Shown here: positions 1-64,000 of the stretch, one piece after another
Position numbering within the stretch: the stretch's first letter is position 1
Layout: each line of letters opens with the position of its first letter
NCBI GenBank assembly: GCA_903837125.1
Contig: CAILTG010000021.1
Span: forward strand, 11,627 to 75,626
DNA: 64,000 bases
Direction of reading: 5' to 3'
Origin: Candidatus Magasanikiibacteriota bacterium
Lineage (GTDB): Bacteria; Patescibacteriota; Patescibacteriia; Magasanikbacterales; UBA922
Made by a program: the position numbers and the translations under genes
The notes under the pieces: generated by a model
Databases searched by the model: none
Told to the model about the DNA's origin: nothing
Seen by the model: the letters and a program-made list of their open reading frames with translations, nothing else

Positions 1-320
1 AGCATGGCTACCTTTATACCATTACTATCTGCAGCAAAAGGCACTACACCTTTTGCGCGAGCCACTAATTCTGGCACTTTTTTCATTAAATCTTGGTCAA
101 TCTTTTCTCTACCTAAATTAACATAAACCTTGCCATAATACTCTGCTAAAGCTTGACCTAAAATATCCTTAGTGATGTATCCGCCCTCAATTAAGTATTC
201 AACAAGGCCCATCCCTGTGTCCTGCATGCCTTGTTCCACCTCTTTAATATCTTTTGCCGCCAAATAGGTCTCTCCAACCAAAATTTTCTTTATTTTGTCA
301 TCTGCTAACCTTTCTACCAT
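1..320 (-). CDS. Type IV pilus / type II secretion assembly ATPase (PilB/GspE family). Only the N-terminal T2SSE_N-like domain is present; the 3' end runs off the window.
   Basis: The reverse-strand translation MVERLADDKIKKILVGETYLAAKDIKEVEQGMQDTGMGLVEYLIEGGYITKDILGQALAEY... resembles the N-terminal domain of PilB/GspE ATPases. It begins at ATG (cat 318-320) and is not in the ORF track because it is truncated by the window edge. Confidence 0.5.
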   Translation of the reverse strand, partial: MVERLADDKIKKILVGETYLAAKDIKEVEQGMQDTGMGLVEYLIEGGYITKDILGQALAEYYGKVYVNLGREKIDQDLMKKVPELVARAKGVVPFAADSNGIKVAM

Positions 321-400
321 ATATTTATAATATACAAAAATTAAGTTTTGGCTAAACTGGCTTGTTTTATTATATCACAAACAACAAAACCTGGAAACTT

Positions 401-428
401 TAACAAAAAACCGCTCCTGTGTTATAAT
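401..428 (+). promoter_or_regulatory. Candidate sigma70 promoter for the histidine kinase / response regulator operon (-35 TTAACA, 17 nt spacer, extended -10 TGTTATAAT).
   Basis: actTTAACAaaaaaccgctcctgTGtTATAATaac lies about 90 nt upstream of the ATG at 516, in the divergent intergenic region. Confidence 0.35.
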
Positions 429-515
429 AACACCAATTAATACTGAACGAAACAAATTAAACAGCTTTATTTCAAATACAATATCTGTCTAAATCAATGC
501 TAAAACAATACAACT

Positions 516-1607
516 ATGCAAAATTGGATATTTAAAGAAATAACTGAAGAAGTGCGACATTTCATGGATTCCATAGGTGATGGTATATTAGTAGTAAATA
601 AAAATGGCATTATTTTAAGCTGTAATAAATCAATTTGTAATATCCTTGGTTACAAAAGAAAAGAAGACTTAATAGGACGTCCTACCCTACCCTTACTGAG
701 TCCAATTGATGCCAAGGGTACGCCTATTACCAAAAAAAATGCGGCCCTGTTTGAGTCAATTAATAAAGGACTAAAAATAATGAATGCTATTCGCCAATTT
801 ATTAAAAAAGATGGCAGTCGTTTATGGTCGTCTATTACCACCACTCCTGTTAAAGACAAAAACAATATGGTGGAGGGGGCAATTTTAATTATTAGAGATA
901 TTAATGAAGAAAAACAACAAGAAGAATACCAAGCCGATTTTGCACACATTGCCAGTCACAATTTGCGGTCACCTTTAGGAAATGTAATGTGGGCCACCGA
1001 ATACCTATTAAGCAATAAACCAGGAGTCCTAAATGAACAACAAAGCACTTACTTAAATGACTGTTATAAAACACTAAAAGAAATGAATCGTTTGGTTAAT
1101 GACTTACTTAGTATTTCCAATATACCCTATAAAAAAATTAAACCTGTCTACAAAAAAGTTCTTTTAGAAAATACTTTCGCTAAAGTGTTCAATGATTTGC
1201 AGTACTACGCCAGATCCCACAATATTAAAATAAAATTGATAACCAAAAAACAAAAACATTTTATAAAAGCGGATGAAAATCATGCTAGAACTATTTTACA
1301 AAATATCATTGAAAACGCTGTTCGCTATTCTTTTTCCCACACCGATATCAAAGTAGAATTTAAAAAAGAAAAAAAATACATTATTTTTTCTTGCACCAAC
1401 CAAGGTATCGGCATACCAGAAAACAAGAAAAAATTTATTTTTGCAAAATTTTTCAGAGCTGGCAATGCTGTCAATAAAGAAGGCCAGGGTACGGGGCTGG
1501 GACTTTATATTGTAAAAGAACTAATAAATTTAAACCAAGGACAGATTTGGTTCACTAGTGAAGAAAATAAAAATACTACTTTTTATATTAAATTCTTAGC
1601 TTATTAA
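516..1607 (+). CDS. Sensor histidine kinase with an N-terminal PAS domain
   Basis: PAS-like N terminus. HisKA H-box FAHIASHNLRSPLGNV. HATPase_c motifs NAVRYS ... GIGIPE ... GTGLGLYIVKEL. Confidence 0.85.
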   Translation: MQNWIFKEITEEVRHFMDSIGDGILVVNKNGIILSCNKSICNILGYKRKEDLIGRPTLPLLSPIDAKGTPITKKNAALFESINKGLKIMNAIRQFIKKDGSRLWSSITTTPVKDKNNMVEGAILIIRDINEEKQQEEYQADFAHIASHNLRSPLGNVMWATEYLLSNKPGVLNEQQSTYLNDCYKTLKEMNRLVNDLLSISNIPYKKIKPVYKKVLLENTFAKVFNDLQYYARSHNIKIKLITKKQKHFIKADENHARTILQNIIENAVRYSFSHTDIKVEFKKEKKYIIFSCTNQGIGIPENKKKFIFAKFFRAGNAVNKEGQGTGLGLYIVKELINLNQGQIWFTSEENKNTTFYIKFLAY

Positions 1608-1611
1608 ATTT

Positions 1612-1986
1612 ATGAAAACAAATAAAAAAATCCTGATTGTTGAAGACGACCTGTTTACCATTAAACTCTACACTCGACTCTTAAACGACGCTGGTTTTGA
1701 TACCATTAGCACCCCCACAGCTCGAGAAGTGATTGGTTTAGCTAAGAGAGAAAAACCAAATTTAATAATTGTTGATTTAATGTTGGTCGACGGCAATGGC
1801 TTTGAGGTAATTAAGGAAGTTAGATCAACCACTGGCCTCAAGAAAATTCCCATCATAACCCTCTCCAATTTGGGACAAGAAACAGACATCAACGAGGCCA
1901 TTCGCAAAGGCAGTAATAAATACTTTGTTAAAAGCAACACGCGTTTTGAAGAAGTAATAGAAGCAGTAAAAGAATTAATTCAATAA
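1612..1986 (+). CDS. Single-domain response regulator (CheY-like receiver)
   Basis: KKILIVEDDLFTIKLY...IIVDLMLVDGNGFEVIKEVR... receiver signature. Starts 5 nt after the kinase stop, so likely an operon. Confidence 0.85.
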   Translation: MKTNKKILIVEDDLFTIKLYTRLLNDAGFDTISTPTAREVIGLAKREKPNLIIVDLMLVDGNGFEVIKEVRSTTGLKKIPIITLSNLGQETDINEAIRKGSNKYFVKSNTRFEEVIEAVKELIQ

Positions 1987-3924
1987 TACTTCCTCGCCCG
2001 TCTTAGTTATCTTCTGTCCAGTAACCATATCATCAGCCGTGATTTTTACCTTGGAAGCAAGACTAGTTTGTGTAGAATTTTTATTATTTAAAGTCACGGA
2101 AAATTGCAAAGTCTCATTATTTTTATTGATTGGAAGATCATCAATGTTCCAAGTTATTATTTTTTTCTGACTGTCAAAATTAGCTTTTCCCAGTGGCACT
2201 TTTAAATCACCTTGATTCCAATCAAAATCTCCATATAAATCAGCCTGCAATTCTAGATTCTTTAATTCATGAAAAGAATTAGTTAGGAGCCAAAAAATTC
2301 TATGTGTTTCACGACCAGTGGCATCAAGAGAAACTTCATCTTTGGTTTGTAAATTTAAATCAGAATTAATCAATAAATTAATTGGATTACTTGTTATAGT
2401 TTTAACTTCTCCATTATTAGTATATTTTACCTGCGCCGTGATAACAATATTATTGGCAATAAACTGCGTTAAGTTTAAATCTAAAGAACTGCGAATTGGT
2501 AAATGCCAATCAAAATTTACTTCGTCTCCTGGTTTTAAATTGCCTAAATTAGCAACCTTTTCTGAATTCCAAACTATTGAGCCTCTTCTTATTTCTTCAC
2601 TCTGTTTTTGGCCGGTAATTGTGCCATCATTAGGATCATCCAATTTGGTCCAATCCATAATACTACGGTTATTATAAGCTGGAGCATCAACAATTAATTG
2701 TAGTTCAGCATTTGTTAAATCAACCGTTCCCGAATTCTTTAACATAATACTTCCATTCAAAATGTCCCCAGGCTGTACCTGAGCATCACCAACCGAACCA
2801 TTAACTGCCAAATTTATATTCAAATCATTGGCTACTAAATTCAACGGCAATACCTGTTCTTCCAAAACATATTCATTATCGTCTTTCCCATCTTTAGTAA
2901 TTACCACTTTAAAATTCAAACTACTGCTAGCAGTGCTGCTAACTGCCTTATATACTCCTCTTATCAAAAACACTTGATCATCAACTAGTGAAGAAATTGT
3001 CCAACGGTCCTGATTATTAAGATCAGTCTTCGGCGTACTGGAAGTTTTATTAAACAAATCTCCTGGCTGAAGTATTAGAGCAATATTTTTCAATTCCTGA
3101 CTAGTTTTATTGTGTAAAGTAACCTGATAAATTACCGGCAATCCCAAAGTCGCTCCTGTTGGTGATTGAATAATCATTTGCAGTGGAGAATTAATCATGT
3201 TTAAATCAAAACTAGCCACTTTTTGAAATTCAGAACTAAAATTAGCTGGTACATAATTTAAAAAAAACCTAAACGACTGTTGTTCATTGAGATTACCATA
3301 AATTTTTCCCCGAATATCTATATAACCACTCGACTGATTATTAATAGAACCCAAAATCCATTCATCATGTGTATCATTGGTGGCAGCAATGCTACTACTC
3401 ACAAATACAAAACCAGCCGGATAACGCACTTGTAAACTAACCTTACTTAAAGGAATATTTTGATTATTACGATACATCACACGGTACTCTACATCTTGGC
3501 CAATGGTTATTTTATTATCCCCAGTTATAGATAAAGTTACTTCGTCTTCTGCAAATCCTGTTTTTGGTTGCCAAAAGAAAAAACCAGCCCAAGCCACGGC
3601 ACCCAAAAAAAGACAGGAAAACAAAAGTGTTAAAAAAGCTCTGAGCAATCCCGATCCTTGTCTTTTTTTAAACTCTTTCATATCGGGCATTGTACCATCT
3701 TCATTTTCATAAATTTCCAACAGTTCTTTTTTGATTTTTTTTTCTTCTTCTTTTTCTTCTTTATCCTGAGTTTCAACCGAATCCACCACACTCTTTACTT
3801 CTTCACTCTTTTTCCCCAAAGACACGTTTCCTTTCCTCAAACTTTTTCTAACAAACTTATGCTCAAAAATATCCATGCCTTCAGCGGCTTGGTCTTGAAC
3901 AATTATATTTTTTTTCAAAGACAT
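1975..3924 (-). CDS. Hypothetical membrane-anchored surface protein: Lys/Glu-rich cytoplasmic N terminus, one TM helix, large beta-rich extracytoplasmic region.
   Basis: 649-aa ORF with TM segment LLRAFLTLLFSCLFLGAVAWAGFFFW and no recognisable catalytic motifs. Contains a T10-11 homopolymer (around 3724-3734) within the KEEKEEEKK low-complexity stretch. Confidence 0.55.
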   Translation of the reverse strand: MSLKKNIIVQDQAAEGMDIFEHKFVRKSLRKGNVSLGKKSEEVKSVVDSVETQDKEEKEEEKKIKKELLEIYENEDGTMPDMKEFKKRQGSGLLRAFLTLLFSCLFLGAVAWAGFFFWQPKTGFAEDEVTLSITGDNKITIGQDVEYRVMYRNNQNIPLSKVSLQVRYPAGFVFVSSSIAATNDTHDEWILGSINNQSSGYIDIRGKIYGNLNEQQSFRFFLNYVPANFSSEFQKVASFDLNMINSPLQMIIQSPTGATLGLPVIYQVTLHNKTSQELKNIALILQPGDLFNKTSSTPKTDLNNQDRWTISSLVDDQVFLIRGVYKAVSSTASSSLNFKVVITKDGKDDNEYVLEEQVLPLNLVANDLNINLAVNGSVGDAQVQPGDILNGSIMLKNSGTVDLTNAELQLIVDAPAYNNRSIMDWTKLDDPNDGTITGQKQSEEIRRGSIVWNSEKVANLGNLKPGDEVNFDWHLPIRSSLDLNLTQFIANNIVITAQVKYTNNGEVKTITSNPINLLINSDLNLQTKDEVSLDATGRETHRIFWLLTNSFHELKNLELQADLYGDFDWNQGDLKVPLGKANFDSQKKIITWNIDDLPINKNNETLQFSVTLNNKNSTQTSLASKVKITADDMVTGQKITKTGEEVLLN

Positions 3925-3960
3925 AAAATTTTTATGAATTTTCTATAAAAAACAAATTCA

Positions 3961-6567
3961 TTAATTATCTTTTTGCATCACCAATCCCAATGTTTTATCA
4001 GTCTTTAACTGCCATTTAACCGAAGCTCCATTCTTTCCCAAATCCAGATCTTCATTTATACGCCAAACTGGATGCCAGCCATCAGGATAGATAATCAAAG
4101 AAGAAAAATTATCCTCTACTCCGGATTGTTTTTGCACCAACAAACTATAAGACGAAGACTGCTTACTATTTATTCCCAAAAAAATTGCCAACTGATTAAC
4201 CGACACTGTATTGTCTTTTTGCTTAATTACTTTAAAAGGTAATCTATAAGTAAAATAAACTTCTGATGTTTGCCCCGGCGGAGTGATAACCCAATTACCA
4301 AAAGCCGTTTTAGCAAATTCTTGAGTTATTCTAGTTCCAGTTTTAGCGTGAATTGCCACCTCTTTTTCTAAATTCAACAAATCAACGTCATCTTGGTAAT
4401 CTTTTTTTGGCACATAAAAAGCGTCCTCTGGAGGAAAATTAAATCCTCCAGCATCCAATAATTCTGCACCAAGTGGTACATAAATTCGTAAATAATCTAC
4501 ATTATTTACACCATAAAATAATTCCCCGGGAGTACCAGTATGATTGCGCTGGATAATTACTGTGTCAATTACCGAACCATCTTCCTGCACTACTGTTTGA
4601 TGTTCAACATTTTCTTTAATTTTAGCATCTGTTTTTTGACCATCTAAATTAGTATTTACCGCCAAAAAATAATCCTGATTATCACTATTTTTATCTAACT
4701 CACCAGTCCAACCATAAGTCCTAAATTTATTCTGCACTTCTTGATCATTAAAATAAACCTGAATTTCTTTCTGTTGCAAAGCCTCTTGTAATTCACCTAC
4801 CAAACGCACCACTTCCATTTTATCTAAATGCTTAAAATTATCCAAAAATTGCGTGGCCAAACCACCAATTACTTCCTTAGGTTTATTGGCAACTTTATCA
4901 TAATTAATTTCCACTTGATATTGAAGTTTGGCTAAAGCATTATCTGCATTTAAAGTTAAACCACTCTTTTCATCTGCCATTGGCCCCATTACTCTTAGTA
5001 GCCTCTCCAAAACAGAGGCATTAATAGCTATCACCCCGTCCACTGTGGTATTGCGGCTGTGCTGATAAAACCATTCCAATTTTTGAGCAGAAACCGCAAA
5101 ATCGGGAAACCAATTTGCATCTTGAAACTCCCAACGGCCATTAGTAAGTTGTAGTGGTAACGGAGGTTTAACATACTGATCTAACTGACCCTGTAAATCG
5201 TAACTGCCACCAGCCGGAATATTTAAATTAATTATTTTCCCCTTTATTACATCTAGAACTGCAAAACTTCCAATAAAACCACCAGTAGGACGCACTTCTG
5301 AATTATTTTGAAAAACCAAAAGATAACGTTTTAATTGATCACTACCAAAAACTGTTTGCACGGCTCCTGACAAATCTGCCATATTTTTCATGTCATTAAT
5401 AAAAGCCGCAAATAATAATCTAAAATCATTAAACGACTGCTGATATTCTACCGGAACTGTTTGAACATTTACAGCACTTAAATCTTCCAAAGCTGCTTCA
5501 TACTGCGGAATAGCACTGTGTAAATATCTGGTTAATAAATTCAAACGATCGGTTAAAACCATTTGAGTTGATTTTTGCGTTGTATCTATTCCTTGCACCA
5601 AATAAGAATTACCCAAAGCCAAATGTTGGCCAGCTATTAAAAGATGCTGTCTACTGGTAACCTGCGTACCAATTATTGGCAAAAGACCGGCCACATATTG
5701 AAGCACTGTATGTTCTTTATCCATTATTGAAGTGGCTTGATTAAAAGAATTTAAAGCTGAATTCAAATCCATTTCTGCCTGTGGAATATTTGATTGCATC
5801 GCCGCCACGGTGGAAGATTGTAAAGCCAAAAAACCACTAGTACTGGCTTCCACAATTCTGCTACTTTCATCTTTTAAACTATGATAATAAGCAATTGTGG
5901 GAAAAGGTAAACCTAATAAAATTAATAAAATCAAACTGGCGTAAACAACTTTTCTGAAATATAATTTGTTTTTAAAATCTTTTAATCTTTTAATTTCTGC
6001 TAATTTAAATAATTTTAATTTTTCCTTAAATGATTTTTTAAAATAACTAAAACGATAACTAAAATTTAATCCTGGTAACATTAATTTTGGCAAAACAAAT
6101 TTTTGTTTAGCTGATTTAGTTAATTTTTGTCTACCAAATTTTTTCTTTTGTGCTAATAAAATATTCTGCAAATCAAACTCATCATCGGCCAAGCTTAAAT
6201 CTTTAGTCTTAGTTTTTAATCCGTCATTGTGTTCCTTTACTAATTTTGCAAAATCCACCACTTTTGGTTTAAGTTTTATCTCCACCGGCGCTTCTTGATA
6301 TATTTGCACCCCTTGCCAAACATCAGCTTTTTTCTTATGGGTTAAATCTACTACATGAGGTGAATGACTATGTTTTTCTGAAAAATTGATAAGTACCGCT
6401 TTCGGAAAAACATTTTTTTTACTATTAGATAAGTTCTTTTTTGATGTTAAATTAGCAGTTTTTAAAACTTTTTGTTTAACAACACCAAAACTACACCTGG
6501 CACCATTATGCCCAGTCTTGCCACACTTTGAACAACGCCTCAATTGTATCCCTCTTTTTACAGGCAT
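3961..6567 (-). CDS. Hypothetical membrane-anchored protein with an N-terminal CxxC...H...C zinc-ribbon/knuckle motif and a large extracytoplasmic domain.
   Basis: 868-aa ORF. N terminus MPVKRGIQLRRCSKCGKTGHNGARC. Single TM helix around LILLILLGLPFPTIAYY. No known catalytic motif recognised. Confidence 0.55.
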   Translation of the reverse strand: MPVKRGIQLRRCSKCGKTGHNGARCSFGVVKQKVLKTANLTSKKNLSNSKKNVFPKAVLINFSEKHSHSPHVVDLTHKKKADVWQGVQIYQEAPVEIKLKPKVVDFAKLVKEHNDGLKTKTKDLSLADDEFDLQNILLAQKKKFGRQKLTKSAKQKFVLPKLMLPGLNFSYRFSYFKKSFKEKLKLFKLAEIKRLKDFKNKLYFRKVVYASLILLILLGLPFPTIAYYHSLKDESSRIVEASTSGFLALQSSTVAAMQSNIPQAEMDLNSALNSFNQATSIMDKEHTVLQYVAGLLPIIGTQVTSRQHLLIAGQHLALGNSYLVQGIDTTQKSTQMVLTDRLNLLTRYLHSAIPQYEAALEDLSAVNVQTVPVEYQQSFNDFRLLFAAFINDMKNMADLSGAVQTVFGSDQLKRYLLVFQNNSEVRPTGGFIGSFAVLDVIKGKIINLNIPAGGSYDLQGQLDQYVKPPLPLQLTNGRWEFQDANWFPDFAVSAQKLEWFYQHSRNTTVDGVIAINASVLERLLRVMGPMADEKSGLTLNADNALAKLQYQVEINYDKVANKPKEVIGGLATQFLDNFKHLDKMEVVRLVGELQEALQQKEIQVYFNDQEVQNKFRTYGWTGELDKNSDNQDYFLAVNTNLDGQKTDAKIKENVEHQTVVQEDGSVIDTVIIQRNHTGTPGELFYGVNNVDYLRIYVPLGAELLDAGGFNFPPEDAFYVPKKDYQDDVDLLNLEKEVAIHAKTGTRITQEFAKTAFGNWVITPPGQTSEVYFTYRLPFKVIKQKDNTVSVNQLAIFLGINSKQSSSYSLLVQKQSGVEDNFSSLIIYPDGWHPVWRINEDLDLGKNGASVKWQLKTDKTLGLVMQKDN

Positions 6568-6680
6568 GTAATTTTACAAAACTCTTGAGTGAATTGATAA
6601 ACTAATTTTATCTCTAAACTTAGAGAAAATATCAACTTATCAGCTAGTAGGTACATTATAGCACATTTTAAGAGTCAAAA

Positions 6681-6712
6681 AAAGAAAAACCATCCTGGGT
6701 GTGGATGGTTTG
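6681..6712 (-). terminator. Rho-independent terminator downstream of the asparaginase-family gene
   Basis: Stem aaccatcc / ggatggtt with loop tgggtgtg. On the minus strand it is followed by TTTTCTTTTTTT. Confidence 0.55.
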
Positions 6713-6739
6713 TTAGGTTATAGGTTATAAATCTTAGCT

Positions 6740-7936
6740 TTATCTTAATGTTCTTTCATGATTTGGCTCAACTTCTTTAGCTTGTTTTTCTAATATTTTT
6801 GACTCTCTAATTATTTCCCCTTTACTTTCACCACGTAAATTATGTTTAAGTAACTCTTTTATTTCCAAAGGATCACGTGTTCTGCTTAACACGTAATATA
6901 ATTTCATCAAGGCTTGTCTAAACCTCATCATTGATTCCGGTTTACACCATTCCGAACTAGGTGCATCTTTACGACGATTATAAAATACTACGGCATTATC
7001 TGAACGATTATCCTCTATTAATTTAAACAACTCACTTTCTCTTTCCACGTCTCTGTCAAAAATTAAAATTACATCTGCGTATCTCACAATATCTGCGGAT
7101 AACGGAGTTGCTATTCCGATCGGTAAAATTTTCAACCCTTCTTCCAATTTATGAAAATTTAAACTAGGCTCACCACTTGACAATAAACTTTTTTCATCTA
7201 AGATAATTTCACACTCTAATTTAAAATCAGTACTTAAACCATATTCTTCCACACTACTTTCATCTTCTCCGTGCCTAATTCTGCCAATTACTTCCTGTTG
7301 CTCTGGCTCATAAAAAGCATCTCGTTGCTGTGCATTATATTTGTGTGAATTATTTCCACGAATAATTCTTCCATAAAAACACAACACCACTTCTGGGATC
7401 AATGGAACTTCAAATCCTGAACGCCCAGCAAGATGTACTGCATCTACTAAATTTCTTGGTCCGTCAGACCCTTTTTTATCATTAACTTTTTCAATTCTAT
7501 AATTTTTTATTTCACCAGCGTTTTTTTCTCTTTCTCTATCAATAGCCGGATCCATTGAACCAGTAAACACCACTGGTTTATTTAAACCATCTAACATATA
7601 AGAAAGAGAACCTGCTGCATCCTCCATAGTATCTGTTCCATAAACTACTACAAAACCATCATATTTTTCGTAATTTTCTTTAATCCTTTGCCCCACCATA
7701 TTAAATGTCTCTAGACGAGCTTGAGAAGAATCAATAAAAACTTCCTTACCAGTGTTTTCATCTTTAGATTTTAATTCCTGCCATTCAATATCATAAGGCA
7801 ATTGGTCTACTTCTGGAATATTTTTTCTTAAATTCTCTAAAGAATCAGGTGTTAAACCACCACCATCTTTTCTCTTCATACCAATAGTTCCACCAGTATA
7901 AATAATCAAAATTTTTCTTGCTGAGGGCTCTTTCAT
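6740..7936 (-). CDS. L-asparaginase family protein (type I asparaginase / GatD-like)
   Basis: N-terminal ILIIYTGGTIGM (asparaginase threonine motif) and VVVYGTDTMEDAA (second signature). 398 aa, with a C-terminal extension. Confidence 0.7.
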   Translation of the reverse strand: MKEPSARKILIIYTGGTIGMKRKDGGGLTPDSLENLRKNIPEVDQLPYDIEWQELKSKDENTGKEVFIDSSQARLETFNMVGQRIKENYEKYDGFVVVYGTDTMEDAAGSLSYMLDGLNKPVVFTGSMDPAIDREREKNAGEIKNYRIEKVNDKKGSDGPRNLVDAVHLAGRSGFEVPLIPEVVLCFYGRIIRGNNSHKYNAQQRDAFYEPEQQEVIGRIRHGEDESSVEEYGLSTDFKLECEIILDEKSLLSSGEPSLNFHKLEEGLKILPIGIATPLSADIVRYADVILIFDRDVERESELFKLIEDNRSDNAVVFYNRRKDAPSSEWCKPESMMRFRQALMKLYYVLSRTRDPLEIKELLKHNLRGESKGEIIRESKILEKQAKEVEPNHERTLR

Positions 7937-9072
7937 ACTTTCTGAGTTAAATATATTTTTAGTGTTTTTTTAATAAAATCTTCTCCTGAATACCTTTTCA
8001 ATTCTTCTTTCGCCTTTTCTCGCAACTCCAGTCTAATATTTTCATCAGTCAAACCAGTATGTATAACTTCCGCCATTTGTTGATAATTTTCCGGATCAAA
8101 ATATAATGCCCCTTCACCTAATACTTCTGGTAAACAACTGGCATCAGATGATACCACTGGCACACCATACGTCATTGCTTCAAGCGGCGGCAAACCAAAA
8201 CCTTCATAAAGTGACGGAAAAACGTAAAGTGAAGCGTTTTGATATAGATTGGCGAGTTCTTCATCTGAAACAAAGTCAGTAAAAACTAAATTGTGATCTT
8301 TCAATCTTTCAATCTTTAAATCTTTAAATAATTTCTCATAAAAGAAATTATTCTTTCCCACCAACACTAACTGATAATCCTCACCATACTTCTCACCAAA
8401 TATTTTCCACGCCCTTAACAATCCTTCCAAATTCTTATGAGGATATGCATTACCTACATAAAGAACATACGGCTTGTTAATTTGAAATTTGAAATTTGAA
8501 ATTTGAAATTTATTTGTATCTTGATTATTGATTATTTTTGTAAACGGTGCTTGATAAATAACCACCATTTTCTCCAACGGCACTCCCAAAGTTTGATGCA
8601 CATCCTGTTTAGTAAATTCACTCGTTACAATAATCTGTTTGGCCTTTTTTACCGCATGACGTAACACTAAACGATGAACCAAATCTTTAAACCAATAAAC
8701 AAATCGTCCGTGCGTACTCGCCTCTTGGCGAGGATAATGATACATTATTAAATCATGAATGGTAACCACGAATGGTTTATTATAAAACAATGGTACATTC
8801 CAATGTGGAAAATGCATTAAATCTACTTGCTCTTTTTCAATTATCTTCTTAAATTTAAACTGCTCTTGCCAACTATACCATGATATATTTGCTTCAATAA
8901 TCTTAAAGCTGTTCGGTAATTCTGCACTCTCCAATTCTTTTGCATTTCTTACAAAAATAAAGTATTCACTCTCTTTGTCTATTTCAGCCAAACCCAAAAC
9001 CAACTCCTGAACATACCTGCCCAAGCCTGCCTGTTTTGGTCCATACATCCGCGCATCTATACCAATTTTCAT
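7933..9072 (-). CDS. Glycosyltransferase family 4 (GT-B, 'group 1')
   Basis: C-terminal EGFGLPPLEAMTYGVPVVSSDASCLPEVLGEG motif. Overlaps the upstream gene by 4 nt. Contains an in-frame (AATTTGA)x4.7 repeat encoding KFQISNFKFQI. Confidence 0.85.
   Translation of the reverse strand: MKIGIDARMYGPKQAGLGRYVQELVLGLAEIDKESEYFIFVRNAKELESAELPNSFKIIEANISWYSWQEQFKFKKIIEKEQVDLMHFPHWNVPLFYNKPFVVTIHDLIMYHYPRQEASTHGRFVYWFKDLVHRLVLRHAVKKAKQIIVTSEFTKQDVHQTLGVPLEKMVVIYQAPFTKIINNQDTNKFQISNFKFQINKPYVLYVGNAYPHKNLEGLLRAWKIFGEKYGEDYQLVLVGKNNFFYEKLFKDLKIERLKDHNLVFTDFVSDEELANLYQNASLYVFPSLYEGFGLPPLEAMTYGVPVVSSDASCLPEVLGEGALYFDPENYQQMAEVIHTGLTDENIRLELREKAKEELKRYSGEDFIKKTLKIYLTQKV
8469..8503. repeat. Heptanucleotide tandem repeat (AATTTGA)x4 plus a degenerate unit, in frame inside the GT4 CDS
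   Basis: aatttga aatttga aatttga aatttga aatttat, read directly. Near-identical arrays occur at 27652-27688 (inside argS) and 60077-60104 (intergenic). Confidence 0.9.
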
Positions 9073-9095
9073 ACCTCATTACTTTATCAGTTTTG

Positions 9096-9120
9096 GATAA
9101 AAAAAACAATCCCGATTGAG
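9096..9120 (-). terminator. Rho-independent terminator after the secreted-protein gene
   Basis: acaatcccgattgagtcgggattgt hairpin, followed on the minus strand by TTTTTTTATCC. A related hairpin (aatcccgactttatcgggatt) occurs at 40541-40561. Confidence 0.6.
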
Positions 9121-9141
9121 TCGGGATTGTTTAAAAAACTT

Positions 9142-10020
9142 TTATTTAAATATACCTTGAACTGTTAAAAATGCTTCATTTTTCTCTAATGGTAAAGTGG
9201 AGGTCGGTAAATTCAAATTATCCACGCTAAGAAATTTTTGAAATTTATTTGCCTGCAAACCTTCCGCTGTTACTATCCTCTTTTGCCCATTTTGAACAAA
9301 CCAGACGTTGCCATTTTTGTCTTTAACAGCCGAACCTTCTGGAGAAGAATCTATGGTAAATGGTAACCCTATTTTATTAAATATTTCATAATATAACTGC
9401 AAATTCTGATCGTTAATTATTTTTTTGAACCAATCATCTCCATACCATTTAGCAAGCCACTCATTACTAACTTGGTTCAATGAACAATTCAAACCGGTAT
9501 AATATATTTTTGAAGGAACAATTGGAAAAATAACAACATTTCCCGCCCTGTAACAAACTGGACTGCCAATCCCAAGTATGGTAATTGCTTCCGGAGGTAA
9601 GGTTACAACATTGATATAACTTGAAAAATAATCATGATAAATAGTACCACTTTTAAACTCATGTAATTTACCATTTCCTACAACCCAAACTCTAGATTCA
9701 CCAGATATTTTAACCAAATCACCATCAATCAAATTTGGAATAACTATCTGTTTGCACCCGTCCTGCCATTCTACCTGGTATTGAATAGATGAAGTACAAG
9801 TTAATTTATAAGTACGCATCCCATGTCCAGCATCCCGACATTCACTTTTTAAAACATAAGTACTGCCAAAATTTGTCACTTTAATATCTTTGCCAACTTG
9901 CTGGCAGGCTGTAACATTTACTAAATTAATTCCTGTTGCCGGAGTTATTGCCTTCGTAATACTTGGTAAAAACAAAATTGCTAAAGCAACTACGGCTAAT
10001 GAGATGACAATTTTTCGCAT
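9142..10020 (-). CDS. Secreted hypothetical protein with a signal peptide and an N-terminal Cys-motif domain
   Basis: MRKIVISLAVVALAILFLPSITKA signal peptide. Motif CQQ...C.DAGHG...Y.L.C is shared with the ORF at 43052..44101. Confidence 0.55.
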   Translation of the reverse strand: MRKIVISLAVVALAILFLPSITKAITPATGINLVNVTACQQVGKDIKVTNFGSTYVLKSECRDAGHGMRTYKLTCTSSIQYQVEWQDGCKQIVIPNLIDGDLVKISGESRVWVVGNGKLHEFKSGTIYHDYFSSYINVVTLPPEAITILGIGSPVCYRAGNVVIFPIVPSKIYYTGLNCSLNQVSNEWLAKWYGDDWFKKIINDQNLQLYYEIFNKIGLPFTIDSSPEGSAVKDKNGNVWFVQNGQKRIVTAEGLQANKFQKFLSVDNLNLPTSTLPLEKNEAFLTVQGIFK

Positions 10021-10056
10021 AAATATAATTTAGAAATAATTAAGTTAAGAATAGCA

Positions 10057-10086
10057 AATTATAGCACAAAAATCACCACTTGTCAA
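10057..10086 (-). promoter_or_regulatory. Near-consensus sigma70 promoter (minus strand) for the secreted-protein gene: TTGACA, 17 nt spacer, TATAAT.
   Basis: Minus-strand sequence cTTGACAagtggtgatttttgtgcTATAATttgc. The -35 overlaps a palindrome GTCAAGGCTTGAC. Confidence 0.5.
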
Positions 10087-10163
10087 GGCTTGACGGTGTA
10101 TAACTTAATTAAAAATAGCTTTGTTTAGCCATTATAACTTCTCATTTCTTACCACCATCAGGT

Positions 10164-11432
10164 CTATACGCCTGAGTTAATAATTTTTATAAATTCCACT
10201 GCCAATTTCTCACACCCAAACTCCTCTATTCTCTTCTTTCCTCTCTCAACTAACACACCTCGCAACTTCTCATCTGACAATATTTTTTTAATTGCTTCGG
10301 CCAGTTCATCAACATTGTGTGGATTAATTAAATATCCAGCCTCACCAACCACTTCTGGTAATGATGAACGACTGGAAGTAATAACTGGTACACCACTGAC
10401 CATCGCCTCTAAAACTGGCAAACCAAAACCTTCATACAAACTTATAAAAACAAACAAACTACTCAACTTATACAAAGTTGGTTTATCTCTTTCGTCAACA
10501 TAACCAATATATCTAACACCTGATGTTTCTTTTATCAACTGCATTAATTTTTTATTCTTCCAACCTTTACCACCAGCAATTACAAGTTCATATTTCTGAG
10601 TTCTGAGTTCTGAGTTACAAAAAGCTTCTATTATTGTTTGAACATTTTTTCTAGGTTCAAGGGTTCCTAAATACAAAATGTACTTTTCTGGTAGACCATA
10701 CCTTTGTTTTACTTGATTTCTACTATCTGAGTTCTGAGTCATGATAAAAGGCAGCCCAGGCCTCAACACTTGCAATTTGCTTTCTGCTATCTGATATCTG
10801 TCTATCACATCGCGTTTAGTATTCTCCGATGGCGTAATTATTACATTCGCTCGCTGACATTGACGTTGCGGATTTAAAAACTTGTGCCACAATCTTTGTT
10901 TCCAAGTAAAACAATCCGGCAAAAATTCAAAAGACAAGTCATGAATGGTTTGAATGTGTCTAACATTTTTTGATAAATTTATAAAACTTAAATTTGGCGA
11001 AAACCAGGTATCAATTCCTCTGTCATTGCGAGGAAACCGATTCGCATCGGCTGACGAAGCAATCTCAGGCAACCTGTAATCTTTAGATAACGACGACGTG
11101 AGATTGCTTCGTCGTCGCGCGAGCTCCTCCTCGCAATGACATAATTTATCTAGTTTAATTATTCTAAGCCAAACTAACAAATTGAGTAATTTATTCGGCC
11201 ATCTAGTATACACATAATGCACATTTTCTTGCTTCCACTGCGGAATATTTTTTGAAACATCAGCCCAAGAATTATAAAACAAAAAATATTGGTTCGCATC
11301 AAGGCAATTATTCAGCTGTTTAAATCTGTCTAAATCAATGCCAAAAATAGTATTAAGCATTCCAAAAGTATACTCCCCAACGCCAGTACGATTTTTATCC
11401 ATTAAACAACGGATATCAACCCCAATATTCAT
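10164..11432 (-). CDS. Glycosyltransferase family 4 carrying in-frame repeat and palindromic-element insertions
   Basis: EGFGLPVLEAMVSGVPVITSSRSSLPEVVGEAGY motif. Contains (TCTGAGT)x3 at 10595-10615 and x2 at 10726-10739. Also contains the 121-bp GC-rich palindromic element at 11021-11141, translated in frame. Confidence 0.8.
   Translation of the reverse strand: MNIGVDIRCLMDKNRTGVGEYTFGMLNTIFGIDLDRFKQLNNCLDANQYFLFYNSWADVSKNIPQWKQENVHYVYTRWPNKLLNLLVWLRIIKLDKLCHCEEELARRRSNLTSSLSKDYRLPEIASSADANRFPRNDRGIDTWFSPNLSFINLSKNVRHIQTIHDLSFEFLPDCFTWKQRLWHKFLNPQRQCQRANVIITPSENTKRDVIDRYQIAESKLQVLRPGLPFIMTQNSDSRNQVKQRYGLPEKYILYLGTLEPRKNVQTIIEAFCNSELRTQKYELVIAGGKGWKNKKLMQLIKETSGVRYIGYVDERDKPTLYKLSSLFVFISLYEGFGLPVLEAMVSGVPVITSSRSSLPEVVGEAGYLINPHNVDELAEAIKKILSDEKLRGVLVERGKKRIEEFGCEKLAVEFIKIINSGV
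10595..10615. repeat. Heptanucleotide tandem repeat (TCTGAGT)x3 in frame in the GT4 CDS; a second copy (x2) lies at 10726-10739.
   Basis: tctgagttctgagttctgagt, read directly. Encodes NSELRTQ on the minus strand. Confidence 0.9.
11021..11141. repeat. GC-rich nested palindromic element (RPE-like) inserted in frame in the GT4 gene
   Basis: Outer 14-bp inverted repeat tgtcattgcgagga (11021-11034) / tcctcgcaatgaca (11128-11141). Inner 15-bp inverted repeat gacgaagcaatctca (11053-11067) / tgagattgcttcgtc (11098-11112). Locally GC-rich in an AT-rich gene. Translated as ...CHCEEELARRRSNLTSSLSKDYRLPEIASSADANRFPRNDRG... Confidence 0.8.
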
Positions 11433-11440
11433 ACATTATT

Positions 11441-12568
11441 TTATTTTATTTCTAACTCGCACTGATTCAATCCCTTTCTAAACTCCTCATAATGATCTTC
11501 CACAAATTTTTTGATTTTGTCTTTAAAATTGATTACGCTAAATTTTAGTGCATGTTCGCGAATTTTGACACTGTCCCAATTTTCATAATTAAAATTAAGT
11601 AAAGTATCTAATAGTGATTCCCAACTCTGATCTTTAAAATAAACCCCTGTCTCACCATGAATTACTGTTTCCGTTACTCCACCAACCGGATAAGCAATCA
11701 CCGGCCGGCCGGCCGCCATGGCCTCCACCGGAGTAATACCAAAATCCTCAACCTGAGGATGAATAAACGCTCTGGCATGACTCATCAACTCTGCCTTTTC
11801 CTGGTCCGTAACTCGTCCCAAAAATTCAATATTAGGTCTGGCACCTCTTTTTAAATCCTCCCACCAACCCGGTCCGGTGCCAAAAATTTTTAGCGGCCAA
11901 CCCAAACGATTAAAAACTTTTATTATCAAATCAAATCTCTTGTAAGCTGCAATTCTTCCACCAGCCAAAAAATAATCCCCCACTTCTGGTGAAATTTTAT
12001 ATTGTTCCACATCCACCGGCGGATAAATTACCTGCGCATCTCGCCGATAATATTTATGGATACGACTTTTTACCGTGTATGAATTGGCTAAAAAATGATC
12101 TACTCGATCCACGCTCATTTGATCCCACATACGCAAACGATGAATCAAAGACGGTATAAAAGATTTTATTAAACGATTATACTTTAATTCTTCTAAATAT
12201 TCATGGGTATCTGTCCAAAGATATCTGGTAGGCGTATGGCAATAAGAAATATGCAAAGTATTTGGTCTAGTTAACACTCCCTTAGCAAACGCTGAAGTTG
12301 AGGACAAAACCACGTCAAAATCATGAAGATTATATCTTTCAGTTGCCAGAGGTATCCAAGGCAAATACCACTGATAGTGATTTTTGTTAAATGGCAACTT
12401 AGAAATAAAAGATTGTCTGACATCCGCATCTGCAAAATCTTTTATTTTCTTAGTATCATAAAATAAAACAAAAATAGGCGCTTCCGGCCAAATTTCATGA
12501 AAAGCTTTTAACACTCTTTCCGCCCCCCCGTCTTGCGAAAGATAATCATGGACTAAAGCAATACGCAT
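11441..12568 (-). CDS. Glycosyltransferase family 4
   Basis: N terminus MRIALVHDYLSQDGGAERV and C-terminal GITPVEAMAAGRPVIAYPVGGVTETV motif. Confidence 0.8.
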   Translation of the reverse strand: MRIALVHDYLSQDGGAERVLKAFHEIWPEAPIFVLFYDTKKIKDFADADVRQSFISKLPFNKNHYQWYLPWIPLATERYNLHDFDVVLSSTSAFAKGVLTRPNTLHISYCHTPTRYLWTDTHEYLEELKYNRLIKSFIPSLIHRLRMWDQMSVDRVDHFLANSYTVKSRIHKYYRRDAQVIYPPVDVEQYKISPEVGDYFLAGGRIAAYKRFDLIIKVFNRLGWPLKIFGTGPGWWEDLKRGARPNIEFLGRVTDQEKAELMSHARAFIHPQVEDFGITPVEAMAAGRPVIAYPVGGVTETVIHGETGVYFKDQSWESLLDTLLNFNYENWDSVKIREHALKFSVINFKDKIKKFVEDHYEEFRKGLNQCELEIK

Positions 12569-12583
12569 AAATATAATCCGAAT

Positions 12584-14002
12584 TTATAAAGCACCTCGTT
12601 TTTTTAAAACTACAAATGGTGTTTTTATGAAAATAATTAAATCCTGAAACAAACTCCATTTTTCTATATAAAACACATCCAGTTTAACTTCATCTTCAAA
12701 AGATAAATCGCTACGACCAGAAATTTGGCTCATTCCAGTAATACCTGGCTTTAGAGTTAACACCTTTTTATGATGTTTTTCATATTTATCTACTTCACGA
12801 GGCTGATGTGGTCTGGGGCCAACAATACTCATATCCCCTGCCAGAACATTAAAAAACTGTGGCAATTCATCTAAACTCCAACGACGAATAAACCGTCCAA
12901 AAGACGTAACCCGTGGATCATTGGCAATTTTATAAACAGGACCTTCTTTAATACTATTAGTTTTAATAAGTTTCTTTTCTTTTTCCTCGTTTTTTATACC
13001 CTCGTTACCAAATTGCACTCCCGTAGAATCCTTTTGATACATGGAACGAAATTTATAAGTTAGAAACTTTAGACCGCGAATACCCACACGCTCATTTTTG
13101 TAAATTACCGGTCTGCCAGTTTCAATCAAAATAATTATGGTCACAACTAGCATTATTGGCGAAGTAATAATAATTACCAACAAACTCATGACAATATCAA
13201 ACAATCTCTTAGAGACTCGGCCCCAACCTTCCAACGGAGTCTTTCCCAATTCCATAATCGGCACCCCGGCCAAAGCCGAAACCGACATATTAATACTGTA
13301 AGTAGAAAATAAATCAGCTGAATATTTAAAAACTTTATGATGTTCATCACAATAATCAATCGCTGCCAAAGTCTCTTCCTCATTGGCCCGCGGATTCACA
13401 AAAATAAATTCATCAATATTAATTTTATCCAATTCCTTAGCCACTCCAGAATTAAAACTTAAAAACTCAGCCACAACTTGGTAACCTAATTCTTTTCTCT
13501 TTCGCAAAACTGCCACCACATTTTTAGCAATCTCTTCTTTGCCAATTACCACTACCCGACGTAATCCTATACCGAAACGATAAAGCAACCCTTTAATTCC
13601 CCGCATTAAAATTCTCTCCAATCCCACATAAACAATAGCAAAAACAAAACCCACAGCCACCAAAAAACGTGAATCAAATTGCTGTAAAAAAAACATTACA
13701 TATAAAGCAATCGCTCCCAAACCCGTGGAACAAGCCAAAACCACTCTTGTTAATTCTCTGGATAACTTACGGTTAGGATTAATGGAATACAAGCCAGAAA
13801 TGGCAAAAATCAGAAGCCAAGCCAAAGCGACTAAGCTGGCAATATTTAAAAAACTAAGCAATGTTAATTTAAAAATGACTGGCCTGGTTAACACCACAAA
13901 ACTGGCAAAACGCAAATAATAAGCTGAAATACCTGCCAAAAGCAACATCAAAAAATCAAGTGGCACTTGTAAAACCATGAATATTATTTCTGAACGTTTC
14001 AT
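12584..14002 (-). CDS. Undecaprenyl-phosphate sugar phosphotransferase (bacterial sugar transferase, WbaP/WcaJ/EpsL family), the priming enzyme
   Basis: Multi-TM N terminus. C-terminal domain RLFDIVMSLLVII...PVIYKNERVG..G..F..YKFRSM...DELPQFFNVLAGDMSIVGPRP. Confidence 0.85.
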   Translation of the reverse strand: MKRSEIIFMVLQVPLDFLMLLLAGISAYYLRFASFVVLTRPVIFKLTLLSFLNIASLVALAWLLIFAISGLYSINPNRKLSRELTRVVLACSTGLGAIALYVMFFLQQFDSRFLVAVGFVFAIVYVGLERILMRGIKGLLYRFGIGLRRVVVIGKEEIAKNVVAVLRKRKELGYQVVAEFLSFNSGVAKELDKINIDEFIFVNPRANEEETLAAIDYCDEHHKVFKYSADLFSTYSINMSVSALAGVPIMELGKTPLEGWGRVSKRLFDIVMSLLVIIITSPIMLVVTIIILIETGRPVIYKNERVGIRGLKFLTYKFRSMYQKDSTGVQFGNEGIKNEEKEKKLIKTNSIKEGPVYKIANDPRVTSFGRFIRRWSLDELPQFFNVLAGDMSIVGPRPHQPREVDKYEKHHKKVLTLKPGITGMSQISGRSDLSFEDEVKLDVFYIEKWSLFQDLIIFIKTPFVVLKKRGAL

Positions 14003-14130
14003 AAAAAATACTTAAAAAGCATAAAGGCTTAAAATGCTTGCAAAGCTAATACTTACAGTTTAGCGAAAAAAACAACTTTAGTCAACTTTATTAATTCCTC
14101 TAAATTTAGCTAAATTATACACTTATACCC

Positions 14131-14159
14131 TTGACAAAGAGGCTAAAGTGTGTTACAAT
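14131..14159 (+). promoter_or_regulatory. Near-consensus sigma70 promoter for rnpB: TTGACA, 17 nt spacer, extended -10 TGtTACAAT.
   Basis: cccTTGACAaagaggctaaagtgTGtTACAATag. The predicted start is about 7 nt downstream and coincides with P1 of the RNase P RNA. Confidence 0.55.
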
Positions 14160-14167
14160 AGTTCTTG

Positions 14168-14600
14168 TCTTATCTATTGTAGATGATCGCCTGCCGATGA
14201 GGCAGGAGGAAAGTCCGAACTCTATCCATTAATTTGGAAATGGTAGTGGGTAACACCCACCAGCACTTTAGAGATAAAGTGTTCGGGATAGCGCCACAGA
14301 GACAATACTACCCCGCAAAATGCGGGGGAAAGGTGAAAAGTGTATGGGGGTTTTGGTTCTAGATCAAAGCTACTATACTCCTCTAATAGTAATATTGGAG
14401 TGCGGCAAGCCCTACCTGGAGAAAGAGCAGCGCCCCGCAGTTTGCGGGGCGAAAAGTTAGCTCGTTAGAATCTATTGGCAACAATAGATCTAGATAAATG
14501 ATCGTCGCCCACAAATCACAACACCAATCGACACTAATTAGTGAAGATTAGTGAAAATAATAGTGGACACAAAATTCGGCTTATAACAATAGGTGAGACA
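14168..14600 (+). ncRNA. rnpB: RNase P RNA (bacterial type A), with a ~55-nt insertion containing ATTAGTG repeats near the 3' end
   Basis: P3 hairpin CCTGCC-GATGA-GGCAGG. CR-I GAGGAAAGTCCGAAC. P8/9 GGTAGTGGGTAACACCCACC. J11/12 CGCCACAGAGACAAT. P12 CCCCGCAAAATGCGGGGG. GGTGAAAAG. P18 ATCTATTG-GCAA-CAATAGAT followed by CTAGATAAATGA. CR-V ACAAAATTCGGCTTATAAC, whose TTCGGCTT pairs with AAGTCCGAA to form P4. P1/P2 5' tcttatctattgt pairs with 3' acaataggtgaga. Followed by an A/T hairpin terminator. Confidence 0.85.
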
Positions 14601-14602
14601 AT

Positions 14603-14629
14603 AAAAAAATTCCTAAAAGGAATTTTTTT
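14603..14629. terminator. Bidirectional A/T-rich hairpin terminator between rnpB (+) and proC (-)
   Basis: aaaaaaattcc taaaa ggaattttttt. Confidence 0.5.
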
Positions 14630-14647
14630 ATATTTAAAAATTAATTT

Positions 14648-15370
14648 TTACTTTGCCAATTCATCGGCTCTTTTTTCAGCTGATTCTAAAACTTTTTTAA
14701 ACATATTCTCTAAATCAAATTTTTTCATCACTACCAGACCAGCTTCAGTGGTACCACCTTTTGAAGCAACTTGCTTAACTAATTCCTCTGAATTTTTTTC
14801 TTGTTGTAAAATTGAGTTAGCGCCATCAAGTGTTGTAAAAAACATTAATCTGGCTTCTTCTTCAGTGAATCCTAGTTCAACCACCGCTTTTAGCCATTCA
14901 GTAACTAAATAATAAAAAAATCCCGGACCACTACCAGACACGGCTGTGGCTTTATTTATCATTTCTTCATTTTTAACTTGCAAAGTTTGACCAAGTTGTT
15001 TAAACAAATTGTCTATCTCATTTTTGTCTTTCACTCCTTCACTAATCCAAACTGTCATAGACTTTTTAACTCTGGCACCAAGATTAGGCATGGCTCGTAC
15101 CACTTTTTTTATACCCAAAACTGATTTAATTTTATTAATAGTAACACCAGCCATAATTGAAATAACTATTTGTTCGTTCAACTGGCCTTTTAATTCTTCT
15201 GCCACTTCTGCAAATGATTGTGGTTTTACGGCCAACAAAATTATCTCTGCCCCATGACAAACACTTTTATCATCACCTTTATCACAAACAATAACTTCGC
15301 AACTTGAAGCCAAAGCTTTAGCAAAAATACTACCCATTACTCCCCCACCAATGATTACTAATTTTTTCAT
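14648..15370 (-). CDS. proC: Pyrroline-5-carboxylate reductase
   Basis: MKKLVIIGGGVMGSIFAKAL Rossmann N terminus, a P5CR-like body, and operon context directly downstream of proB and proA. Confidence 0.75.
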   Translation of the reverse strand: MKKLVIIGGGVMGSIFAKALASSCEVIVCDKGDDKSVCHGAEIILLAVKPQSFAEVAEELKGQLNEQIVISIMAGVTINKIKSVLGIKKVVRAMPNLGARVKKSMTVWISEGVKDKNEIDNLFKQLGQTLQVKNEEMINKATAVSGSGPGFFYYLVTEWLKAVVELGFTEEEARLMFFTTLDGANSILQQEKNSEELVKQVASKGGTTEAGLVVMKKFDLENMFKKVLESAEKRADELAK

Positions 15371-16428
15371 ACAAATACCATTATATTATCAGCATGCATT
15401 ACTTGCAAGCCTTTTTTAGATTTAGCGACTGACAATAATTTAGAATCAATATCCACTTTACCAATCGCCATACTCACTTTATCTTTATCCACCACTTCCA
15501 CCAGTTCATTAGCAGCAAATTCACCATAAACTTTTTTAATACCCACTGCCAAAAGACTTTTTCCAGAAGCCAAGGCCTTAACAGCCCCATCGTCCACTTC
15601 AATGCTGGCAGCTGAAGTTTTGGAAGCCATGAGCCAACGCTCACGATTTTTAATATCACTAACCGATTTCCTCGACAAAAAAGTAGTACCAACCTTCTTA
15701 CCCATTAAGGCAGCAACAATAAACTCTTTTTTCAAACCACTAATAATTTGCACCTCAATGCCAATTGCTGTACAAAGGCGTGCTGCTTTAAGTTTAGAAA
15801 CCATTCCTCCCCGGCCTTTATCAGAAACAGCTCCTGAACAATATTTCATAAGTTCAGCATTCACATCTTTCACCTCAGAAATCAATTCCGCATTTTTATT
15901 ATCTTCAGGATTTGCAGTAAACAATCCCTCAACATGACTTAAAATTAATAATTTATTGGCTTTAAAAGACATCGCTAAAGATGCCCCCAAACTGTCATTA
16001 TCCCCAAAACTCCAATCCGTACCATACACCAAAGCATCATTTTCATTAACAATGGGGATAATTTTATTTTGAAAAGCGCTCTCAATTGATTTTTGTAGTG
16101 CCAAAAAATGCTGGCGTTCTACCAAATGTGGACGAGATAGTAGCAATTCTGAAACAGTTAAACCCAATTTATTAGCCACTTGGTTATACCCAGACATAAG
16201 TTTTAATTGTCCAATTCCGGCAGCTAATTTTTTATCTAATTCTTTGTCTATAAAAAATTTTCTACCCAAAGCTACTGCTCCAGAAGTTACCAAAACAATT
16301 TTTTGCCCTTGTTTTATTTGTTCACCAACAACCTCCAAAATATTTTCAATAATTGAAATACGTAATTCATTATTATCATCAACCAAAACATTACTCCCGA
16401 TTTTTATTATTGTTATATTATTATCCAT
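15367..16428 (-). CDS. proB: Glutamate 5-kinase (with C-terminal PUA domain)
   Basis: IIKIGSNVLVDDNNELR...VLVTSGAVALGR kinase motifs. 353 aa. Overlaps proC by 4 nt. Confidence 0.85.
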   Translation of the reverse strand: MDNNITIIKIGSNVLVDDNNELRISIIENILEVVGEQIKQGQKIVLVTSGAVALGRKFFIDKELDKKLAAGIGQLKLMSGYNQVANKLGLTVSELLLSRPHLVERQHFLALQKSIESAFQNKIIPIVNENDALVYGTDWSFGDNDSLGASLAMSFKANKLLILSHVEGLFTANPEDNKNAELISEVKDVNAELMKYCSGAVSDKGRGGMVSKLKAARLCTAIGIEVQIISGLKKEFIVAALMGKKVGTTFLSRKSVSDIKNRERWLMASKTSAASIEVDDGAVKALASGKSLLAVGIKKVYGEFAANELVEVVDKDKVSMAIGKVDIDSKLLSVAKSKKGLQVMHADNIMVFV

Positions 16429-16447
16429 ACAATAAACGCTAACAAAT

Positions 16448-17689
16448 TTAATTTCTTACTTGTCCACTACCCAAAACTACATATTTGGTCACGGTTAAAT
16501 CTTCTAAACCCATTGGTCCGCGCATGTGGATTGAGGAAGTACTAATACCCAATTCAGCACCTAAACCAAAGATTCCACCATCATTCAAACGAGTAGACGC
16601 ATTAACCATCACTACCGCGCTATTAACCTGTTTAAGAAACTCTGCTGACTTAATTTTATCTTCCGTAACAATAGAATCAGTATGATGAGAACCATGCTCT
16701 TCTATCCAAATTACCGCCTTTTCAAATGAATCTACCACTCCTACAGTAATTATTAAATCCAAATATTCTGTATTCCAATCTTCAGGCTTGGCCAACACAC
16801 ACTTAGAATTATAAGAACAAATTTTTTCATCTCCTCTCACTTGAACACCCAGTTCAACCAAAGTTGCCAATAAAGTTGGCGCCAATTTATCAACAATATC
16901 ACAATGAATTAAAATCTTTTCTAAAGAATTACAAGCAGCCGGATTGGAAACCTTGGAATTAACAGCCAATTCAACTGCCATGACCAAATTTGCCTCTTTA
17001 TCAATATACAGGTGAGTAAGTCCTCGTTCGTGGGCAATTACCGGCACTCTAGCCTGATCTTTAATAAAATTAATTAATTGTTCACGCCCGCGGGGTACCA
17101 CCAAATCAAGATATTTGTCCATTTTTACCACTTCCCCCAAAGTTTCATAACTTCTGTCTTCCAATTGCTGCACAGTATGCTCTGACAAACCAACTTCTTG
17201 TAAAGCCTTCTGAATAAATTTTAATAAAATTTCATTTGAAAAATTCGCTTCTTTGCCGCCCCTAGCCACCAAACAATTACCACTTTTTACACAAAGTCCG
17301 GCAGCATCCACCAAAACATTTGGTCGAGATTCATAAACAAAAAGAATCACCCCAATCGGCACACGTTTTTTGAGAACTACCATGCCATTAGGTCTACCCC
17401 ACTCTTCAACAATTTTTCCCACAGGATCTGGCAGCTTTATCATTTCTCTCAATCCCTCGGCCATGCCTTTAATTGAACTCTCTGATAAAATCAACCTCTT
17501 AAGCAGGACTAGGTTTAATTCTTTTCCCAAATTAAGATCTTTTTTATTCTCAACCAAAATCGCTTCAATATTTTGCAATAACAATTCAGCTAATTTAGCT
17601 AAAAATAGATTTTTTTGTTCTGTGTCAGCTAAACGCATTTCTGCTGAAGCTGCTTTTGCCAAATGCAACTGCTCTTTTGCTTCCAACAT
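16448..17689 (-). CDS. proA: Gamma-glutamyl phosphate reductase (glutamate-5-semialdehyde dehydrogenase)
   Basis: 413-aa aldehyde-dehydrogenase-family protein with a ProA-like sequence (…VVPRGREQLINFI…, catalytic Cys region). Position upstream of proB. Confidence 0.85.
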   Translation of the reverse strand: MLEAKEQLHLAKAASAEMRLADTEQKNLFLAKLAELLLQNIEAILVENKKDLNLGKELNLVLLKRLILSESSIKGMAEGLREMIKLPDPVGKIVEEWGRPNGMVVLKKRVPIGVILFVYESRPNVLVDAAGLCVKSGNCLVARGGKEANFSNEILLKFIQKALQEVGLSEHTVQQLEDRSYETLGEVVKMDKYLDLVVPRGREQLINFIKDQARVPVIAHERGLTHLYIDKEANLVMAVELAVNSKVSNPAACNSLEKILIHCDIVDKLAPTLLATLVELGVQVRGDEKICSYNSKCVLAKPEDWNTEYLDLIITVGVVDSFEKAVIWIEEHGSHHTDSIVTEDKIKSAEFLKQVNSAVVMVNASTRLNDGGIFGLGAELGISTSSIHMRGPMGLEDLTVTKYVVLGSGQVRN

Positions 17690-17726
17690 AAAATAAAAAC
17701 AAAATATTTGTTTATGTCAAATATTT

Positions 17727-17809
17727 GTGGGCGAGAAGGGACTCGAACCCTTATGCCTTTCGGCGTTACCACCTCAAGGTAGTGCGTCTACCAATTTCGC
17801 CACTCGCCC
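17727..17809 (-). tRNA. tRNA-Leu (anticodon GAG) with a long variable arm
   Basis: Reverse complement GGGCGAGTGGCGAAATTGGTAGACGCACTACCTTGAGGTGGTAACGCCGAAAGGCATAAGGGTTCGAGTCCCTTCTCGCCCA. Acceptor and T arms pair. Anticodon loop TTGAGGT with G37. Leu-type D arm. Confidence 0.85.
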
Positions 17810-17832
17810 ATAACAAAATACAATACACGTGT

Positions 17833-18594
17833 TTAGAACTTTCGTTCTTTCCCTACCACCATCTCAATCTTTTTCTTAGCTAAGTGAATTTTTATTTTAG
17901 TTTCTTTTGACTCTTTACCATCGGCCTCTACTACAAATGGAGTACGACTAAAAACAATCATTTCTTCAAAGGGAAAAATACTCGGATCTTCATATTTCTG
18001 TCGACCAAAAATACCTCTCTTTACCACTGGCCTTAAAAAAGCCTCTAATTTTCCATCTTGTGGATGTACCACTACATCTTCTTTATCTCCCTTCCAAATA
18101 TAAGGCTGCAGATTACAAATTACCAATTCCATTTTTTTACTTTGCGATGACACTTTAAATTTTTCATCATATTCTACGGCAATGTCACTTGGTGGTATAT
18201 GCAATTGAGAGACAAAATAACGATTATTAAACCAGCCCACGTCCAATTTAACTTTACGTCGGCGTGACAAAACATTACAAGCCTCTTCACCAATAGGTAT
18301 ACCCAGTACTTCCGCAATAGTATTATCTCCACCCACAGGCAAAAAACCAAAAGTTATCCCACAGGTAGCAGCACTAGAAAGTACCTGTCCAAAAGTAGCA
18401 TCATTACCCACAATCACAATAGTAGAAGCGCCTTTTTTTATTTCATCTTCTATTACTGCTTTAGAGTTGGTAAAATTTTGCAACCGAACTATCTTACCAG
18501 CAATGCTAAAATCCGTCAACCTAGTCTCAATAGCCCTGAGTGTTGAATCAAATTTCTTATTCTTTAAAAAATTGTCGTAAAGATAAACGTACAT
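17833..18594 (-). CDS. Lipid kinase / diacylglycerol kinase catalytic-domain protein (YegS/BmrU/DAGK_cat family)
   Basis: VIVGNDATFGQV...FGFLPVGGDNTIAEVLGIP matches DAGK_cat motifs. The ORF track begins at a TTG (18600); the ATG is at 18594. Confidence 0.55.
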   Translation of the reverse strand: MYVYLYDNFLKNKKFDSTLRAIETRLTDFSIAGKIVRLQNFTNSKAVIEDEIKKGASTIVIVGNDATFGQVLSSAATCGITFGFLPVGGDNTIAEVLGIPIGEEACNVLSRRRKVKLDVGWFNNRYFVSQLHIPPSDIAVEYDEKFKVSSQSKKMELVICNLQPYIWKGDKEDVVVHPQDGKLEAFLRPVVKRGIFGRQKYEDPSIFPFEEMIVFSRTPFVVEADGKESKETKIKIHLAKKKIEMVVGKERKF

Positions 18595-18602
18595 AAACAA
18601 AC

Positions 18603-18682
18603 AAAAAAGATCAGAAGATCAGAAGATCGAAAGATCATTAAAATGCTTGATCTTATGATCTTCTGATCTTTTGATCTTTACA
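18603..18682. repeat. Palindromic array of 8-mer repeats (AAGATCAG x4, then mirror-image TGATCTTN x4) carrying 8 GATC sites; probable large terminator hairpin after the bactofilin gene.
   Basis: aagatcagaagatcagaagatcgaaagatcattaaaatgcttgatcttatgatcttctgatcttttgatcttt. The loop contains the TTAAAATGCTT motif. On the minus strand the stem is followed by a T-rich tract. Confidence 0.8.
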
Positions 18683-18685
18683 ATA

Positions 18686-19153
18686 CTATTGGAGCACTGC
18701 AACATTCTCTTCTTCTCCTTTAACTTTTAACCTACCAAATCCACCTAATTTTTCTTTCTTTTCTGGTTCAATACCTTTCATCAACACCTTGCCATAAATT
18801 AATGCTCCTGGTTCTACTGCCAAAACCTTACAATCAATATCTCCAGCTACTCGAGCGGTAGAAGTTAGTTCCAACTTATCACTAATCTTAACATCACCGC
18901 GCACTTCTCCAGAAATAACCGCTTCTCCGGCTCTAACGTTAGCAAAAATTTTAGCCCCTTTTTCCACAGTCAATCTTTTACTGGTTTTCACGCTTCCTGA
19001 AACTGTCCCCTTCACCACTATATTACCCTCTGATGAAAAATCCCCCTCCACACTTACTGAAGGGCCAACCACTGTCTCCACCTCGTCTTGCGCCTGGTGT
19101 AACTTGTCTTCGTTGTTATTTAAAGAAATGCTGGGCGATGGTTTTTGAAACAT
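18686..19153 (-). CDS. Bactofilin (polymer-forming cytoskeletal protein, DUF583)
   Basis: Repetitive beta-helical G.V.G.V pattern: VSVEGDFSSEGNIVVKGTVSGSVKTSKRLTVEKGAKIFANVRAGEAVISGEVRGDVKISDKLELTSTARVAGDIDCKVLAV. Confidence 0.75.
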   Translation of the reverse strand: MFQKPSPSISLNNNEDKLHQAQDEVETVVGPSVSVEGDFSSEGNIVVKGTVSGSVKTSKRLTVEKGAKIFANVRAGEAVISGEVRGDVKISDKLELTSTARVAGDIDCKVLAVEPGALIYGKVLMKGIEPEKKEKLGGFGRLKVKGEEENVAVLQ

Positions 19154-19216
19154 AAAATTTAATTAATTTAATACTCAATTATTTTACAACTTTTTTAAAA
19201 AAAAAGCAAATTTAAA

Positions 19217-20896
19217 TTATTTAACAACGGCTACCTCTTTATTTTCTACTTTTTCCATAGACAACAAAACCTCTGCTGACGGTTTAAGAGGAATCCAAAA
19301 CCCAAATTCACTCCCCTTTCCTAAACCAGGACTTTTGGCCCAAACCTTACCGCCATGAGTCTCAATAAATTTTTTACAAACAAACAATCCCAATCCAGTA
19401 CCCGTAACATTTATATCTTTAACATTTTCCCCGCGATAAAATTTAGTAAAAAAACTTACTTCATCTTTTTTATCAAAACCCAAACCTTTATCATTTACCT
19501 TTACTTCAACACCTTCCTCACCTTGTTCAACAGTAATCTTAATTTCACCTTTTTCTGTATATTTAATGGCATTATCCACAAAATTAAATATCACATGTCG
19601 TACTTTTTCGTCATCCATGTTAATTGATAATTTTTTAAATTCTGGCTTCCATTTTAAACTCAAACCTTTATCCTTGGCCCTAGCACTTAATTCTGTAACC
19701 ACACCTTTAATTAATTCCACCATATCATAATCATGAAAAACAAACTTGGTCCGGCCTTGTTCAATTCGACTAACATCCAAAAATTCATCAACCAATTTAA
19801 TCAATCTTTCGTTACTCATATCCATATTATCCAAAGTACCCAACAACTCTTTGCTGGCCTTGCCATAAGCGCCATCTTTAATTAATTCAATATAACCTTT
19901 CAAAATAGATAACGGCGTACGTAATTGATGTGAAGCAATTGATAAAAATTCGGTTTTTTGTTTATCCAAGTCTTGAAGACGAATATTGACGCTTTGAAGT
20001 TCTTTGTAAAGAATTTCTAATTGTTCACGTTGTTTAACCTCCATTATTACACTTTTAATTAACCAAATACCTACACTTAAAACTAAAAGAAAAAGACTGC
20101 TTCTAAATATTACAGTAACTAAATCATTAGACATGACAACTTCAAGTAAAATGGCAACAGATAAAATAAAAGCCAATAATTCAGTAGAAATTATTTTAAT
20201 GTTTAAGAAATTATGTTTAATAATGGAGTATCCAGTAAAAAACACAAAAGGAATAACAAATATTGCACCAAAAGGCACAAAGGACGAATTGTTTAAAAAA
20301 GCTGGAAAAATAAAATTAAATATGATAATCAAAACAAAGGTCATTAGTGTACCCCACAAAATTAAACGCAATGAGCCTTTTTCGGTATTTTTTGAATACC
20401 AAATTTTCTTTAACAAAGAAAAAAGAGCAAACATTACCAAACCAACACTAAAAATTCCGAAAATTCCTATCAAAGGTCCGTTTTCTATATTAACGATACG
20501 CCCTTCAGCACTCACTTTGGAGACATGGCTGAAGACCATTGGAGTAAGAGTTAACAAAGAGACTAAAGCAGTACATGGCAAAAGGCCAAATTTATACCAT
20601 TTTTTATACAAAAATGTAGTCTCTGGAAAAACATAAAATAATTGAAAAATAAAAAAAGCCTGCCAAACAGCTGAAAACATTACTAGTCGCACTATCCAAA
20701 ATGCCCAAAACAAAGAGATACTCTGACCATTTAAATAGTTGACTATCCCCCAGAATGAAGTTACTAATGAAAAAAATAAAAATGTATAACTAGTTGAACT
20801 TTTACGATTACTAAAATAAATAACACAAGCCAATATTATTATTGATGAAATTACCAAACCGACAATAAATAAATTAAGATTTATAAGTGTATTCAT
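19217..20896 (-). CDS. Membrane sensor histidine kinase (multi-TM N-terminal sensor domain)
   Basis: About 7 predicted TM helices. H-box SIASHQLRTPLSIL. HATPase NAIKYT ... GTGLGLFVCKKFIETHGGKVW. Confidence 0.85.
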   Translation of the reverse strand: MNTLINLNLFIVGLVISSIIILACVIYFSNRKSSTSYTFLFFSLVTSFWGIVNYLNGQSISLFWAFWIVRLVMFSAVWQAFFIFQLFYVFPETTFLYKKWYKFGLLPCTALVSLLTLTPMVFSHVSKVSAEGRIVNIENGPLIGIFGIFSVGLVMFALFSLLKKIWYSKNTEKGSLRLILWGTLMTFVLIIIFNFIFPAFLNNSSFVPFGAIFVIPFVFFTGYSIIKHNFLNIKIISTELLAFILSVAILLEVVMSNDLVTVIFRSSLFLLVLSVGIWLIKSVIMEVKQREQLEILYKELQSVNIRLQDLDKQKTEFLSIASHQLRTPLSILKGYIELIKDGAYGKASKELLGTLDNMDMSNERLIKLVDEFLDVSRIEQGRTKFVFHDYDMVELIKGVVTELSARAKDKGLSLKWKPEFKKLSINMDDEKVRHVIFNFVDNAIKYTEKGEIKITVEQGEEGVEVKVNDKGLGFDKKDEVSFFTKFYRGENVKDINVTGTGLGLFVCKKFIETHGGKVWAKSPGLGKGSEFGFWIPLKPSAEVLLSMEKVENKEVAVVK

Positions 20897-20925
20897 GTTA
20901 TTATTATAACACGTTTTATAAAAAA

Positions 20926-21978
20926 TTACTCAAAAATTATTTTTGGTTCCATTTTTGAAGACCTGTCACTTGGTTCTCCACCATAACCAACACGAAAAAG
21001 TAGAGGTATTATTTTATCCTTAGCATTATAAAACTTACAAATAGTGCTATAAGCCATTTTAACTTCTTCAACCTGTTTGACCGTAAAACCTTCTGTTTCT
21101 CCACCCATAATTCTTTGCATAAAAAATAACGCCCCAGTTACTGGATGAAGACTTAAACCCATTTTTGTCGCCTTTAACCAAATTCTCTCAAATAAACGTC
21201 CAGCTTTTACAAAACTCTGAATTGAATTATCATCAATCAAAATTGCTCCAATTACCGCAGATTTAACATAAACCTTTGCATTCTCGTTGGCCACAATTTT
21301 ATGAAAACCCAAATAACTAAAAAATTTCATCACCGGCCAGTGACTAAAAGCCTTAAAAATCGCCGTAACCACAGGGTTCATTTCTAAAGTTTTTACATAC
21401 AAGCCGGTCTTTTTCTCCAATTCTTCCCGTTTGCTCCAAACAGTATGATGAAAAAATATGTTATGCAATTTCTTTACAGTCAAAACTATTTTTTCATTTA
21501 TCCCAGACACTCTAACAATAACACGTTTTTCCTTTTCATCTTCAATTAATTTTAACTCTCCAAAACCAATCTCTTTAACTGCCGACAATAATTCCTCTTT
21601 TTGTTTCCCAGTCAACATTTTATCCTCATAAGGTTTTCGATTAGTACATCTAAGACTAACAAAATCATTAAGTTCATCAATTTCTATGTCTTTTTTAATC
21701 AAATCCAACACAGCCACCAAATTTCTATCGTGCTCGTCAGGAAATAAACTTACATTGGTTTCATAACCATAGCTTGTAGCCACAATTTTAATATTCTCGA
21801 TAATACAACCATGTGCAATATAAGAACCTTTCTGTTCATAATTATAAAAAGGAATATCTCTTTCCGCTAAATTATAAACATAAATTTTATTTTCTCTAAC
21901 CTTAAATTGCCACGGCTGTGAATTATCTCCGGAAGGAGCATTAACAGAAGCTTTAATAATTTCTCCAAAAATATTCAT
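20926..21978 (-). CDS. Two-domain nitroreductase-superfamily protein (SagB/ThcOx-type dehydrogenase-like)
   Basis: N-terminal SAPSGDNSQPW motif typical of nitroreductase / SagB-type FMN oxidoreductases. ~350 aa, consistent with a tandem nitroreductase fold. Confidence 0.55.
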   Translation of the reverse strand: MNIFGEIIKASVNAPSGDNSQPWQFKVRENKIYVYNLAERDIPFYNYEQKGSYIAHGCIIENIKIVATSYGYETNVSLFPDEHDRNLVAVLDLIKKDIEIDELNDFVSLRCTNRKPYEDKMLTGKQKEELLSAVKEIGFGELKLIEDEKEKRVIVRVSGINEKIVLTVKKLHNIFFHHTVWSKREELEKKTGLYVKTLEMNPVVTAIFKAFSHWPVMKFFSYLGFHKIVANENAKVYVKSAVIGAILIDDNSIQSFVKAGRLFERIWLKATKMGLSLHPVTGALFFMQRIMGGETEGFTVKQVEEVKMAYSTICKFYNAKDKIIPLLFRVGYGGEPSDRSSKMEPKIIFE

Positions 21979-21988
21979 ATATTTAAGA

Positions 21989-23143
21989 TTATTTTTTACT
22001 CATGATTTTTATAAATTTTATCGTTTCTTTTAAACGATAAACCTTTTGGCTAAATCTTTTATAATCACTTTCAAATATTTTATCCAAATTAATCTGATAA
22101 CGTCCGGATTTTATTTTTTTTCCATCAACCAAAATTTTTCTGATTAAATAAGCTAGAGCCGTACCACATAAATTTGCCGCCGTACCCAATTGCGGCCAAG
22201 AATACAAAGACTTCCCTACTTCCACTACCGATTGTTGCATTCGTGAGGTAGCCAAAGTTGCCCCCGCAATCTTGGCTGCCACTCTCGGCAGATCTTTAGG
22301 ATCTAAATTTTTGAATTGATCAAGAGAAATATCCCCAGCCAAACCATTAAAAATCTTCTGTTTTTTGTTTGAATCATATCTTTCAATATCCACAAAAATA
22401 TTATCACCATTATCAGTAGCCATTAAGACCGGAATTCTTGCTTCTTGAGCTAAAAATCTAGACTTAAATTTAAAATAAGGATTATCCATTTCTTCAATCA
22501 AAATATCTAATTTCGAATTCAAAATAACTTCATCAATATTTTCCTCAGTCAATCCCTGTAGATAAATTTTAATATTAGCGTAAGGATTAATTTCAAAAAT
22601 TTTTCTGGCTACCGCAACTGTTTTGGGTAAACCTAAATCATTTACACCTATTCTAATACGATTTAAATTAGAACCAGAAATCGAATCAGGATCCACTAAT
22701 ACAAAATTTTTAGCTCCACCAGTCATGGCAATGGTTAAAGCCGCATGACTGCCAACACTCAGACCCAAGACACCAACAGTAGCAGAATAATACTTTTCCT
22801 GTTCTTCTTGGGTAATCAAAAAATGATTGCGACCGGTACGCATTTCAAAATGTAAATTTTCCGGCAAAACATGAACCAAAGTATTTATCCATGGGAAAAA
22901 AAACCAATTTCCCCACTCATCAAACTCCTTACCCTCACGCATTTTATTTACAAACAATTTCTGTTCTTCTTGAAAATTCTTATTAAATCTATATTTTGGA
23001 TTACGCAATAAAAAAATTTCTTCCAGTTGTTCTCTACAAGTATCCACTATCACCAATTCCTTTCTGACGGAAATAAAAGAAGACAGCTGGCTAAAACTCA
23101 ACCAGTTAGGCTGCCACGATTGGCGATCAACTTTTTCTTGCAT
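21989..23143 (-). CDS. ThiF/HesA/MoeB-family E1-like adenylyltransferase with an ~110-aa N-terminal extension
   Basis: Rossmann segment ATVGVLGLSVGSHAALTIAMTGGAKNFVLVDPDSISGSNLNRI, characteristic of E1-like ThiF-family enzymes. Confidence 0.55.
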   Translation of the reverse strand: MQEKVDRQSWQPNWLSFSQLSSFISVRKELVIVDTCREQLEEIFLLRNPKYRFNKNFQEEQKLFVNKMREGKEFDEWGNWFFFPWINTLVHVLPENLHFEMRTGRNHFLITQEEQEKYYSATVGVLGLSVGSHAALTIAMTGGAKNFVLVDPDSISGSNLNRIRIGVNDLGLPKTVAVARKIFEINPYANIKIYLQGLTEENIDEVILNSKLDILIEEMDNPYFKFKSRFLAQEARIPVLMATDNGDNIFVDIERYDSNKKQKIFNGLAGDISLDQFKNLDPKDLPRVAAKIAGATLATSRMQQSVVEVGKSLYSWPQLGTAANLCGTALAYLIRKILVDGKKIKSGRYQINLDKIFESDYKRFSQKVYRLKETIKFIKIMSKK

Positions 23144-23147
23144 ATAT

Positions 23148-24659
23148 CTATTTTTTTACCCATTTCTGTTTTATACCCGACCTAAAATGAGTTAAATCCT
23201 CATAGGGCCAAAATACTATTTTAGGAAATACTTTATGTCCTTTATCCTCATAAGTGCGCCGATATTCAGAATTTTCTTTTAACAACCTATCAAAAACAAT
23301 TTCACCAACCAATTTATGTAAATCACTAGTCTCACTAACCCCAGATTTTAATTCAACATTAATTTCTAAACATTGGTTTAATTTATCATCATCTATTACC
23401 AACATAGTAAACTTACCAGTAATTTTGTCTTCTAAAACATCCTCTTGCAAAGCTCTTCTGACAGTTTCCGGGTAAATATTGAAAGCATAAAAACTAACCG
23501 AAAAATCTGATCTTTCAAACACATAAACAAAAGGTAAATTCCAAACAGTAGAATTTAATTTGGCTTTGCCAATTTCTTGTTCTAATTTTATACCAGAGGC
23601 TAAAAATTTATCCTTAATTTGAGAAAAAGTATACATTCCACCATGATCGTGTAAATCATAGCGAACCAAAGGCAACCCACTATAAGCTGAACATAACAAA
23701 TTCCCTTCTTCATTTTCAAAATAGAACATTTCTGGAAGAAACTGCGTAAGTGTGGGTGTCTTAGTTATATCGCCAAAAATATCCTTATACAATGGCTCCT
23801 TAGCCAACGCCATTCTGCGAATAAGTATTGAAGCTGGCGTTTCATGAGACATAGTTCCTAAATCTACGGTGCCATAATGATTCAGAGTAGTAGTGTAGGG
23901 ATTTTTTAATCCAGTCTTTTTAATTACATAATCGCGAAAATTTTCACTAAAAGCTTCAGCTGAAAATATAAAACCCAAATTATATTTTTTCCAATCCAAA
24001 CCCTGTCTGATTCCATCATCTAATGTATCCTTTAAAAAAGGAGCATAGGAACCAATAATAATCTGATCAAATTTATCTCCAAATTTTTTTACCGCTTTTA
24101 TAATTTCATTTTTATCAATGCTCGTAGTGATAATACTCAAAGGATATTTACCTTCCTCTGCTATGAGCCTAATAGCACTAAAAGTAAAAACCCCCCCAAT
24201 CCACGGACCCATTGGAAAAGCGTCTATATAAAGAGTAGACTTTTTATGAATTTGAAAATTTGTTCTTAAATACATCTCCGCAGTTCTAGCATACTGAAGA
24301 TCTTGTTCCTCTTCTCTAGGAAAATAAAAAGGCTCACCGGTAGAACCTGAAGTTGATGAAATAGTCCAACGCTTATCTTTTAAATTACCATCCCAACACA
24401 ATTTTTCTAAATCATAAATTTTTAAATAATTATGTTTATCAATTTTTGGAAGAAATTTAAAATCTTCTATAGTTTTTATTTTAGCAACAGAAATTTTATT
24501 CTTTTTTAAAAAATCTTTATAAGCAGGCACTCTCTCGGCCATGGAATAAAAAAGACCTAAAGCCATTTTTTGACCTCTTTTTATCCAAAAATCTTCATCT
24601 TCTTTCTTTAATTTTTTCAACAACAATACTGGATCAGTAAAAATTTTAGACAAATACAT
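23148..24659 (-). CDS. Adenylate-forming enzyme of the PaaK / coenzyme F390 synthetase / CapK family
   Basis: Motif TISSTSGSTGEPFYFP (a P-loop-like AMP-binding motif variant of the PaaK family). ~500 aa. Confidence 0.65.
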   Translation of the reverse strand: MYLSKIFTDPVLLLKKLKKEDEDFWIKRGQKMALGLFYSMAERVPAYKDFLKKNKISVAKIKTIEDFKFLPKIDKHNYLKIYDLEKLCWDGNLKDKRWTISSTSGSTGEPFYFPREEEQDLQYARTAEMYLRTNFQIHKKSTLYIDAFPMGPWIGGVFTFSAIRLIAEEGKYPLSIITTSIDKNEIIKAVKKFGDKFDQIIIGSYAPFLKDTLDDGIRQGLDWKKYNLGFIFSAEAFSENFRDYVIKKTGLKNPYTTTLNHYGTVDLGTMSHETPASILIRRMALAKEPLYKDIFGDITKTPTLTQFLPEMFYFENEEGNLLCSAYSGLPLVRYDLHDHGGMYTFSQIKDKFLASGIKLEQEIGKAKLNSTVWNLPFVYVFERSDFSVSFYAFNIYPETVRRALQEDVLEDKITGKFTMLVIDDDKLNQCLEINVELKSGVSETSDLHKLVGEIVFDRLLKENSEYRRTYEDKGHKVFPKIVFWPYEDLTHFRSGIKQKWVKK

Positions 24660-24665
24660 AATTCA

Positions 24666-25736
24666 TTATAAATACGAAGAGATAATATTTTCTGCTATTT
24701 CATCGGCTAAAATGTTGGGGGCTTTATTTTTTTCCTTTGATTCAGTAAAAATCATATCCAAACTGGCAGCAATATTATCAATTTTTTTAATAATTCTACT
24801 TTTGTCATGCTCCTCATTCTCATATTGGTCCACCACGCTCATAATACCCGCCCCATTAATAATAAAATCCGGTGCGTAAAGTATGCCTCTTTTATGTAAT
24901 AATTCACCCGTTTTTGGCTCATCAAGTTGATTATTAGCTGAACCGGCAATAATTTTACACTTTAATTGTGGCACCTTGCCACTGGTAATAGCATGGCTTA
25001 AAGCGCAAGGACAATACACGTCAACATCTTGTAAATATATTTTTAAAGGACTAATAATTTGTACTTTAGGAAACCTTAATTTTGCTAACCATGCTCTATG
25101 AGCATTAATATCTGTAACATAGATTTTGTCAGCTTTTTCCTTCATTAAAAATTTAAGCAACGGCCACCCAGTCTTACCCAAACCCTGAATCGCAAAACTG
25201 TGGCCAGCAATGTCTGTACTACCATAAATATGTTTTAAAGCCACTTTTATGCCTGCCAAAACCCCTATAGCCGTAAAATAACCTGAGTCTACTCCTGTAC
25301 CAATCATAAAAGAACTTTCAGAGTGCATAATATCCAAGTCCTTATTAGTTACACCTACGTCAGTGCCAGTCACAAACGCACCCATCAATTCATTTACCTT
25401 TTGAGCATAAACCTTAAATAACTGCTTGCGATTTGCCTGAGCCGTAGAATTATCAATTAAAGCAGCCTTTGCACCAGTATATGGCAGACCGGCTAAAGCT
25501 GACTTATAAGACATTAAACGTGAAAGACGCAAAGCATCACGCAAAGCCTCATGTTCATTTTGGTAATTCCAAATTCTGGTGGCACCCAAAGCAGGAAATT
25601 GCTTACGATTACGATGTATAGCTATATAGCCTTTTAAACCCACACTTTCATCTTCAACTTTAACCACTTTGTAGTGATTGTCATATTCTGGAAACATTTC
25701 TAAATCCTCCTTGGATAAGATTTTAGTTTCACTCAT
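24666..25736 (-). CDS. Amino-acid dehydrogenase of the Glu/Leu/Phe/Val dehydrogenase family (Leu/Val/Phe-DH-like)
   Basis: …LPYTGAKAAL… catalytic-lysine region and …AIQGLGKTGWPLL… NAD-binding GxGxxG. 356 aa. Confidence 0.7.
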   Translation of the reverse strand: MSETKILSKEDLEMFPEYDNHYKVVKVEDESVGLKGYIAIHRNRKQFPALGATRIWNYQNEHEALRDALRLSRLMSYKSALAGLPYTGAKAALIDNSTAQANRKQLFKVYAQKVNELMGAFVTGTDVGVTNKDLDIMHSESSFMIGTGVDSGYFTAIGVLAGIKVALKHIYGSTDIAGHSFAIQGLGKTGWPLLKFLMKEKADKIYVTDINAHRAWLAKLRFPKVQIISPLKIYLQDVDVYCPCALSHAITSGKVPQLKCKIIAGSANNQLDEPKTGELLHKRGILYAPDFIINGAGIMSVVDQYENEEHDKSRIIKKIDNIAASLDMIFTESKEKNKAPNILADEIAENIISSYL

Positions 25737-26830
25737 ACATTTTTGATATCAAGTGTTCCCACTACATCATTGATATTATTATACCCATCCTTATTTAAAA
25801 GCTTAATTAATTCTTTATTTATTTTTTTTATAACCAAGGGCCCGCCATAAATCCACCCAGTAATCAGTTGTACGGCTGTGGCTCCAGCCTTTATCTTAGC
25901 ATAAGCATCGTCAGCCGTAAATATTCCACCAACTCCGATTATTTTTAATTTTCCTGCTGAACGCTGGTAAACATAACTGATTATCTCGTTACTCTTATCT
26001 TTTAAGAGAGCGCCAGATATACCACCAGAATGAGTTAGTTCCTCTGGATTGGATTTAAATTTAACTCCACTCCGATCTTTAATAAGATTAGAGATTACTA
26101 AACCAGTAATTTTATTGGCCAAACAAGTTTCAATAACTTCGTCTAATTCCTGATGACTGAAATGCGGACCAATTTTAAAATATATATCTTTTTTTATATT
26201 TTCCAAATCCATCTTCTGTCTCACGGCTTCAGCTAATTCTTTAATAAAAGAAACTTGAGCAAACTGCTCACAACTAGCTACATTCGGACAACTCACATTT
26301 AAAGTCACATAATCTGCAAATTGTTGCAGTGCTAAAAAGGTTTTAAGATAATCTTCAGTCATTTTTGCTAATTCTAAGCTTGTGGTAGGAGCAATACTAA
26401 TTCCCAAAGGTACAGCATGTTTTAAGCCAGCTAATTCTTGAATAGTTTTTTCTGCTCCAGCATTGCTTAAACCATAATTTACGATTAAACCATTATCTTT
26501 TGGTATGCGCCATAAACGCGGCTTAGGATTGCCTGATTGTTCCTCATAAGTAATAGAACCTAATTCAGCAAAGCCAAAACCAATCATGGAATAAGCCAAA
26601 GGCGCGTCTATATATTTATCAAAACCAGCGGCCAAGCCAATAGGATTTTCTAATTTCCAACTTCCTAAATGCACTTTTAATTTTTCACTGCCTAATTTAA
26701 AAAACTTTGACAATAACCAATTAAAAATTTTAATTCTGCTTACCAAACCCAAACCTTTAGCCACTATTACATGAATTTTTTCTGGATCAATCTTAAAAAA
26801 TAAAGGGCGTATTATATATTTATAAAACAT
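25733..26830 (-). CDS. pyrD: Dihydroorotate dehydrogenase, class 2 (quinone-dependent, membrane-associated)
   Basis: NPIGLAAGFDKYIDAPLAYSMIGFGFAELGSITYEEQSGNPKPRLWRIP....IVNYGLSNAG aligns closely with E. coli PyrD, including the class-2 N-terminal extension. Confidence 0.85.
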   Translation of the reverse strand: MFYKYIIRPLFFKIDPEKIHVIVAKGLGLVSRIKIFNWLLSKFFKLGSEKLKVHLGSWKLENPIGLAAGFDKYIDAPLAYSMIGFGFAELGSITYEEQSGNPKPRLWRIPKDNGLIVNYGLSNAGAEKTIQELAGLKHAVPLGISIAPTTSLELAKMTEDYLKTFLALQQFADYVTLNVSCPNVASCEQFAQVSFIKELAEAVRQKMDLENIKKDIYFKIGPHFSHQELDEVIETCLANKITGLVISNLIKDRSGVKFKSNPEELTHSGGISGALLKDKSNEIISYVYQRSAGKLKIIGVGGIFTADDAYAKIKAGATAVQLITGWIYGGPLVIKKINKELIKLLNKDGYNNINDVVGTLDIKNV

Positions 26831-26833
26831 ACT

Positions 26834-27328
26834 TTAAAAATCAGCCACATGGTATTCATGCATTAGATAAATATCGGAAATTAACATAATAATTGAAAGC
26901 AATAAAGAACCAAGACAATAACTACAAAGAAAACCAATCAAAGCTATCTGTACATAAAGTAACCATAAAGAAAACAAAACTGCCACAGTGGCTAAGACTA
27001 GAAGCAGAACCAAAACTTCTGCTAAATTTTTTTTATACAAAAGATAAGAAAATATTAAAGACAAACATAAATAATAAACCAACCCCAAAACCGCCACTGG
27101 TACATGCCAAATTGCGGCATACTGGCTACTGCCAACTTTTCCGCAATTTATGATTCCGCCATGCAAGGGACAAACATCACTGGGATGATAGTATTCATAG
27201 GTGAGAAAACTGGCATCAAACATTCCTAAAATTCCAATTAACAAACCAAGCACTAAAAACCACTTTGGCAAAGTTTTTTTCCAATGTTTTTCTTTAATAT
27301 AATTTACCAATTTGGTATATATGGCCAT
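26834..27328 (-). CDS. Vitamin K epoxide reductase (VKOR)-family membrane protein
   Basis: Loop CPLHGGIINCGKVGSSQYA (Cys pair plus S.Y) and a TM CxxC (LCSYCLG). 4-5 TM helices. The ATG is at 27328; the ORF track uses an upstream TTG. Confidence 0.5.
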   Translation of the reverse strand: MAIYTKLVNYIKEKHWKKTLPKWFLVLGLLIGILGMFDASFLTYEYYHPSDVCPLHGGIINCGKVGSSQYAAIWHVPVAVLGLVYYLCLSLIFSYLLYKKNLAEVLVLLLVLATVAVLFSLWLLYVQIALIGFLCSYCLGSLLLSIIMLISDIYLMHEYHVADF

Positions 27329-27337
27329 AATCAATAA

Positions 27338-27372
27338 TCGTTAATTTATTATTAGTGCGTATTAGTGCGTAA
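27338..27372. repeat. Short direct repeats ATTAGTGCGT x2 plus ATTAGTGG, intergenic
   Basis: attattagtgcgtattagtgcgtaaattagtgg. The same ATTAGTG unit recurs inside the rnpB insertion (14538-14570). Confidence 0.8.
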
Positions 27373-27381
27373 ATTAGTGGT

Positions 27382-29070
27382 CTACATTTCTTCAACTGTT
27401 TCTATACCCAACAAATCTAACCCTTTTTCCATAGTTTCTTTAACCTTTTTTATTAATTGAAAACGAAAATTAAGAACAGTTTCCTCCGCCCCCAAAACTG
27501 GACAGGTTTGATAAAAATTATTAAAAGCTTGCGCTAAATCAAACAAATATCTAGCAATCTGTGAAGGGTCCTCGGAGTCTGTGGCTATTTTAATTGTCTC
27601 TTCAAACTTTAATAATTCTAACAAAAGTTTCTTTTCTACCGGCTCAACTGAATTTGAAATTTGAAATTTGAAATTTGAAATTTTTGATTTTTTCAATATG
27701 CTGTTGATGCGAGCTACAATATAAAGCAAATAAGGCCCACTACTACCCGTTAAAGAAATAGCTTCATTTACATCAAACACAATGTCATTTTCAGTGCCAG
27801 TTTTTAAAATAAAATATTTAACCGCGGCCACAGCTATTTTAGCAATTACTTTATCCTTATCTTTTATTTTACGAGCCAACATTACTTCGGCAATCTTTTT
27901 TTCAGCTTCGTCAAGCAGCCACTCAGCCAAAACTACATTTCCCGTACGCGAACTCATTTTACCTTCTTTTAAACTCACCCAACCATAAACCAAATGTTCC
28001 TCCCTACCTTTGCTTTCAGGCAGAGTGAATTCCAAGGCTTTAAAAATAACTTTAAAATATTCAGTCTGTTCTTTGGCCACGACATGTAAAATTCTAGCTG
28101 GATTATATTCTTTAAATTGCATTCGAGCCAAGGCCTGGTCTTTGGCTTCATAAGTTGGCAAGCCTTTGCTGTTGATAAACACTCGGTCGTGCAGACCATA
28201 TTTACTTCCTTCAAAAATGACCGCTCCTTCGCTTTTCTTAAAAATTCCACTCTTTATACCTTCTATAACAATTTTTTTACCTAATTCAAAAGTTTCTGAT
28301 TCAAAATACAAACGATCAAACTTTTTAATGCCTACTCTTTTATAAATATAATCAAAATAATCCAAACTCCATTTTCTGGTTTTTTTATACAACCCAACCA
28401 AAGATTTATCTTTACTATAAATCTTGGCATTCAAAGCTTCAATTTCTTTTTTTACCTGCTCGCTACTCTCAAAAGCTTTACCCCCATTAGCATACACCAC
28501 CCCCAAAAATTTTGCTCGTTCACTGGTGGTTTTTAATTTTGAAATTTCTGTCTGATAATTTGGAACCTGTAAAATTCCCCACAAACACTTGGCAATATGC
28601 ATACCCACATCTCCCTGATAATTTGCACGCACTACCCTATGACCTTGATTTTCAAACAATCTCACCATGCTCTCGCCAGTAGTCATGGTGCGTAAATGTC
28701 CAATATGCACCGGCTTGTGAGTATTAGGATGAGCAAACTCCACCATGATCTTTTCCTTTTTTTTGATTATTTTTTGTTTTTTTTCTGATAAAACAATTTT
28801 TGCTAATTCTTGTGCGTTCAAATAAAAATTTGCATACGGCCCGATTGCTTCAATTTTTTCTATCAATCCACCAGTTTCCAAGTTTTTTAATTTCTCAACA
28901 ATTTCTCTGGCACAATCCAGCGGACTTTTCTTCCATTCTTTTGCTAAACCAAAACAGGCAAATGCCAAATCACCCATTTCTGGATTTGGTGGAATCGTAA
29001 AATTTACCAGACCAGTAACTCCTGCTTTTTTTAATAATCTTTCTATTTCAATTTTTATTTGTTCCAACAT
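27382..29070 (-). CDS. argS: Arginyl-tRNA synthetase
   Basis: Class I HIGH motif AHPNTHKPVHIGHLR and a C-terminal DALR anticodon-binding domain. Contains the in-frame (AATTTGA)x4+ repeat at 27652-27688, encoding KISNFKFQISN in the linker before the DALR domain. Confidence 0.9.
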   Translation of the reverse strand: MLEQIKIEIERLLKKAGVTGLVNFTIPPNPEMGDLAFACFGLAKEWKKSPLDCAREIVEKLKNLETGGLIEKIEAIGPYANFYLNAQELAKIVLSEKKQKIIKKKEKIMVEFAHPNTHKPVHIGHLRTMTTGESMVRLFENQGHRVVRANYQGDVGMHIAKCLWGILQVPNYQTEISKLKTTSERAKFLGVVYANGGKAFESSEQVKKEIEALNAKIYSKDKSLVGLYKKTRKWSLDYFDYIYKRVGIKKFDRLYFESETFELGKKIVIEGIKSGIFKKSEGAVIFEGSKYGLHDRVFINSKGLPTYEAKDQALARMQFKEYNPARILHVVAKEQTEYFKVIFKALEFTLPESKGREEHLVYGWVSLKEGKMSSRTGNVVLAEWLLDEAEKKIAEVMLARKIKDKDKVIAKIAVAAVKYFILKTGTENDIVFDVNEAISLTGSSGPYLLYIVARINSILKKSKISNFKFQISNSVEPVEKKLLLELLKFEETIKIATDSEDPSQIARYLFDLAQAFNNFYQTCPVLGAEETVLNFRFQLIKKVKETMEKGLDLLGIETVEEM

Positions 29071-29073
29071 AAA

Positions 29074-29760
29074 TTATAAATTTGTATTATTTAACTTGTG
29101 TTCCCAATAAGCTCCTATAAAAACAACTATTGCTAATAACAACGCAAAATGACACAAAACCGAAGGGAACATAATATTAAAATAAGGAAAAATTACCATT
29201 AAGATAAAAGTCGGCAATGACATTAGCAGTACAGCCACCGGTAACATAAGAAAAACTTTTCTTTTTTTATTATTTTTTTCAGAAAAATAATATTTAAGGG
29301 CGATAAAACAAGCAAAAATTGTAACCAACGCATAATAAGTTACATAGGCTAACCATAAGACAAAATTATAATCTTGACTGAAAATATATCTCGCCGTTAC
29401 AAAAATTGCATTACACTGTCCTACTTGTACAAAATTTGTAGTAAAAATAGCAATCAAAGAATACACCACCGGAAAAAAATACAATAAAAGTCTATGTCTT
29501 TTTATTTTAAAATAAGTTAGTGTCATATCCAAACCCATAGCTGGCAAAAAACTATAAGTTATAAACCCTGCCCTTACCCAAAGTTCGGCATTACCGGTTT
29601 TACATAACATGAATTCAGTAAACTGATAAAAGCCCAACAAAAATAATAATAAAGCAAAAAAATATTTTAAACTAGCCTTGGGAAATTTCCAAGGCATGAT
29701 GATTGATAGCCCGAGTTCAATTACGGCCGTTGTTAGAGAAACAGTTGAATTAAAACACAT
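29074..29760 (-). CDS. Hypothetical polytopic membrane protein (6-7 TM helices)
   Basis: Hydrophobic 228-aa ORF tightly packed between argS and tyrS. No motif recognised. Confidence 0.45.
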   Translation of the reverse strand: MCFNSTVSLTTAVIELGLSIIMPWKFPKASLKYFFALLLFLLGFYQFTEFMLCKTGNAELWVRAGFITYSFLPAMGLDMTLTYFKIKRHRLLLYFFPVVYSLIAIFTTNFVQVGQCNAIFVTARYIFSQDYNFVLWLAYVTYYALVTIFACFIALKYYFSEKNNKKRKVFLMLPVAVLLMSLPTFILMVIFPYFNIMFPSVLCHFALLLAIVVFIGAYWEHKLNNTNL

Positions 29761-29763
29761 AAA

Positions 29764-30945
29764 TTATTTAACTTTAACGAAAAATCTACTTCCTTTCTGT
29801 ACTACATCGTTAGCTTTAAGCGCAAAATCAAAAGCAGATATTTTTTTATCATTTACTTTTACCCCACCTTGCTCAATCTGACGGCGGGCGTCACCTTTGC
29901 TAGAGCAAATTTTGGCTTCTACCAAAAGAGTAACAATGTCGTACACGCTAGGCTTAACCTCTGGCATATCAGTTGGCTTTTCTTTTTTGCTAAAAGTATT
30001 AATAAAATTTTCTTGAGCTTTTTGTGCTTCTTTTTCCGAATGATACATTCTGACTATTTCAAAAGCCAAACACATTTTAAGATCGCGTGGATTTTTTCCC
30101 ACCTTCATTTCCTCCTCGTATTGTTTAATTTGTACCATTGACACTCGTGTAGCTAAATTAAAATATCTAATTATTAATTCATCAGGAATAGACATCACTT
30201 TGCCAAACATATCATTTGCTTCCGCAGTTAAATTAATTGTATTCCCCCAACTAGAACTCATTTTCCGACCGTCTATACCTTCCAATAACTGACTCATAAT
30301 AATATCCTGCGGTGCTTGCTTAAAGTGTTCCTGTAATTTTCTGCCAGCCAATAAATTAAACCGCTGGTCAGTGCCACCAATTTCCACATCAGCTTTAATC
30401 GCCACTGAATCATAACCTTGCATTAAAGGATAAAGCATTTCCCGAAGTGAAACTCTAGTACCAGCATCCAAGCGTCTTTTCACATTATCACGAGCAATAA
30501 ATTCAGCTACAGAAAATTGTTCTGCCTGTTCGCCAATATTCCAATAATTCAATTTTCCTAACCACTCACTGTTATAATGAACTTCGCACTCGTCTATATT
30601 AATTATTTTTCCAGCTTGCTTAACATAATCCTTCATGTTTTCTTTTACTTTCTTTTGATCTAACATTGGCCGTTCTGAATCTTTATCTGAGGTATCACCA
30701 ATCACGCCTGTAAAATCTCCCACAATAAAGACAATTTTATGACCCAATTCTTGAAAATCATGTAACTTTAAAAGTTGCACCGCCCGACCAATATGTAAAT
30801 TAGGACTAGTGGGGTCAATTCCTAGTTTTATCCGCAACTGTTTTCCAGATGCCAACTTTTTCTGCAAACTTTCTTTAGCAATAACTTCTTCTACTCCCCG
30901 AGCTAAAAGTTCGACGATTTTATTTTTATCAGTATTAATTTTCAT
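29764..30945 (-). CDS. tyrS: Tyrosyl-tRNA synthetase (with C-terminal S4 domain)
   Basis: HIGH-type motif GIDPTSPNLHIGRAV, KMSKS-type KMSSS, and a C-terminal S4-like KANDVVQKGSRFFVKV. Confidence 0.9.
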   Translation of the reverse strand: MKINTDKNKIVELLARGVEEVIAKESLQKKLASGKQLRIKLGIDPTSPNLHIGRAVQLLKLHDFQELGHKIVFIVGDFTGVIGDTSDKDSERPMLDQKKVKENMKDYVKQAGKIINIDECEVHYNSEWLGKLNYWNIGEQAEQFSVAEFIARDNVKRRLDAGTRVSLREMLYPLMQGYDSVAIKADVEIGGTDQRFNLLAGRKLQEHFKQAPQDIIMSQLLEGIDGRKMSSSWGNTINLTAEANDMFGKVMSIPDELIIRYFNLATRVSMVQIKQYEEEMKVGKNPRDLKMCLAFEIVRMYHSEKEAQKAQENFINTFSKKEKPTDMPEVKPSVYDIVTLLVEAKICSSKGDARRQIEQGGVKVNDKKISAFDFALKANDVVQKGSRFFVKVK

Positions 30946-32260
30946 ATTTTAATTTTTTAGTAATTTTTAATCTTATTTCAACAACTGTTGAATAATTTGG
31001 ATTAACTTTTTTTGCCCATTCAGCTATTTCTTGCTTTCTAGCCTCAACCTCTTGCATTTTAAGTTTAGCTTTAGCTAATTCTTCTTCATTTTTACCTAAA
31101 CTTGCCCAATCATTTTTTGATAACTCGTCGGAAGCATGAAGTAGCCCGTCACTTTTTTCTCTTTTATCAATACTATAATAACGCAATTCTCCTTTGCTTC
31201 TGTGAATTAATTCCGGAGCTCTATACAAACCGCTGCCACTGCTGCCAGAATAAGAAGCCCTAGAAAAAATACTTTTTCCTCCATTTTCTTTAATTAATTC
31301 AGGTGACATCCCAATTCCATCATCAATTATTCTAATTATTAATTCATCACCTTCAATAAAACTAATTAAATGAACATTAGCAGCCTGAACCAACTCCGAA
31401 TTCTCTCCATCATTTCCAATATTTACTCTATTGGGCCGAACAGCATTTCTAACCATTTCTGCAATTAAACTACCAACCACTCCGGGGACGGTAATAACCT
31501 CTTTATCATCAGGGAAACCTTTTTCAGGTTCAAAACCTTTACTATTAAATCTTCCTCTTAGGTGTCCTTTAGACTTCTCTATTCCACACAAAAACTCAAC
31601 CACTTTTTTTAACATCTTTAAATTCAAAGACCTGGCGTGCATTTCAAAAAAATTTGGCTCAAAATCTGATTTTTCCAAACTTCTTCTAGCCAAAGAACAT
31701 TCAACCACAGCAACACAAGGTGGAATGCCTTCTCTTATGTCCAACATTTGAGCCCTCAAATCTCCTAATGGAATAATTCCTTTACCCTTCAGACTACCTT
31801 TACCTTTATATTTTGTTAATTTTTTTTCTAAATCATTGAGTAGTACTTGCAACCGAAGAAAAATAAACACTAAATTATTAAGATCATGCTTTAGATTTTC
31901 ATTAAAATCAAGAACATTTTTTAGCTGCTCATAAGTTTCCATTTTCAACAATTCAAAATCTTTAATAATTTGAATTAATTTACTAACTGAAAACTCATCC
32001 AAATAAAAAATATCCAGTTCTGAATCAGCAGATCTATATCCTTCATCCAACAGACGATAAAATTCTAGTAGTCTCGGGATCTCCCTAGAAATCTGCGTAA
32101 ATAATTCTCTATTTTCAACTTCCCCTAAACCACCATTATTTACTGTTTCCTTATTACAAATATTAGAAAAACCATCTTTACTATTACGGTTCTTAAATCC
32201 CCCTTCATTTTCACCCACGTTATTATCAACATTAAATCCTCCCTTTTTTCCGTCCATCAT
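30935..32260 (-). CDS. Hypothetical protein with a GHKL/HATPase_c-like ATP-binding domain; Gly/Asn-rich low-complexity N terminus; no HisKA domain recognised.
   Basis: N-box-like EMVRNAVR, IRIIDDGIGM, GSGLYRAPELI. Overlaps tyrS by 11 nt. Confidence 0.4.
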   Translation of the reverse strand: MMDGKKGGFNVDNNVGENEGGFKNRNSKDGFSNICNKETVNNGGLGEVENRELFTQISREIPRLLEFYRLLDEGYRSADSELDIFYLDEFSVSKLIQIIKDFELLKMETYEQLKNVLDFNENLKHDLNNLVFIFLRLQVLLNDLEKKLTKYKGKGSLKGKGIIPLGDLRAQMLDIREGIPPCVAVVECSLARRSLEKSDFEPNFFEMHARSLNLKMLKKVVEFLCGIEKSKGHLRGRFNSKGFEPEKGFPDDKEVITVPGVVGSLIAEMVRNAVRPNRVNIGNDGENSELVQAANVHLISFIEGDELIIRIIDDGIGMSPELIKENGGKSIFSRASYSGSSGSGLYRAPELIHRSKGELRYYSIDKREKSDGLLHASDELSKNDWASLGKNEEELAKAKLKMQEVEARKQEIAEWAKKVNPNYSTVVEIRLKITKKLKYEN

Positions 32261-32268
32261 AAAAAATA

Positions 32269-34980
32269 CTAATAAAAAATATTAAGCTGTTGCTTCAGTT
32301 TTTCCAATTTTTCTTTGGCCTCAACTAATTTTTTCTTTTCTGCCTCCACTACCTGTACAGGCGCATTATTTACAAATTCTTTATTGCTTAATTTTTTCTC
32401 TAAACCAATAGCATACGGTTCAACACTAGTTATTTCTTTTTGTAATCTAACCTTTTCTGCTTCCGCATCTACAGCACCTGCCAAATCCACAAAAACTTCC
32501 ACACCGCTAACCACAAAACCCACACTTGTTTCAGGCTTCTTAATTTTAGTCTTAATCTCAATCTTTTCTAATCTCGCCAATCCTTTTATTATTTCGACAT
32601 TATCTTTTAACAATTCAACATTTTCTCCAGCACTAATAGTTGCATTTAGTTTTTTCACTGGTTCAATTTTATTTTCAGCCCGAAGTGAACGAAGGCCAGT
32701 GATAATATTTTTTATTAGTTCAAATTCTTCATTTATTTTAATCTCAATCTTAGTCTTAATCTCAATCATAGGCCATTTTTCAACCATCAACATTCTTTCG
32801 TTTCCATAAATTTCACTCCAAATCTGTTCTGTTACAAATGGCATAAAAGGATGCCACAACTTCAACAAAGCATTTAAAATATAATTCAAAATTTCGGATT
32901 TACCACCCTCTATTTTGGCAACTTCTAAATACCAATCTGCCAAATCACTCCAAGTAAAATCACGAAGTGCCTCACCAGCTTGTGAAAAATTAAACTTTTC
33001 AATATTATCAGTAACTTGTTTTGTAACATTCAGCAACCGATTCAAAATCCATTTATCTGCAAGAGTTTCCAATTCTGGAATTTTAACATCAATTTTTGAT
33101 TCCGGAATATTCAGCAACATAAAACGAGAAATATTCCACAATTTATTTACAAAATTTCTGGCACTATCAATTTTTTCATCATAAAACTTAGAATCATTCC
33201 CTGGGCTAATCCCAAGTAAAACGCTAATGCGCAAAGCATCTGCTCCATATTCTTCAATTACCTCAAGTGGATCAATATTATTCCCAGCTGATTTAGAAAA
33301 CTTTTTTCCTTCTTCATTTCGGAGCATTCCATGGATATACACATCTTTAAATGGTATTTGATCTAAAGCGTAAGTTGACATTAAAATCATTCTGGCCATC
33401 CAAAAAAAGACAATTTCATAACCCATTTGCATCCAACTTGTTGGGTGAAACTGTTCTAGATCATTTTTGAACTCGGGTTTACCCGCCACAATCTCGCCAG
33501 AGCCGGGCTTGCCCGGCGTAGCCCTAGCGAAGCCGGGCCAGCCTAAAGTAGAAAACGTCCAAGTACCAGAAGAAAACCAAGTATCCAGAGTATCAGCATC
33601 TTGCAACCATCCCTCACCTGTTGGTTCTTCAATACCACAATAAATTTCTTCACCTTTATACCAAACCGGAATCCGATGACCCCACCAAATTTGGCGACTG
33701 ATACACCAATCGCGCAAATTTTCAATCCAACCAAAATATATTTTTTCAAAACGTTCAGGCGTAATATTAACTTTTTGATCTGAAATACCATTATGTCCCA
33801 AAGTCACAGCTTCTTTCATTAATTCTTTAAGACTTTTTTCCTTTCCTGAAACTTTTTTATTTACGTCAATAAACCACTGCGTCATTGGCAAGGCTTCTAC
33901 AATATCACCAAACCTATCTGAAGTACCAACATTCTGAAGAATGTCTTCTTCTTTTTCTAATAAATCATTTTCTCTTAACCATCTGGACACCTCTTCCCTA
34001 GCTTTTTCAGCTAAAAGACCTTGATAAAGATTCGATGCTTTATCAGTCATTTTGCCGTTCTTGTCAATTACTTCAATTAAATTTATTGGATCGTTTTTCG
34101 CTTTTTGATTTAAATACATTTCAAAGTCAACCATACTGTGTGCTGGAGTTACACCAACAGCACCTGTACCAAATTCCGTAACTACTTTTTCATCGGCAAT
34201 AATTTTAATTTCTAAATTAGGGCCGCCTGCAAATTTTTCAATATTAAAAACTTTTCCAATGTACTTTTTGTACCTTTTATCATGCGGATTTACTGCTACA
34301 GCGGTATCTCCTAATTTTGTTTCCGGTCGCGTGGTAGCAATAGTAATTGGAAAATCTTTAGAATATTTAAAATAGTATAACTTTGATGGACGTTCAACAT
34401 GAACTAACTCATCATCAGAACAAGTAGATTGGCCTTTTACTGACCAATTTACAACTCGATGCCCGTGATATATCAATCCATCATCATACATTTTTTTAAA
34501 AACAGTTTTTACTGCTAAATTCCTTTGCTCATCAAAGGTATAAGCCAAACGACTCCAATCACAACTAGTGCCTAACTTCTTTATTTGTCTTAAAATTGTG
34601 GCTTTTGAATTTTCTGCATATTCTCTAATTAACTCTAAAAGTTTTTCACGCCCATAAAATTCACGAGGTTTTTCAATTCCCTTTTTTACCAGTTCTTTTT
34701 CAACTTTAGCTTGCGTAGCAACTGCCGCGTGATCTGTACCTGGTAATAACAATACTTTTTTGCCATTCATTCTCTGATAACGCGCCATGGTATCCATTAA
34801 ACTATTTTCCATTGCATGACCTAAATGCAAAACACCAGTCACATTTGGTGGCGGCATCATAATAGAATATGGTTCACCAGTAAGATTATCTGGATTAAAA
34901 AAACCACTTGTCTCCCAACGCTCATAAATTGCATCTTCGTATTTTTGTGGTTCGTAAGCTTTTGGCAATTCTTTACTCAT
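32269..34980 (-). CDS. valS: Valyl-tRNA synthetase
   Basis: PPPNVTGVLHLGHAMENSLMD (HIGH), KFSKSAGN (KMSKS), editing domain, C-terminal coiled coil. The likely start is MSKELPKAYEP at 34980; the ORF track extends to 35016. Carries the in-frame GC-rich insert at 33478-33545 and heptamer-repeat segments encoding IEIKTKIEIK. Confidence 0.92.
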   Translation of the reverse strand: MSKELPKAYEPQKYEDAIYERWETSGFFNPDNLTGEPYSIMMPPPNVTGVLHLGHAMENSLMDTMARYQRMNGKKVLLLPGTDHAAVATQAKVEKELVKKGIEKPREFYGREKLLELIREYAENSKATILRQIKKLGTSCDWSRLAYTFDEQRNLAVKTVFKKMYDDGLIYHGHRVVNWSVKGQSTCSDDELVHVERPSKLYYFKYSKDFPITIATTRPETKLGDTAVAVNPHDKRYKKYIGKVFNIEKFAGGPNLEIKIIADEKVVTEFGTGAVGVTPAHSMVDFEMYLNQKAKNDPINLIEVIDKNGKMTDKASNLYQGLLAEKAREEVSRWLRENDLLEKEEDILQNVGTSDRFGDIVEALPMTQWFIDVNKKVSGKEKSLKELMKEAVTLGHNGISDQKVNITPERFEKIYFGWIENLRDWCISRQIWWGHRIPVWYKGEEIYCGIEEPTGEGWLQDADTLDTWFSSGTWTFSTLGWPGFARATPGKPGSGEIVAGKPEFKNDLEQFHPTSWMQMGYEIVFFWMARMILMSTYALDQIPFKDVYIHGMLRNEEGKKFSKSAGNNIDPLEVIEEYGADALRISVLLGISPGNDSKFYDEKIDSARNFVNKLWNISRFMLLNIPESKIDVKIPELETLADKWILNRLLNVTKQVTDNIEKFNFSQAGEALRDFTWSDLADWYLEVAKIEGGKSEILNYILNALLKLWHPFMPFVTEQIWSEIYGNERMLMVEKWPMIEIKTKIEIKINEEFELIKNIITGLRSLRAENKIEPVKKLNATISAGENVELLKDNVEIIKGLARLEKIEIKTKIKKPETSVGFVVSGVEVFVDLAGAVDAEAEKVRLQKEITSVEPYAIGLEKKLSNKEFVNNAPVQVVEAEKKKLVEAKEKLEKLKQQLNIFY
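32740..32767. repeat. Heptamer-periodic repeat (AATCTCA / ATCTTAG / TCTTAAT ...) in frame in valS. Related arrays occur at 32547-32575, 40611-40640 and 41561-41586.
   Basis: aatctcaatcttagtcttaatctcaatc encodes IEIKTKIEIK on the minus strand. The same gtcttagtcttaat motif lies just 3' of yidC and at the nusA 3' end. Confidence 0.8.
33478..33545. repeat. GC-rich palindrome-containing in-frame insertion in valS
   Basis: acccgccacaatctcgccagagccgggcttgcccggcgtagccctagcgaagccgggccagcc, with inverted repeat gccgggc tt gcccggc. Encodes GFARATPGKPGSGEIVAGKPEF, inserted between the conserved TLGWP and FHPTS blocks of ValS. Confidence 0.7.
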
Positions 34981-35219
34981 AAAATATATAACATGAAACA
35001 GGTAACAAATTGTCATGTGCTACAGGTTATCTGCTATAGGTTACCTGGTATAGATTACCTCAATAATCCAAATTAATCAAGTAATTATCTAAACATAGCA
35101 GAAAAGTCTTTATAAAATGTCACTCTTATCAAAACTTCTTTTAATGGCTTAAACAAGCCAAAATTAATGACCGGTCAAAATCTTCTAAATTAAGCCAAAA
35201 AATGCCCACAGCCCAGAGT

Positions 35220-35248
35220 TGACAAATATCGCCTCACTTGGTACAATG
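35220..35248 (+). promoter_or_regulatory. Near-consensus sigma70 promoter for the DHH-family gene (TTGACA, 17 nt spacer, TGgTACAAT)
   Basis: gagTTGACAaatatcgcctcacttgGTACAATgc, followed by a GC-rich hairpin GGGAGttttgCCTCCC in the 5' leader. Confidence 0.5.
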
Positions 35249-35333
35249 CTCTATTAAATTAAGGGAGTTTTGCCTCCCGCTTTTGTGGCTTTAAAAACCA
35301 TTGTAGCGGGGTTCAAAACACAAAATTTTGGTT

Positions 35334-36476
35334 ATGGCTTTTAACGAAATCCAACAAATCAAACAAATCTTACAAGACAAAAAACATGTCTTGATTGTGT
35401 TTCGCCAAAATAGCAATAACGACACCATTGCTTCGGCTGTGGCTTTGTCATTATTTTTGGAAAAAATGAAAAAACAAGTAGACATTGTTTCCGCTGGTTT
35501 TGTTTTGCCTAAATCTTTAAAATTTTTAAGTAAGGCTGAAGAAATAAAACCCAATTTTTCTTTTTTACAAAAATTCATTCTCACCGTAGATATTAAACAA
35601 ACCGGACTTCAAGAATTAAGCTACGATTTAAAAGATGAAAAACTAAGAATCTTCATTACTCCACAAAATGGTTTTTTAACCCGCGACAATATCCACACCG
35701 CTCAATCGGACTTTAAGTATGAAATCATTTTTGTAATTGATACTCCTGATTTAGAAGCGCTTGGTCCTATTTATGACAATAATACCGAGCTTTTTTATAA
35801 AAGACCAATTATTGATTTAGATCATAATCTGGCCAATGAACAATTTGGTCAAATAAATATTATTGAATCAACCGCCACTTCTACCGCAGAAGTTATTTTT
35901 AATTTTATTCATGAACTGGGAAATGAATATTTAGATGAACAAATTGCTACTGCTCTTTTAACCGGCATTATTGCCAATACCCGAAGTTTTAAAACTGCTG
36001 ACATTAAACCTCAAACTCTAAACATCGCCAGTAAACTTATTAGTCTGGGAGCCAATCGCGACTATATTGTACAAAATCTTTATCGCACTAAGTCTATTTC
36101 CACTTTAAAATTGTGGGGCCAAGCACTCTCGCATTTGCAACATGATAGTTCTTTGGGATTAGTCTGGACTACTATTACGCGCGAAGATTTTACCCGCTCT
36201 GGCTCGCAAGAAAATGAATTAAAAGACATTATTGATGAATTAATTGGCAATTCCCCAGAAGCTAAAATGATTTTACTACTTCATGAACCACTTAATACTG
36301 AAAATAAAGAAATTTTAGGCACTTTAACCTGTGAAAAACAATTTGATGCCTTAATTTTAATTAAACAATTTAATCCCACAGGAAATAAAAAACAAGTTAA
36401 TTTCAAAATTGAAGGAAAAAGTTTAACAGAAGCAGAAACAGAAGTGATAGAGTGTATTAAAAAAAATGTGGTCTAA
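35334..36476 (+). CDS. DHH/DHHA1-family phosphoesterase-like protein (NrnA-like) with a degenerate DHH motif
   Basis: N-terminal HVLIVFRQNSNNDTIASAVAL resembles NrnA HVNPDGDTIGS but has Asn substitutions. C-terminal DHHA1-like region. The ATG is at 35334; the ORF track uses a TTG at 35328. Confidence 0.5.
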   Translation: MAFNEIQQIKQILQDKKHVLIVFRQNSNNDTIASAVALSLFLEKMKKQVDIVSAGFVLPKSLKFLSKAEEIKPNFSFLQKFILTVDIKQTGLQELSYDLKDEKLRIFITPQNGFLTRDNIHTAQSDFKYEIIFVIDTPDLEALGPIYDNNTELFYKRPIIDLDHNLANEQFGQINIIESTATSTAEVIFNFIHELGNEYLDEQIATALLTGIIANTRSFKTADIKPQTLNIASKLISLGANRDYIVQNLYRTKSISTLKLWGQALSHLQHDSSLGLVWTTITREDFTRSGSQENELKDIIDELIGNSPEAKMILLLHEPLNTENKEILGTLTCEKQFDALILIKQFNPTGNKKQVNFKIEGKSLTEAETEVIECIKKNVV

Positions 36477-36498
36477 CCACATTTTTTAATATTTTAAA

Positions 36499-38073
36499 TT
36501 AAATCAATGCTCTCCCCGTCATCTCCGGCGGTTGTTCCAATTCCATTAATTTTAACATGGTAGACGCCACATCAGCCAACATGCCTACTGGTGGTATTAA
36601 ACTTAAATCACCCTCTGGTGGATCGCCAGCTGGACCGGCCTGACCTTTATATTTATTACCAATAATCAAAAATGGCACTGGATTATTACTATGTTCTTTT
36701 AATTTTTCTCCGGTCTGTAAATTAATTTTTTCTTCAGCATTACCATGGTCAGCCGTAATCAAAAGTAATCCATCTTTGGCCAATATATGATCACTTAATT
36801 TACCCAAACATTTGTCAATAACTTCCACGGCCTTAATAGTAGCGGCCAAATTACCGGTGTGACCTACCATATCCGCATTGGCGAAATTTATCATAATAGC
36901 GTCATAAATATCTGCTTCAATAGCTTTAATCACTTCTTTAGTAATTTCGTTTGCCGACATCTCTGGCACTTGATCATAAGAAGAAACATTAGCTGAAGGA
37001 ACAATTTTTCTTTCCTCTCCAGGGAAAGGATCTTCTATAGTGCCATTTAAAAAATAAGTAATGTGAGCATATTTGGTAGTTTCTGCCACATGAAATTGTT
37101 TAAGTCCAGCACGGCTAATTACTTCGGCCAAAGAATTGTGAACTACTTGTGGTAAATATGCGGGAACAGCCGGCAATTCTTTTTCATATTCGGACATGGT
37201 AACAAAAAACAAATTTCGCAAATAATTTCTTTCAAATTTAGCAAAACCTGGCAACACAAAAGCTTGAGTCAGTTCTCGAGCACGATCAGGACGTGAATTA
37301 AAAAAAATCGCCGCATCCCCATCTTTTACCACAGCTACTGGTTTGCCTTTTTTACCAATTACCACTGGCACAAATTCTTCATCATAAACTTTTTTGGCAT
37401 AAGAATCTTCAATGGCCTTTAAAGGATCACTGTAATAATCTATTGCCTCGCCCTCGGCCATAGCCCGATAAGCTTTCTCTGTTCTATCCCAACGATTATC
37501 ACGATCCATGGCGTAAAAACGTCCGGAAACCGTGGCAATTTCTCCGCACTTATACTCTTTAATTTTTTCCTGTAAACTTTTAACAAAACCCAAACCACTG
37601 TTATACATTACATCTCGCCCATCGATAATAACATGAAGATAAACATCCTTAATTTTCTGCTCTTTAGCAAATCTCAAAAGCGCTTCACAATGTTTTTCAC
37701 CAGCATGCACATTACCCGGACCGATAATCCCTATTAAATGCAAGGCTGATTTATTTTTCTTTACCTGTTCTGCTGCTTTCAAAAAAGCTTTATTTTGAAA
37801 AAAAGATTGGTCAGCAATTGCCTTATCAATTCTAGGAATTGTTTGATAATAAACACGACCCGCGCCAATGTTAAGATGACCTACTTCGGAATTACCTACC
37901 TTACCAAACATGAGTCCCACTTCTTGACCAGCGGCGTAAAGAGTCATGGCTGGATACTCACGCAAAAATTTATTGTAGTTTGGCAAAACAGCGCGAGTAA
38001 TAGCATTACCATCGCTTTTAGGAGCCACACCCCAACCGTCAAGAATAACTAATACTACAGGCCTGTTTTTCAT
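36499..38073 (-). CDS. gpmI: 2,3-bisphosphoglycerate-independent phosphoglycerate mutase (iPGM)
   Basis: VVLVILDGWGVAP ... GNSEVGHLNIGAGRVYYQ ... C-terminal ADHGNAE motifs. Confidence 0.88.
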   Translation of the reverse strand: MKNRPVVLVILDGWGVAPKSDGNAITRAVLPNYNKFLREYPAMTLYAAGQEVGLMFGKVGNSEVGHLNIGAGRVYYQTIPRIDKAIADQSFFQNKAFLKAAEQVKKNKSALHLIGIIGPGNVHAGEKHCEALLRFAKEQKIKDVYLHVIIDGRDVMYNSGLGFVKSLQEKIKEYKCGEIATVSGRFYAMDRDNRWDRTEKAYRAMAEGEAIDYYSDPLKAIEDSYAKKVYDEEFVPVVIGKKGKPVAVVKDGDAAIFFNSRPDRARELTQAFVLPGFAKFERNYLRNLFFVTMSEYEKELPAVPAYLPQVVHNSLAEVISRAGLKQFHVAETTKYAHITYFLNGTIEDPFPGEERKIVPSANVSSYDQVPEMSANEITKEVIKAIEADIYDAIMINFANADMVGHTGNLAATIKAVEVIDKCLGKLSDHILAKDGLLLITADHGNAEEKINLQTGEKLKEHSNNPVPFLIIGNKYKGQAGPAGDPPEGDLSLIPPVGMLADVASTMLKLMELEQPPEMTGRALI

Positions 38074-38081
38074 AATTTATT

Positions 38082-39635
38082 TTAATATAAAGGTTTTCCC
38101 GTCATTTCTTTTGCCTTTTCTATTCCCATCATTTTGAGTAATGTTGGTGCTACATCAGCCAAAATTCCTTTATTTTTCATTTTCATTCCTGCAAATTTGT
38201 CACCAATTAAAATACAAGGCACTGGATTTAAAGTATGTTCAGTCATTATTTCTTTAGTCTCTGCATTAATCATTACTTCAGCATTACCATGATCAGCCAC
38301 AATCATTACTTGACCTTTTAATTTCAACATACAATCAACTATTTTTTTTACGCCGGTGTCTACCACTTGAACTGCTTTCTTAGCTGCTTCTAAGTTTCCT
38401 GTATGTCCCACCATATCAGCATTAGGAAAATTAGTGCAGATAAAATTGTATTTTCCAGTTTGCAGATAATCAACAATTTTTTCTACCATTTTTGAGCTAC
38501 TCATTTCCGGCTTATCCGCATAAGAATGTTCTTTGGGCGATTTTATTACTTCACGCTCCTCGCCATTTAAAGGATCCGCATAACCACCATTAATAAAATA
38601 AGTTACATGAGCATATTTTTCTGTTTCGGAAATATATAACTGTTTATAAAGACCATCAATTACCGCTGGCAAACAATTTTTAATATCTGGAGAAGGAAAA
38701 GCAGTAAACACTCTTGGCAAATCCGGACCAAAATCAGTCATCGCCACGAAACGCGTATTTTTTGGCACTCTCTTTCTGATGAAAGCTCCTGGATTTTTTT
38801 GCTCAAAATCTTTTTGCACAAAAGCTTTGGTAATCTGACGAGCGCGGTCACTTCTGGCATTTACAAAATAAATAGCATCATTATTATTAATAGTGGCCAC
38901 TGGCTTATTATTTTCTATTATGACTGATGGACAAATATATTCATCTGTATCTCCCCGATTATACGATTGTGCCAAAGCTTCTTCCGCACTCTGTGAAGCA
39001 CAACCCTTACCCAAAACCATGGCCTCATAAGCTTTTTGCGTACGCTCCCAAATTTTATTTCTATCCATGCCATAAAATCGCCCCATAATGGTGGCAACTT
39101 TTTCATGCTCCAACATATGACCGCGTAATTCCCGTAAAAAACCAGTTGCTCCATGCGGAGAAGAATCACGCCCGTCGGTAAATAAATGTAAAAAAACTTT
39201 TTTTTGATTTTCACGCCGAAAAAATTCCAACATGGCATAAAGATGCTCCGGATAAGCGTGAGCGCTATTTTTGTCTGTTAACAGACTCATAATATGCACA
39301 GCTGTATCATATTTTTTTGTGTGATACAAAGCTTCTTTAAAAGCATGATTCTTAAAAAAAGTACCATCATGAATATGCTCAGAAATCATCACAACATCCT
39401 GTTTAACAATTCTGCCAGCGCCAATATTAAGGTGTCCGGCCTCAGAATTACCCTGCTGACCAGGGAAAAGCCCTACATTCTCGCCCGAGGTATTAAGAGT
39501 AGTATTGGCGTATTTTTTTAAATACCCAAAAATATTAGGTGCGGTTTCTGGAGTAATAGCATTGCCCAATTTTTGTTTGGACAAACCAAAACCGTCCAAA
39601 ATAATTAAAGCTGTAGGAATAATTTTATTTTCCAT
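38082..39635 (-). CDS. Second iPGM-family paralog, tandem to gpmI
   Basis: ALIILDGFGLS ... GNSEAGHLNIGAGRIVKQ ... VADHGNAE. The ATG start MENKIIP is at 39635; the ORF track uses an upstream TTG at 39677. Confidence 0.8.
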   Translation of the reverse strand: MENKIIPTALIILDGFGLSKQKLGNAITPETAPNIFGYLKKYANTTLNTSGENVGLFPGQQGNSEAGHLNIGAGRIVKQDVVMISEHIHDGTFFKNHAFKEALYHTKKYDTAVHIMSLLTDKNSAHAYPEHLYAMLEFFRRENQKKVFLHLFTDGRDSSPHGATGFLRELRGHMLEHEKVATIMGRFYGMDRNKIWERTQKAYEAMVLGKGCASQSAEEALAQSYNRGDTDEYICPSVIIENNKPVATINNNDAIYFVNARSDRARQITKAFVQKDFEQKNPGAFIRKRVPKNTRFVAMTDFGPDLPRVFTAFPSPDIKNCLPAVIDGLYKQLYISETEKYAHVTYFINGGYADPLNGEEREVIKSPKEHSYADKPEMSSSKMVEKIVDYLQTGKYNFICTNFPNADMVGHTGNLEAAKKAVQVVDTGVKKIVDCMLKLKGQVMIVADHGNAEVMINAETKEIMTEHTLNPVPCILIGDKFAGMKMKNKGILADVAPTLLKMMGIEKAKEMTGKPLY

Positions 39636-39744
39636 AATATTTTCTTTTTGTATATTAGTGACAGTATTATAGCGCAAAATGATTACAAGTTCAATTACCA
39701 GATAACAAATAACAAACTGTGTAATAGATCAAAAAATTATCCTC

Positions 39745-39789
39745 TTGACAAAATGGCTAAAATGGACTAAAATGTACTGTTATCAGTAC
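39745..39789 (+). promoter_or_regulatory. Consensus sigma70 promoter (TTGACA, 17 nt spacer, TAAAAT) plus a 16-bp perfect palindromic operator GTACTGTTATCAGTAC at the predicted transcription start of the GC-island gene.
   Basis: cTTGACAaaatggctaaaatggacTAAAATgtactgttatcagtac. Three direct repeats CTAAAATG(G) overlap the spacer. An AGGAG RBS lies 7 nt upstream of the ATG at 39826. Confidence 0.6.
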
Positions 39790-40525
39790 ACTGTGTGCTG
39801 GTAAATCCACCTGATAGGAGAGACCATGGTTGTCTTTAACGCGTTGGTTCTGATCATCGTGTTTCTCTTTACCGTCATGGGCGGCTACTGGCTCGTGGTC
39901 AAGGGGATCATGGGCTACCCCACAGCTGCCATCGCCATCGGGGTCGCGCTGATCCTGTTCTGGGGCATTCGGCGTCTCGTGCGCCGGTTCCCCTGGTGGG
40001 CCGTGAACATTCAGTTCCTGCGGCACACGGCGGATACCAAACGGTACCGAATCGAGGCAGTCACGACCACCAAAAGACGTGGCTACTATGTCATGATGGT
40101 CGTCCTGAAACGAGAAAGCGATTCCCGGCGGATCAAGGTACGCTGGAACTCGTTGCCCTCGGCCGAAACGGTGGGAGGCCCCAAAAGGGCCGAACTCCGG
40201 GAGGGTGGATCGTTCACCCTCAAATTCGACGAGACGAAGATGATCAAAGGGCTGTTCGGTAGGCCCATCGGTTACCGAGTGGTCATGAGCGACTACTACG
40301 AACCGCCGGCGGCCGTCTGATCCCACCTCCAATGAAAAGCCTCCCCCGTCTCCTCTTCATGGCGGACAAAGGCTAGAGAGGATCCTCATCCTCTCCGTGT
40401 CTCAGCGAGCTCTGAGCCATGTATTCTTACCCTCGTTCTTTTCCATCGTTCTTTTCCTGAGGTCTCAAATGACTCAGGGACCGCCACTCGCAATGAGCTG
40501 ACGGAGTTCCCCTTTGACTTTTAAC
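39790..40525. mobile_element. GC-rich (~60% GC by eye) ~0.75 kb foreign island inserted between the gpmI paralog and yidC; horizontally acquired cassette of unknown mobility.
   Basis: Abrupt change in base composition at both edges. Own promoter, operator, RBS and terminator. No integrase or inverted terminal repeats recognised. Confidence 0.55.
39826..40320 (+). CDS. Small membrane protein (2 N-terminal TM helices plus a basic beta-rich domain, possibly bacterial PH-like/bPH_2) encoded on the GC-rich island
   Basis: MVVFNALVLIIVFLFTVMGGYWLVVKGIMGYPTAAIAIGVALILFWGIRRLVRRFPWW... with a good RBS, promoter and terminator. The antisense 191-aa ORF is judged a GC-rich shadow. Confidence 0.55.
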   Translation: MVVFNALVLIIVFLFTVMGGYWLVVKGIMGYPTAAIAIGVALILFWGIRRLVRRFPWWAVNIQFLRHTADTKRYRIEAVTTTKRRGYYVMMVVLKRESDSRRIKVRWNSLPSAETVGGPKRAELREGGSFTLKFDETKMIKGLFGRPIGYRVVMSDYYEPPAAV

Positions 40526-40540
40526 ATTTAGAAATCAGAG

Positions 40541-40572
40541 GCAAAAAAATAATCCCGACTTTATCGGGATTA
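40541..40572. terminator. Bidirectional rho-independent terminator (island gene on +, yidC on -)
   Basis: aaaaaaat aatcccga cttt atcgggatt atttttatttt: an A-run before and a T-run after the stem. Confidence 0.65.
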
Positions 40573-40640
40573 TTTTTATTTTCTGTTAATTTCTGTCTAA
40601 TATGTTTTTTCGTCTTAATCTTAGTCTTAGTCTTTCAATC

Positions 40641-41414
40641 TTATTTCACAATCTCCCCTTCAATTATTTTACTATCACTTGAACTTCCACTTGTTGGAGG
40701 CTGACCTAACCCATGTTTCTTAAACACCACCAATTGTTGTAAAGCAGTTAGGAGCGTGGACAAAAACCAATATAAAGTTAAACCAGCAGGCAATTGAAAA
40801 CCGATTATTACCGTCATGAATGGCATAAAATACAGCATCTGTTTATTCATACTGGCCATCATGCTTTCATCTTTAGCCCCCGGACCGGCGTTCTTTGGCG
40901 GCTGTCTGCGAGTCATCATTCTAGTTTGCCAAAACTGCGCGCCACCAGCCAAAACTGCCAAAATAATACTGGTCTTGCCTAATTCAATAAACCCTAAACT
41001 AATAGTTTTAATAGTACCAGGATTTTTTACAAACGAATAAAGCAATTCAAAACTTTTGGAAGCCAAACCTTGACGCAAAACATAATATAAAGCAATTAAA
41101 ATTGGTAATTGAATTAAGAGTGGCAAACAAGAAGCAAAAGGATTAACTTTATTTTCTTTATAAATTTTCATGGTTTCCTGAGCAATCGCCTGTTTGTCAT
41201 CTTTAAACTTTACTTTTAAAGCTTCTAATTTTGGTTGTAGATCAGTTAAAGCTTTCTGTGATTTAATGGAAGAAGCAGTTAACGGATACAAAATTAATTT
41301 AATCAAAACCGTGATAATCAAAATCACAATTCCCACATCGGGAATTAAATTATACAAAGCCACAAAAGCATTAAAGATTGGTTGGTAAAGAATGATTTGA
41401 AAAAGATGAGACAT
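40641..41414 (-). CDS. yidC: Membrane protein insertase YidC/Oxa1 (short form)
   Basis: …LYPLT..S..SQ.....QPK...LK.K.KDD.Q....E.M.IYKENKVNP...CLPLLIQLPILIALY… YidC core. 257 aa. Confidence 0.85.
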   Translation of the reverse strand: MSHLFQIILYQPIFNAFVALYNLIPDVGIVILIITVLIKLILYPLTASSIKSQKALTDLQPKLEALKVKFKDDKQAIAQETMKIYKENKVNPFASCLPLLIQLPILIALYYVLRQGLASKSFELLYSFVKNPGTIKTISLGFIELGKTSIILAVLAGGAQFWQTRMMTRRQPPKNAGPGAKDESMMASMNKQMLYFMPFMTVIIGFQLPAGLTLYWFLSTLLTALQQLVVFKKHGLGQPPTSGSSSDSKIIEGEIVK

Positions 41415-41586
41415 AATATTAAAGGCTTAAAAGGCCTGAAAAGCTTAAAATGCTTAATGGCCAAAACTAAATAAGTTAGTAAAGTATAACAAGTAATAAC
41501 TAATTAATCAAGATACAAAACCGCCCCATAATTTGGAACGGTTTTTTGATCTTCTAATATTTCAATCTCAGTCTTAGTCTTAATTT

Positions 41587-42840
41587 TTACTCTTCTTTCT
41601 TCTCCTCAACCTTCTCTTCAACAATTTCCTCTGTTTTTTCCTCACTCAACTTCTCTTCAACAACTTTTTCCTCATCTTCCGAACTTACAATTTTATCGGT
41701 ATTACCATCTTCCACCACATTAATTTTCCAACCAGTCAAAGTGGCAGCCAAACGCACATTGGCACCACCGCGGCCAATGGCCAAAGAAAATTGGTCAGAA
41801 GCCACTTTAGCTTCGGCCTCTTGAGTTTTTTTATTTAATTCAATTGATTTAACTTTGGCAGGAGACAAAGCGGCTTTGATATAATCCTCGGTCTTTTCAT
41901 TAAATTGAATAATATCAATTTTTTCTCCGCCCAATTCTTCAATAATGGTATTGATACGACTGCCGCGCTGACCAATACAAGAACCAATTGGATCAATGGC
42001 TTCATCAGCAGTGAAAACTGCCACTTTGGAACGATTGCCAGGATCCCGGGCAATACCTTTAATTTCTACTGATCCAGAAGCGATCTCGGGAATTTCCTGA
42101 GCAAAAACAGCCTTTACCAAGTCCTCACTAGAACGAGATAAAATAATTTCCAAACCCTTCATGCCCATTTCCACTTTTTTAATTAAAAAATGTAAACGCA
42201 AACCTGGACGATATTGTTCGCGAAAAATCTGTTCAGTTTGTGGAAGTATTCCCGTAACTTTTCCCAAATCAATAATCACTGCGCCAATTTTATCACGACG
42301 TTGCACAATACCATGAATCATTCTGCCCTCTTGACCTTTTAATTCGTCATAGGCAGAATTTCTTTCGGCTTCGCGCAAACGCTGAATAATTACCTGTTTG
42401 GCGGTTTGAGCAGCCATGCGGCCAAAATCTCCACCAATTTCTAAAGGAATTTCCAAAATTTCGCCCACTTTTACTTTCTTTTTAATTTCTCTGGCTGGAG
42501 TCAACATTAATTGAGTTTTGGGATTAAAACGCGCCAAATCAGCTGTTTCTTCTTCAGTTAATTCCCGACCCTCAGCCTGAGCCTTTTCTCGGCGAACAGA
42601 CAATTCTTCTTGATCCTTTTCCAACTTTTCTGGATCAATATCTTCTACTATTTCTTTAATATCCCAAGCTTTCATATCAGCAGTCTCAGGATCAAATTTT
42701 ACTTTAATATTTTGTTGTTTATTGCCAAAATCCTTACGAAAAGCAGCACCCAAGGCTGCTTCAATAGATTCCAACACTGCCTCATAAGATAAACCTTTCT
42801 CATCACAGATGAGCTGAATTGCTTTGGTAATTTCAGACAT
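41587..42840 (-). CDS. nusA: Transcription termination/antitermination factor NusA
   Basis: NusA N-terminal domain MSEITKAIQLICDEKGLSYEAVLESIEAALGAAF, S1 and tandem KH regions, and an acidic K/E-rich C-terminal tail. Confidence 0.9.
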   Translation of the reverse strand: MSEITKAIQLICDEKGLSYEAVLESIEAALGAAFRKDFGNKQQNIKVKFDPETADMKAWDIKEIVEDIDPEKLEKDQEELSVRREKAQAEGRELTEEETADLARFNPKTQLMLTPAREIKKKVKVGEILEIPLEIGGDFGRMAAQTAKQVIIQRLREAERNSAYDELKGQEGRMIHGIVQRRDKIGAVIIDLGKVTGILPQTEQIFREQYRPGLRLHFLIKKVEMGMKGLEIILSRSSEDLVKAVFAQEIPEIASGSVEIKGIARDPGNRSKVAVFTADEAIDPIGSCIGQRGSRINTIIEELGGEKIDIIQFNEKTEDYIKAALSPAKVKSIELNKKTQEAEAKVASDQFSLAIGRGGANVRLAATLTGWKINVVEDGNTDKIVSSEDEEKVVEEKLSEEKTEEIVEEKVEEKKEE

Positions 42841-43051
42841 ATAGCATCGATTAAAAAATAAAAAAGCAGCATTTGTATAATGCTACTCTGTGTCAAGAGT
42901 ATAACATAAAAATAAATACCTGTCAAACATCAAAAAATTTAGTTAAAAATTATTACAAACTTATAAAATAAATAATTAAAAAACAACCAATTCATAAATT
43001 GGTTGTTTTTGTTAAATGTAAAACCGTTTAGTTAAAACAGGTGGAGAAAAT

Positions 43052-44101
43052 TTATTTGATTATTGCAGTTCCACCTATCACTGGGAATGTAGTATAACCT
43101 ACATCAACTTTACCACCGGTTTTTAAATTTGAAGCATTAACGCTTTCTTTATCTTTAATCATAGTTGTGAAAGTACCAAAAGAACCACTACCACTAAAAT
43201 TTAATTTAGCATAAGCAGAAAGTATTTTGCCCGTAAGTAAATAATTGATTTGTTTAAAATCAACTCTGATAGTAGTTGTGGTTATTGGCACTACAACTCC
43301 TGAAGCAATCTTTACTGCATTGTCATCTGTTAAATACCAGTCAGTCATAGCCACATTTCCATAATTAACAGTTATTGACAAATCATTCAGCTGTACTTCA
43401 TTACCTGCAGGCACCGAGGCAAAGGAATAAGCACTCACTCTATTTACGCCATTTGACAATTTAAAACCATCTGGGTAATTATTGTTTATCATTAAACTAA
43501 CTGCCGAGGGAGTTTCCTTCAAGCACGCGCCATTTTGACAGCCATTCTGACAAGTAATAAATTCAGTTTTGCCAATGTTATTTTCACAATATTGTTCTAT
43601 CAAAACTGAGTTATTTCCTGTCTGACAAGAATCTGTCGCTGTATATCCATAATTAGGACCCTTACTAAATACAACTGTACCCTGCACATTATTATTTCTT
43701 CCACCATCAGAATCAGTACATTTGGCTTCTTCACAAGGCTTCCAGCTTATAACATAAGATATTGGCGTTTGAAGGCTAGAAGAAGTTACCTGAAAAGTCC
43801 GAGCCGCTGGTTTACAAACATATGTATAGTTTAACAAACCATGGCCAGCGTCATTACAGCCATTAATTAATCTAAATGACACACCTCTATTTATTCCCGT
43901 AACCGAAACATTCACACCATCAGCCATTTGTTGACACGTCTGCACAGCTACATCATTGGAACCGGTACTTGAATTAGGGATCATATTATTCAATGGTACT
44001 GTCGCCAAAGCCACTGCCCCAGCCCCCATCATTGCCATGGTGGCAATAAATAATTTTGTTCCGCTCACTGCTTTGGTGGCGGTAGAAGTTAGTGTATCCA
44101 T
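43052..44101 (-). CDS. Secreted / cell-surface Cys-rich hypothetical protein, paralogous in its N-terminal domain to the ORF at 9142..10020
   Basis: N-terminal hydrophobic signal. VQTCQQMADGVNVSVTGINRGVSFRLINGCNDAGHGLLNYTYVC parallels VTACQQVGKDIKVTNFGSTYVLKSECRDAGHGMRTYKLTC. Confidence 0.55.
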   Translation of the reverse strand: MDTLTSTATKAVSGTKLFIATMAMMGAGAVALATVPLNNMIPNSSTGSNDVAVQTCQQMADGVNVSVTGINRGVSFRLINGCNDAGHGLLNYTYVCKPAARTFQVTSSSLQTPISYVISWKPCEEAKCTDSDGGRNNNVQGTVVFSKGPNYGYTATDSCQTGNNSVLIEQYCENNIGKTEFITCQNGCQNGACLKETPSAVSLMINNNYPDGFKLSNGVNRVSAYSFASVPAGNEVQLNDLSITVNYGNVAMTDWYLTDDNAVKIASGVVVPITTTTIRVDFKQINYLLTGKILSAYAKLNFSGSGSFGTFTTMIKDKESVNASNLKTGGKVDVGYTTFPVIGGTAIIK

Positions 44102-44183
44102 ATTGATTAATTTTAAATTTAAAATTTTTAATTATGTTTATAATTGTCCATCGACCAAAAGGACAAAAAAATTATTTATTAAA

Positions 44184-45200
44184 TTAATTTATTTCTTCTT
44201 TTTTCATATTCACCCACTCAGCCACTACTTCTTTAACATGATCAACATCAACCACCGGTATTTCTCCCTGACAATTTACACAAGCTTTTTTAGCAGCACT
44301 ATGCAAAAGTGCAGCGGCTTGTTCATGTTTGGAACCACGTTCAACATTTACCATAGCCGAAGCCTCATCCATAATATCAATCGCCTTGTCTGGTAATCTT
44401 CTACCTTTAATATACTCTTGTGATAATCTAACCGCAGCTAAAATTGCTTCATCAGTAATTTTTACTTTATGATAATCTTCATAATTTTTCTTAATGCCCT
44501 GCAAAATTTTAACTGATTCTTCTACACTAGGCTCATCTACTAAAACTATTTGAAAACGTCGATCCCAGCTTTCGTCTGGTTGAATATATTGTTCATATTC
44601 TTTTTGTGTAGTGGCACCAATAAGTTGAAGATCTCCGCGTGCTAAGGCTGGTTTTAAAATATCTGACAAATTTACTGCTCCTTCAGTTCCTTTGGTTTGA
44701 GTAATAGTGTGAATTTCATCAATAAATAAAATAATTGTGCGTTTTGAATTTCGGATCTCGGTAATTAATCCTTTTATTCTTTGCTCAAACTCGCCACGAT
44801 ATTTTGTTCCGGCCAAAATTTCTGATACTTGTAAAAGTAAAACTCTTTTATTCAATAAAACTTCCGGCACCTCACCGGTGGCAATGCGACTGGCCAAACC
44901 TTCTACTACTGCCGTCTTCCCCACTCCCGGCTGACCAACCAAAATAACATTATTTTTAGTTCTTCTAGTTAAAATTTGCGTAGCGCGATTGATTTCTTCA
45001 TCACGACCCACCACCGGATCAATGGTTCCTTTTTTAGCTTGAGCAGTAAGATCAACTGCATACATATCTAGATTATGAGTATCTATTGAAGAACCAATAT
45101 TTTTTCTTTTATAAAAATAAAAAACAGCCACCAAAATGACTGCTAAAATAATCCACTTAACGATGGGCAAACCAAGAATCGCGCTGATACCTAAATCCAT
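44184..45200 (-). CDS. AAA+ ATPase corresponding to the ClpA/ClpB/ClpC D1 module only, with an N-terminal TM anchor and no D2 module
   Basis: VGRDEEINRATQILTRRTKNNVILVGQPGVGKTAVVEGLASRIATGEVPE...GEFEQRIKGLITEI...ILFIDEIHT...LKPALARGDLQLIGATT..EY...D.SWDRRFQIV.VDEPSVEESV.IL.G aligns closely with Clp D1. The ATG is at 45200 (the ORF track uses a TTG at 45224). The protein ends after the D1 small domain. Confidence 0.7.
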   Translation of the reverse strand: MDLGISAILGLPIVKWIILAVILVAVFYFYKRKNIGSSIDTHNLDMYAVDLTAQAKKGTIDPVVGRDEEINRATQILTRRTKNNVILVGQPGVGKTAVVEGLASRIATGEVPEVLLNKRVLLLQVSEILAGTKYRGEFEQRIKGLITEIRNSKRTIILFIDEIHTITQTKGTEGAVNLSDILKPALARGDLQLIGATTQKEYEQYIQPDESWDRRFQIVLVDEPSVEESVKILQGIKKNYEDYHKVKITDEAILAAVRLSQEYIKGRRLPDKAIDIMDEASAMVNVERGSKHEQAAALLHSAAKKACVNCQGEIPVVDVDHVKEVVAEWVNMKKEEIN

Positions 45201-45276
45201 AAAAAACAAGTTTATTTTACCCAACAGGCAGTATTATAGCATAAATTGACCAGTTTGTCAAGTAAAAATTTATAAC

Positions 45277-46293
45277 TTAATATTTAAATATCGGCACCAA
45301 ATGTCCCTCATACTCGCCAATTTTGATACCTTCACTATCTTTACCAACAGCCAACTTCAACATATTTCTAAAATCACTATCCGCGTCACTTAACCTAACA
45401 AACTCTCCATTTTTAATAAATAACGGATCAACATAACGAAATTTAGGCCTTAAAATAATTTCTTTTTCTTTACTGCTAAATTTAAGAATTTTTTTACCAA
45501 GTAAAATTTGAATTTGCTCTTTAAAATTTTCGTCCTGACAAGCATAAATTTTATCCATGATAAATTTATCTGTTTCATTAAAATCATCCCATGTAATTAT
45601 ACCCTTAACAATTGCTTGATTTAATAATTGAGAGAATACCTGATAAGCAATCACATGAAGCGGCAGCCCCCAACAAGCTGTTTGACACTTTAAATAACCT
45701 TTAGCAAATAGTCCCACAGCTTTCTGATTATTAAAAATAATTCCTTGGTCAGTAACTTCTAAACTAGAAACGATTAATGATAGATTTTCTTTACTCTCCC
45801 AATTTTTCATCAACTTCAAAGAATAATCCAACCTATCGGCACAAACATTAGGAATTTTATTTTCTAATAGCTTAAAGGAATCAAAAGACAAAACTTTATT
45901 TATATCATAATTATATTTATTTAAAATTTCAGGAATTTTTGATTCAAACACCATTTGTTTATGTATGGTATCCTGATAGTCTTCAATTGATCCACGATCT
46001 TTCATCCAATCAACTACATGAGAAAAAGCCAAATGTGAAACATCATGAATTAACCCGGCAATTTGTTCTTCTAAGCTGGCGCCTAATTTTCGTAAAATTA
46101 ACATTACTCCTATTGAATGTTCAAACCTATTAAAACCTTTAAACTGGTCAAATTCAACAGGTAACCCATGTTGAGCAATACCTTGTAAACGTTGCAACGG
46201 CTGGCTGGCAATCAATTCTAACAAGACCGGTTCAGTTATTTCAAACTGTCCATAAATTTCGTCAGTTATGATTTTACTATTACTCATAATCAT
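45277..46293 (-). CDS. HD-domain metal-dependent phosphohydrolase
   Basis: H...HSIGV...(28 aa)...GLIHDVSHLAFSH HD motif. Confidence 0.65.
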   Translation of the reverse strand: MIMSNSKIITDEIYGQFEITEPVLLELIASQPLQRLQGIAQHGLPVEFDQFKGFNRFEHSIGVMLILRKLGASLEEQIAGLIHDVSHLAFSHVVDWMKDRGSIEDYQDTIHKQMVFESKIPEILNKYNYDINKVLSFDSFKLLENKIPNVCADRLDYSLKLMKNWESKENLSLIVSSLEVTDQGIIFNNQKAVGLFAKGYLKCQTACWGLPLHVIAYQVFSQLLNQAIVKGIITWDDFNETDKFIMDKIYACQDENFKEQIQILLGKKILKFSSKEKEIILRPKFRYVDPLFIKNGEFVRLSDADSDFRNMLKLAVGKDSEGIKIGEYEGHLVPIFKY

Positions 46294-46387
46294 TACCTAT
46301 CTTAAACTAAAAACAATACACTTGGCAAGCTTTTAAAAAACCACTCCGGCAAAGTCGGAATGGTTTTTAATTTAAGACATTTTATAC

Positions 46388-49300
46388 TTAGCCAACTAAT
46401 AAATTTATATGCTGTAGTTCTAAAGGCAAACCGCCAGCATTTATGACACTACCGCTAGCATTTCCTTCTGCGGAAATATTATTTATTGTTGCAAACATTT
46501 CTGGTACTTGTGCTTCAGATAAAATATCTGCCCGCAGTTCAACAATTACTCTTTGATCTTTATTTAAGACATAATTTAGATTATCTATTACTACATTACT
46601 ACCTGAAAGAGTTATTTGTGAACCAATAGGTTGTCCATCAATAAATAAATTTAAGCCAGAAATATTTTCAAATCCACTAATATTTAAACTTAAATTATTT
46701 ATTTTTACATCCTCAACTTTTGGTTCTAACTCAAATCTTCCTAAAACAATACCAATAGAACCCGTGGCCACACTTGAAATCTCTAAAGGTTGGCCAAGAT
46801 AGACATCTAAAGTCCCCAAATTAGTTGGCACTGTTAAACTAAGATGCTGCAATTCCAATGGCAAACCGCCAGCATTTATGACACTACCACTAGAATTACC
46901 TTCTGCAGAAATATTATTTACAGTCACAAACATTCCTGGTACCTGTGCTTCTGGTAAGATATCTGCCCGCAGTTCAACAATTACTCTTTGATCTTTATTT
47001 AAGACATAATTTAGATTATCTATTACTAGGCTACTCCCTGATAGAAATACTTGTGAACCAATAGGTTGTCCATCAATAAATAAATTTAAGCCAGAAATAT
47101 TTTCAAATCCAGTAATATTTAAACTTAAATTATTTATTTTAATATCTTCAACTTTTGCCTCAAGTTCAAATCTTCCTAATACAACAGCGTTAGAACCAGC
47201 AGCCGTACTTGAAACCGTTAAAGGTTGACCAAGGTAAATATCTAAAGTGCCACTACTGCTCACTGGCGCTAAGGCATTATATTCCGCTGTAATCTCGGCA
47301 TCAGTTAAAACTCGCTTATAAAATTTAATTTCATCCATAGAACCAGAGAAGAAGTAATTATTATTATAACTTCCCACCAGAAGTGGAGAATTATCATTCT
47401 TTACCGCACCGGTTTGTGGCTGTTCACCAACTTTTACACCATTGGCATAAACGCGAATCATACTACCATCATAAGTAAGGACAATGTGATTCCATTGGGA
47501 CGTTTTAATTACGTTAGGTGTGTCAAAAACCACGCGAACATCAGACGCGTTGGTGATGCCGGTACGTAAACTGCCGTCATTGGAAATAGTTAATTCATAG
47601 TTAAGCTCTTTGGTAGCAACTACAGCATATTGATTGGAGAAAGATTCCGGCTTGATCCAAGCTTCCAAGGTTAAGGCTTGACCTGGCTCAAGATATTCAG
47701 AATCATTGGCAGTAATTAAATCATTTGTGCCGTCAAATTGCAGAGCAGTACCAGAAATGCCAAGAACATTCGCAATAGGACATTGATCTCCCGAACATCC
47801 TAGAGGAAATAAAGAAGCTGTATCAAAAAACTTGGTTGAATTAGCCGGCTCATTTAATTTATACTCAAAACTATTAATATCAATTGGAACTGGCTTAGAA
47901 TTATTATATTCTGTAGCAATTTCTTCATCTGTCAAAACACGTTTATAAAATTTAATTTCATCTATTGTGCCAAAGAATGGATAATTGCTATTGTAATTAC
48001 CAACTAATAGAGGCGTATTATCATTTTTTATAGCACCAGTCTGCACTTCCTCACCAACTTTTACGCCATTGACATAAGCCCGGACCATACTGCCATCATA
48101 AGTAAGCACAATGTGATTCCATTGGGACAACGTAACTACATTAGGAGTATCAAAAACTACCCGAGTATCAGCCGCATTGACAATACCTGTACGCAAACTA
48201 CCATCATTAGAAATAGTCAATTCATAATTAAGTCCCTTGCTAGCAACCACAGCATAATGATTAGAACTTGCATAAGGTTTGACCCAAGTTTCCAAAGTTA
48301 GGGCTTGACCCGGTTCAAGATATTCAGAATCATTGGCAGAAATCAGATCATTTGTGCCGTCAAATTGTAATGCAGTACCAGAAATACCAGGAACATTCGC
48401 AGTAGGGCATTGATCTCCCAAACAAGCTAAAGGAAAAATTGAGGCCTGATCAAAAAATTGATTTGATCCAACCGGTTCATTTAATTTATAGATCAATTCA
48501 TTATCAACAACTGGAACCGGTTTCAAATTATTATATTCCGCCATAATCTCAGCACCAGTTAAGGTTTGCTTATAAAATTTAATTTCATCAATTGTGCCAA
48601 AGAATGGATACCTATCATCACCTAAACTACCAACTAACAATGGGGTACTATCATTCTTTATGGCACCGGTCTGTGGCTGTTCACCTACTTTTACACCATT
48701 GACATAAGCGCGAATCATACTACCATCATAAGTAAGTGCTAGATGATTCCATTGGTACATTTTTACTACATTATATGCATCAACAGCCGCACGTATGTTG
48801 GAGGCATTGGTGATACCCGCACGCAAACTACCATCATTAGTAATAGATATTTCATAATTAAACCCTTTAGTAATGACCACGGAATAATAATTGGAACTGG
48901 GCTGAGGTTTAATCCAGGTTTCCAAAGTAATTTGGTCTGTTGCTGAAATAATTTCGTTGTTATTAATATAGGTAAAATTATTTACTCCATTGAATTGTAA
49001 AGCTTTCCCAGAAATACCTATTACACCTGCCTCTGGACAATAACTAGCGCCACAACCCATCACTAAACCAGAAACATTATCAACAAAACTAGTGCTACCA
49101 GATTGCTCTTCGAAACTATAAGCTAAATTAATAACACTTGGAGGAACAACTTTTGAAACATTTACCGGTCCCAACCAATCTCCACTACTAGTTAAATTTC
49201 CATCATTATCAACTACTACGACAAGATAATAATATATTCCAGAAGTAACATTGTCCGTATAAGAAACCATAGCCATATTTGTGGAAGTGTTGATTGGTGA

Positions 49301-50524
49301 AAGTCCGGAAATAAGAGTGGTGGTATTAGTACTACGATAAATTTCAAATCTATTAAAATCATTCTGATTGTCTACATAAGTATTCCAATTCAAAACTACA
49401 GTTTCCGGAGCGCTAGAACTGGTTGAAAGACCAGTTACTGGATTTGGAGGAATTAACTTTGGATCTATTTGCCCGGTAGTAGAAGTAAAATCTATGGATT
49501 TATTGAACAAAGGAGTAACACCAGTATTTAAGACTGAAGTATTATCAACATTTGAATTTGTTTTTATAACTAAATTATTATTTGCTGAATAAGCAAAAAT
49601 CCCCTGCTCTGTTTCATAAGAAATATTCTCTAAAGCAGAAAATTTTTCTTTGGTAAATTTATTTTTTAACAATTGACCGGAATAATTATACAAAGATACA
49701 CTGCCATCAGTAAGTTGAACCACTACTTCCAGTCCAGCATTATTTTTATCAATATCAGCCACAATTAAATTAGCACCACTGTCGCGTAAAATAATAGGAA
49801 ATCCGGTGGCAATAGTTCCAGAAGCAGAATAAGCATATAATTTATCATTACTTAAATACCACAATTCGCCATTACCATCATCAACTACTCTACTTAAAAC
49901 TGGACCAGAAACATTAATAGTCTTAACAAGATTCCAACCAGATGATCTTTGATAAACTTGTATTTCAGATTCTCCATCAACCGCATAATAAAACTTATTT
50001 TTAGCGTTGTCTGTTGAAATGTGATTTATTAAACTAGTACCAACTACAATTGGTGTAGCGGTCCAAATTCCAGAGTTTAGAGTTAACTCTTGTACATCCC
50101 CAGCAGCGCTACTATAAAGAACAGTATATTTTTGTAAATTATAATTATACAAGGAAACAATATCAAAACCCAAACCATAAGCATATAACATGACATTTGA
50201 AATTTCTGTTCCTGTACTACTATACAAATGTAAATAATATTCTCCGCTAGTTTTTCTTTCTACCACGCAAATTTCATTCCCAACTACTCCATCAAAATTA
50301 CCTACAATAGGATTGCCTTCAAAAACACCCTCTGCCCAAACAGGAAAACCAGATAACAATTTTCCTGAAGCAGAATAAACAGCCAAACCACCATCATTCG
50401 TAATCAAAATTCTTTCCGCGCCAGGACTAGCGGGATTTATTTCTCCTACACTAGCAAAAACCAAACCCGGCAGAACCAAAAACCCTAACACAGCGATTAG
50501 CGTCAACTTTAATTTTGTGAACAT
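46388..50524 (-). CDS. Giant secreted surface protein: signal peptide, beta-propeller-like N-terminal region, three tandem LamG (concanavalin/laminin-G, PF13385-like) domains, two C-terminal ~147-aa tandem repeats.
   Basis: Signal MFTKLKLTLIAVLGFLVLPGLVFA. Three copies of ...ALQFDGTNDLI.ANDSEYLEPGQALTLE.W.KP....N.YAVVA.K..NYELTISNDGSLR.GI.NA...RVVFDTPNV...QWNHIVLTYDGSM.R.YVNGVKVGE...GTIDEIKFYKRVLTD.EI. C-terminal repeat GTLD.YLGQPL..SS.A.GS...VLGRFELE.KVED.KINNLSLNI.GFENISGLNLFIDGQPIGSQ... x2. Confidence 0.75.
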   Translation of the reverse strand: MFTKLKLTLIAVLGFLVLPGLVFASVGEINPASPGAERILITNDGGLAVYSASGKLLSGFPVWAEGVFEGNPIVGNFDGVVGNEICVVERKTSGEYYLHLYSSTGTEISNVMLYAYGLGFDIVSLYNYNLQKYTVLYSSAAGDVQELTLNSGIWTATPIVVGTSLINHISTDNAKNKFYYAVDGESEIQVYQRSSGWNLVKTINVSGPVLSRVVDDGNGELWYLSNDKLYAYSASGTIATGFPIILRDSGANLIVADIDKNNAGLEVVVQLTDGSVSLYNYSGQLLKNKFTKEKFSALENISYETEQGIFAYSANNNLVIKTNSNVDNTSVLNTGVTPLFNKSIDFTSTTGQIDPKLIPPNPVTGLSTSSSAPETVVLNWNTYVDNQNDFNRFEIYRSTNTTTLISGLSPINTSTNMAMVSYTDNVTSGIYYYLVVVVDNDGNLTSSGDWLGPVNVSKVVPPSVINLAYSFEEQSGSTSFVDNVSGLVMGCGASYCPEAGVIGISGKALQFNGVNNFTYINNNEIISATDQITLETWIKPQPSSNYYSVVITKGFNYEISITNDGSLRAGITNASNIRAAVDAYNVVKMYQWNHLALTYDGSMIRAYVNGVKVGEQPQTGAIKNDSTPLLVGSLGDDRYPFFGTIDEIKFYKQTLTGAEIMAEYNNLKPVPVVDNELIYKLNEPVGSNQFFDQASIFPLACLGDQCPTANVPGISGTALQFDGTNDLISANDSEYLEPGQALTLETWVKPYASSNHYAVVASKGLNYELTISNDGSLRTGIVNAADTRVVFDTPNVVTLSQWNHIVLTYDGSMVRAYVNGVKVGEEVQTGAIKNDNTPLLVGNYNSNYPFFGTIDEIKFYKRVLTDEEIATEYNNSKPVPIDINSFEYKLNEPANSTKFFDTASLFPLGCSGDQCPIANVLGISGTALQFDGTNDLITANDSEYLEPGQALTLEAWIKPESFSNQYAVVATKELNYELTISNDGSLRTGITNASDVRVVFDTPNVIKTSQWNHIVLTYDGSMIRVYANGVKVGEQPQTGAVKNDNSPLLVGSYNNNYFFSGSMDEIKFYKRVLTDAEITAEYNALAPVSSSGTLDIYLGQPLTVSSTAAGSNAVVLGRFELEAKVEDIKINNLSLNITGFENISGLNLFIDGQPIGSQVFLSGSSLVIDNLNYVLNKDQRVIVELRADILPEAQVPGMFVTVNNISAEGNSSGSVINAGGLPLELQHLSLTVPTNLGTLDVYLGQPLEISSVATGSIGIVLGRFELEPKVEDVKINNLSLNISGFENISGLNLFIDGQPIGSQITLSGSNVVIDNLNYVLNKDQRVIVELRADILSEAQVPEMFATINNISAEGNASGSVINAGGLPLELQHINLLVG
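46391..47272. repeat. Two tandem ~441-bp DNA repeats encoding the C-terminal repeat domain of the LamG protein
   Basis: Near-identical segments beginning ...aaaggcaaaccgccagcatttatgacactacc... at about 46420 and ...aatggcaaaccgccagcatttatgacactacc... at about 46862. Confidence 0.75.
47275..49150. repeat. Three tandem ~625-bp DNA repeats encoding the LamG domains
   Basis: Repeated blocks ...ggtgtgtcaaaaaccacgcgaacatcagacgcgttggtgatgcc... / ...ggagtatcaaaaactacccgagtatcagccgcattgacaatacc... / ...ttatatgcatcaacagccgcacgtatgttggaggcattggtgatacc... Confidence 0.65.
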
Positions 50525-50679
50525 ATGATTAATATTAATTTTTAATAATTTATAATTCCCTCTATCCCCAACCCTAATTTTTTAAGATTGGGTGAGAAAT
50601 AATTAATCAATTATATTCGGACTTAAAAATGTTTCTATACCACCATTCTCCAATCCTTTAATTAATCCTTTCAAACTTT

Positions 50680-50964
50680 CTAAATATATATATATTTATC
50701 AATACTCTCATCAATTGGTTCAATATTAATACGATATTTATAATAATATTTTATTGTTTGATCATTACTATCTGGAATTTTTCCACCATATTTTTCGGAA
50801 TTATAAAGTTCATTTTCTTTGATATTGATACTTAAAAGGGCAGATTCAACAACACCAAATTTACCAGCAACGCCCACAATCAAGCTTGCTACATTTATTT
50901 TCAATGTTTCTCTGTCACCAGAATAGTTGACAAATAATTCGCAGTTTAAATTATTAGCACTCAT
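50680..50964 (-). CDS. Small hypothetical protein downstream of the RHS toxin and immunity gene (possible second immunity or accessory protein)
   Basis: 94-aa ORF 11 nt after the upstream ORF. No motif recognised. Confidence 0.35.
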   Translation of the reverse strand: MSANNLNCELFVNYSGDRETLKINVASLIVGVAGKFGVVESALLSINIKENELYNSEKYGGKIPDSNDQTIKYYYKYRINIEPIDESIDKYIYI

Positions 50965-50975
50965 AATTAAATTAT

Positions 50976-51563
50976 TTAGTCATCCACTTCCATAGAAATA
51001 CCACGTTCAACAAAAAAATCTTGAACACTTTTTAATACAAGTTCTTTTTCTCTTTCACGTCCCACGAGTTGGACATTACCAACGTCATCTGCAAACAATA
51101 AGTAATTAACTGAATCCATGTTTCTTTCACCAAGTTTAGACATGAGACCTCTCAAAGTAAATTCTTTTGTACCAGCCATTTTTTTAAAATACTCTAACAG
51201 TACTAAATTTTCCTTATTATCCACAATCATATACATACTTTCATGCGGTATTTCATCCACGTAATGTTGCAATGTCTTTTCATCATAAACATCAACTACA
51301 TACAACAATCTGTGCATGTTCAAAATTCTGTGAATAAAAGCAAAAAATATATTACCAGAATAAAGAGGAAATTCTTTATACTTATCTAACACTGGATAAT
51401 AGTAATTACTTGCAATAATCTTCTTCTCTTTTAATTCATCACAAAATAATTTTATAAAAGAAAACCGATTAAAAGAATCTGAAAAATATTCCTGAACAAC
51501 GAACTGCAAATCAAACAAACCTGCTTGATTATTGGTAACTTTATACTTAATTAATTTTTCCAT
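50976..51563 (-). CDS. Putative immunity protein for the RHS C-terminal toxin (hypothetical 195-aa cytoplasmic protein)
   Basis: Starts 6 nt after the RHS toxin stop. Size and position are typical of a cognate immunity gene. No known family recognised. Confidence 0.45.
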   Translation of the reverse strand: MEKLIKYKVTNNQAGLFDLQFVVQEYFSDSFNRFSFIKLFCDELKEKKIIASNYYYPVLDKYKEFPLYSGNIFFAFIHRILNMHRLLYVVDVYDEKTLQHYVDEIPHESMYMIVDNKENLVLLEYFKKMAGTKEFTLRGLMSKLGERNMDSVNYLLFADDVGNVQLVGREREKELVLKSVQDFFVERGISMEVDD

Positions 51564-51568
51564 ATAAT

Positions 51569-54500
51569 TTATTTATCATCAAAATTAACTAAATTACTAT
51601 TATATGTATTATACGACGTAATTCCTTTAACAATACTAACAATTGGCACGAGTGGAATATGAACAGCCGACTCAAACCCACTAAGACCTAGATGCCAATA
51701 AGGTGAACCAGCTGCACTAGTTGGATGAAAACCTATATGAGCTCTGAGTCCACCACTTACTTTTTCAAGAATACTTAAGTCAGGTTTAGACCCGGCATTT
51801 ACCTTTAAAAGAGTATTTTCTGTTTCAACCAATTTTATTTGTTTAGCAGGTAGCAATTTGGACACAACACTGGTAGCTTTAAAACCAGCGAAAACGTCAA
51901 CAACATCATAACCAACATTTAAACTAGTATTTAACACAGAACCTTTTTCAGTTGTAGCATTAATAGCTTCATGAGCAGGATTGAAGGTGTAGTCCACGGC
52001 TTCTTCTTTCTCGTCAAAAATACTATTCCACATATTAACAACACCACCAGACAGTTGTGTGGTGCCTGCAACAATATTATTAGCACCCAACACACCCATA
52101 CCCACGCCACCGGCCACGGCCAGAGGTGCACCTAGCCCGCCGGTCGCGACGGTACCACCTGTAGCTAAAGTAACACCACCAGCTACTTCCACAGCTCCAA
52201 ACACAGTATTCAACCCACCCAATACAGTTTGTTTTGTTCCTTCCCACAACAAATCCCAATTTATCTCTCCACTCGGATCCGTATACTTCAATGGATTATT
52301 CTTTACATAAATATATTCATTGTAACCCAACACTCCATCGCCACGATGAATAATTGGATCTTTTGACAAGAATCTGCCAAGCAAAGGATTGTAATAGCGG
52401 GCGTTGTAATAATATAATTCTGATTCAGCATCAAATTCCTGACCAGTGTATAAATAATTACTGGTATTACTATCTTCTCCTAGTTCGCTGGCAATACTGC
52501 CAAATGGGTCATAGCTATACTGGTGCACAATTGCCCCAGTGTTGTTTGTAACCAGCACAGTGGAACCAAGAATATCTTGATTAAGATATTGCAAATTATT
52601 ATTTTGATCTATTTCTGCAATTGAGCCTAGGCCATTTACCATTGTTTTTAGAATTGTTCCGGTGGCACTTACTTCATTCAAAACAGTTAAGCCATTATTA
52701 AGATAATAAGTATTATCGCCATTTACAGCTTTCTTCACACGGTTGCCAAAATCATCATAAACAAATGCCGAAACATTATTTGTTTGATTTGGAATTTGAT
52801 AAGTAATTGAATTTAATTTATTTTCCGAATTCCAATTATAATTTACAGTTTTGGTATTTTTACCAAGCAAACTATAATTTTCTTGGATAATATTGCCATT
52901 ATTATCAGTGGCATAAGCAACATTCAATTTATTATTAAGAGACAATCCAAAAATTTCGTTGGTGTTGGCATTATAATTATAAGTAGTGGTGCCAAAGGCA
53001 GTATGGTAATTTGTTCTGTTACCCCAAGCATCATAATTATAAGCTAAATTTTGACCGGTTGCTAAATGATTATAATCAGCATTAGTAACTTGGCTTATTG
53101 AATCATAAGCATAATTAACAGTGGAAGAAGTTAATTGTCCATCAGTCAATTTAAGTTCCACCATTTGCGTTCTGTTTGATTCCTTATCATAAGTATAATC
53201 CTGTCTAAATAAAATATTAACGCCTAATTTTGTTTCTACACTCTTTGGCCTTTGCGATTCATCATAAGTATAAGTGGTAACTGTGCCATTGCCATAAGTA
53301 ACAGTTAATGGTTTGCCAAATGAAGTGTAAGTATAAACTGCCAAATTATTGGAAGCATAAACTACATTATCAAGTAGCGCGCGATTATTATAATTATAAT
53401 TTATTTTCTTATTCGCGGCATCGGTAATAGATTTTAATCCCGAGTCAACAAAATATTCTCTACCAACATTAAAAGTACCAGCCAAACCAATAATTGTTTT
53501 GGCTTCATTAGTGTTTCTATTCAAAACATCATAAGTATAAGCGGTAGTGCCGGACAAGTCACTTAAACTAAGCAAATTATTCCATTGATCATAACCATAA
53601 TTTATTTCACCTTCTGGTAAAGTTTTTTTGGTTAACCTTTCCAATTTGTCATAAGTATAGGAAACAGAATTACTATTGGCATTTAACTCACTGATTTTGT
53701 TGCTATTTTCATCATAACCAAAAGTAAAGACTTTATTGCCGGGTTCAATTCGCTTGTTTACTCTGTTTAACTGATCATATTCATAACTGGTAATTTTGCC
53801 AGCAATATTTTCTGTTAGACGGTTACTGTTGGCATCGTAAGTATAATTAATCACTGTATTTTGTGAATTAGTTTCGCTCGTCAAACGGTTTAATTTATCA
53901 TAAGCATAATTAGTCGTAAATCCACGTTTGTCTTTCAAGCTGATTTTATTATTCAACAAATCATAACCATAATCTTCATAATTGTTTAAAGAATCTATTA
54001 CTTTAATTAAGCGATTCAAAGAATCATACTGAAATTGAGTAATCTTGCTCTGTGAATCGGTGACGGTTAATTTATTTCCAGCCTTATCATAAGTATAGTG
54101 AGTATTATTATTTGCCGGATCAAATTCATCTGTCAAACGATTAAAAGCGTCATAAGTATAAGTCCAAATTCTGCTCATTTGATCTGTCTTACTTAAAACG
54201 TTACCAACTCCATCATACGTTTGTGAACTAAAATTACCTAAAGCATCAGTAATTTTTGTTTGTCTGTTCAAATTATCATACAAATAATTTATTACATGAG
54301 TATTACTAGTGCCATTGGAATTTTGACGATCAATAGTTTTAACTAAATTACCATTGGCATCATAAAAATACAGAGTATATTTATCATTGGCATCAATCTT
54401 TTTAATTACGCGGTTAGCGCCATCATAAACATAAGAAACTGAAGTTCCCAAGCTATTGCGATTGCTGACACTCAAAAATCCTCGAGGGTTTAATTCCCCG

Positions 54501-57500
54501 GTTTTGTTGCCATTGGCGTCATAAAAATATTTGGTGTGGCCATTCAAAGCGTCATCAGCCTGAAGCAAATGATCCATTAAATCATAAGAATAAATTGTAA
54601 CGTTGTTCTTGCCATCAACATCCTTAATTTTCCGATTAAAACCATCATACTCAAATTTATTGGCAAGATAATTTGAAGCGTCATAATATTTTCTGACTTC
54701 AATATTATTACCGCGCACATCATAAAAATAATCAGCCCGCGCTCCACCGGTGTTTGTTTCTTTTTTTACTTGTCCATTGTTGTAATATTCGTAAGTGATA
54801 GTTTTAACTGGGTCAGTCTTACTAATTATACGATTGGCAGAATCATAAACATATACAATTTCTCGATTTAGAGCATCCTGATCTTTTAATTTGTTCCCCA
54901 CCCAATCATACTGAGATAAAATTGCACTACCAGATTTGGTGACTGACAACAGACTAGCATTAATATCTTTATCATAAACATAAACAGTTGTTCTACCCAA
55001 TTCATCAGTAGCGCTCAGTTTGTGATCTTCTACATCATAAATAAATGTCTGATAAGTATTATCTGGATTAATAGCTTTTCTTAAATTTCCTTTAGTATCA
55101 TATTCAAAATTATACGCGTTACCTTTGGGGTCAGTATACCTAACGCGGTTACCATAAACATCATAAAGATAATTCTTTGTTACGGTTTGTGTCGTGGCAT
55201 CAGCTTGATTTACTATTAAGGATTCACTGGCAAGATAATTACCTGCTGCGTCATAAGTGTAATTAACAACTTGACCAGTCTTACTAGTGTATTTTTTCAA
55301 TGTGCCGTTGGTATTATATTCACGACGTTCAATATTACTTGTTGGATCAGTAAGAGTAACAAGATTTCCATAACTGTCATAAGCATAATTAGTTACTTTT
55401 GTTTCAACTGGTACAGTTGGAGTACTCGCCAAACTTACTGTTTCTGTCTTTCTAGTCATTCGGTTGAATGTGTCTTCATACACAAAAGTATTTACTGTGT
55501 GATAAGTAGTGTCTGGTAAAGTTTCCTTACTTAAGCGACGCTTGGTATCATATTCATAACTAATAATATTATTATTACCGTCAGTGTAAGAAATTGGCAT
55601 GCCCAAAGCACTATATGCCCACTTTTCAATGTTAGTTCCACGTTCTTGATAAATTTTTAATTCACCAGAGTTAAAACAAACCCGATCAGAATAAAAATTA
55701 TTTAAATCACGATAATTTTTAACCAAAGTACAGTGAGTTGAACCTACAATACCAGCATCTGCGACTTGGTAATCCAAAGTATAAACTTTTCTTTTCGCAC
55801 CAACAGCATCTACATTTGGATTGTATTCCCACTGTTCAGTAACCCGCCCATTACTATCAAAAGTGTTATACAAAATTGTACCACGAGGATCAGTATAGGT
55901 AAGCATTTTGCCATCGGCAGTATAAGTAAAATTTTTATCAATTGTCTCGGACACGCCATTATAAATCCGATTGCTCTGTACATGAACTAAATTACTATTT
56001 GCATCATATTCATAAGTAATTACAACTGGATTGGCAGAATTAACATTATCTTGTATACGAACAATCTTATCCCATTTAGCATCATCACTAGCTGAACCAT
56101 AACTAAATGCAATAGAACGACCAGAAGCATCTGTGATAGTTGTTAAAAGTGGCATTGAACGAACACTAGTGTAAGTTAAAGCTGTCACATTACCATTAGT
56201 ATCAACAATATTTTCCAAAACTCCCATATTTGCAGAAATAGCATTAACCGTGCCAGAAAATATATATTTAATTCCATCTAATTTCTGATAAACTAATCGA
56301 CTATTTTCCCAATATAAATTATCAAATTCTCCAACTGGCGGAGTATAGGTTGCTCCACCATCAGTAGTGGTATACGTTGCTACTGAAGCCCCACCTAAAT
56401 ATATTTCAATGTTTTTAGAAATAGGATCTTGATAATAATACATATTATAAGAATGCGCCCAACCATTACCCATTCTATTATTGCGATCAAATAATCTAGA
56501 ATTATAAGTTCTAGTAAAATTAATTGCTTCCCCTCTACCTGGCAATGAAAAATCAGTTTGCGTAAATTCAAAAGCACCAGTACGAATATTAACCGGATCA
56601 GCTGCAAAATTATAAGCTAATAAATCTGTTTTTTTACTCGTGTACGAGGCGTACTGTGCATCCTTGATTGGTTTGGCATCAACTGCTGTAATTTTCGTGC
56701 CAGCATAATATTCTTCAGAATCATAATAACTATCACTATCAAAATCTGGAGCTGGTGTAGAACCACCACCGCCACCACAAGTAGAATATCTTCTAATTTT
56801 AATATTATTTGAAGTATTAGAAATATTATTTGACTCATTAGATTCTGAAATATTATTACTTGGATCAAGAGTGATTGACACCTGATAATTTGCCTCATAA
56901 GGCATACTGCAATTGTCTTCAATATTTGCTGTCATTGTTTTGGTACCACTATACCCCGCAATTAAATTCCAACTAGACGGAGATTCATTCAACAAACCAT
57001 ATGTATTACCATTGCTAACATCTACTATCCCAGCACTATGAACCACACCATTGGAGGCAGTTGTTCCCAAATTTTCTATCGTATAACTATAAGCAATCTG
57101 ATTACCACCATACAGGGTGCCAGCGCTAGTAATGGTGCCATTGCTAGGTTTGAGATCTGGCAAAGGATTGAGATCATAAACAACACGAGAAAACACTCCA
57201 GTATAGTCATCATTTTCAGCTAATAAAGTTGTAGCGTTGGAATCATACAACTCAAGATAAGTATCAACACTTCCGCTAACTTGAACAGTCTGAATAGTTA
57301 CTACCGAACCAGAACGAGCAAAACTAATGCCATAGGCACCAACATCTGAAGTGTTTAAACCTCTGGCCTTAAAATAATAAACTTTAGAATTATAAGTAAA
57401 TTTAAACCAATCTTGATCGCTAGTTGTTAATTGCAAACTATTGTTAGTATAAGTTGTTGCAGTGCCAATATTATAAGCCTGTGAATAAGTATTATTTGGT

Positions 57501-59470
57501 TCAAGCGGATCAACTACAACGGCCGAAACTGTAATAGCTACAGAACCAGTATTATTATTTTCATATTGTTCTGTAATAGACCCTGGATAATCAGCAATAA
57601 AGCAAATATAGCGTGTTCCAGCGGTAGCATTGGTCGGTATAGTCAAAGAACCAGTATCTTGTGCTCCGGTTGCACCGGCAGCCAATGTTTCAACAGAATC
57701 AGTATCCAATCGTGTGTCACTAGTATCACAAGTGCTATCGGTAGAATAATAATAACCCATAGCTGAAGAACCGGCACTACCTGTACCGGAATTTTTGACT
57801 GTTACATAGCCAGAAATAGTTTCCCCAGGTGTGACTGTAGTTTTACTTAAACTTTTTGAATTGATTATAAGGTCTGGTAATTGAACCGCTGCTGTATAAG
57901 TAATTTGAATATATGGGCTAGAATCAGTGGTATATTCTTTGGACATGAAGACAAAAAGTCTGTCTGACCAAGAAGTCGGAGGAGTAGTACCCGAAGACCA
58001 AGCATCGGCATTCTCAACAATTAAAGCATAATAACCAGTCGGATTGTTATACCAATTTTTTACAGTATTCGTTATATACCAAGCGTACCAAGTTGATGCT
58101 GGTGTCATTGTAACAGTGGCTGCAGAATCATTGGCGGAAATATTACCTCTAATATTAGTATAACTATAAGTATTGGATAAACCAGACGGAATACTGGCAG
58201 GGTTCATAGGCGACAACAACTGTTTAGCTTTTATAGAAGCACTAGCAGCAGTTCCAGAACCATTCAAGTTGTAATACATATGAAGCATAGCTTCATCTAC
58301 TGTGCCCAAAGAAGTCAATTGAGGTAAATCAAAATACAACAATGCATGCCTTGTGTACCTACTAGTTCCACTATTATATCTGCCAAAAAAAATTCTTTGG
58401 TTATTAGCTGAATTAGAATCACAATTGCCTGCTGAATTACAGATATAGCCATCACTCTGACTTACTCCATTTAGTACTCTAAAATAAAAATTCTTAAGTG
58501 TACAAGTCATGTTGTTAGCAACCACCTCACTACAACCTTTATAAACAGGATCAATAGTTACCGGATAAACACGCTCTTTATTCAAAAGATATTTTCCTTC
58601 CATCTGAATACCAACTTTAAAAATTCGAGTTTTTCTATCAAATTTTACCAATTGTTTTGGTATGTACAAATTTGGATTTTCTATAAATTCTGAAGCACGA
58701 CCACTAGCATCAAAAGCAATTGGCACACTAATATCAATACGATTGCCTTTATTATCTTTGATATATAACCCTTTTTGAGTGATATCTCTGTCGCCAACAA
58801 TAGCAGTACCATCGGCAATATAGGCAGTATCATCTACGCCAAGCTGTATTTCTTCCCAAAAAATTAAATTTTCTTTCGCAGTAATATTTGTCGGCTTTTC
58901 TTTAATAATAATATTCTTCTGTCTAGTCTGTTCACGGTCAAAAAATTGTATATCTATCCCCTTGTAAACATCCTTCAAAAGAGAAACATTTTGATCATTT
59001 TCTATTTTTTGTTCAAGTTTTACTTGAGCAGGCTTTTCACTTATCCGATTACCATAATCCAATGAACCAGCAGAAATTGCTATACTATTATTTCTTTCAA
59101 AAAAATCTAAAGTATTATAACTATAACCAGACTTAACAGCATTACTTATTCTTGAATTCACCCTTTCATTAAACAAATTCCACCCCTTTGGTCTTAACTT
59201 TAAACTACCATCTGCAGTTTTTTCCACTTGCCTAGGATTTGCATAAATTCTCATTACCTTTTTCCCATTAGCCAATTCCACCTCATCTTTAAATTGATCA
59301 ACCACTTTAAACGCCGAATCCGGCACTGTTGTCTCATCAACAGTCCTAGATGGTGTTTCTCCAATTGCCTTTATTGGCACTGTTTCGGCTTTAACCAAGA
59401 AAGGCAAAACCAAGGCGATTAATGCCAATAAGATAACCCGCATTAATTTTACTTTTAGCATACTTCTCAT
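51569..59470 (-). CDS. RHS/YD-repeat polymorphic toxin (teneurin-like). Order: signal peptide, CARDB-like and pre-peptidase-C-terminal (PPC)-like domains, long YD-repeat shell, RHS repeat-associated core, then a variable ~285-aa C-terminal toxin domain with a glycine-zipper segment.
   Basis: Signal MRSMLKVKLMRVILLALIALVLPFLVKA. Dozens of YD repeats (YTYD.LGN, YEYD..GN, Y.YD..NRL). RHS core ...YNARYYNPLLGRFLSKDPI...NNPLKYTDPSGE. C-terminal domain GAVEVAGGVTLATGGTVATGGLGAPLAVAGGVGMGVLGANNIVAG (repeated GxxxG). Confidence 0.88.
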   Translation of the reverse strand: MRSMLKVKLMRVILLALIALVLPFLVKAETVPIKAIGETPSRTVDETTVPDSAFKVVDQFKDEVELANGKKVMRIYANPRQVEKTADGSLKLRPKGWNLFNERVNSRISNAVKSGYSYNTLDFFERNNSIAISAGSLDYGNRISEKPAQVKLEQKIENDQNVSLLKDVYKGIDIQFFDREQTRQKNIIIKEKPTNITAKENLIFWEEIQLGVDDTAYIADGTAIVGDRDITQKGLYIKDNKGNRIDISVPIAFDASGRASEFIENPNLYIPKQLVKFDRKTRIFKVGIQMEGKYLLNKERVYPVTIDPVYKGCSEVVANNMTCTLKNFYFRVLNGVSQSDGYICNSAGNCDSNSANNQRIFFGRYNSGTSRYTRHALLYFDLPQLTSLGTVDEAMLHMYYNLNGSGTAASASIKAKQLLSPMNPASIPSGLSNTYSYTNIRGNISANDSAATVTMTPASTWYAWYITNTVKNWYNNPTGYYALIVENADAWSSGTTPPTSWSDRLFVFMSKEYTTDSSPYIQITYTAAVQLPDLIINSKSLSKTTVTPGETISGYVTVKNSGTGSAGSSAMGYYYSTDSTCDTSDTRLDTDSVETLAAGATGAQDTGSLTIPTNATAGTRYICFIADYPGSITEQYENNNTGSVAITVSAVVVDPLEPNNTYSQAYNIGTATTYTNNSLQLTTSDQDWFKFTYNSKVYYFKARGLNTSDVGAYGISFARSGSVVTIQTVQVSGSVDTYLELYDSNATTLLAENDDYTGVFSRVVYDLNPLPDLKPSNGTITSAGTLYGGNQIAYSYTIENLGTTASNGVVHSAGIVDVSNGNTYGLLNESPSSWNLIAGYSGTKTMTANIEDNCSMPYEANYQVSITLDPSNNISESNESNNISNTSNNIKIRRYSTCGGGGGSTPAPDFDSDSYYDSEEYYAGTKITAVDAKPIKDAQYASYTSKKTDLLAYNFAADPVNIRTGAFEFTQTDFSLPGRGEAINFTRTYNSRLFDRNNRMGNGWAHSYNMYYYQDPISKNIEIYLGGASVATYTTTDGGATYTPPVGEFDNLYWENSRLVYQKLDGIKYIFSGTVNAISANMGVLENIVDTNGNVTALTYTSVRSMPLLTTITDASGRSIAFSYGSASDDAKWDKIVRIQDNVNSANPVVITYEYDANSNLVHVQSNRIYNGVSETIDKNFTYTADGKMLTYTDPRGTILYNTFDSNGRVTEQWEYNPNVDAVGAKRKVYTLDYQVADAGIVGSTHCTLVKNYRDLNNFYSDRVCFNSGELKIYQERGTNIEKWAYSALGMPISYTDGNNNIISYEYDTKRRLSKETLPDTTYHTVNTFVYEDTFNRMTRKTETVSLASTPTVPVETKVTNYAYDSYGNLVTLTDPTSNIERREYNTNGTLKKYTSKTGQVVNYTYDAAGNYLASESLIVNQADATTQTVTKNYLYDVYGNRVRYTDPKGNAYNFEYDTKGNLRKAINPDNTYQTFIYDVEDHKLSATDELGRTTVYVYDKDINASLLSVTKSGSAILSQYDWVGNKLKDQDALNREIVYVYDSANRIISKTDPVKTITYEYYNNGQVKKETNTGGARADYFYDVRGNNIEVRKYYDASNYLANKFEYDGFNRKIKDVDGKNNVTIYSYDLMDHLLQADDALNGHTKYFYDANGNKTGELNPRGFLSVSNRNSLGTSVSYVYDGANRVIKKIDANDKYTLYFYDANGNLVKTIDRQNSNGTSNTHVINYLYDNLNRQTKITDALGNFSSQTYDGVGNVLSKTDQMSRIWTYTYDAFNRLTDEFDPANNNTHYTYDKAGNKLTVTDSQSKITQFQYDSLNRLIKVIDSLNNYEDYGYDLLNNKISLKDKRGFTTNYAYDKLNRLTSETNSQNTVINYTYDANSNRLTENIAGKITSYEYDQLNRVNKRIEPGNKVFTFGYDENSNKISELNANSNSVSYTYDKLERLTKKTLPEGEINYGYDQWNNLLSLSDLSGTTAYTYDVLNRNTNEAKTIIGLAGTFNVGREYFVDSGLKSITDAANKKINYNYNNRALLDNVVYASNNLAVYTYTSFGKPLTVTYGNGTVTTYTYDESQRPKSVETKLGVNILFRQDYTYDKESNRTQMVELKLTDGQLTSSTVNYAYDSISQVTNADYNHLATGQNLAYNYDAWGNRTNYHTAFGTTTYNYNANTNEIFGLSLNNKLNVAYATDNNGNIIQENYSLLGKNTKTVNYNWNSENKLNSITYQIPNQTNNVSAFVYDDFGNRVKKAVNGDNTYYLNNGLTVLNEVSATGTILKTMVNGLGSIAEIDQNNNLQYLNQDILGSTVLVTNNTGAIVHQYSYDPFGSIASELGEDSNTSNYLYTGQEFDAESELYYYNARYYNPLLGRFLSKDPIIHRGDGVLGYNEYIYVKNNPLKYTDPSGEINWDLLWEGTKQTVLGGLNTVFGAVEVAGGVTLATGGTVATGGLGAPLAVAGGVGMGVLGANNIVAGTTQLSGGVVNMWNSIFDEKEEAVDYTFNPAHEAINATTEKGSVLNTSLNVGYDVVDVFAGFKATSVVSKLLPAKQIKLVETENTLLKVNAGSKPDLSILEKVSGGLRAHIGFHPTSAAGSPYWHLGLSGFESAVHIPLVPIVSIVKGITSYNTYNSNLVNFDDK

Positions 59471-59478
59471 ATATAAAA

Positions 59479-59500
59479 AAACCGCACAATAGTGCGGTAA
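59479..59500 (-). terminator. Strong hairpin (terminator/attenuator-like) abutting the RHS start codon
   Basis: accgcac aata gtgcggt, followed on the minus strand by TTTTTTTATATAT and then the RHS ATG. Confidence 0.4.
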
Positions 59501-59595
59501 ATTAGTAATAAATAATAATTGAAAAAATTGGCTTATTAAACGATTTAATGAATTGTATTTCTGAAAAAATACCCATACAAGTTTAACCTAATAAA

Positions 59596-59640
59596 CTTAA
59601 CTTGAATTAAGTTAACCACTAGTAGTGTTTTTTGTCAAAG
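59596..59640 (-). promoter_or_regulatory. Candidate RHS promoter: minus-strand TTGACA, 17 nt spacer, TTAACT, overlapped by the perfect palindrome TTAACTTGAATTAAGTTAA (operator-like).
   Basis: Minus strand cTTTGACAaaaaacactactagtggTTAACTtaattcaagttaag. Confidence 0.3.
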
Positions 59641-59681
59641 ACCGGCTGTTAATAACCTGTGACTTCATTATTTTCTATTTC

Positions 59682-60068
59682 TTAATCCACCGGGATCACA
59701 TATTTCCTCAGCACAAACTTATCCGGCATTCTTTCCACATATATACTAATTTGTTCAAACATAATCGGCGTGATTCCAATATCTATATTATTCTCAAAAC
59801 AATAACTTTGGCAAGCTTTAAAAAACTTCTTCATTTTTTCTTCATCCACAGCTCGTTCGGCACTGCCCTCGCCATAACTTCTGGTTTTTACTTCTATAAA
59901 CGATAATTTTTTTAATTTATCATAATTATCATAATGGCTGGCAATAATATCCACCTCACCTTGAGGTATAGAATAATTACGCTTAACAATTTCATAACCA
60001 GCTTTAATTAAAAAAAGTGAGGCCTGCTCCTCACCCCACTGTCCCAATTTTTGCTTAGCGGTCTGCAT
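59682..60068 (-). CDS. yraN: YraN-family (UPF0102) endonuclease-like protein
   Basis: LGQWGEEQASLFLIKAGYEIVKRNYS...GEVDIIASH.......FIEVKTR matches the YraN family. Confidence 0.65.
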   Translation of the reverse strand: MQTAKQKLGQWGEEQASLFLIKAGYEIVKRNYSIPQGEVDIIASHYDNYDKLKKLSFIEVKTRSYGEGSAERAVDEEKMKKFFKACQSYCFENNIDIGITPIMFEQISIYVERMPDKFVLRKYVIPVD

Positions 60069-60076
60069 AAATTACA

Positions 60077-60104
60077 AATTTGAAATTTTCAATTTGAAAT
60101 TTAA
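60077..60104. repeat. Intergenic copy of the AATTTGA heptamer repeat in a partly inverted arrangement
   Basis: aaatttgaaattttcaatttgaaattta, immediately upstream of the yraN start. Confidence 0.8.
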
Positions 60105-60137
60105 AAACAATTTATAATTTTAAATTAAAAATTATTA

Positions 60138-60689
60138 CTAATCGTGTTTATAAAACACCATTCCCCTAAGATAATTGCCAACTGCAAAATCTTCTTGTAA
60201 AACCAAACCATGAGTAGTAATCCACAATTTAGTTTGTTCAAAATTTACTAAATTTTCTGCTGCTGGAGCAAATGGTAAATTACTACCAGCCCAATCCACT
60301 ATGAGCAATCTAGATTTACTTTTTAACAATCTTAAAACTTCCTGTAAAAAAGAACCATTATCTTTTACCTGATTTAAAACGTTTATGACAAAAGCAACAT
60401 CCAAAGTATGAGCAGGAATGGCGGTATAACCAACCCGTTCTAAATCCGCCCAAACTGTTTGCACATTTATTAAGTTGGAATCTTGTGCCCGCTTTTTAAT
60501 CATTTGAAGCACATCTTTCAAAACATCCACCGCATAAATAACTCCTCGTTCACCAACAATTGCCGAAGCAGTGAAAACAACATGGCCAGTGCGGCCGCAA
60601 CCCAAATCAGCAGTATGCATTCCTTCACGCAATTGCACTTTTTCAAATAACAGAGAGGGATCAATTAATTTATTGCCAGAGTGATACAT
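60138..60689 (-). CDS. Class I SAM-dependent methyltransferase
   Basis: Motif I ADLGCGRTGHVVFTASAIVGERGVIYAVDV. Confidence 0.65.
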   Translation of the reverse strand: MYHSGNKLIDPSLLFEKVQLREGMHTADLGCGRTGHVVFTASAIVGERGVIYAVDVLKDVLQMIKKRAQDSNLINVQTVWADLERVGYTAIPAHTLDVAFVINVLNQVKDNGSFLQEVLRLLKSKSRLLIVDWAGSNLPFAPAAENLVNFEQTKLWITTHGLVLQEDFAVGNYLRGMVFYKHD

Positions 60690-60722
60690 AACATTGAGAC
60701 AATATATATTGTATGCTGTTAA

Positions 60723-60971
60723 TTATTTATTAAGACCAAACAATCTACCAAAAGTATTTAAAATTACTGTACCCAACATGCCTGTCATACCCATCATTGA
60801 GAGCACAATAAAAATAATCCCAATTAATTTGTACATCAACCGCGAACCACCCGAAGTACCTAAATGTTGTTCAGCCCAATCAATAGCACCAAAATTCTGC
60901 AAAAACCACTCAGTTTTAATTACCAAGACTACCCCCAACAAAATTACTAAAACACCAAAAAAATACATCAT
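60723..60971 (-). CDS. Small two-TM membrane protein (hypothetical). A plus-strand ORF 60694..61005 overlaps, but the minus-strand ORF looks more protein-like.
   Basis: MMYFFGVLVILLGVVLVIKTEW...LIGIIFIVLSMMGMTGMLGTVIL: two clear TM helices. Confidence 0.4.
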   Translation of the reverse strand: MMYFFGVLVILLGVVLVIKTEWFLQNFGAIDWAEQHLGTSGGSRLMYKLIGIIFIVLSMMGMTGMLGTVILNTFGRLFGLNK

Positions 60972-61119
60972 AAAATTGCTAATTTTTTACACAAATAAAC
61001 ACTAATAGCTACATTATACACAATTTAACCTAACCACTCAACCACCTGACTACCATATCACACAAAAGACACCCTAGAAGGGCGTCTTTAATAATTTCTA
61101 ATCTAAACTCTCCAATAAT

Positions 61120-61518
61120 TTATTTCTCTTTATGAAAAATTGCATCTTTAATTAGGGGTACTGCTAAATCGAGCGTATCATAAAACTCTGGCGGCTGTTT
61201 TGCCAACCTTGGATTAATAATCGGCTGGCCAGTAGAAGCATCTTTTCCAATTGATAAATCATAAAGAGCCAAACTTACAAACATATCAAAACCCTTCTCA
61301 GTTAAATTACCACTCTGATATTGTGCTAAGAAGTGAGCTAAATCATAAAATGCATCAGCTTCACCAGGTAAATAATTTTCCAAACTTTCCAACTTTTCCC
61401 TTGCGCTAGGAACTTTTCCCTCTACTTTTCCATCCTTTGGGGCATCCGCCCCAGAAGAAGCCACACCATTATCTACACCTGCAACAACAGGTGGACGACC
61501 ATCTGAAAAATCTCCCAT
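61120..61518 (-). CDS. Hypothetical protein
   Basis: 132-aa ORF with a Gly/Ala/Pro-rich N terminus. No motif recognised. Confidence 0.4.
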   Translation of the reverse strand: MGDFSDGRPPVVAGVDNGVASSGADAPKDGKVEGKVPSAREKLESLENYLPGEADAFYDLAHFLAQYQSGNLTEKGFDMFVSLALYDLSIGKDASTGQPIINPRLAKQPPEFYDTLDLAVPLIKDAIFHKEK

Positions 61519-61667
61519 ATCTATATAATTAAGTAAATAAATTACTCATTACCGACAATATTATAGCACATTTTTACTATTTTGTCAATATCGTTTTTTG
61601 ACTAATTTAAGCCAAAGATGCACTTTCGTACGTCTCAACTTTATAAACTTTATGAACTCTAAAAACT

Positions 61668-62999
61668 CTAATACACTTCCAAATACCGTTCCCTCTCCCA
61701 TTCGCTAACATGAATTCTAAAATCGTCCCATTCTTTCATCTTGATATCATAATAACGCTTAAATATTTCTTCACCCAAAACAGCTTTAATTAAATCATCT
61801 TTGGCCAAGGCACGAAGAGCGCCATATAAATCACGTGGCACCGTATCAATACCGCGATTAATAATTTCTTCTGGCGTCATTTCGTAAGTGGATTCTTCAA
61901 CTGGTGCTGGAGCCTTAAGACCTTTTTTAATACCATCTAACCCAGCAGCCAACATTACGGCATAAGCCAAATAAGGATTGCAAGTTGGATCTGGGCAGCG
62001 TAATTCACAACGAGTAGAACTAGGTTTTTCTGGATTAACTCTAGGAATTCTAATTAAAGCCGAACGATTGGTTTGTCCCCAAGAAATATACACTGGCGCT
62101 TCATAACCCACCACCAAACGCTTATATGAATTTACTGTAGGATTGGTGATAGCATTCATGGCTTTAATATGTGCCAATTGTCCAGCAATAAATTGCAAAG
62201 CAATATCTGATAAATTATATTTATTCTCGGCTGAGAAAAAAGCGTTTTTGCCGTTTTGAAACAAGCTCTGATTAGTATGCATGCCAGAACCGTTAATTCC
62301 AAAAAATGGCTTAGCCATAAAAGTAGTATGCAAACCCATTTTTTGGGCCACCATTTTTAAAGCATATTTAAAAGTCATGGTATTATCAGCGGTTTTAATC
62401 GGTTCATCATATTTAAAATTAATTTCATGCTGGCCATCAGCCACTTCATGATGGAGTGCTTCCACATCCATGCCAAAACCCTGAAGAGCCAAGCTCATGG
62501 CGTTGCGCACTGCTGAGGCGCCATCAATGGTCTGATCAAAATATCCTGCTTTATCATGTGGTAATTTAGCCAAGGTGCCATCCTCATTTCTTTTTAACAA
62601 AAAGAACTCTAATTCCGGCGCCACAAAATAATCAAGACCTAATTTTTTAGCTTCCATCACTTGGCGTTTCAAAATATAACGTGGATCACCCACAAATGGC
62701 TCTCCATCTGGCATAAAAACATCACAAACAATTCTGGCCTCGGCATAACCATTATTTTTAGTCCAAGGAATAACTTTAAATGTTTGTAAATCCGGACGGA
62801 GCAACATGTCTGATTCAGAAATTCTCGCAAAACCTTCAATTGATGAACCATCAAACCACTTACCATGTTCTATTACTTCCCCCAATTGATGCACTGGAAT
62901 AGTTACGGCTTTTAAAATTCCCAAAAGATCAGAAAACTGCAGGTGTACAAACTTCACCCGATGTTTGATTATTTCCTCCTTGATTTGTTCAATTTGCAT
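61668..62999 (-). CDS. glnA: Glutamine synthetase type I
   Basis: MQIEQIKEEIIKHRVKFVHLQFSDLLGILKAVTIP beta-grasp N terminus. GS catalytic region ...NGSGMHTNQSLF... and a C-terminal adenylylation-loop region. The start is taken at MQIEQ (62999), because the longer ORF would overlap tRNA-Asn. Confidence 0.9.
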   Translation of the reverse strand: MQIEQIKEEIIKHRVKFVHLQFSDLLGILKAVTIPVHQLGEVIEHGKWFDGSSIEGFARISESDMLLRPDLQTFKVIPWTKNNGYAEARIVCDVFMPDGEPFVGDPRYILKRQVMEAKKLGLDYFVAPELEFFLLKRNEDGTLAKLPHDKAGYFDQTIDGASAVRNAMSLALQGFGMDVEALHHEVADGQHEINFKYDEPIKTADNTMTFKYALKMVAQKMGLHTTFMAKPFFGINGSGMHTNQSLFQNGKNAFFSAENKYNLSDIALQFIAGQLAHIKAMNAITNPTVNSYKRLVVGYEAPVYISWGQTNRSALIRIPRVNPEKPSSTRCELRCPDPTCNPYLAYAVMLAAGLDGIKKGLKAPAPVEESTYEMTPEEIINRGIDTVPRDLYGALRALAKDDLIKAVLGEEIFKRYYDIKMKEWDDFRIHVSEWERERYLEVY

Positions 63000-63023
63000 A
63001 TGATTTAAATTAAAATTAATCTG

Positions 63024-63095
63024 CTGCCAGGGAAGGAATCGAACCCTCACTAACCTCGTTAACAGCGAGGCGTTTTACCATTAAACTACCTGGCA
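63024..63095 (-). tRNA. tRNA-Asn (anticodon GTT)
   Basis: Reverse complement TGCCAGGTAGTTTAATGGTAAAACGCCTCGCTGTTAACGAGGTTAGTGAGGGTTCGATTCCTTCCCTGGCAG. Acceptor TGCCAGG/CCTGGCA. Anticodon loop CTGTTAA. T loop TTCGATT. U1-A72 as in E. coli tRNA-Asn. Confidence 0.85.
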
Positions 63096-63107
63096 ATAAA
63101 AAAAGAT

Positions 63108-63130
63108 AAACCCGCCAGTGAGGCGGGTTT
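63108..63130. terminator. Hairpin terminator (bidirectional) between tRNA-Asn and the GDSL hydrolase gene
   Basis: aaacccgcc agtgag gcgggttt, flanked by an A-run (63096-63107) and T-rich sequence. Confidence 0.45.
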
Positions 63131-63367
63131 AGTTGTTTATGTAGATAAGCAAACTAGGCCCGTCTCTTGGGTTTATTATTATTATTGTTATTATTGTTCT
63201 GAATATATAATTTCATAACATATTTACTTTAGCACAGTAAAATAATACTGGCAAATTGGTTATCCCCAGGGTATGATTCCAACCTAGTTAACCTAGCCAA
63301 CTTTAACAACTCAGCTTCATTGACCAATTTTCATAATTTTTATATACTTGAGACATTAAAATATTCT

Positions 63368-64000
63368 ATGAAAAAAATACTTCTAATAATTTTGGTAATC
63401 ATTATTGCCGTGGCAATTTACCTAAATCGCGCTTATGCACATATTTATAATATGATTGGCGAAAAAAATCTTCTGGCTCCCACAGAAAAAAACTACACAG
63501 TTGGTGATAAGAATGCCAAAAATAAAATAAAAATTGTCTTTTTAGGCGATAGTTTAACTGCAGGGGTTGGTGCAAGTTCATTTCAAAACACCTACCCCTA
63601 TTTAGTTGCTGAAAAAATTTCGCAAATTGAAAAAGTACCAGTAGAAGTAATAAATCTAGGTACACCAGGAGCAAAAACAATTGACGTTTTAAACAACCAA
63701 ATAAAAATTGCCAACGAATTTCAACCAAATAAAATTTATGTTTTCATTGGCATTAACGACATGCATAATCGAATTTCAATAAACAAAATGAAAAACAACC
63801 TAGAAAAAATTATTACCAGCTTAAATTTAGACAAAAAAAATATATATTTAATCAACATACCTTATCTAGGGTCGTTTCTACCACCTTACAAAATATATTT
63901 TGACTGGCAAACAAAAAAATATAATCAAATGTTTAGTGATCTTAAAAATACTGGAGTAAATTTTGTTGATCTTTTTTCCAGAACTAAAAACAATTTTTAC
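63368..64000 (+). CDS. SGNH/GDSL hydrolase-family protein (lipase/acylhydrolase-like), N-terminal TM/signal anchor; 3' end truncated by the window edge.
   Basis: MKKILLIILVIIIAVAIYL ... IKIVFLGDSLTAGVG (GDSL block I) ... open to the window end. Not in the ORF track because it has no stop. The antisense ORF 63402..63728 is rejected. Confidence 0.7.
   Translation, partial: MKKILLIILVIIIAVAIYLNRAYAHIYNMIGEKNLLAPTEKNYTVGDKNAKNKIKIVFLGDSLTAGVGASSFQNTYPYLVAEKISQIEKVPVEVINLGTPGAKTIDVLNNQIKIANEFQPNKIYVFIGINDMHNRISINKMKNNLEKIITSLNLDKKNIYLINIPYLGSFLPPYKIYFDWQTKKYNQMFSDLKNTGVNFVDLFSRTKNNFY

Follow-up and report, generated by a model that had tools for sequence, protein, structure and literature searches.

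A transmembrane Clp D1 ATPase encoded beside a surface protein with a conserved N-terminal handle in CPR bacteria

Described relatives of the locus

Hsp100/Clp proteins are either two-ring machines, such as ClpA, ClpB, and ClpC, or one-ring machines that resemble D2, such as ClpX and HslU. In the two-ring Clp ATPases, the loop that docks ClpP is located in D2, and ClpC-type ATPases depend on adaptors for assembly and activity. When isolated, the D1 rings of ClpB and Hsp104 are poor at both hexamerisation and threading; in ClpA, D1 mainly aids assembly. FtsH is a bacterial membrane-anchored AAA+ hexamer that dislocates membrane proteins from a cytoplasmic tail, and requires about 20 amino acids to begin. 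The accessory Sec (SecA2/SecY2), sortase/LPXTG, and exosortase/PEP-CTERM systems share a genetic logic in which a dedicated machine is encoded beside the surface proteins that carry its signal. Msp1 (ATAD1) is a membrane-anchored AAA+ protein that threads single-pass proteins out of the bilayer (PMC12793716, PMC12624790). Torsin is a Clp/Hsp100-related single AAA+ module that works at membranes together with a single-pass type-II partner, LAP1 or LULL1 (PMC4999309, PMC5638581).

The window analysed here is a 64,000-nucleotide stretch of a Candidatus Magasanikiibacteriota contig. It encodes an AAA+ protein composed of one N-terminal transmembrane helix and a complete Clp D1 module, and nothing more. 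In structure-based alignments, the module is 46–51% identical to the D1 of ClpB and of ClpC from B. subtilis, S. aureus, and M. tuberculosis (ClpC1), and the Walker A and B, AGxKYRGEFE pore loop, GATT, RRFQ, and LPDKAID motifs are the same. Unlike ClpC and ClpB, the protein lacks the Clp_N domain, the M-domain, and D2, which is the main ATPase motor, and has gained a transmembrane anchor. It shares with Msp1 a single N-terminal transmembrane segment and a single AAA+ ring, the entry face of which would likewise point towards the membrane. However, Msp1 belongs to the classical AAA clade, whereas the window protein belongs to Clp/Hsp100 and is matched by the classical-clade katanin and AFG2 only at E ~1e-4. 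Furthermore, Msp1 has no dedicated co-encoded client and acts on C-terminal tail anchors, whereas the window ATPase has a co-encoded partner that would be gripped by its N-terminal tail. FtsH, from another AAA+ clade, combines two transmembrane helices with a periplasmic domain and a fused M41 zinc protease. None of these occurs in the window protein, which has a single transmembrane helix and no Pfam match to Peptidase_M41. Torsin is a D2-like, lumenal protein that has no arginine finger and that LAP1 activates in trans, whereas the window module is D1-like, predicted to be cytoplasmic, and possesses its own arginine fingers. The locus resembles the accessory Sec, sortase, and exosortase systems in that a machine gene lies beside surface proteins with a shared terminal signal and a variable passenger. 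However, there is no sequence or fold relation to these systems, the signal is N-terminal and faces the cytoplasm, and the machine is a Clp-type AAA+ protein. In a full-text literature search of incomplete coverage, no account of a Clp protein with D1 alone or with a membrane anchor was found for CPR bacteria.

The D1 module, its anchor, and its missing domains

The AAA+ coding sequence occupies positions 44184–45200 of the minus strand, and encodes 338 residues from an ATG to the stop codon at 44184–44186. A TTG at 45224 provides an alternative start, and the resulting ORF (44184–45224) corresponds to the 346-residue database entry P0001. The ATG is the likelier start, because the TTG, about 9 nt past the −10 box, coincides with the expected beginning of the transcript. 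Pfam detects only AAA (residues 85–205, E 5e-15) and AAA_lid_9 (residues 225–302, E 1e-28), the latter corresponding to the small, or lid, domain of D1 (44295–44528, minus strand). The NCBIfam alignments cover positions 154–407 of 853 of ClpB (E 8e-111, 372 bits) and positions 164–439 of 734 of ClpA, and the latter extends to residue 336 of the AAA+ protein. The scores are about three to four times below every equivalog cut-off (372 versus 1232 bits for ClpB, 338 versus 993 for ClpA, and 340 versus 885 for TssH). A phmmer search of the PDB matched only the D1 of ClpC, ClpB, Hsp104, and ClpA (E ~1e-87), and gave no significant alignment to D2. The AlphaFold2 model (pLDDT 87.8) consists of a helix formed by residues 12–35, followed by the D1 large and small domains, and superposes on the D1 of ClpC, ClpC1, and ClpB over approximately 290–299 columns at about 2 Å.

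The catalytic elements of a class-I Clp/Hsp100 D1 are complete, and their Walker, pore-loop, sensor, and arginine-finger residues are invariant among the 61 family members compared. The Walker A motif GQPGVGKT is formed by residues 89–96 (44913–44936, minus strand), of which G89, P91, and G92–T96 are invariant, and the Walker B motif ILFIDEIH by residues 157–164 (44709–44732, minus strand), with invariant D161 and E162. Pore loop 1, AGTKYRGEFEQR (residues 130–141; 44778–44813, minus strand), aligns to the AGxKYRGEFE motif of ClpC and ClpB; K133, Y134, R135, and G136 are invariant, and Tyr134 corresponds to the residue that grips the substrate. The region from sensor 1 to the arginine fingers (44550–44618, minus strand) contains GATT at residues 195–198 (44607–44618, minus strand) and RRFQ at residues 214–217 (44550–44561, minus strand), with T197, R214, and R215 invariant. 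The lid domain includes the sequence LPDKAID at residues 269–275 (44376–44396, minus strand). The Clp D1 large and small domains and the intact Walker A, Walker B, and sensor/arginine-finger motifs named in the first-pass annotation are thus all present.

The same annotation placed a transmembrane helix where Clp proteins have their N domain, in agreement with the AlphaFold2 helix of residues 12–35 (45096–45167, minus strand). The helix has a hydrophobic core, WIILAVILVAVFYFY (residues 16–30; 45111–45155, minus strand), followed by the basic patch KRKN (residues 31–34; 45099–45110, minus strand). Throughout the family, lysines and arginines number on average 0.10 before the transmembrane segment versus 2.89 in the 12 residues after it, and the predicted topology of the ATPase is N-out/C-in. 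Many of the anchors carry a G-x6-G motif of small residues. Only about 10 residues separate the anchor from the start of D1, and therefore the N-terminal, substrate-entry face of the ring would have to abut the membrane on its inner side.

The absence of the N domain, M-domain, and D2, also noted before, is supported by several searches. No Clp_N domain is detected by Pfam in the AAA+ protein, the first 35 residues of which are occupied by the transmembrane helix. Neither AAA_2 nor ClpB_D2-small is present: AAA_2 reaches a whole-protein E of 0.005, under the cut-off, with no stretch passing. The M-domain is replaced by a linker of about 29 residues (287–315; 44256–44342, minus strand; pLDDT 52–55 in the AlphaFold2 model), which contains a family-specific helix, EQAAALLHSAAKK, and a non-conserved CxxC. 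The last helix of the D1 small domain, VVDVDHVKEVVAEWVNMKKEEIN (residues 316–338, including VKEVVAEWV; 44187–44255, minus strand), follows the linker and corresponds to the helix placed after the M-domain in ClpB and ClpC. The protein had been described as ending where the M-domain and D2 would begin; it indeed terminates at the D1/D2 junction, but the last D1 helix is retained beyond the position of the M-domain. Longer relatives of about 395 residues keep a short ClpC-like M-domain in place of the linker, and one of them, P0047, aligns contiguously to residues 142–487 of B. subtilis ClpC, M-domain included. Therefore, the family derives from a ClpC-type protein, and the M-domain was lost additionally in the sub-clade of the window protein.

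Because the ClpP-binding loop belongs to the missing D2, no direct coupling to a protease is expected, and the AAA+ sequence contains no IG[FL] tripeptide of the docking loop. A termination exactly at the D1/D2 junction could also mean that Clp is split, with the membrane-bound D1 ring stacking on a separately encoded D2-type or ClpX-like ring and possibly feeding ClpP. At least one genome with a family member has clpP, located 1.6 kb away from the locus, and a partner ring could dock to the C-terminal tripeptide [DE][IV]H, found in 85 of the 120 best-matching relatives and replaced by EIN in the window protein. Nevertheless, tblastn detected no D2-only ORF within 6–10 kb in 25 loci, the tripeptide is not conserved among more distant members, and we know of no precedent for a Clp with separately encoded, stacked D1 and D2 rings, which makes this arrangement highly improbable.

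The gene had been regarded as either a minimal unfoldase or a decaying clpB, and the possibility of a truncated clpB or clpC, whether pseudogene, frameshift, or assembly artefact, now has a negligible probability. Class-I Hsp100 proteins are generally expected to have two AAA+ modules, and the scores below all equivalog cut-offs would agree with decay. However, at least 120 database clusters share the transmembrane, D1-only architecture; the best 120 are 255–411 residues long, 113 of them have a complete N-terminus including the transmembrane helix, and a scan of every protein found further short clusters at about 50% identity. Among species-representative genomes, 17 loci spread over several CPR lineages have the architecture, and the family loci belong to Magasanik-, Falkow-, Uhr-, and Buchananbacteria and 'Paceibacter', so that the comparison of orthologs proposed in the first-pass annotation shows a conserved form. 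With a dN/dS of approximately 0.08–0.10, the AAA+ gene is under purifying selection. In tblastn searches with the M-domain/D2 and N-domain regions of seven full-length Clp genes, no remnant was found in any frame of the window (the best match, elsewhere in the window, had an E of 5.4) or in 25 related loci. The interval 44102–44183 (minus strand), suggested as a place for D2 remnants, is a plain AT-rich spacer of 82 bp with no ORF, D2 remnant, or terminator-like hairpin. In addition, the gene has its own perfect promoter, its stop codon is placed precisely at the D1/D2 junction, and a transmembrane helix was gained where the N domain had been. The idea of a minimal membrane-tethered unfoldase is thus borne out in architecture, conservation, and catalytic residues, whereas the unfolding itself is predicted from these features. 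A ClpB-type disaggregase is unlikely, as the M-domain for coupling to DnaK is absent. A role in anti-phage defence was rejected: PADLOC assigned to the AAA+ protein nothing beyond weak generic AAA matches (IetA and TRIP13, E 5e-8 to 1e-5, about 90 residues), and had no match for the partner protein.

The partner gene and its handle

The AAA+ gene and the gene directly downstream form a two-gene operon with no internal terminator. A sigma-70-type promoter, TTGACA-17 nt-TATAAT with a TG extension (45233–45261, minus strand), matches the consensus at 12 of 12 positions directly upstream of the AAA+ gene. A terminator-like hairpin with a 14-bp stem and a T run (42979–43010, minus strand) is located just past the partner gene, and the next promoter, at 42898–42926, serves nusA. 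Heat-shock regulation was rejected, as the AAA+ promoter contains no CtsR repeat or CIRCE operator, and the matches in other parts of the window do not exceed those expected by chance.

The partner (43052–44101, minus strand) is a cysteine-rich, beta-rich surface protein of 349 residues, with a predicted N-in/C-out topology and no matching Pfam or NCBIfam family. Its AlphaFold2 model, calculated from a five-sequence alignment, has a pLDDT of 38 and can be read only as beta-rich. The first 39 residues (43985–44101, minus strand) form the segment that we call the handle: a Thr/Lys-rich tail, MDTLTSTATKAVSGTK (residues 1–16; 44054–44101, minus strand), an Ala/Gly-rich transmembrane segment, LFIATMAMMGAGAVALA (residues 17–33; 44003–44053, minus strand), and the conserved TVPLNN (residues 34–39; 43985–44002, minus strand). 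Handles in general have a Thr/Lys-rich tail with a median length of 16 residues and an Ala/Gly-rich transmembrane helix (34% Ala, 12% Gly), which precede a hypervariable ectodomain. The ectodomains include CARDB, DUF11, and beta-helix types, and some partners are tiny, with 80–100 residues and Gly/Tyr-rich tails. A type IV pilin-like (class III) signal was rejected by eye, because the handle has neither G/A at position −1 nor an FTLIE-type mature N-terminus.

The pairing of AAA+ and handle genes recurs across loci. According to HMM searches and inspection, 22 of the 24 informative loci contain one to three handle genes, mostly directly downstream of the AAA+ gene; the flanks of locus L036 contain none, and the assignment of L018 is ambiguous. 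The handle HMM was run over 11,408 ORFs; within 394 kb of family loci, it matched only ORFs adjoining the AAA+ gene, and 625 kb of sequence around full-length Clp genes yielded no match at E<1. The pair is kept in at least eight flanking contexts, among them UPF0102/NusA, TsaE, DnaJ/YceI, YidC/TrmB, PheT, MscL, and SMC. A reverse search from the handle led to one metagenome locus, where an AAA+ gene is again followed by two handle genes. A profile of 21 handles had no match at E<=10 among 5.8 billion proteins, a database size for which the motif is too short and degenerate. The first-pass annotation had placed the gene among those of secreted or surface proteins, which gave the right direction but was too general, as the specific link is to the downstream gene with the conserved handle. 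Gene adjacency does not tell a substrate from an adaptor or a regulator; even so, the pairing suggests that the handle protein is served by a membrane motor of its own, one not described before.

The handle changes no faster than the ATPase, while its cargo is replaced. In three measured relatives, the first 40 residues of the partner are 78–83% identical (31–33 of 40), and the ectodomains are 25–32% identical over their alignable parts and mostly unalignable in P0293. Synonymous differences are present in 11 of the 25 handle codons that specify identical residues, and therefore the selection acts on the handle peptide and not on the DNA.

A constant N-terminal signal, a variable cargo, and an ATPase encoded beside its substrate mirror the genetic logic of accessory Sec. 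The handle may be just a signal peptide that can be cleaved off, with a lengthened n-region and an h-region rich in Gly and Ala like those of accessory-Sec substrates, in which case the mature protein would be detached from it. The ATPase would then be an export or targeting factor that holds or unfolds the precursor or hands it to SecYEG/YidC, or that clears the cleaved signal peptide. In a paralogue in the window (9142–10020), an ordinary Sec signal peptide takes the position equivalent to the handle, ahead of the same first ecto-module. AxA-like sites follow the handle transmembrane segment, and the conserved ALA-TVPLNN resembles a signal-peptidase site, but cleavage is only predicted. A PMT_2/EpsG-like membrane protein of the glycosyltransferase type is a third neighbour in five loci, and a YidC gene is nearby in the window and in loci L004, L006, and L007, but this proximity is limited to a few related loci with shared local synteny. 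Moreover, the ATPase has no homology to SecA or any known secretion ATPase, and Hsp100 structures imply that a ring with its entry face at the membrane would carry polypeptide away from it rather than to a translocon. We consider a function in export unlikely.

A possible membrane motor for handle proteins

The reading that we favour, to which we give slightly less than an even chance, is a functional, conserved two-gene module of CPR bacteria of the Parcubacteria group, in which a membrane-tethered single-ring unfoldase engages the handle of its partner. A D1 module from a ClpC-type ancestor would have exchanged its N domain for an N-out/C-in transmembrane helix and dispensed with D2. As in other Hsp100s, it would most likely assemble into a ring of six subunits, hydrolyse ATP, and thread polypeptide along the pore-loop tyrosines. 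With the entry face at the membrane, a geometry that matches those of Msp1/ATAD1 and FtsH, the ring could therefore pull polypeptide in one direction only, out of the membrane or away from it. The handle of the co-transcribed partner is the element proposed to be engaged: the ring may grip the cytoplasmic tail and then remove from the bilayer either the anchor or the stub left by cleavage of a signal anchor, or alternatively put the surface protein under tension. Msp1 provides a precedent for the extraction of membrane proteins by an anchored AAA+ protein (PMC12793716, PMC12624790). Extraction becomes less efficient as the hydrophobicity of the transmembrane segment rises (PMC5509421), a dependence that the weakly hydrophobic Ala/Gly-rich handle fits.

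The properties of isolated D1 rings mean that a strong unfoldase activity of a D1-only motor is not guaranteed. Complete retro-translocation of the partners is implausible, because their ectodomains are large, cysteine-rich, and probably folded. The cytoplasmic tail of the handle, at a median of 16 residues, is short compared with the approximately 20 required by FtsH, and this, together with the handle-less L036, the ambiguous L018, and the promoter devoid of heat-shock operators, sits less easily with the proposed mechanism.

It is possible, though we advance it tentatively, that the transmembrane ATPase and the handle constitute a system for sorting proteins or transducing energy that has so far been overlooked in CPR bacteria, in which a Clp-derived, ATP-driven motor recognises the handle, with its Thr/Lys-rich tail and Ala/Gly transmembrane segment, as a dedicated signal facing the cytoplasm on interchangeable surface proteins. 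If so, a threading force generated inside the cell would extract, release, retract, or mechanically energise surface proteins, in an ATP-powered conceptual counterpart of TonB-ExbBD, pilin extraction, or accessory Sec. The tight pairing of the ATPase with a conserved handle on otherwise hypervariable proteins points to a dedicated energy-dependent step for the surface proteins of CPR bacteria, which mediate episymbiosis and are the molecules likeliest to attach these uncultivated, ultra-small bacteria to host cells. A D1-only protein would represent a third Hsp100 architecture besides the two-ring and the D2-like single-ring proteins, and a conserved, membrane-anchored member of this kind shows that the first ring can persist alone and be put to a new use. 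The family provides a natural minimal system for studying what a D1 ring can do alone. With just two genes, a signal of 40 residues, and a soluble motor of 300, the module is small and tractable in vitro. The handle could also help to recognise a new class of cell-surface proteins in sequence data.

The parallels with Msp1 and FtsH would also suit a general quality-control dislocase or chaperone of membrane proteins, similar to FtsH without its protease, or the only Hsp100 of the lineage, to which the neighbouring gene is unrelated or supplies one client of many. The surroundings of the gene are of the housekeeping kind (UPF0102, NusA, and YidC), the AAA+ gene of locus L005 is two genes from hrcA-grpE-dnaK-dnaJ, and the clpP mentioned above is close to one locus. 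However, the proximity of YidC and NusA and the dnaK operon of L005 were rejected as functional clues, as they reflect local synteny or a single locus, unlike the handle gene. The persistence of the pair while its flanks change, the slow evolution of the handle on replaced cargo, the missing CtsR and CIRCE operators, and the lack, in the window protein, of an M-domain for coupling to DnaK make a general quality-control function rather unlikely.

A handle protein that is engaged by the ring need not be its substrate. The partner could instead be a membrane adaptor, activator, or sensor, in the way that Torsin has LAP1/LULL1, ClpC has MecA, and Pex1/6 has Pex15/Pex26. In that case, the variable ectodomain would sense the surroundings, such as a host cell, and the tail and transmembrane segment of the partner would activate the ring to remodel other targets in the cytoplasm or the membrane. 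The dependence of ClpC-type ATPases on adaptors speaks for this possibility, and a new activator is plausible because the N- and M-domains, the usual binders of adaptors, are gone. The small-residue motifs in the transmembrane segments of both proteins (G-x6-G in many anchors and the GAxA-rich handle) and the likeness of the CARDB, DUF11, and beta-helix ectodomains to diversifying surface receptors point in the same direction. Nevertheless, we regard it as improbable that the partner is a regulator: with arginine fingers and catalytic residues intact, the ATPase does not need an activating residue in trans, some partners are as small as 80–100 residues, and the two or three different handle proteins encoded in some loci fit clients better than a single regulator.

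The TM-D1 ATPase and its single AAA+ module

The TM-D1 ATPase, a transmembrane (TM) helix joined to a Clp D1 AAA+ module, is encoded on the minus strand by an ORF that starts at 45224 (TTG) or 45200 (ATG) and stops at 44184–44186. The TTG is located about 9 nucleotides downstream of the −10 box of a promoter (TTGACA-17-TATAAT, 12/12, with a TG extension; 45261–45233, minus strand), and the ATG is therefore the probable start codon. Numbered from this ATG, the 338-residue protein contains the Pfam domains AAA (residues 85–205) and AAA_lid_9 (residues 225–302) and no others. It aligns to positions 154–407 of 853 of the NCBIfam ClpB model (E 8e-111), and also matches TssH and positions 164–439 of ClpA; having a single AAA+ module where these families have two, the protein reaches at most one third of the equivalog cut-off in each case. 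In a search of all PDB sequences, the D1 modules of ClpC, ClpB, Hsp104, and ClpA match with E ~1e-87, and none of the D2 alignments is significant.

The catalytic residues are intact, and every motif quoted in the first-pass annotation was found in the sequence. The module contains Walker A GQPGVGKT (residues 89–96), the pore-1 loop AGTKYRGEFEQR (130–141), Walker B ILFIDEIH (157–164), sensor-1 GATT (195–198), arginine fingers RRFQ (214–217), and LPDKAID (269–275). The AlphaFold2 model, built from an alignment of 61 family sequences, has a mean pLDDT of 87.8, and consists of a helix (residues 12–35), a six-residue coil, and canonical D1 large and small domains. Foldseek aligns it to the D1 modules of ClpC, ClpC1, ClpB, and ClpA over ~290–299 columns at about 2 Å. 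The protein had been described as terminating where the M-domain and D2 would begin. This is correct for D2, as the last residue falls exactly on the D1/D2 junction, but not for the M-domain, as residues 316–338 (VKEVVAEW...) are retained; they form the last helix of the D1 small domain, which follows the M-domain in ClpB and ClpC. The place of the M-domain is taken by a 29-residue linker. The extreme C-terminus reads [DE][IV]H-COOH for 85 of the 120 relatives listed and EIN in the window (44187–44195), is not conserved in more distant clusters, and might be a docking point for another protein.

The N-terminus forms a hydrophobic helix with the core WIILAVILVAVFYFY (residues 16–30), followed by KRKN. 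A complete N-terminus with such a helix occurs in 113 of the 120 best-matching relatives, in which the average number of lysines and arginines is 0.10 ahead of the helix and 2.89 in the 12 residues that follow. According to the positive-inside rule, the AAA+ module is thus predicted to be cytoplasmic.

Distribution and origin of the family

The best 120 matches among 5.8 billion proteins searched are 255–411 residues long and have identical domain content; those that are named belong to Candidatus Magasanikbacteria. The databases label relatives of the ATPase ClpA, ClpC, or "AAA family ATPase". An every-protein search of a 1.8-billion-sequence library added short TM-D1 clusters with ~50% identity (P0127–P0135, P0143, and P0206). 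When one genome was scanned for each species, the short form turned up in metagenome-assembled genomes (MAGs) labeled Falkow-, Magasanik-, Uhr-, and Buchananbacteria, "Paceibacter", and unclassified Patescibacteria, and each of the candidate phyla named here is a member of the Parcubacteria group within Patescibacteria. Five MAGs with both the ATPase and the handle described below (L012, L014, L017, L019, and L022) are titled "uncultured Gammaproteobacteria bacterium", which is probably an automatic mislabel.

The suggestion that the gene is a decaying clpB did not survive these comparisons. The TM-D1 architecture recurs in relatives from the candidate phyla radiation, and the window gene compared with two relatives gives a dN/dS of 0.08–0.10 (Nei-Gojobori, with dS saturated). 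With seven full-length Clp proteins as the source of M-domain/D2 and N-domain queries, tblastn detected no remnant in the window, where the best match (E 5.4) lies away from the ATPase gene, nor in 25 family loci, apart from cross-matches within the D1 gene itself. The 82 bp from the stop codon to the next gene (44102–44183), which the first-pass annotation had proposed checking for D2 remnants, are a plain AT-rich spacer. The recurring architecture, the dN/dS, and the remnant-free searches effectively rule out a pseudogene, to which we assign next to no probability.

Relatives of ~395 residues carry a coiled-coil insert of ~55 residues, and the long-form relative P0047 aligns without a break to residues 142–487 of Bacillus subtilis ClpC, including the M-domain. 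Together with the family evidence, this alignment indicates that the TM-D1 family arose from a ClpC-type protein by loss of the N-domain, replaced by the TM helix, and of D2, and that the sub-clade of the window lost the M-domain as well. Judged from sequence, the ATPase is by descent a Clp/Hsp100 D1 module. It does not fit the definition of any named class-I Clp family: it has no D2, Clp_N, M-domain, or ClpP loop, and scores below the equivalog thresholds. The single-ring Hsp100s known to us are D2-like, and the D1-type ATPase is not one of them. Since the ClpP loop belongs to the missing D2, the usual protease docking is impossible. A Clp split into this protein and a separately encoded D2 ring would fit a chain ending at the domain junction, and clpP lies near the ATPase gene in one family-bearing genome; next to the remnant-free loci, we consider this highly improbable. 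In a single relative (L005, 1435–5793), the ATPase gene is located two genes downstream of an hrcA-grpE-dnaK-dnaJ operon, probably by coincidence.

The partner gene and its conserved handle

The partner gene (43052–44101, minus strand), directly downstream of the ATPase gene, encodes a 349-residue surface protein that belongs to no Pfam or NCBIfam family. The two genes form an operon: no terminator-like hairpin separates them, and the partner gene is followed by a hairpin with a 14-bp stem and a T run (43010–42979, minus strand), beyond which the next promoter is that of nusA. No CtsR or CIRCE operator was found at the operon. The N-terminus of the partner, MDTLTSTATKAVSGTK-LFIATMAMMGAGAVALA-TVPLNN, was present next to the ATPase gene in all of the relatives inspected at the outset, and the rest of the protein differs. 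This N-terminal tail and TM helix, the handle, were used to build an HMM for scanning 11,408 ORFs of at least 40 residues from family loci and full-length-Clp loci. In 394 kb of family loci the HMM matches only ORFs adjoining the ATPase gene, and in 625 kb around full-length Clp genes of other phyla it matches nothing at E<1. No second handle gene occurs in the remaining ~60 kb of the window. With two contigs too short to judge set aside, 24 loci from distinct genomes are informative, and 22 of them carry between one and three handle genes according to the HMM and inspection (L036 has none and L018 is ambiguous); in 19 of the 22 a handle gene is the immediate neighbor of the ATPase gene, usually downstream on the same strand. 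A reverse search from the handle recovered one metagenome locus, in which the ATPase precedes two distinct handle proteins; the handle profile, of too low statistical power, had no match in a large protein database.

The flanking genes vary by locus (UPF0102/NusA, TsaE, DnaJ/YceI, YidC/TrmB, PheT, MscL, SMC, P-type ATPase, and others) while the pair persists, which argues that something other than inherited synteny keeps it together. UPF0102 adjoins the ATPase gene in L004, L008, L010, and L011; in the window, an HD-domain gene (45277–46293), a 1378-residue LamG-repeat protein (46388–50524), and an RHS protein are inserted between UPF0102 (59682–60068) and the ATPase gene.

The handle tail has a median of 16 residues before the hydrophobic stretch (range 13–46) and is rich in Thr (25%), Lys (14%), and Ser (11%), and the stretch itself in Ala (34%) and Gly (12%). 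Conservation is highest at the junction (S/T)-x-T-K | (L/M)-x-(V/I)-A-(T/V). Because the lysines precede the helix, the partner is predicted to be N-in/C-out. The first 40 residues are 78–83% identical in three measured relatives of the partner, about equal to the ATPases on the same contigs (84–85%), whereas the ectodomains are 25–32% identical over alignable parts, that of P0293 being mostly unalignable. Between the window and L004, 11 of 25 codons for identical handle residues differ synonymously, so the constraint acts on the peptide, not on the DNA. The ectodomains span 40 to >1,100 residues and contain CARDB, DUF11, parallel beta-helix repeats, or Gly/Tyr-rich tails, types typical of cell-surface proteins. 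A role of the partner as adaptor or sensor would suit such receptor-like ectodomains; with the arginine fingers of the ATPase intact and two or three different handle proteins at some loci, we regard it as improbable.

A secreted 292-residue paralogue of the partner (9142–10020, minus strand) shares its first Cys-containing ecto-module (32% identity, E 3e-8) and carries an ordinary Sec signal peptide in place of the handle, which thus occupies the signal-peptide position. In a sub-class of very small handle proteins (80–202 residues; L007 9062–9316; L014 3143–3385 and 3421–3693; L089 9091–9399; L090 7165–7404; L010 7058–7666), the extracellular part is mostly Gly/Tyr-rich repeats (GYGYN, YVPGYVPGY). 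A PMT_2/EpsG-like (GT-C-type) polytopic membrane protein, absent from the window, is a recurrent third neighbor, adjoining the ATPase or handle genes, in five family loci (L007 6363–7910; L010 7596–9077; L012 1242–2573; L013 7250–8659; L090 7334–8788). These proteins have an FGYDxGxYR motif and mutual blastp E of 1e-24 to 1e-79, and may glycosylate or polymerize something on the partner ectodomain.

Possible action of the ATPase on the handle

Hsp100 hexamers take in substrate through the N-terminal face of D1, and their pore-loop tyrosines pull it onward, as substrate-bound structures of ClpB, ClpC, and ClpA, such as those matched by Foldseek, have established. In the ATPase model, about 6–10 residues connect the anchor helix to the first D1 helix, and the entry face of a presumed active hexamer would therefore have to sit against the membrane, from where the ring could draw polypeptide in one direction only, out of the bilayer or away from it. 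Accessory Sec and sortase-type systems, similar in logic only, also combine a constant terminal signal, a variable passenger, and a machine encoded next door. With the signal-peptide position of the handle, this would suit an export factor for a special signal; set beside the direction of pulling, we find that unlikely.

Msp1 is a membrane-anchored AAA+ protein that extracts membrane proteins (PMC12793716, PMC12624790), and lower TM hydrophobicity eases extraction (PMC5509421). Msp1 and FtsH resemble the ATPase in architecture and membrane geometry, but belong to an AAA clade not homologous to its own, and the ATPase has no protease. A general membrane quality-control dislocase would share this geometry; beside a handle that, in the loci scanned, is confined to ATPase neighbors, it appears rather unlikely. 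The Thr/Lys/Ser tail, predicted to be cytoplasmic and presumably unstructured, and the weakly hydrophobic Ala/Gly helix attached to it are what a membrane-facing ring could grip and dislodge. We tentatively propose, with confidence just short of even, that the ring acts on the handle of the surface protein encoded with it, and would pull the anchor, or a cleaved signal-anchor stub, out of the membrane or else place the surface protein under tension. In Torsin-LAP1, a loose parallel, a single module related to Clp is paired with a single-pass protein; unlike the ATPase, Torsin is D2-like, lumenal, and without an arginine finger. A full-text literature search, incomplete in coverage, found no description of the TM-D1 family, and PADLOC found no defense-system relationship for the ATPase or partner.

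Elsewhere in the window, the 2633-residue RHS-repeat/CARDB/DUF6531 protein and a following 195-residue ORF without a family (50976–59470, minus strand) look like a polymorphic toxin and immunity pair. ORFs with Arg/Gly/Pro-rich translations overlap on both strands at 39757–40332, which is odd for a genome of 34% GC; this region has no Pfam match and no Rfam match at the gathering threshold. Tandem cofactor-independent phosphoglycerate mutase paralogues (iPGM_N plus Metalloenzyme) are located at 36499–38073 and 38082–39677 (minus strand). The window also contains a bacterial class A RNase P RNA (14171–14599, plus strand, 173 bits) and two tRNA genes (17728–17809 and 63024–63095, both minus strand).
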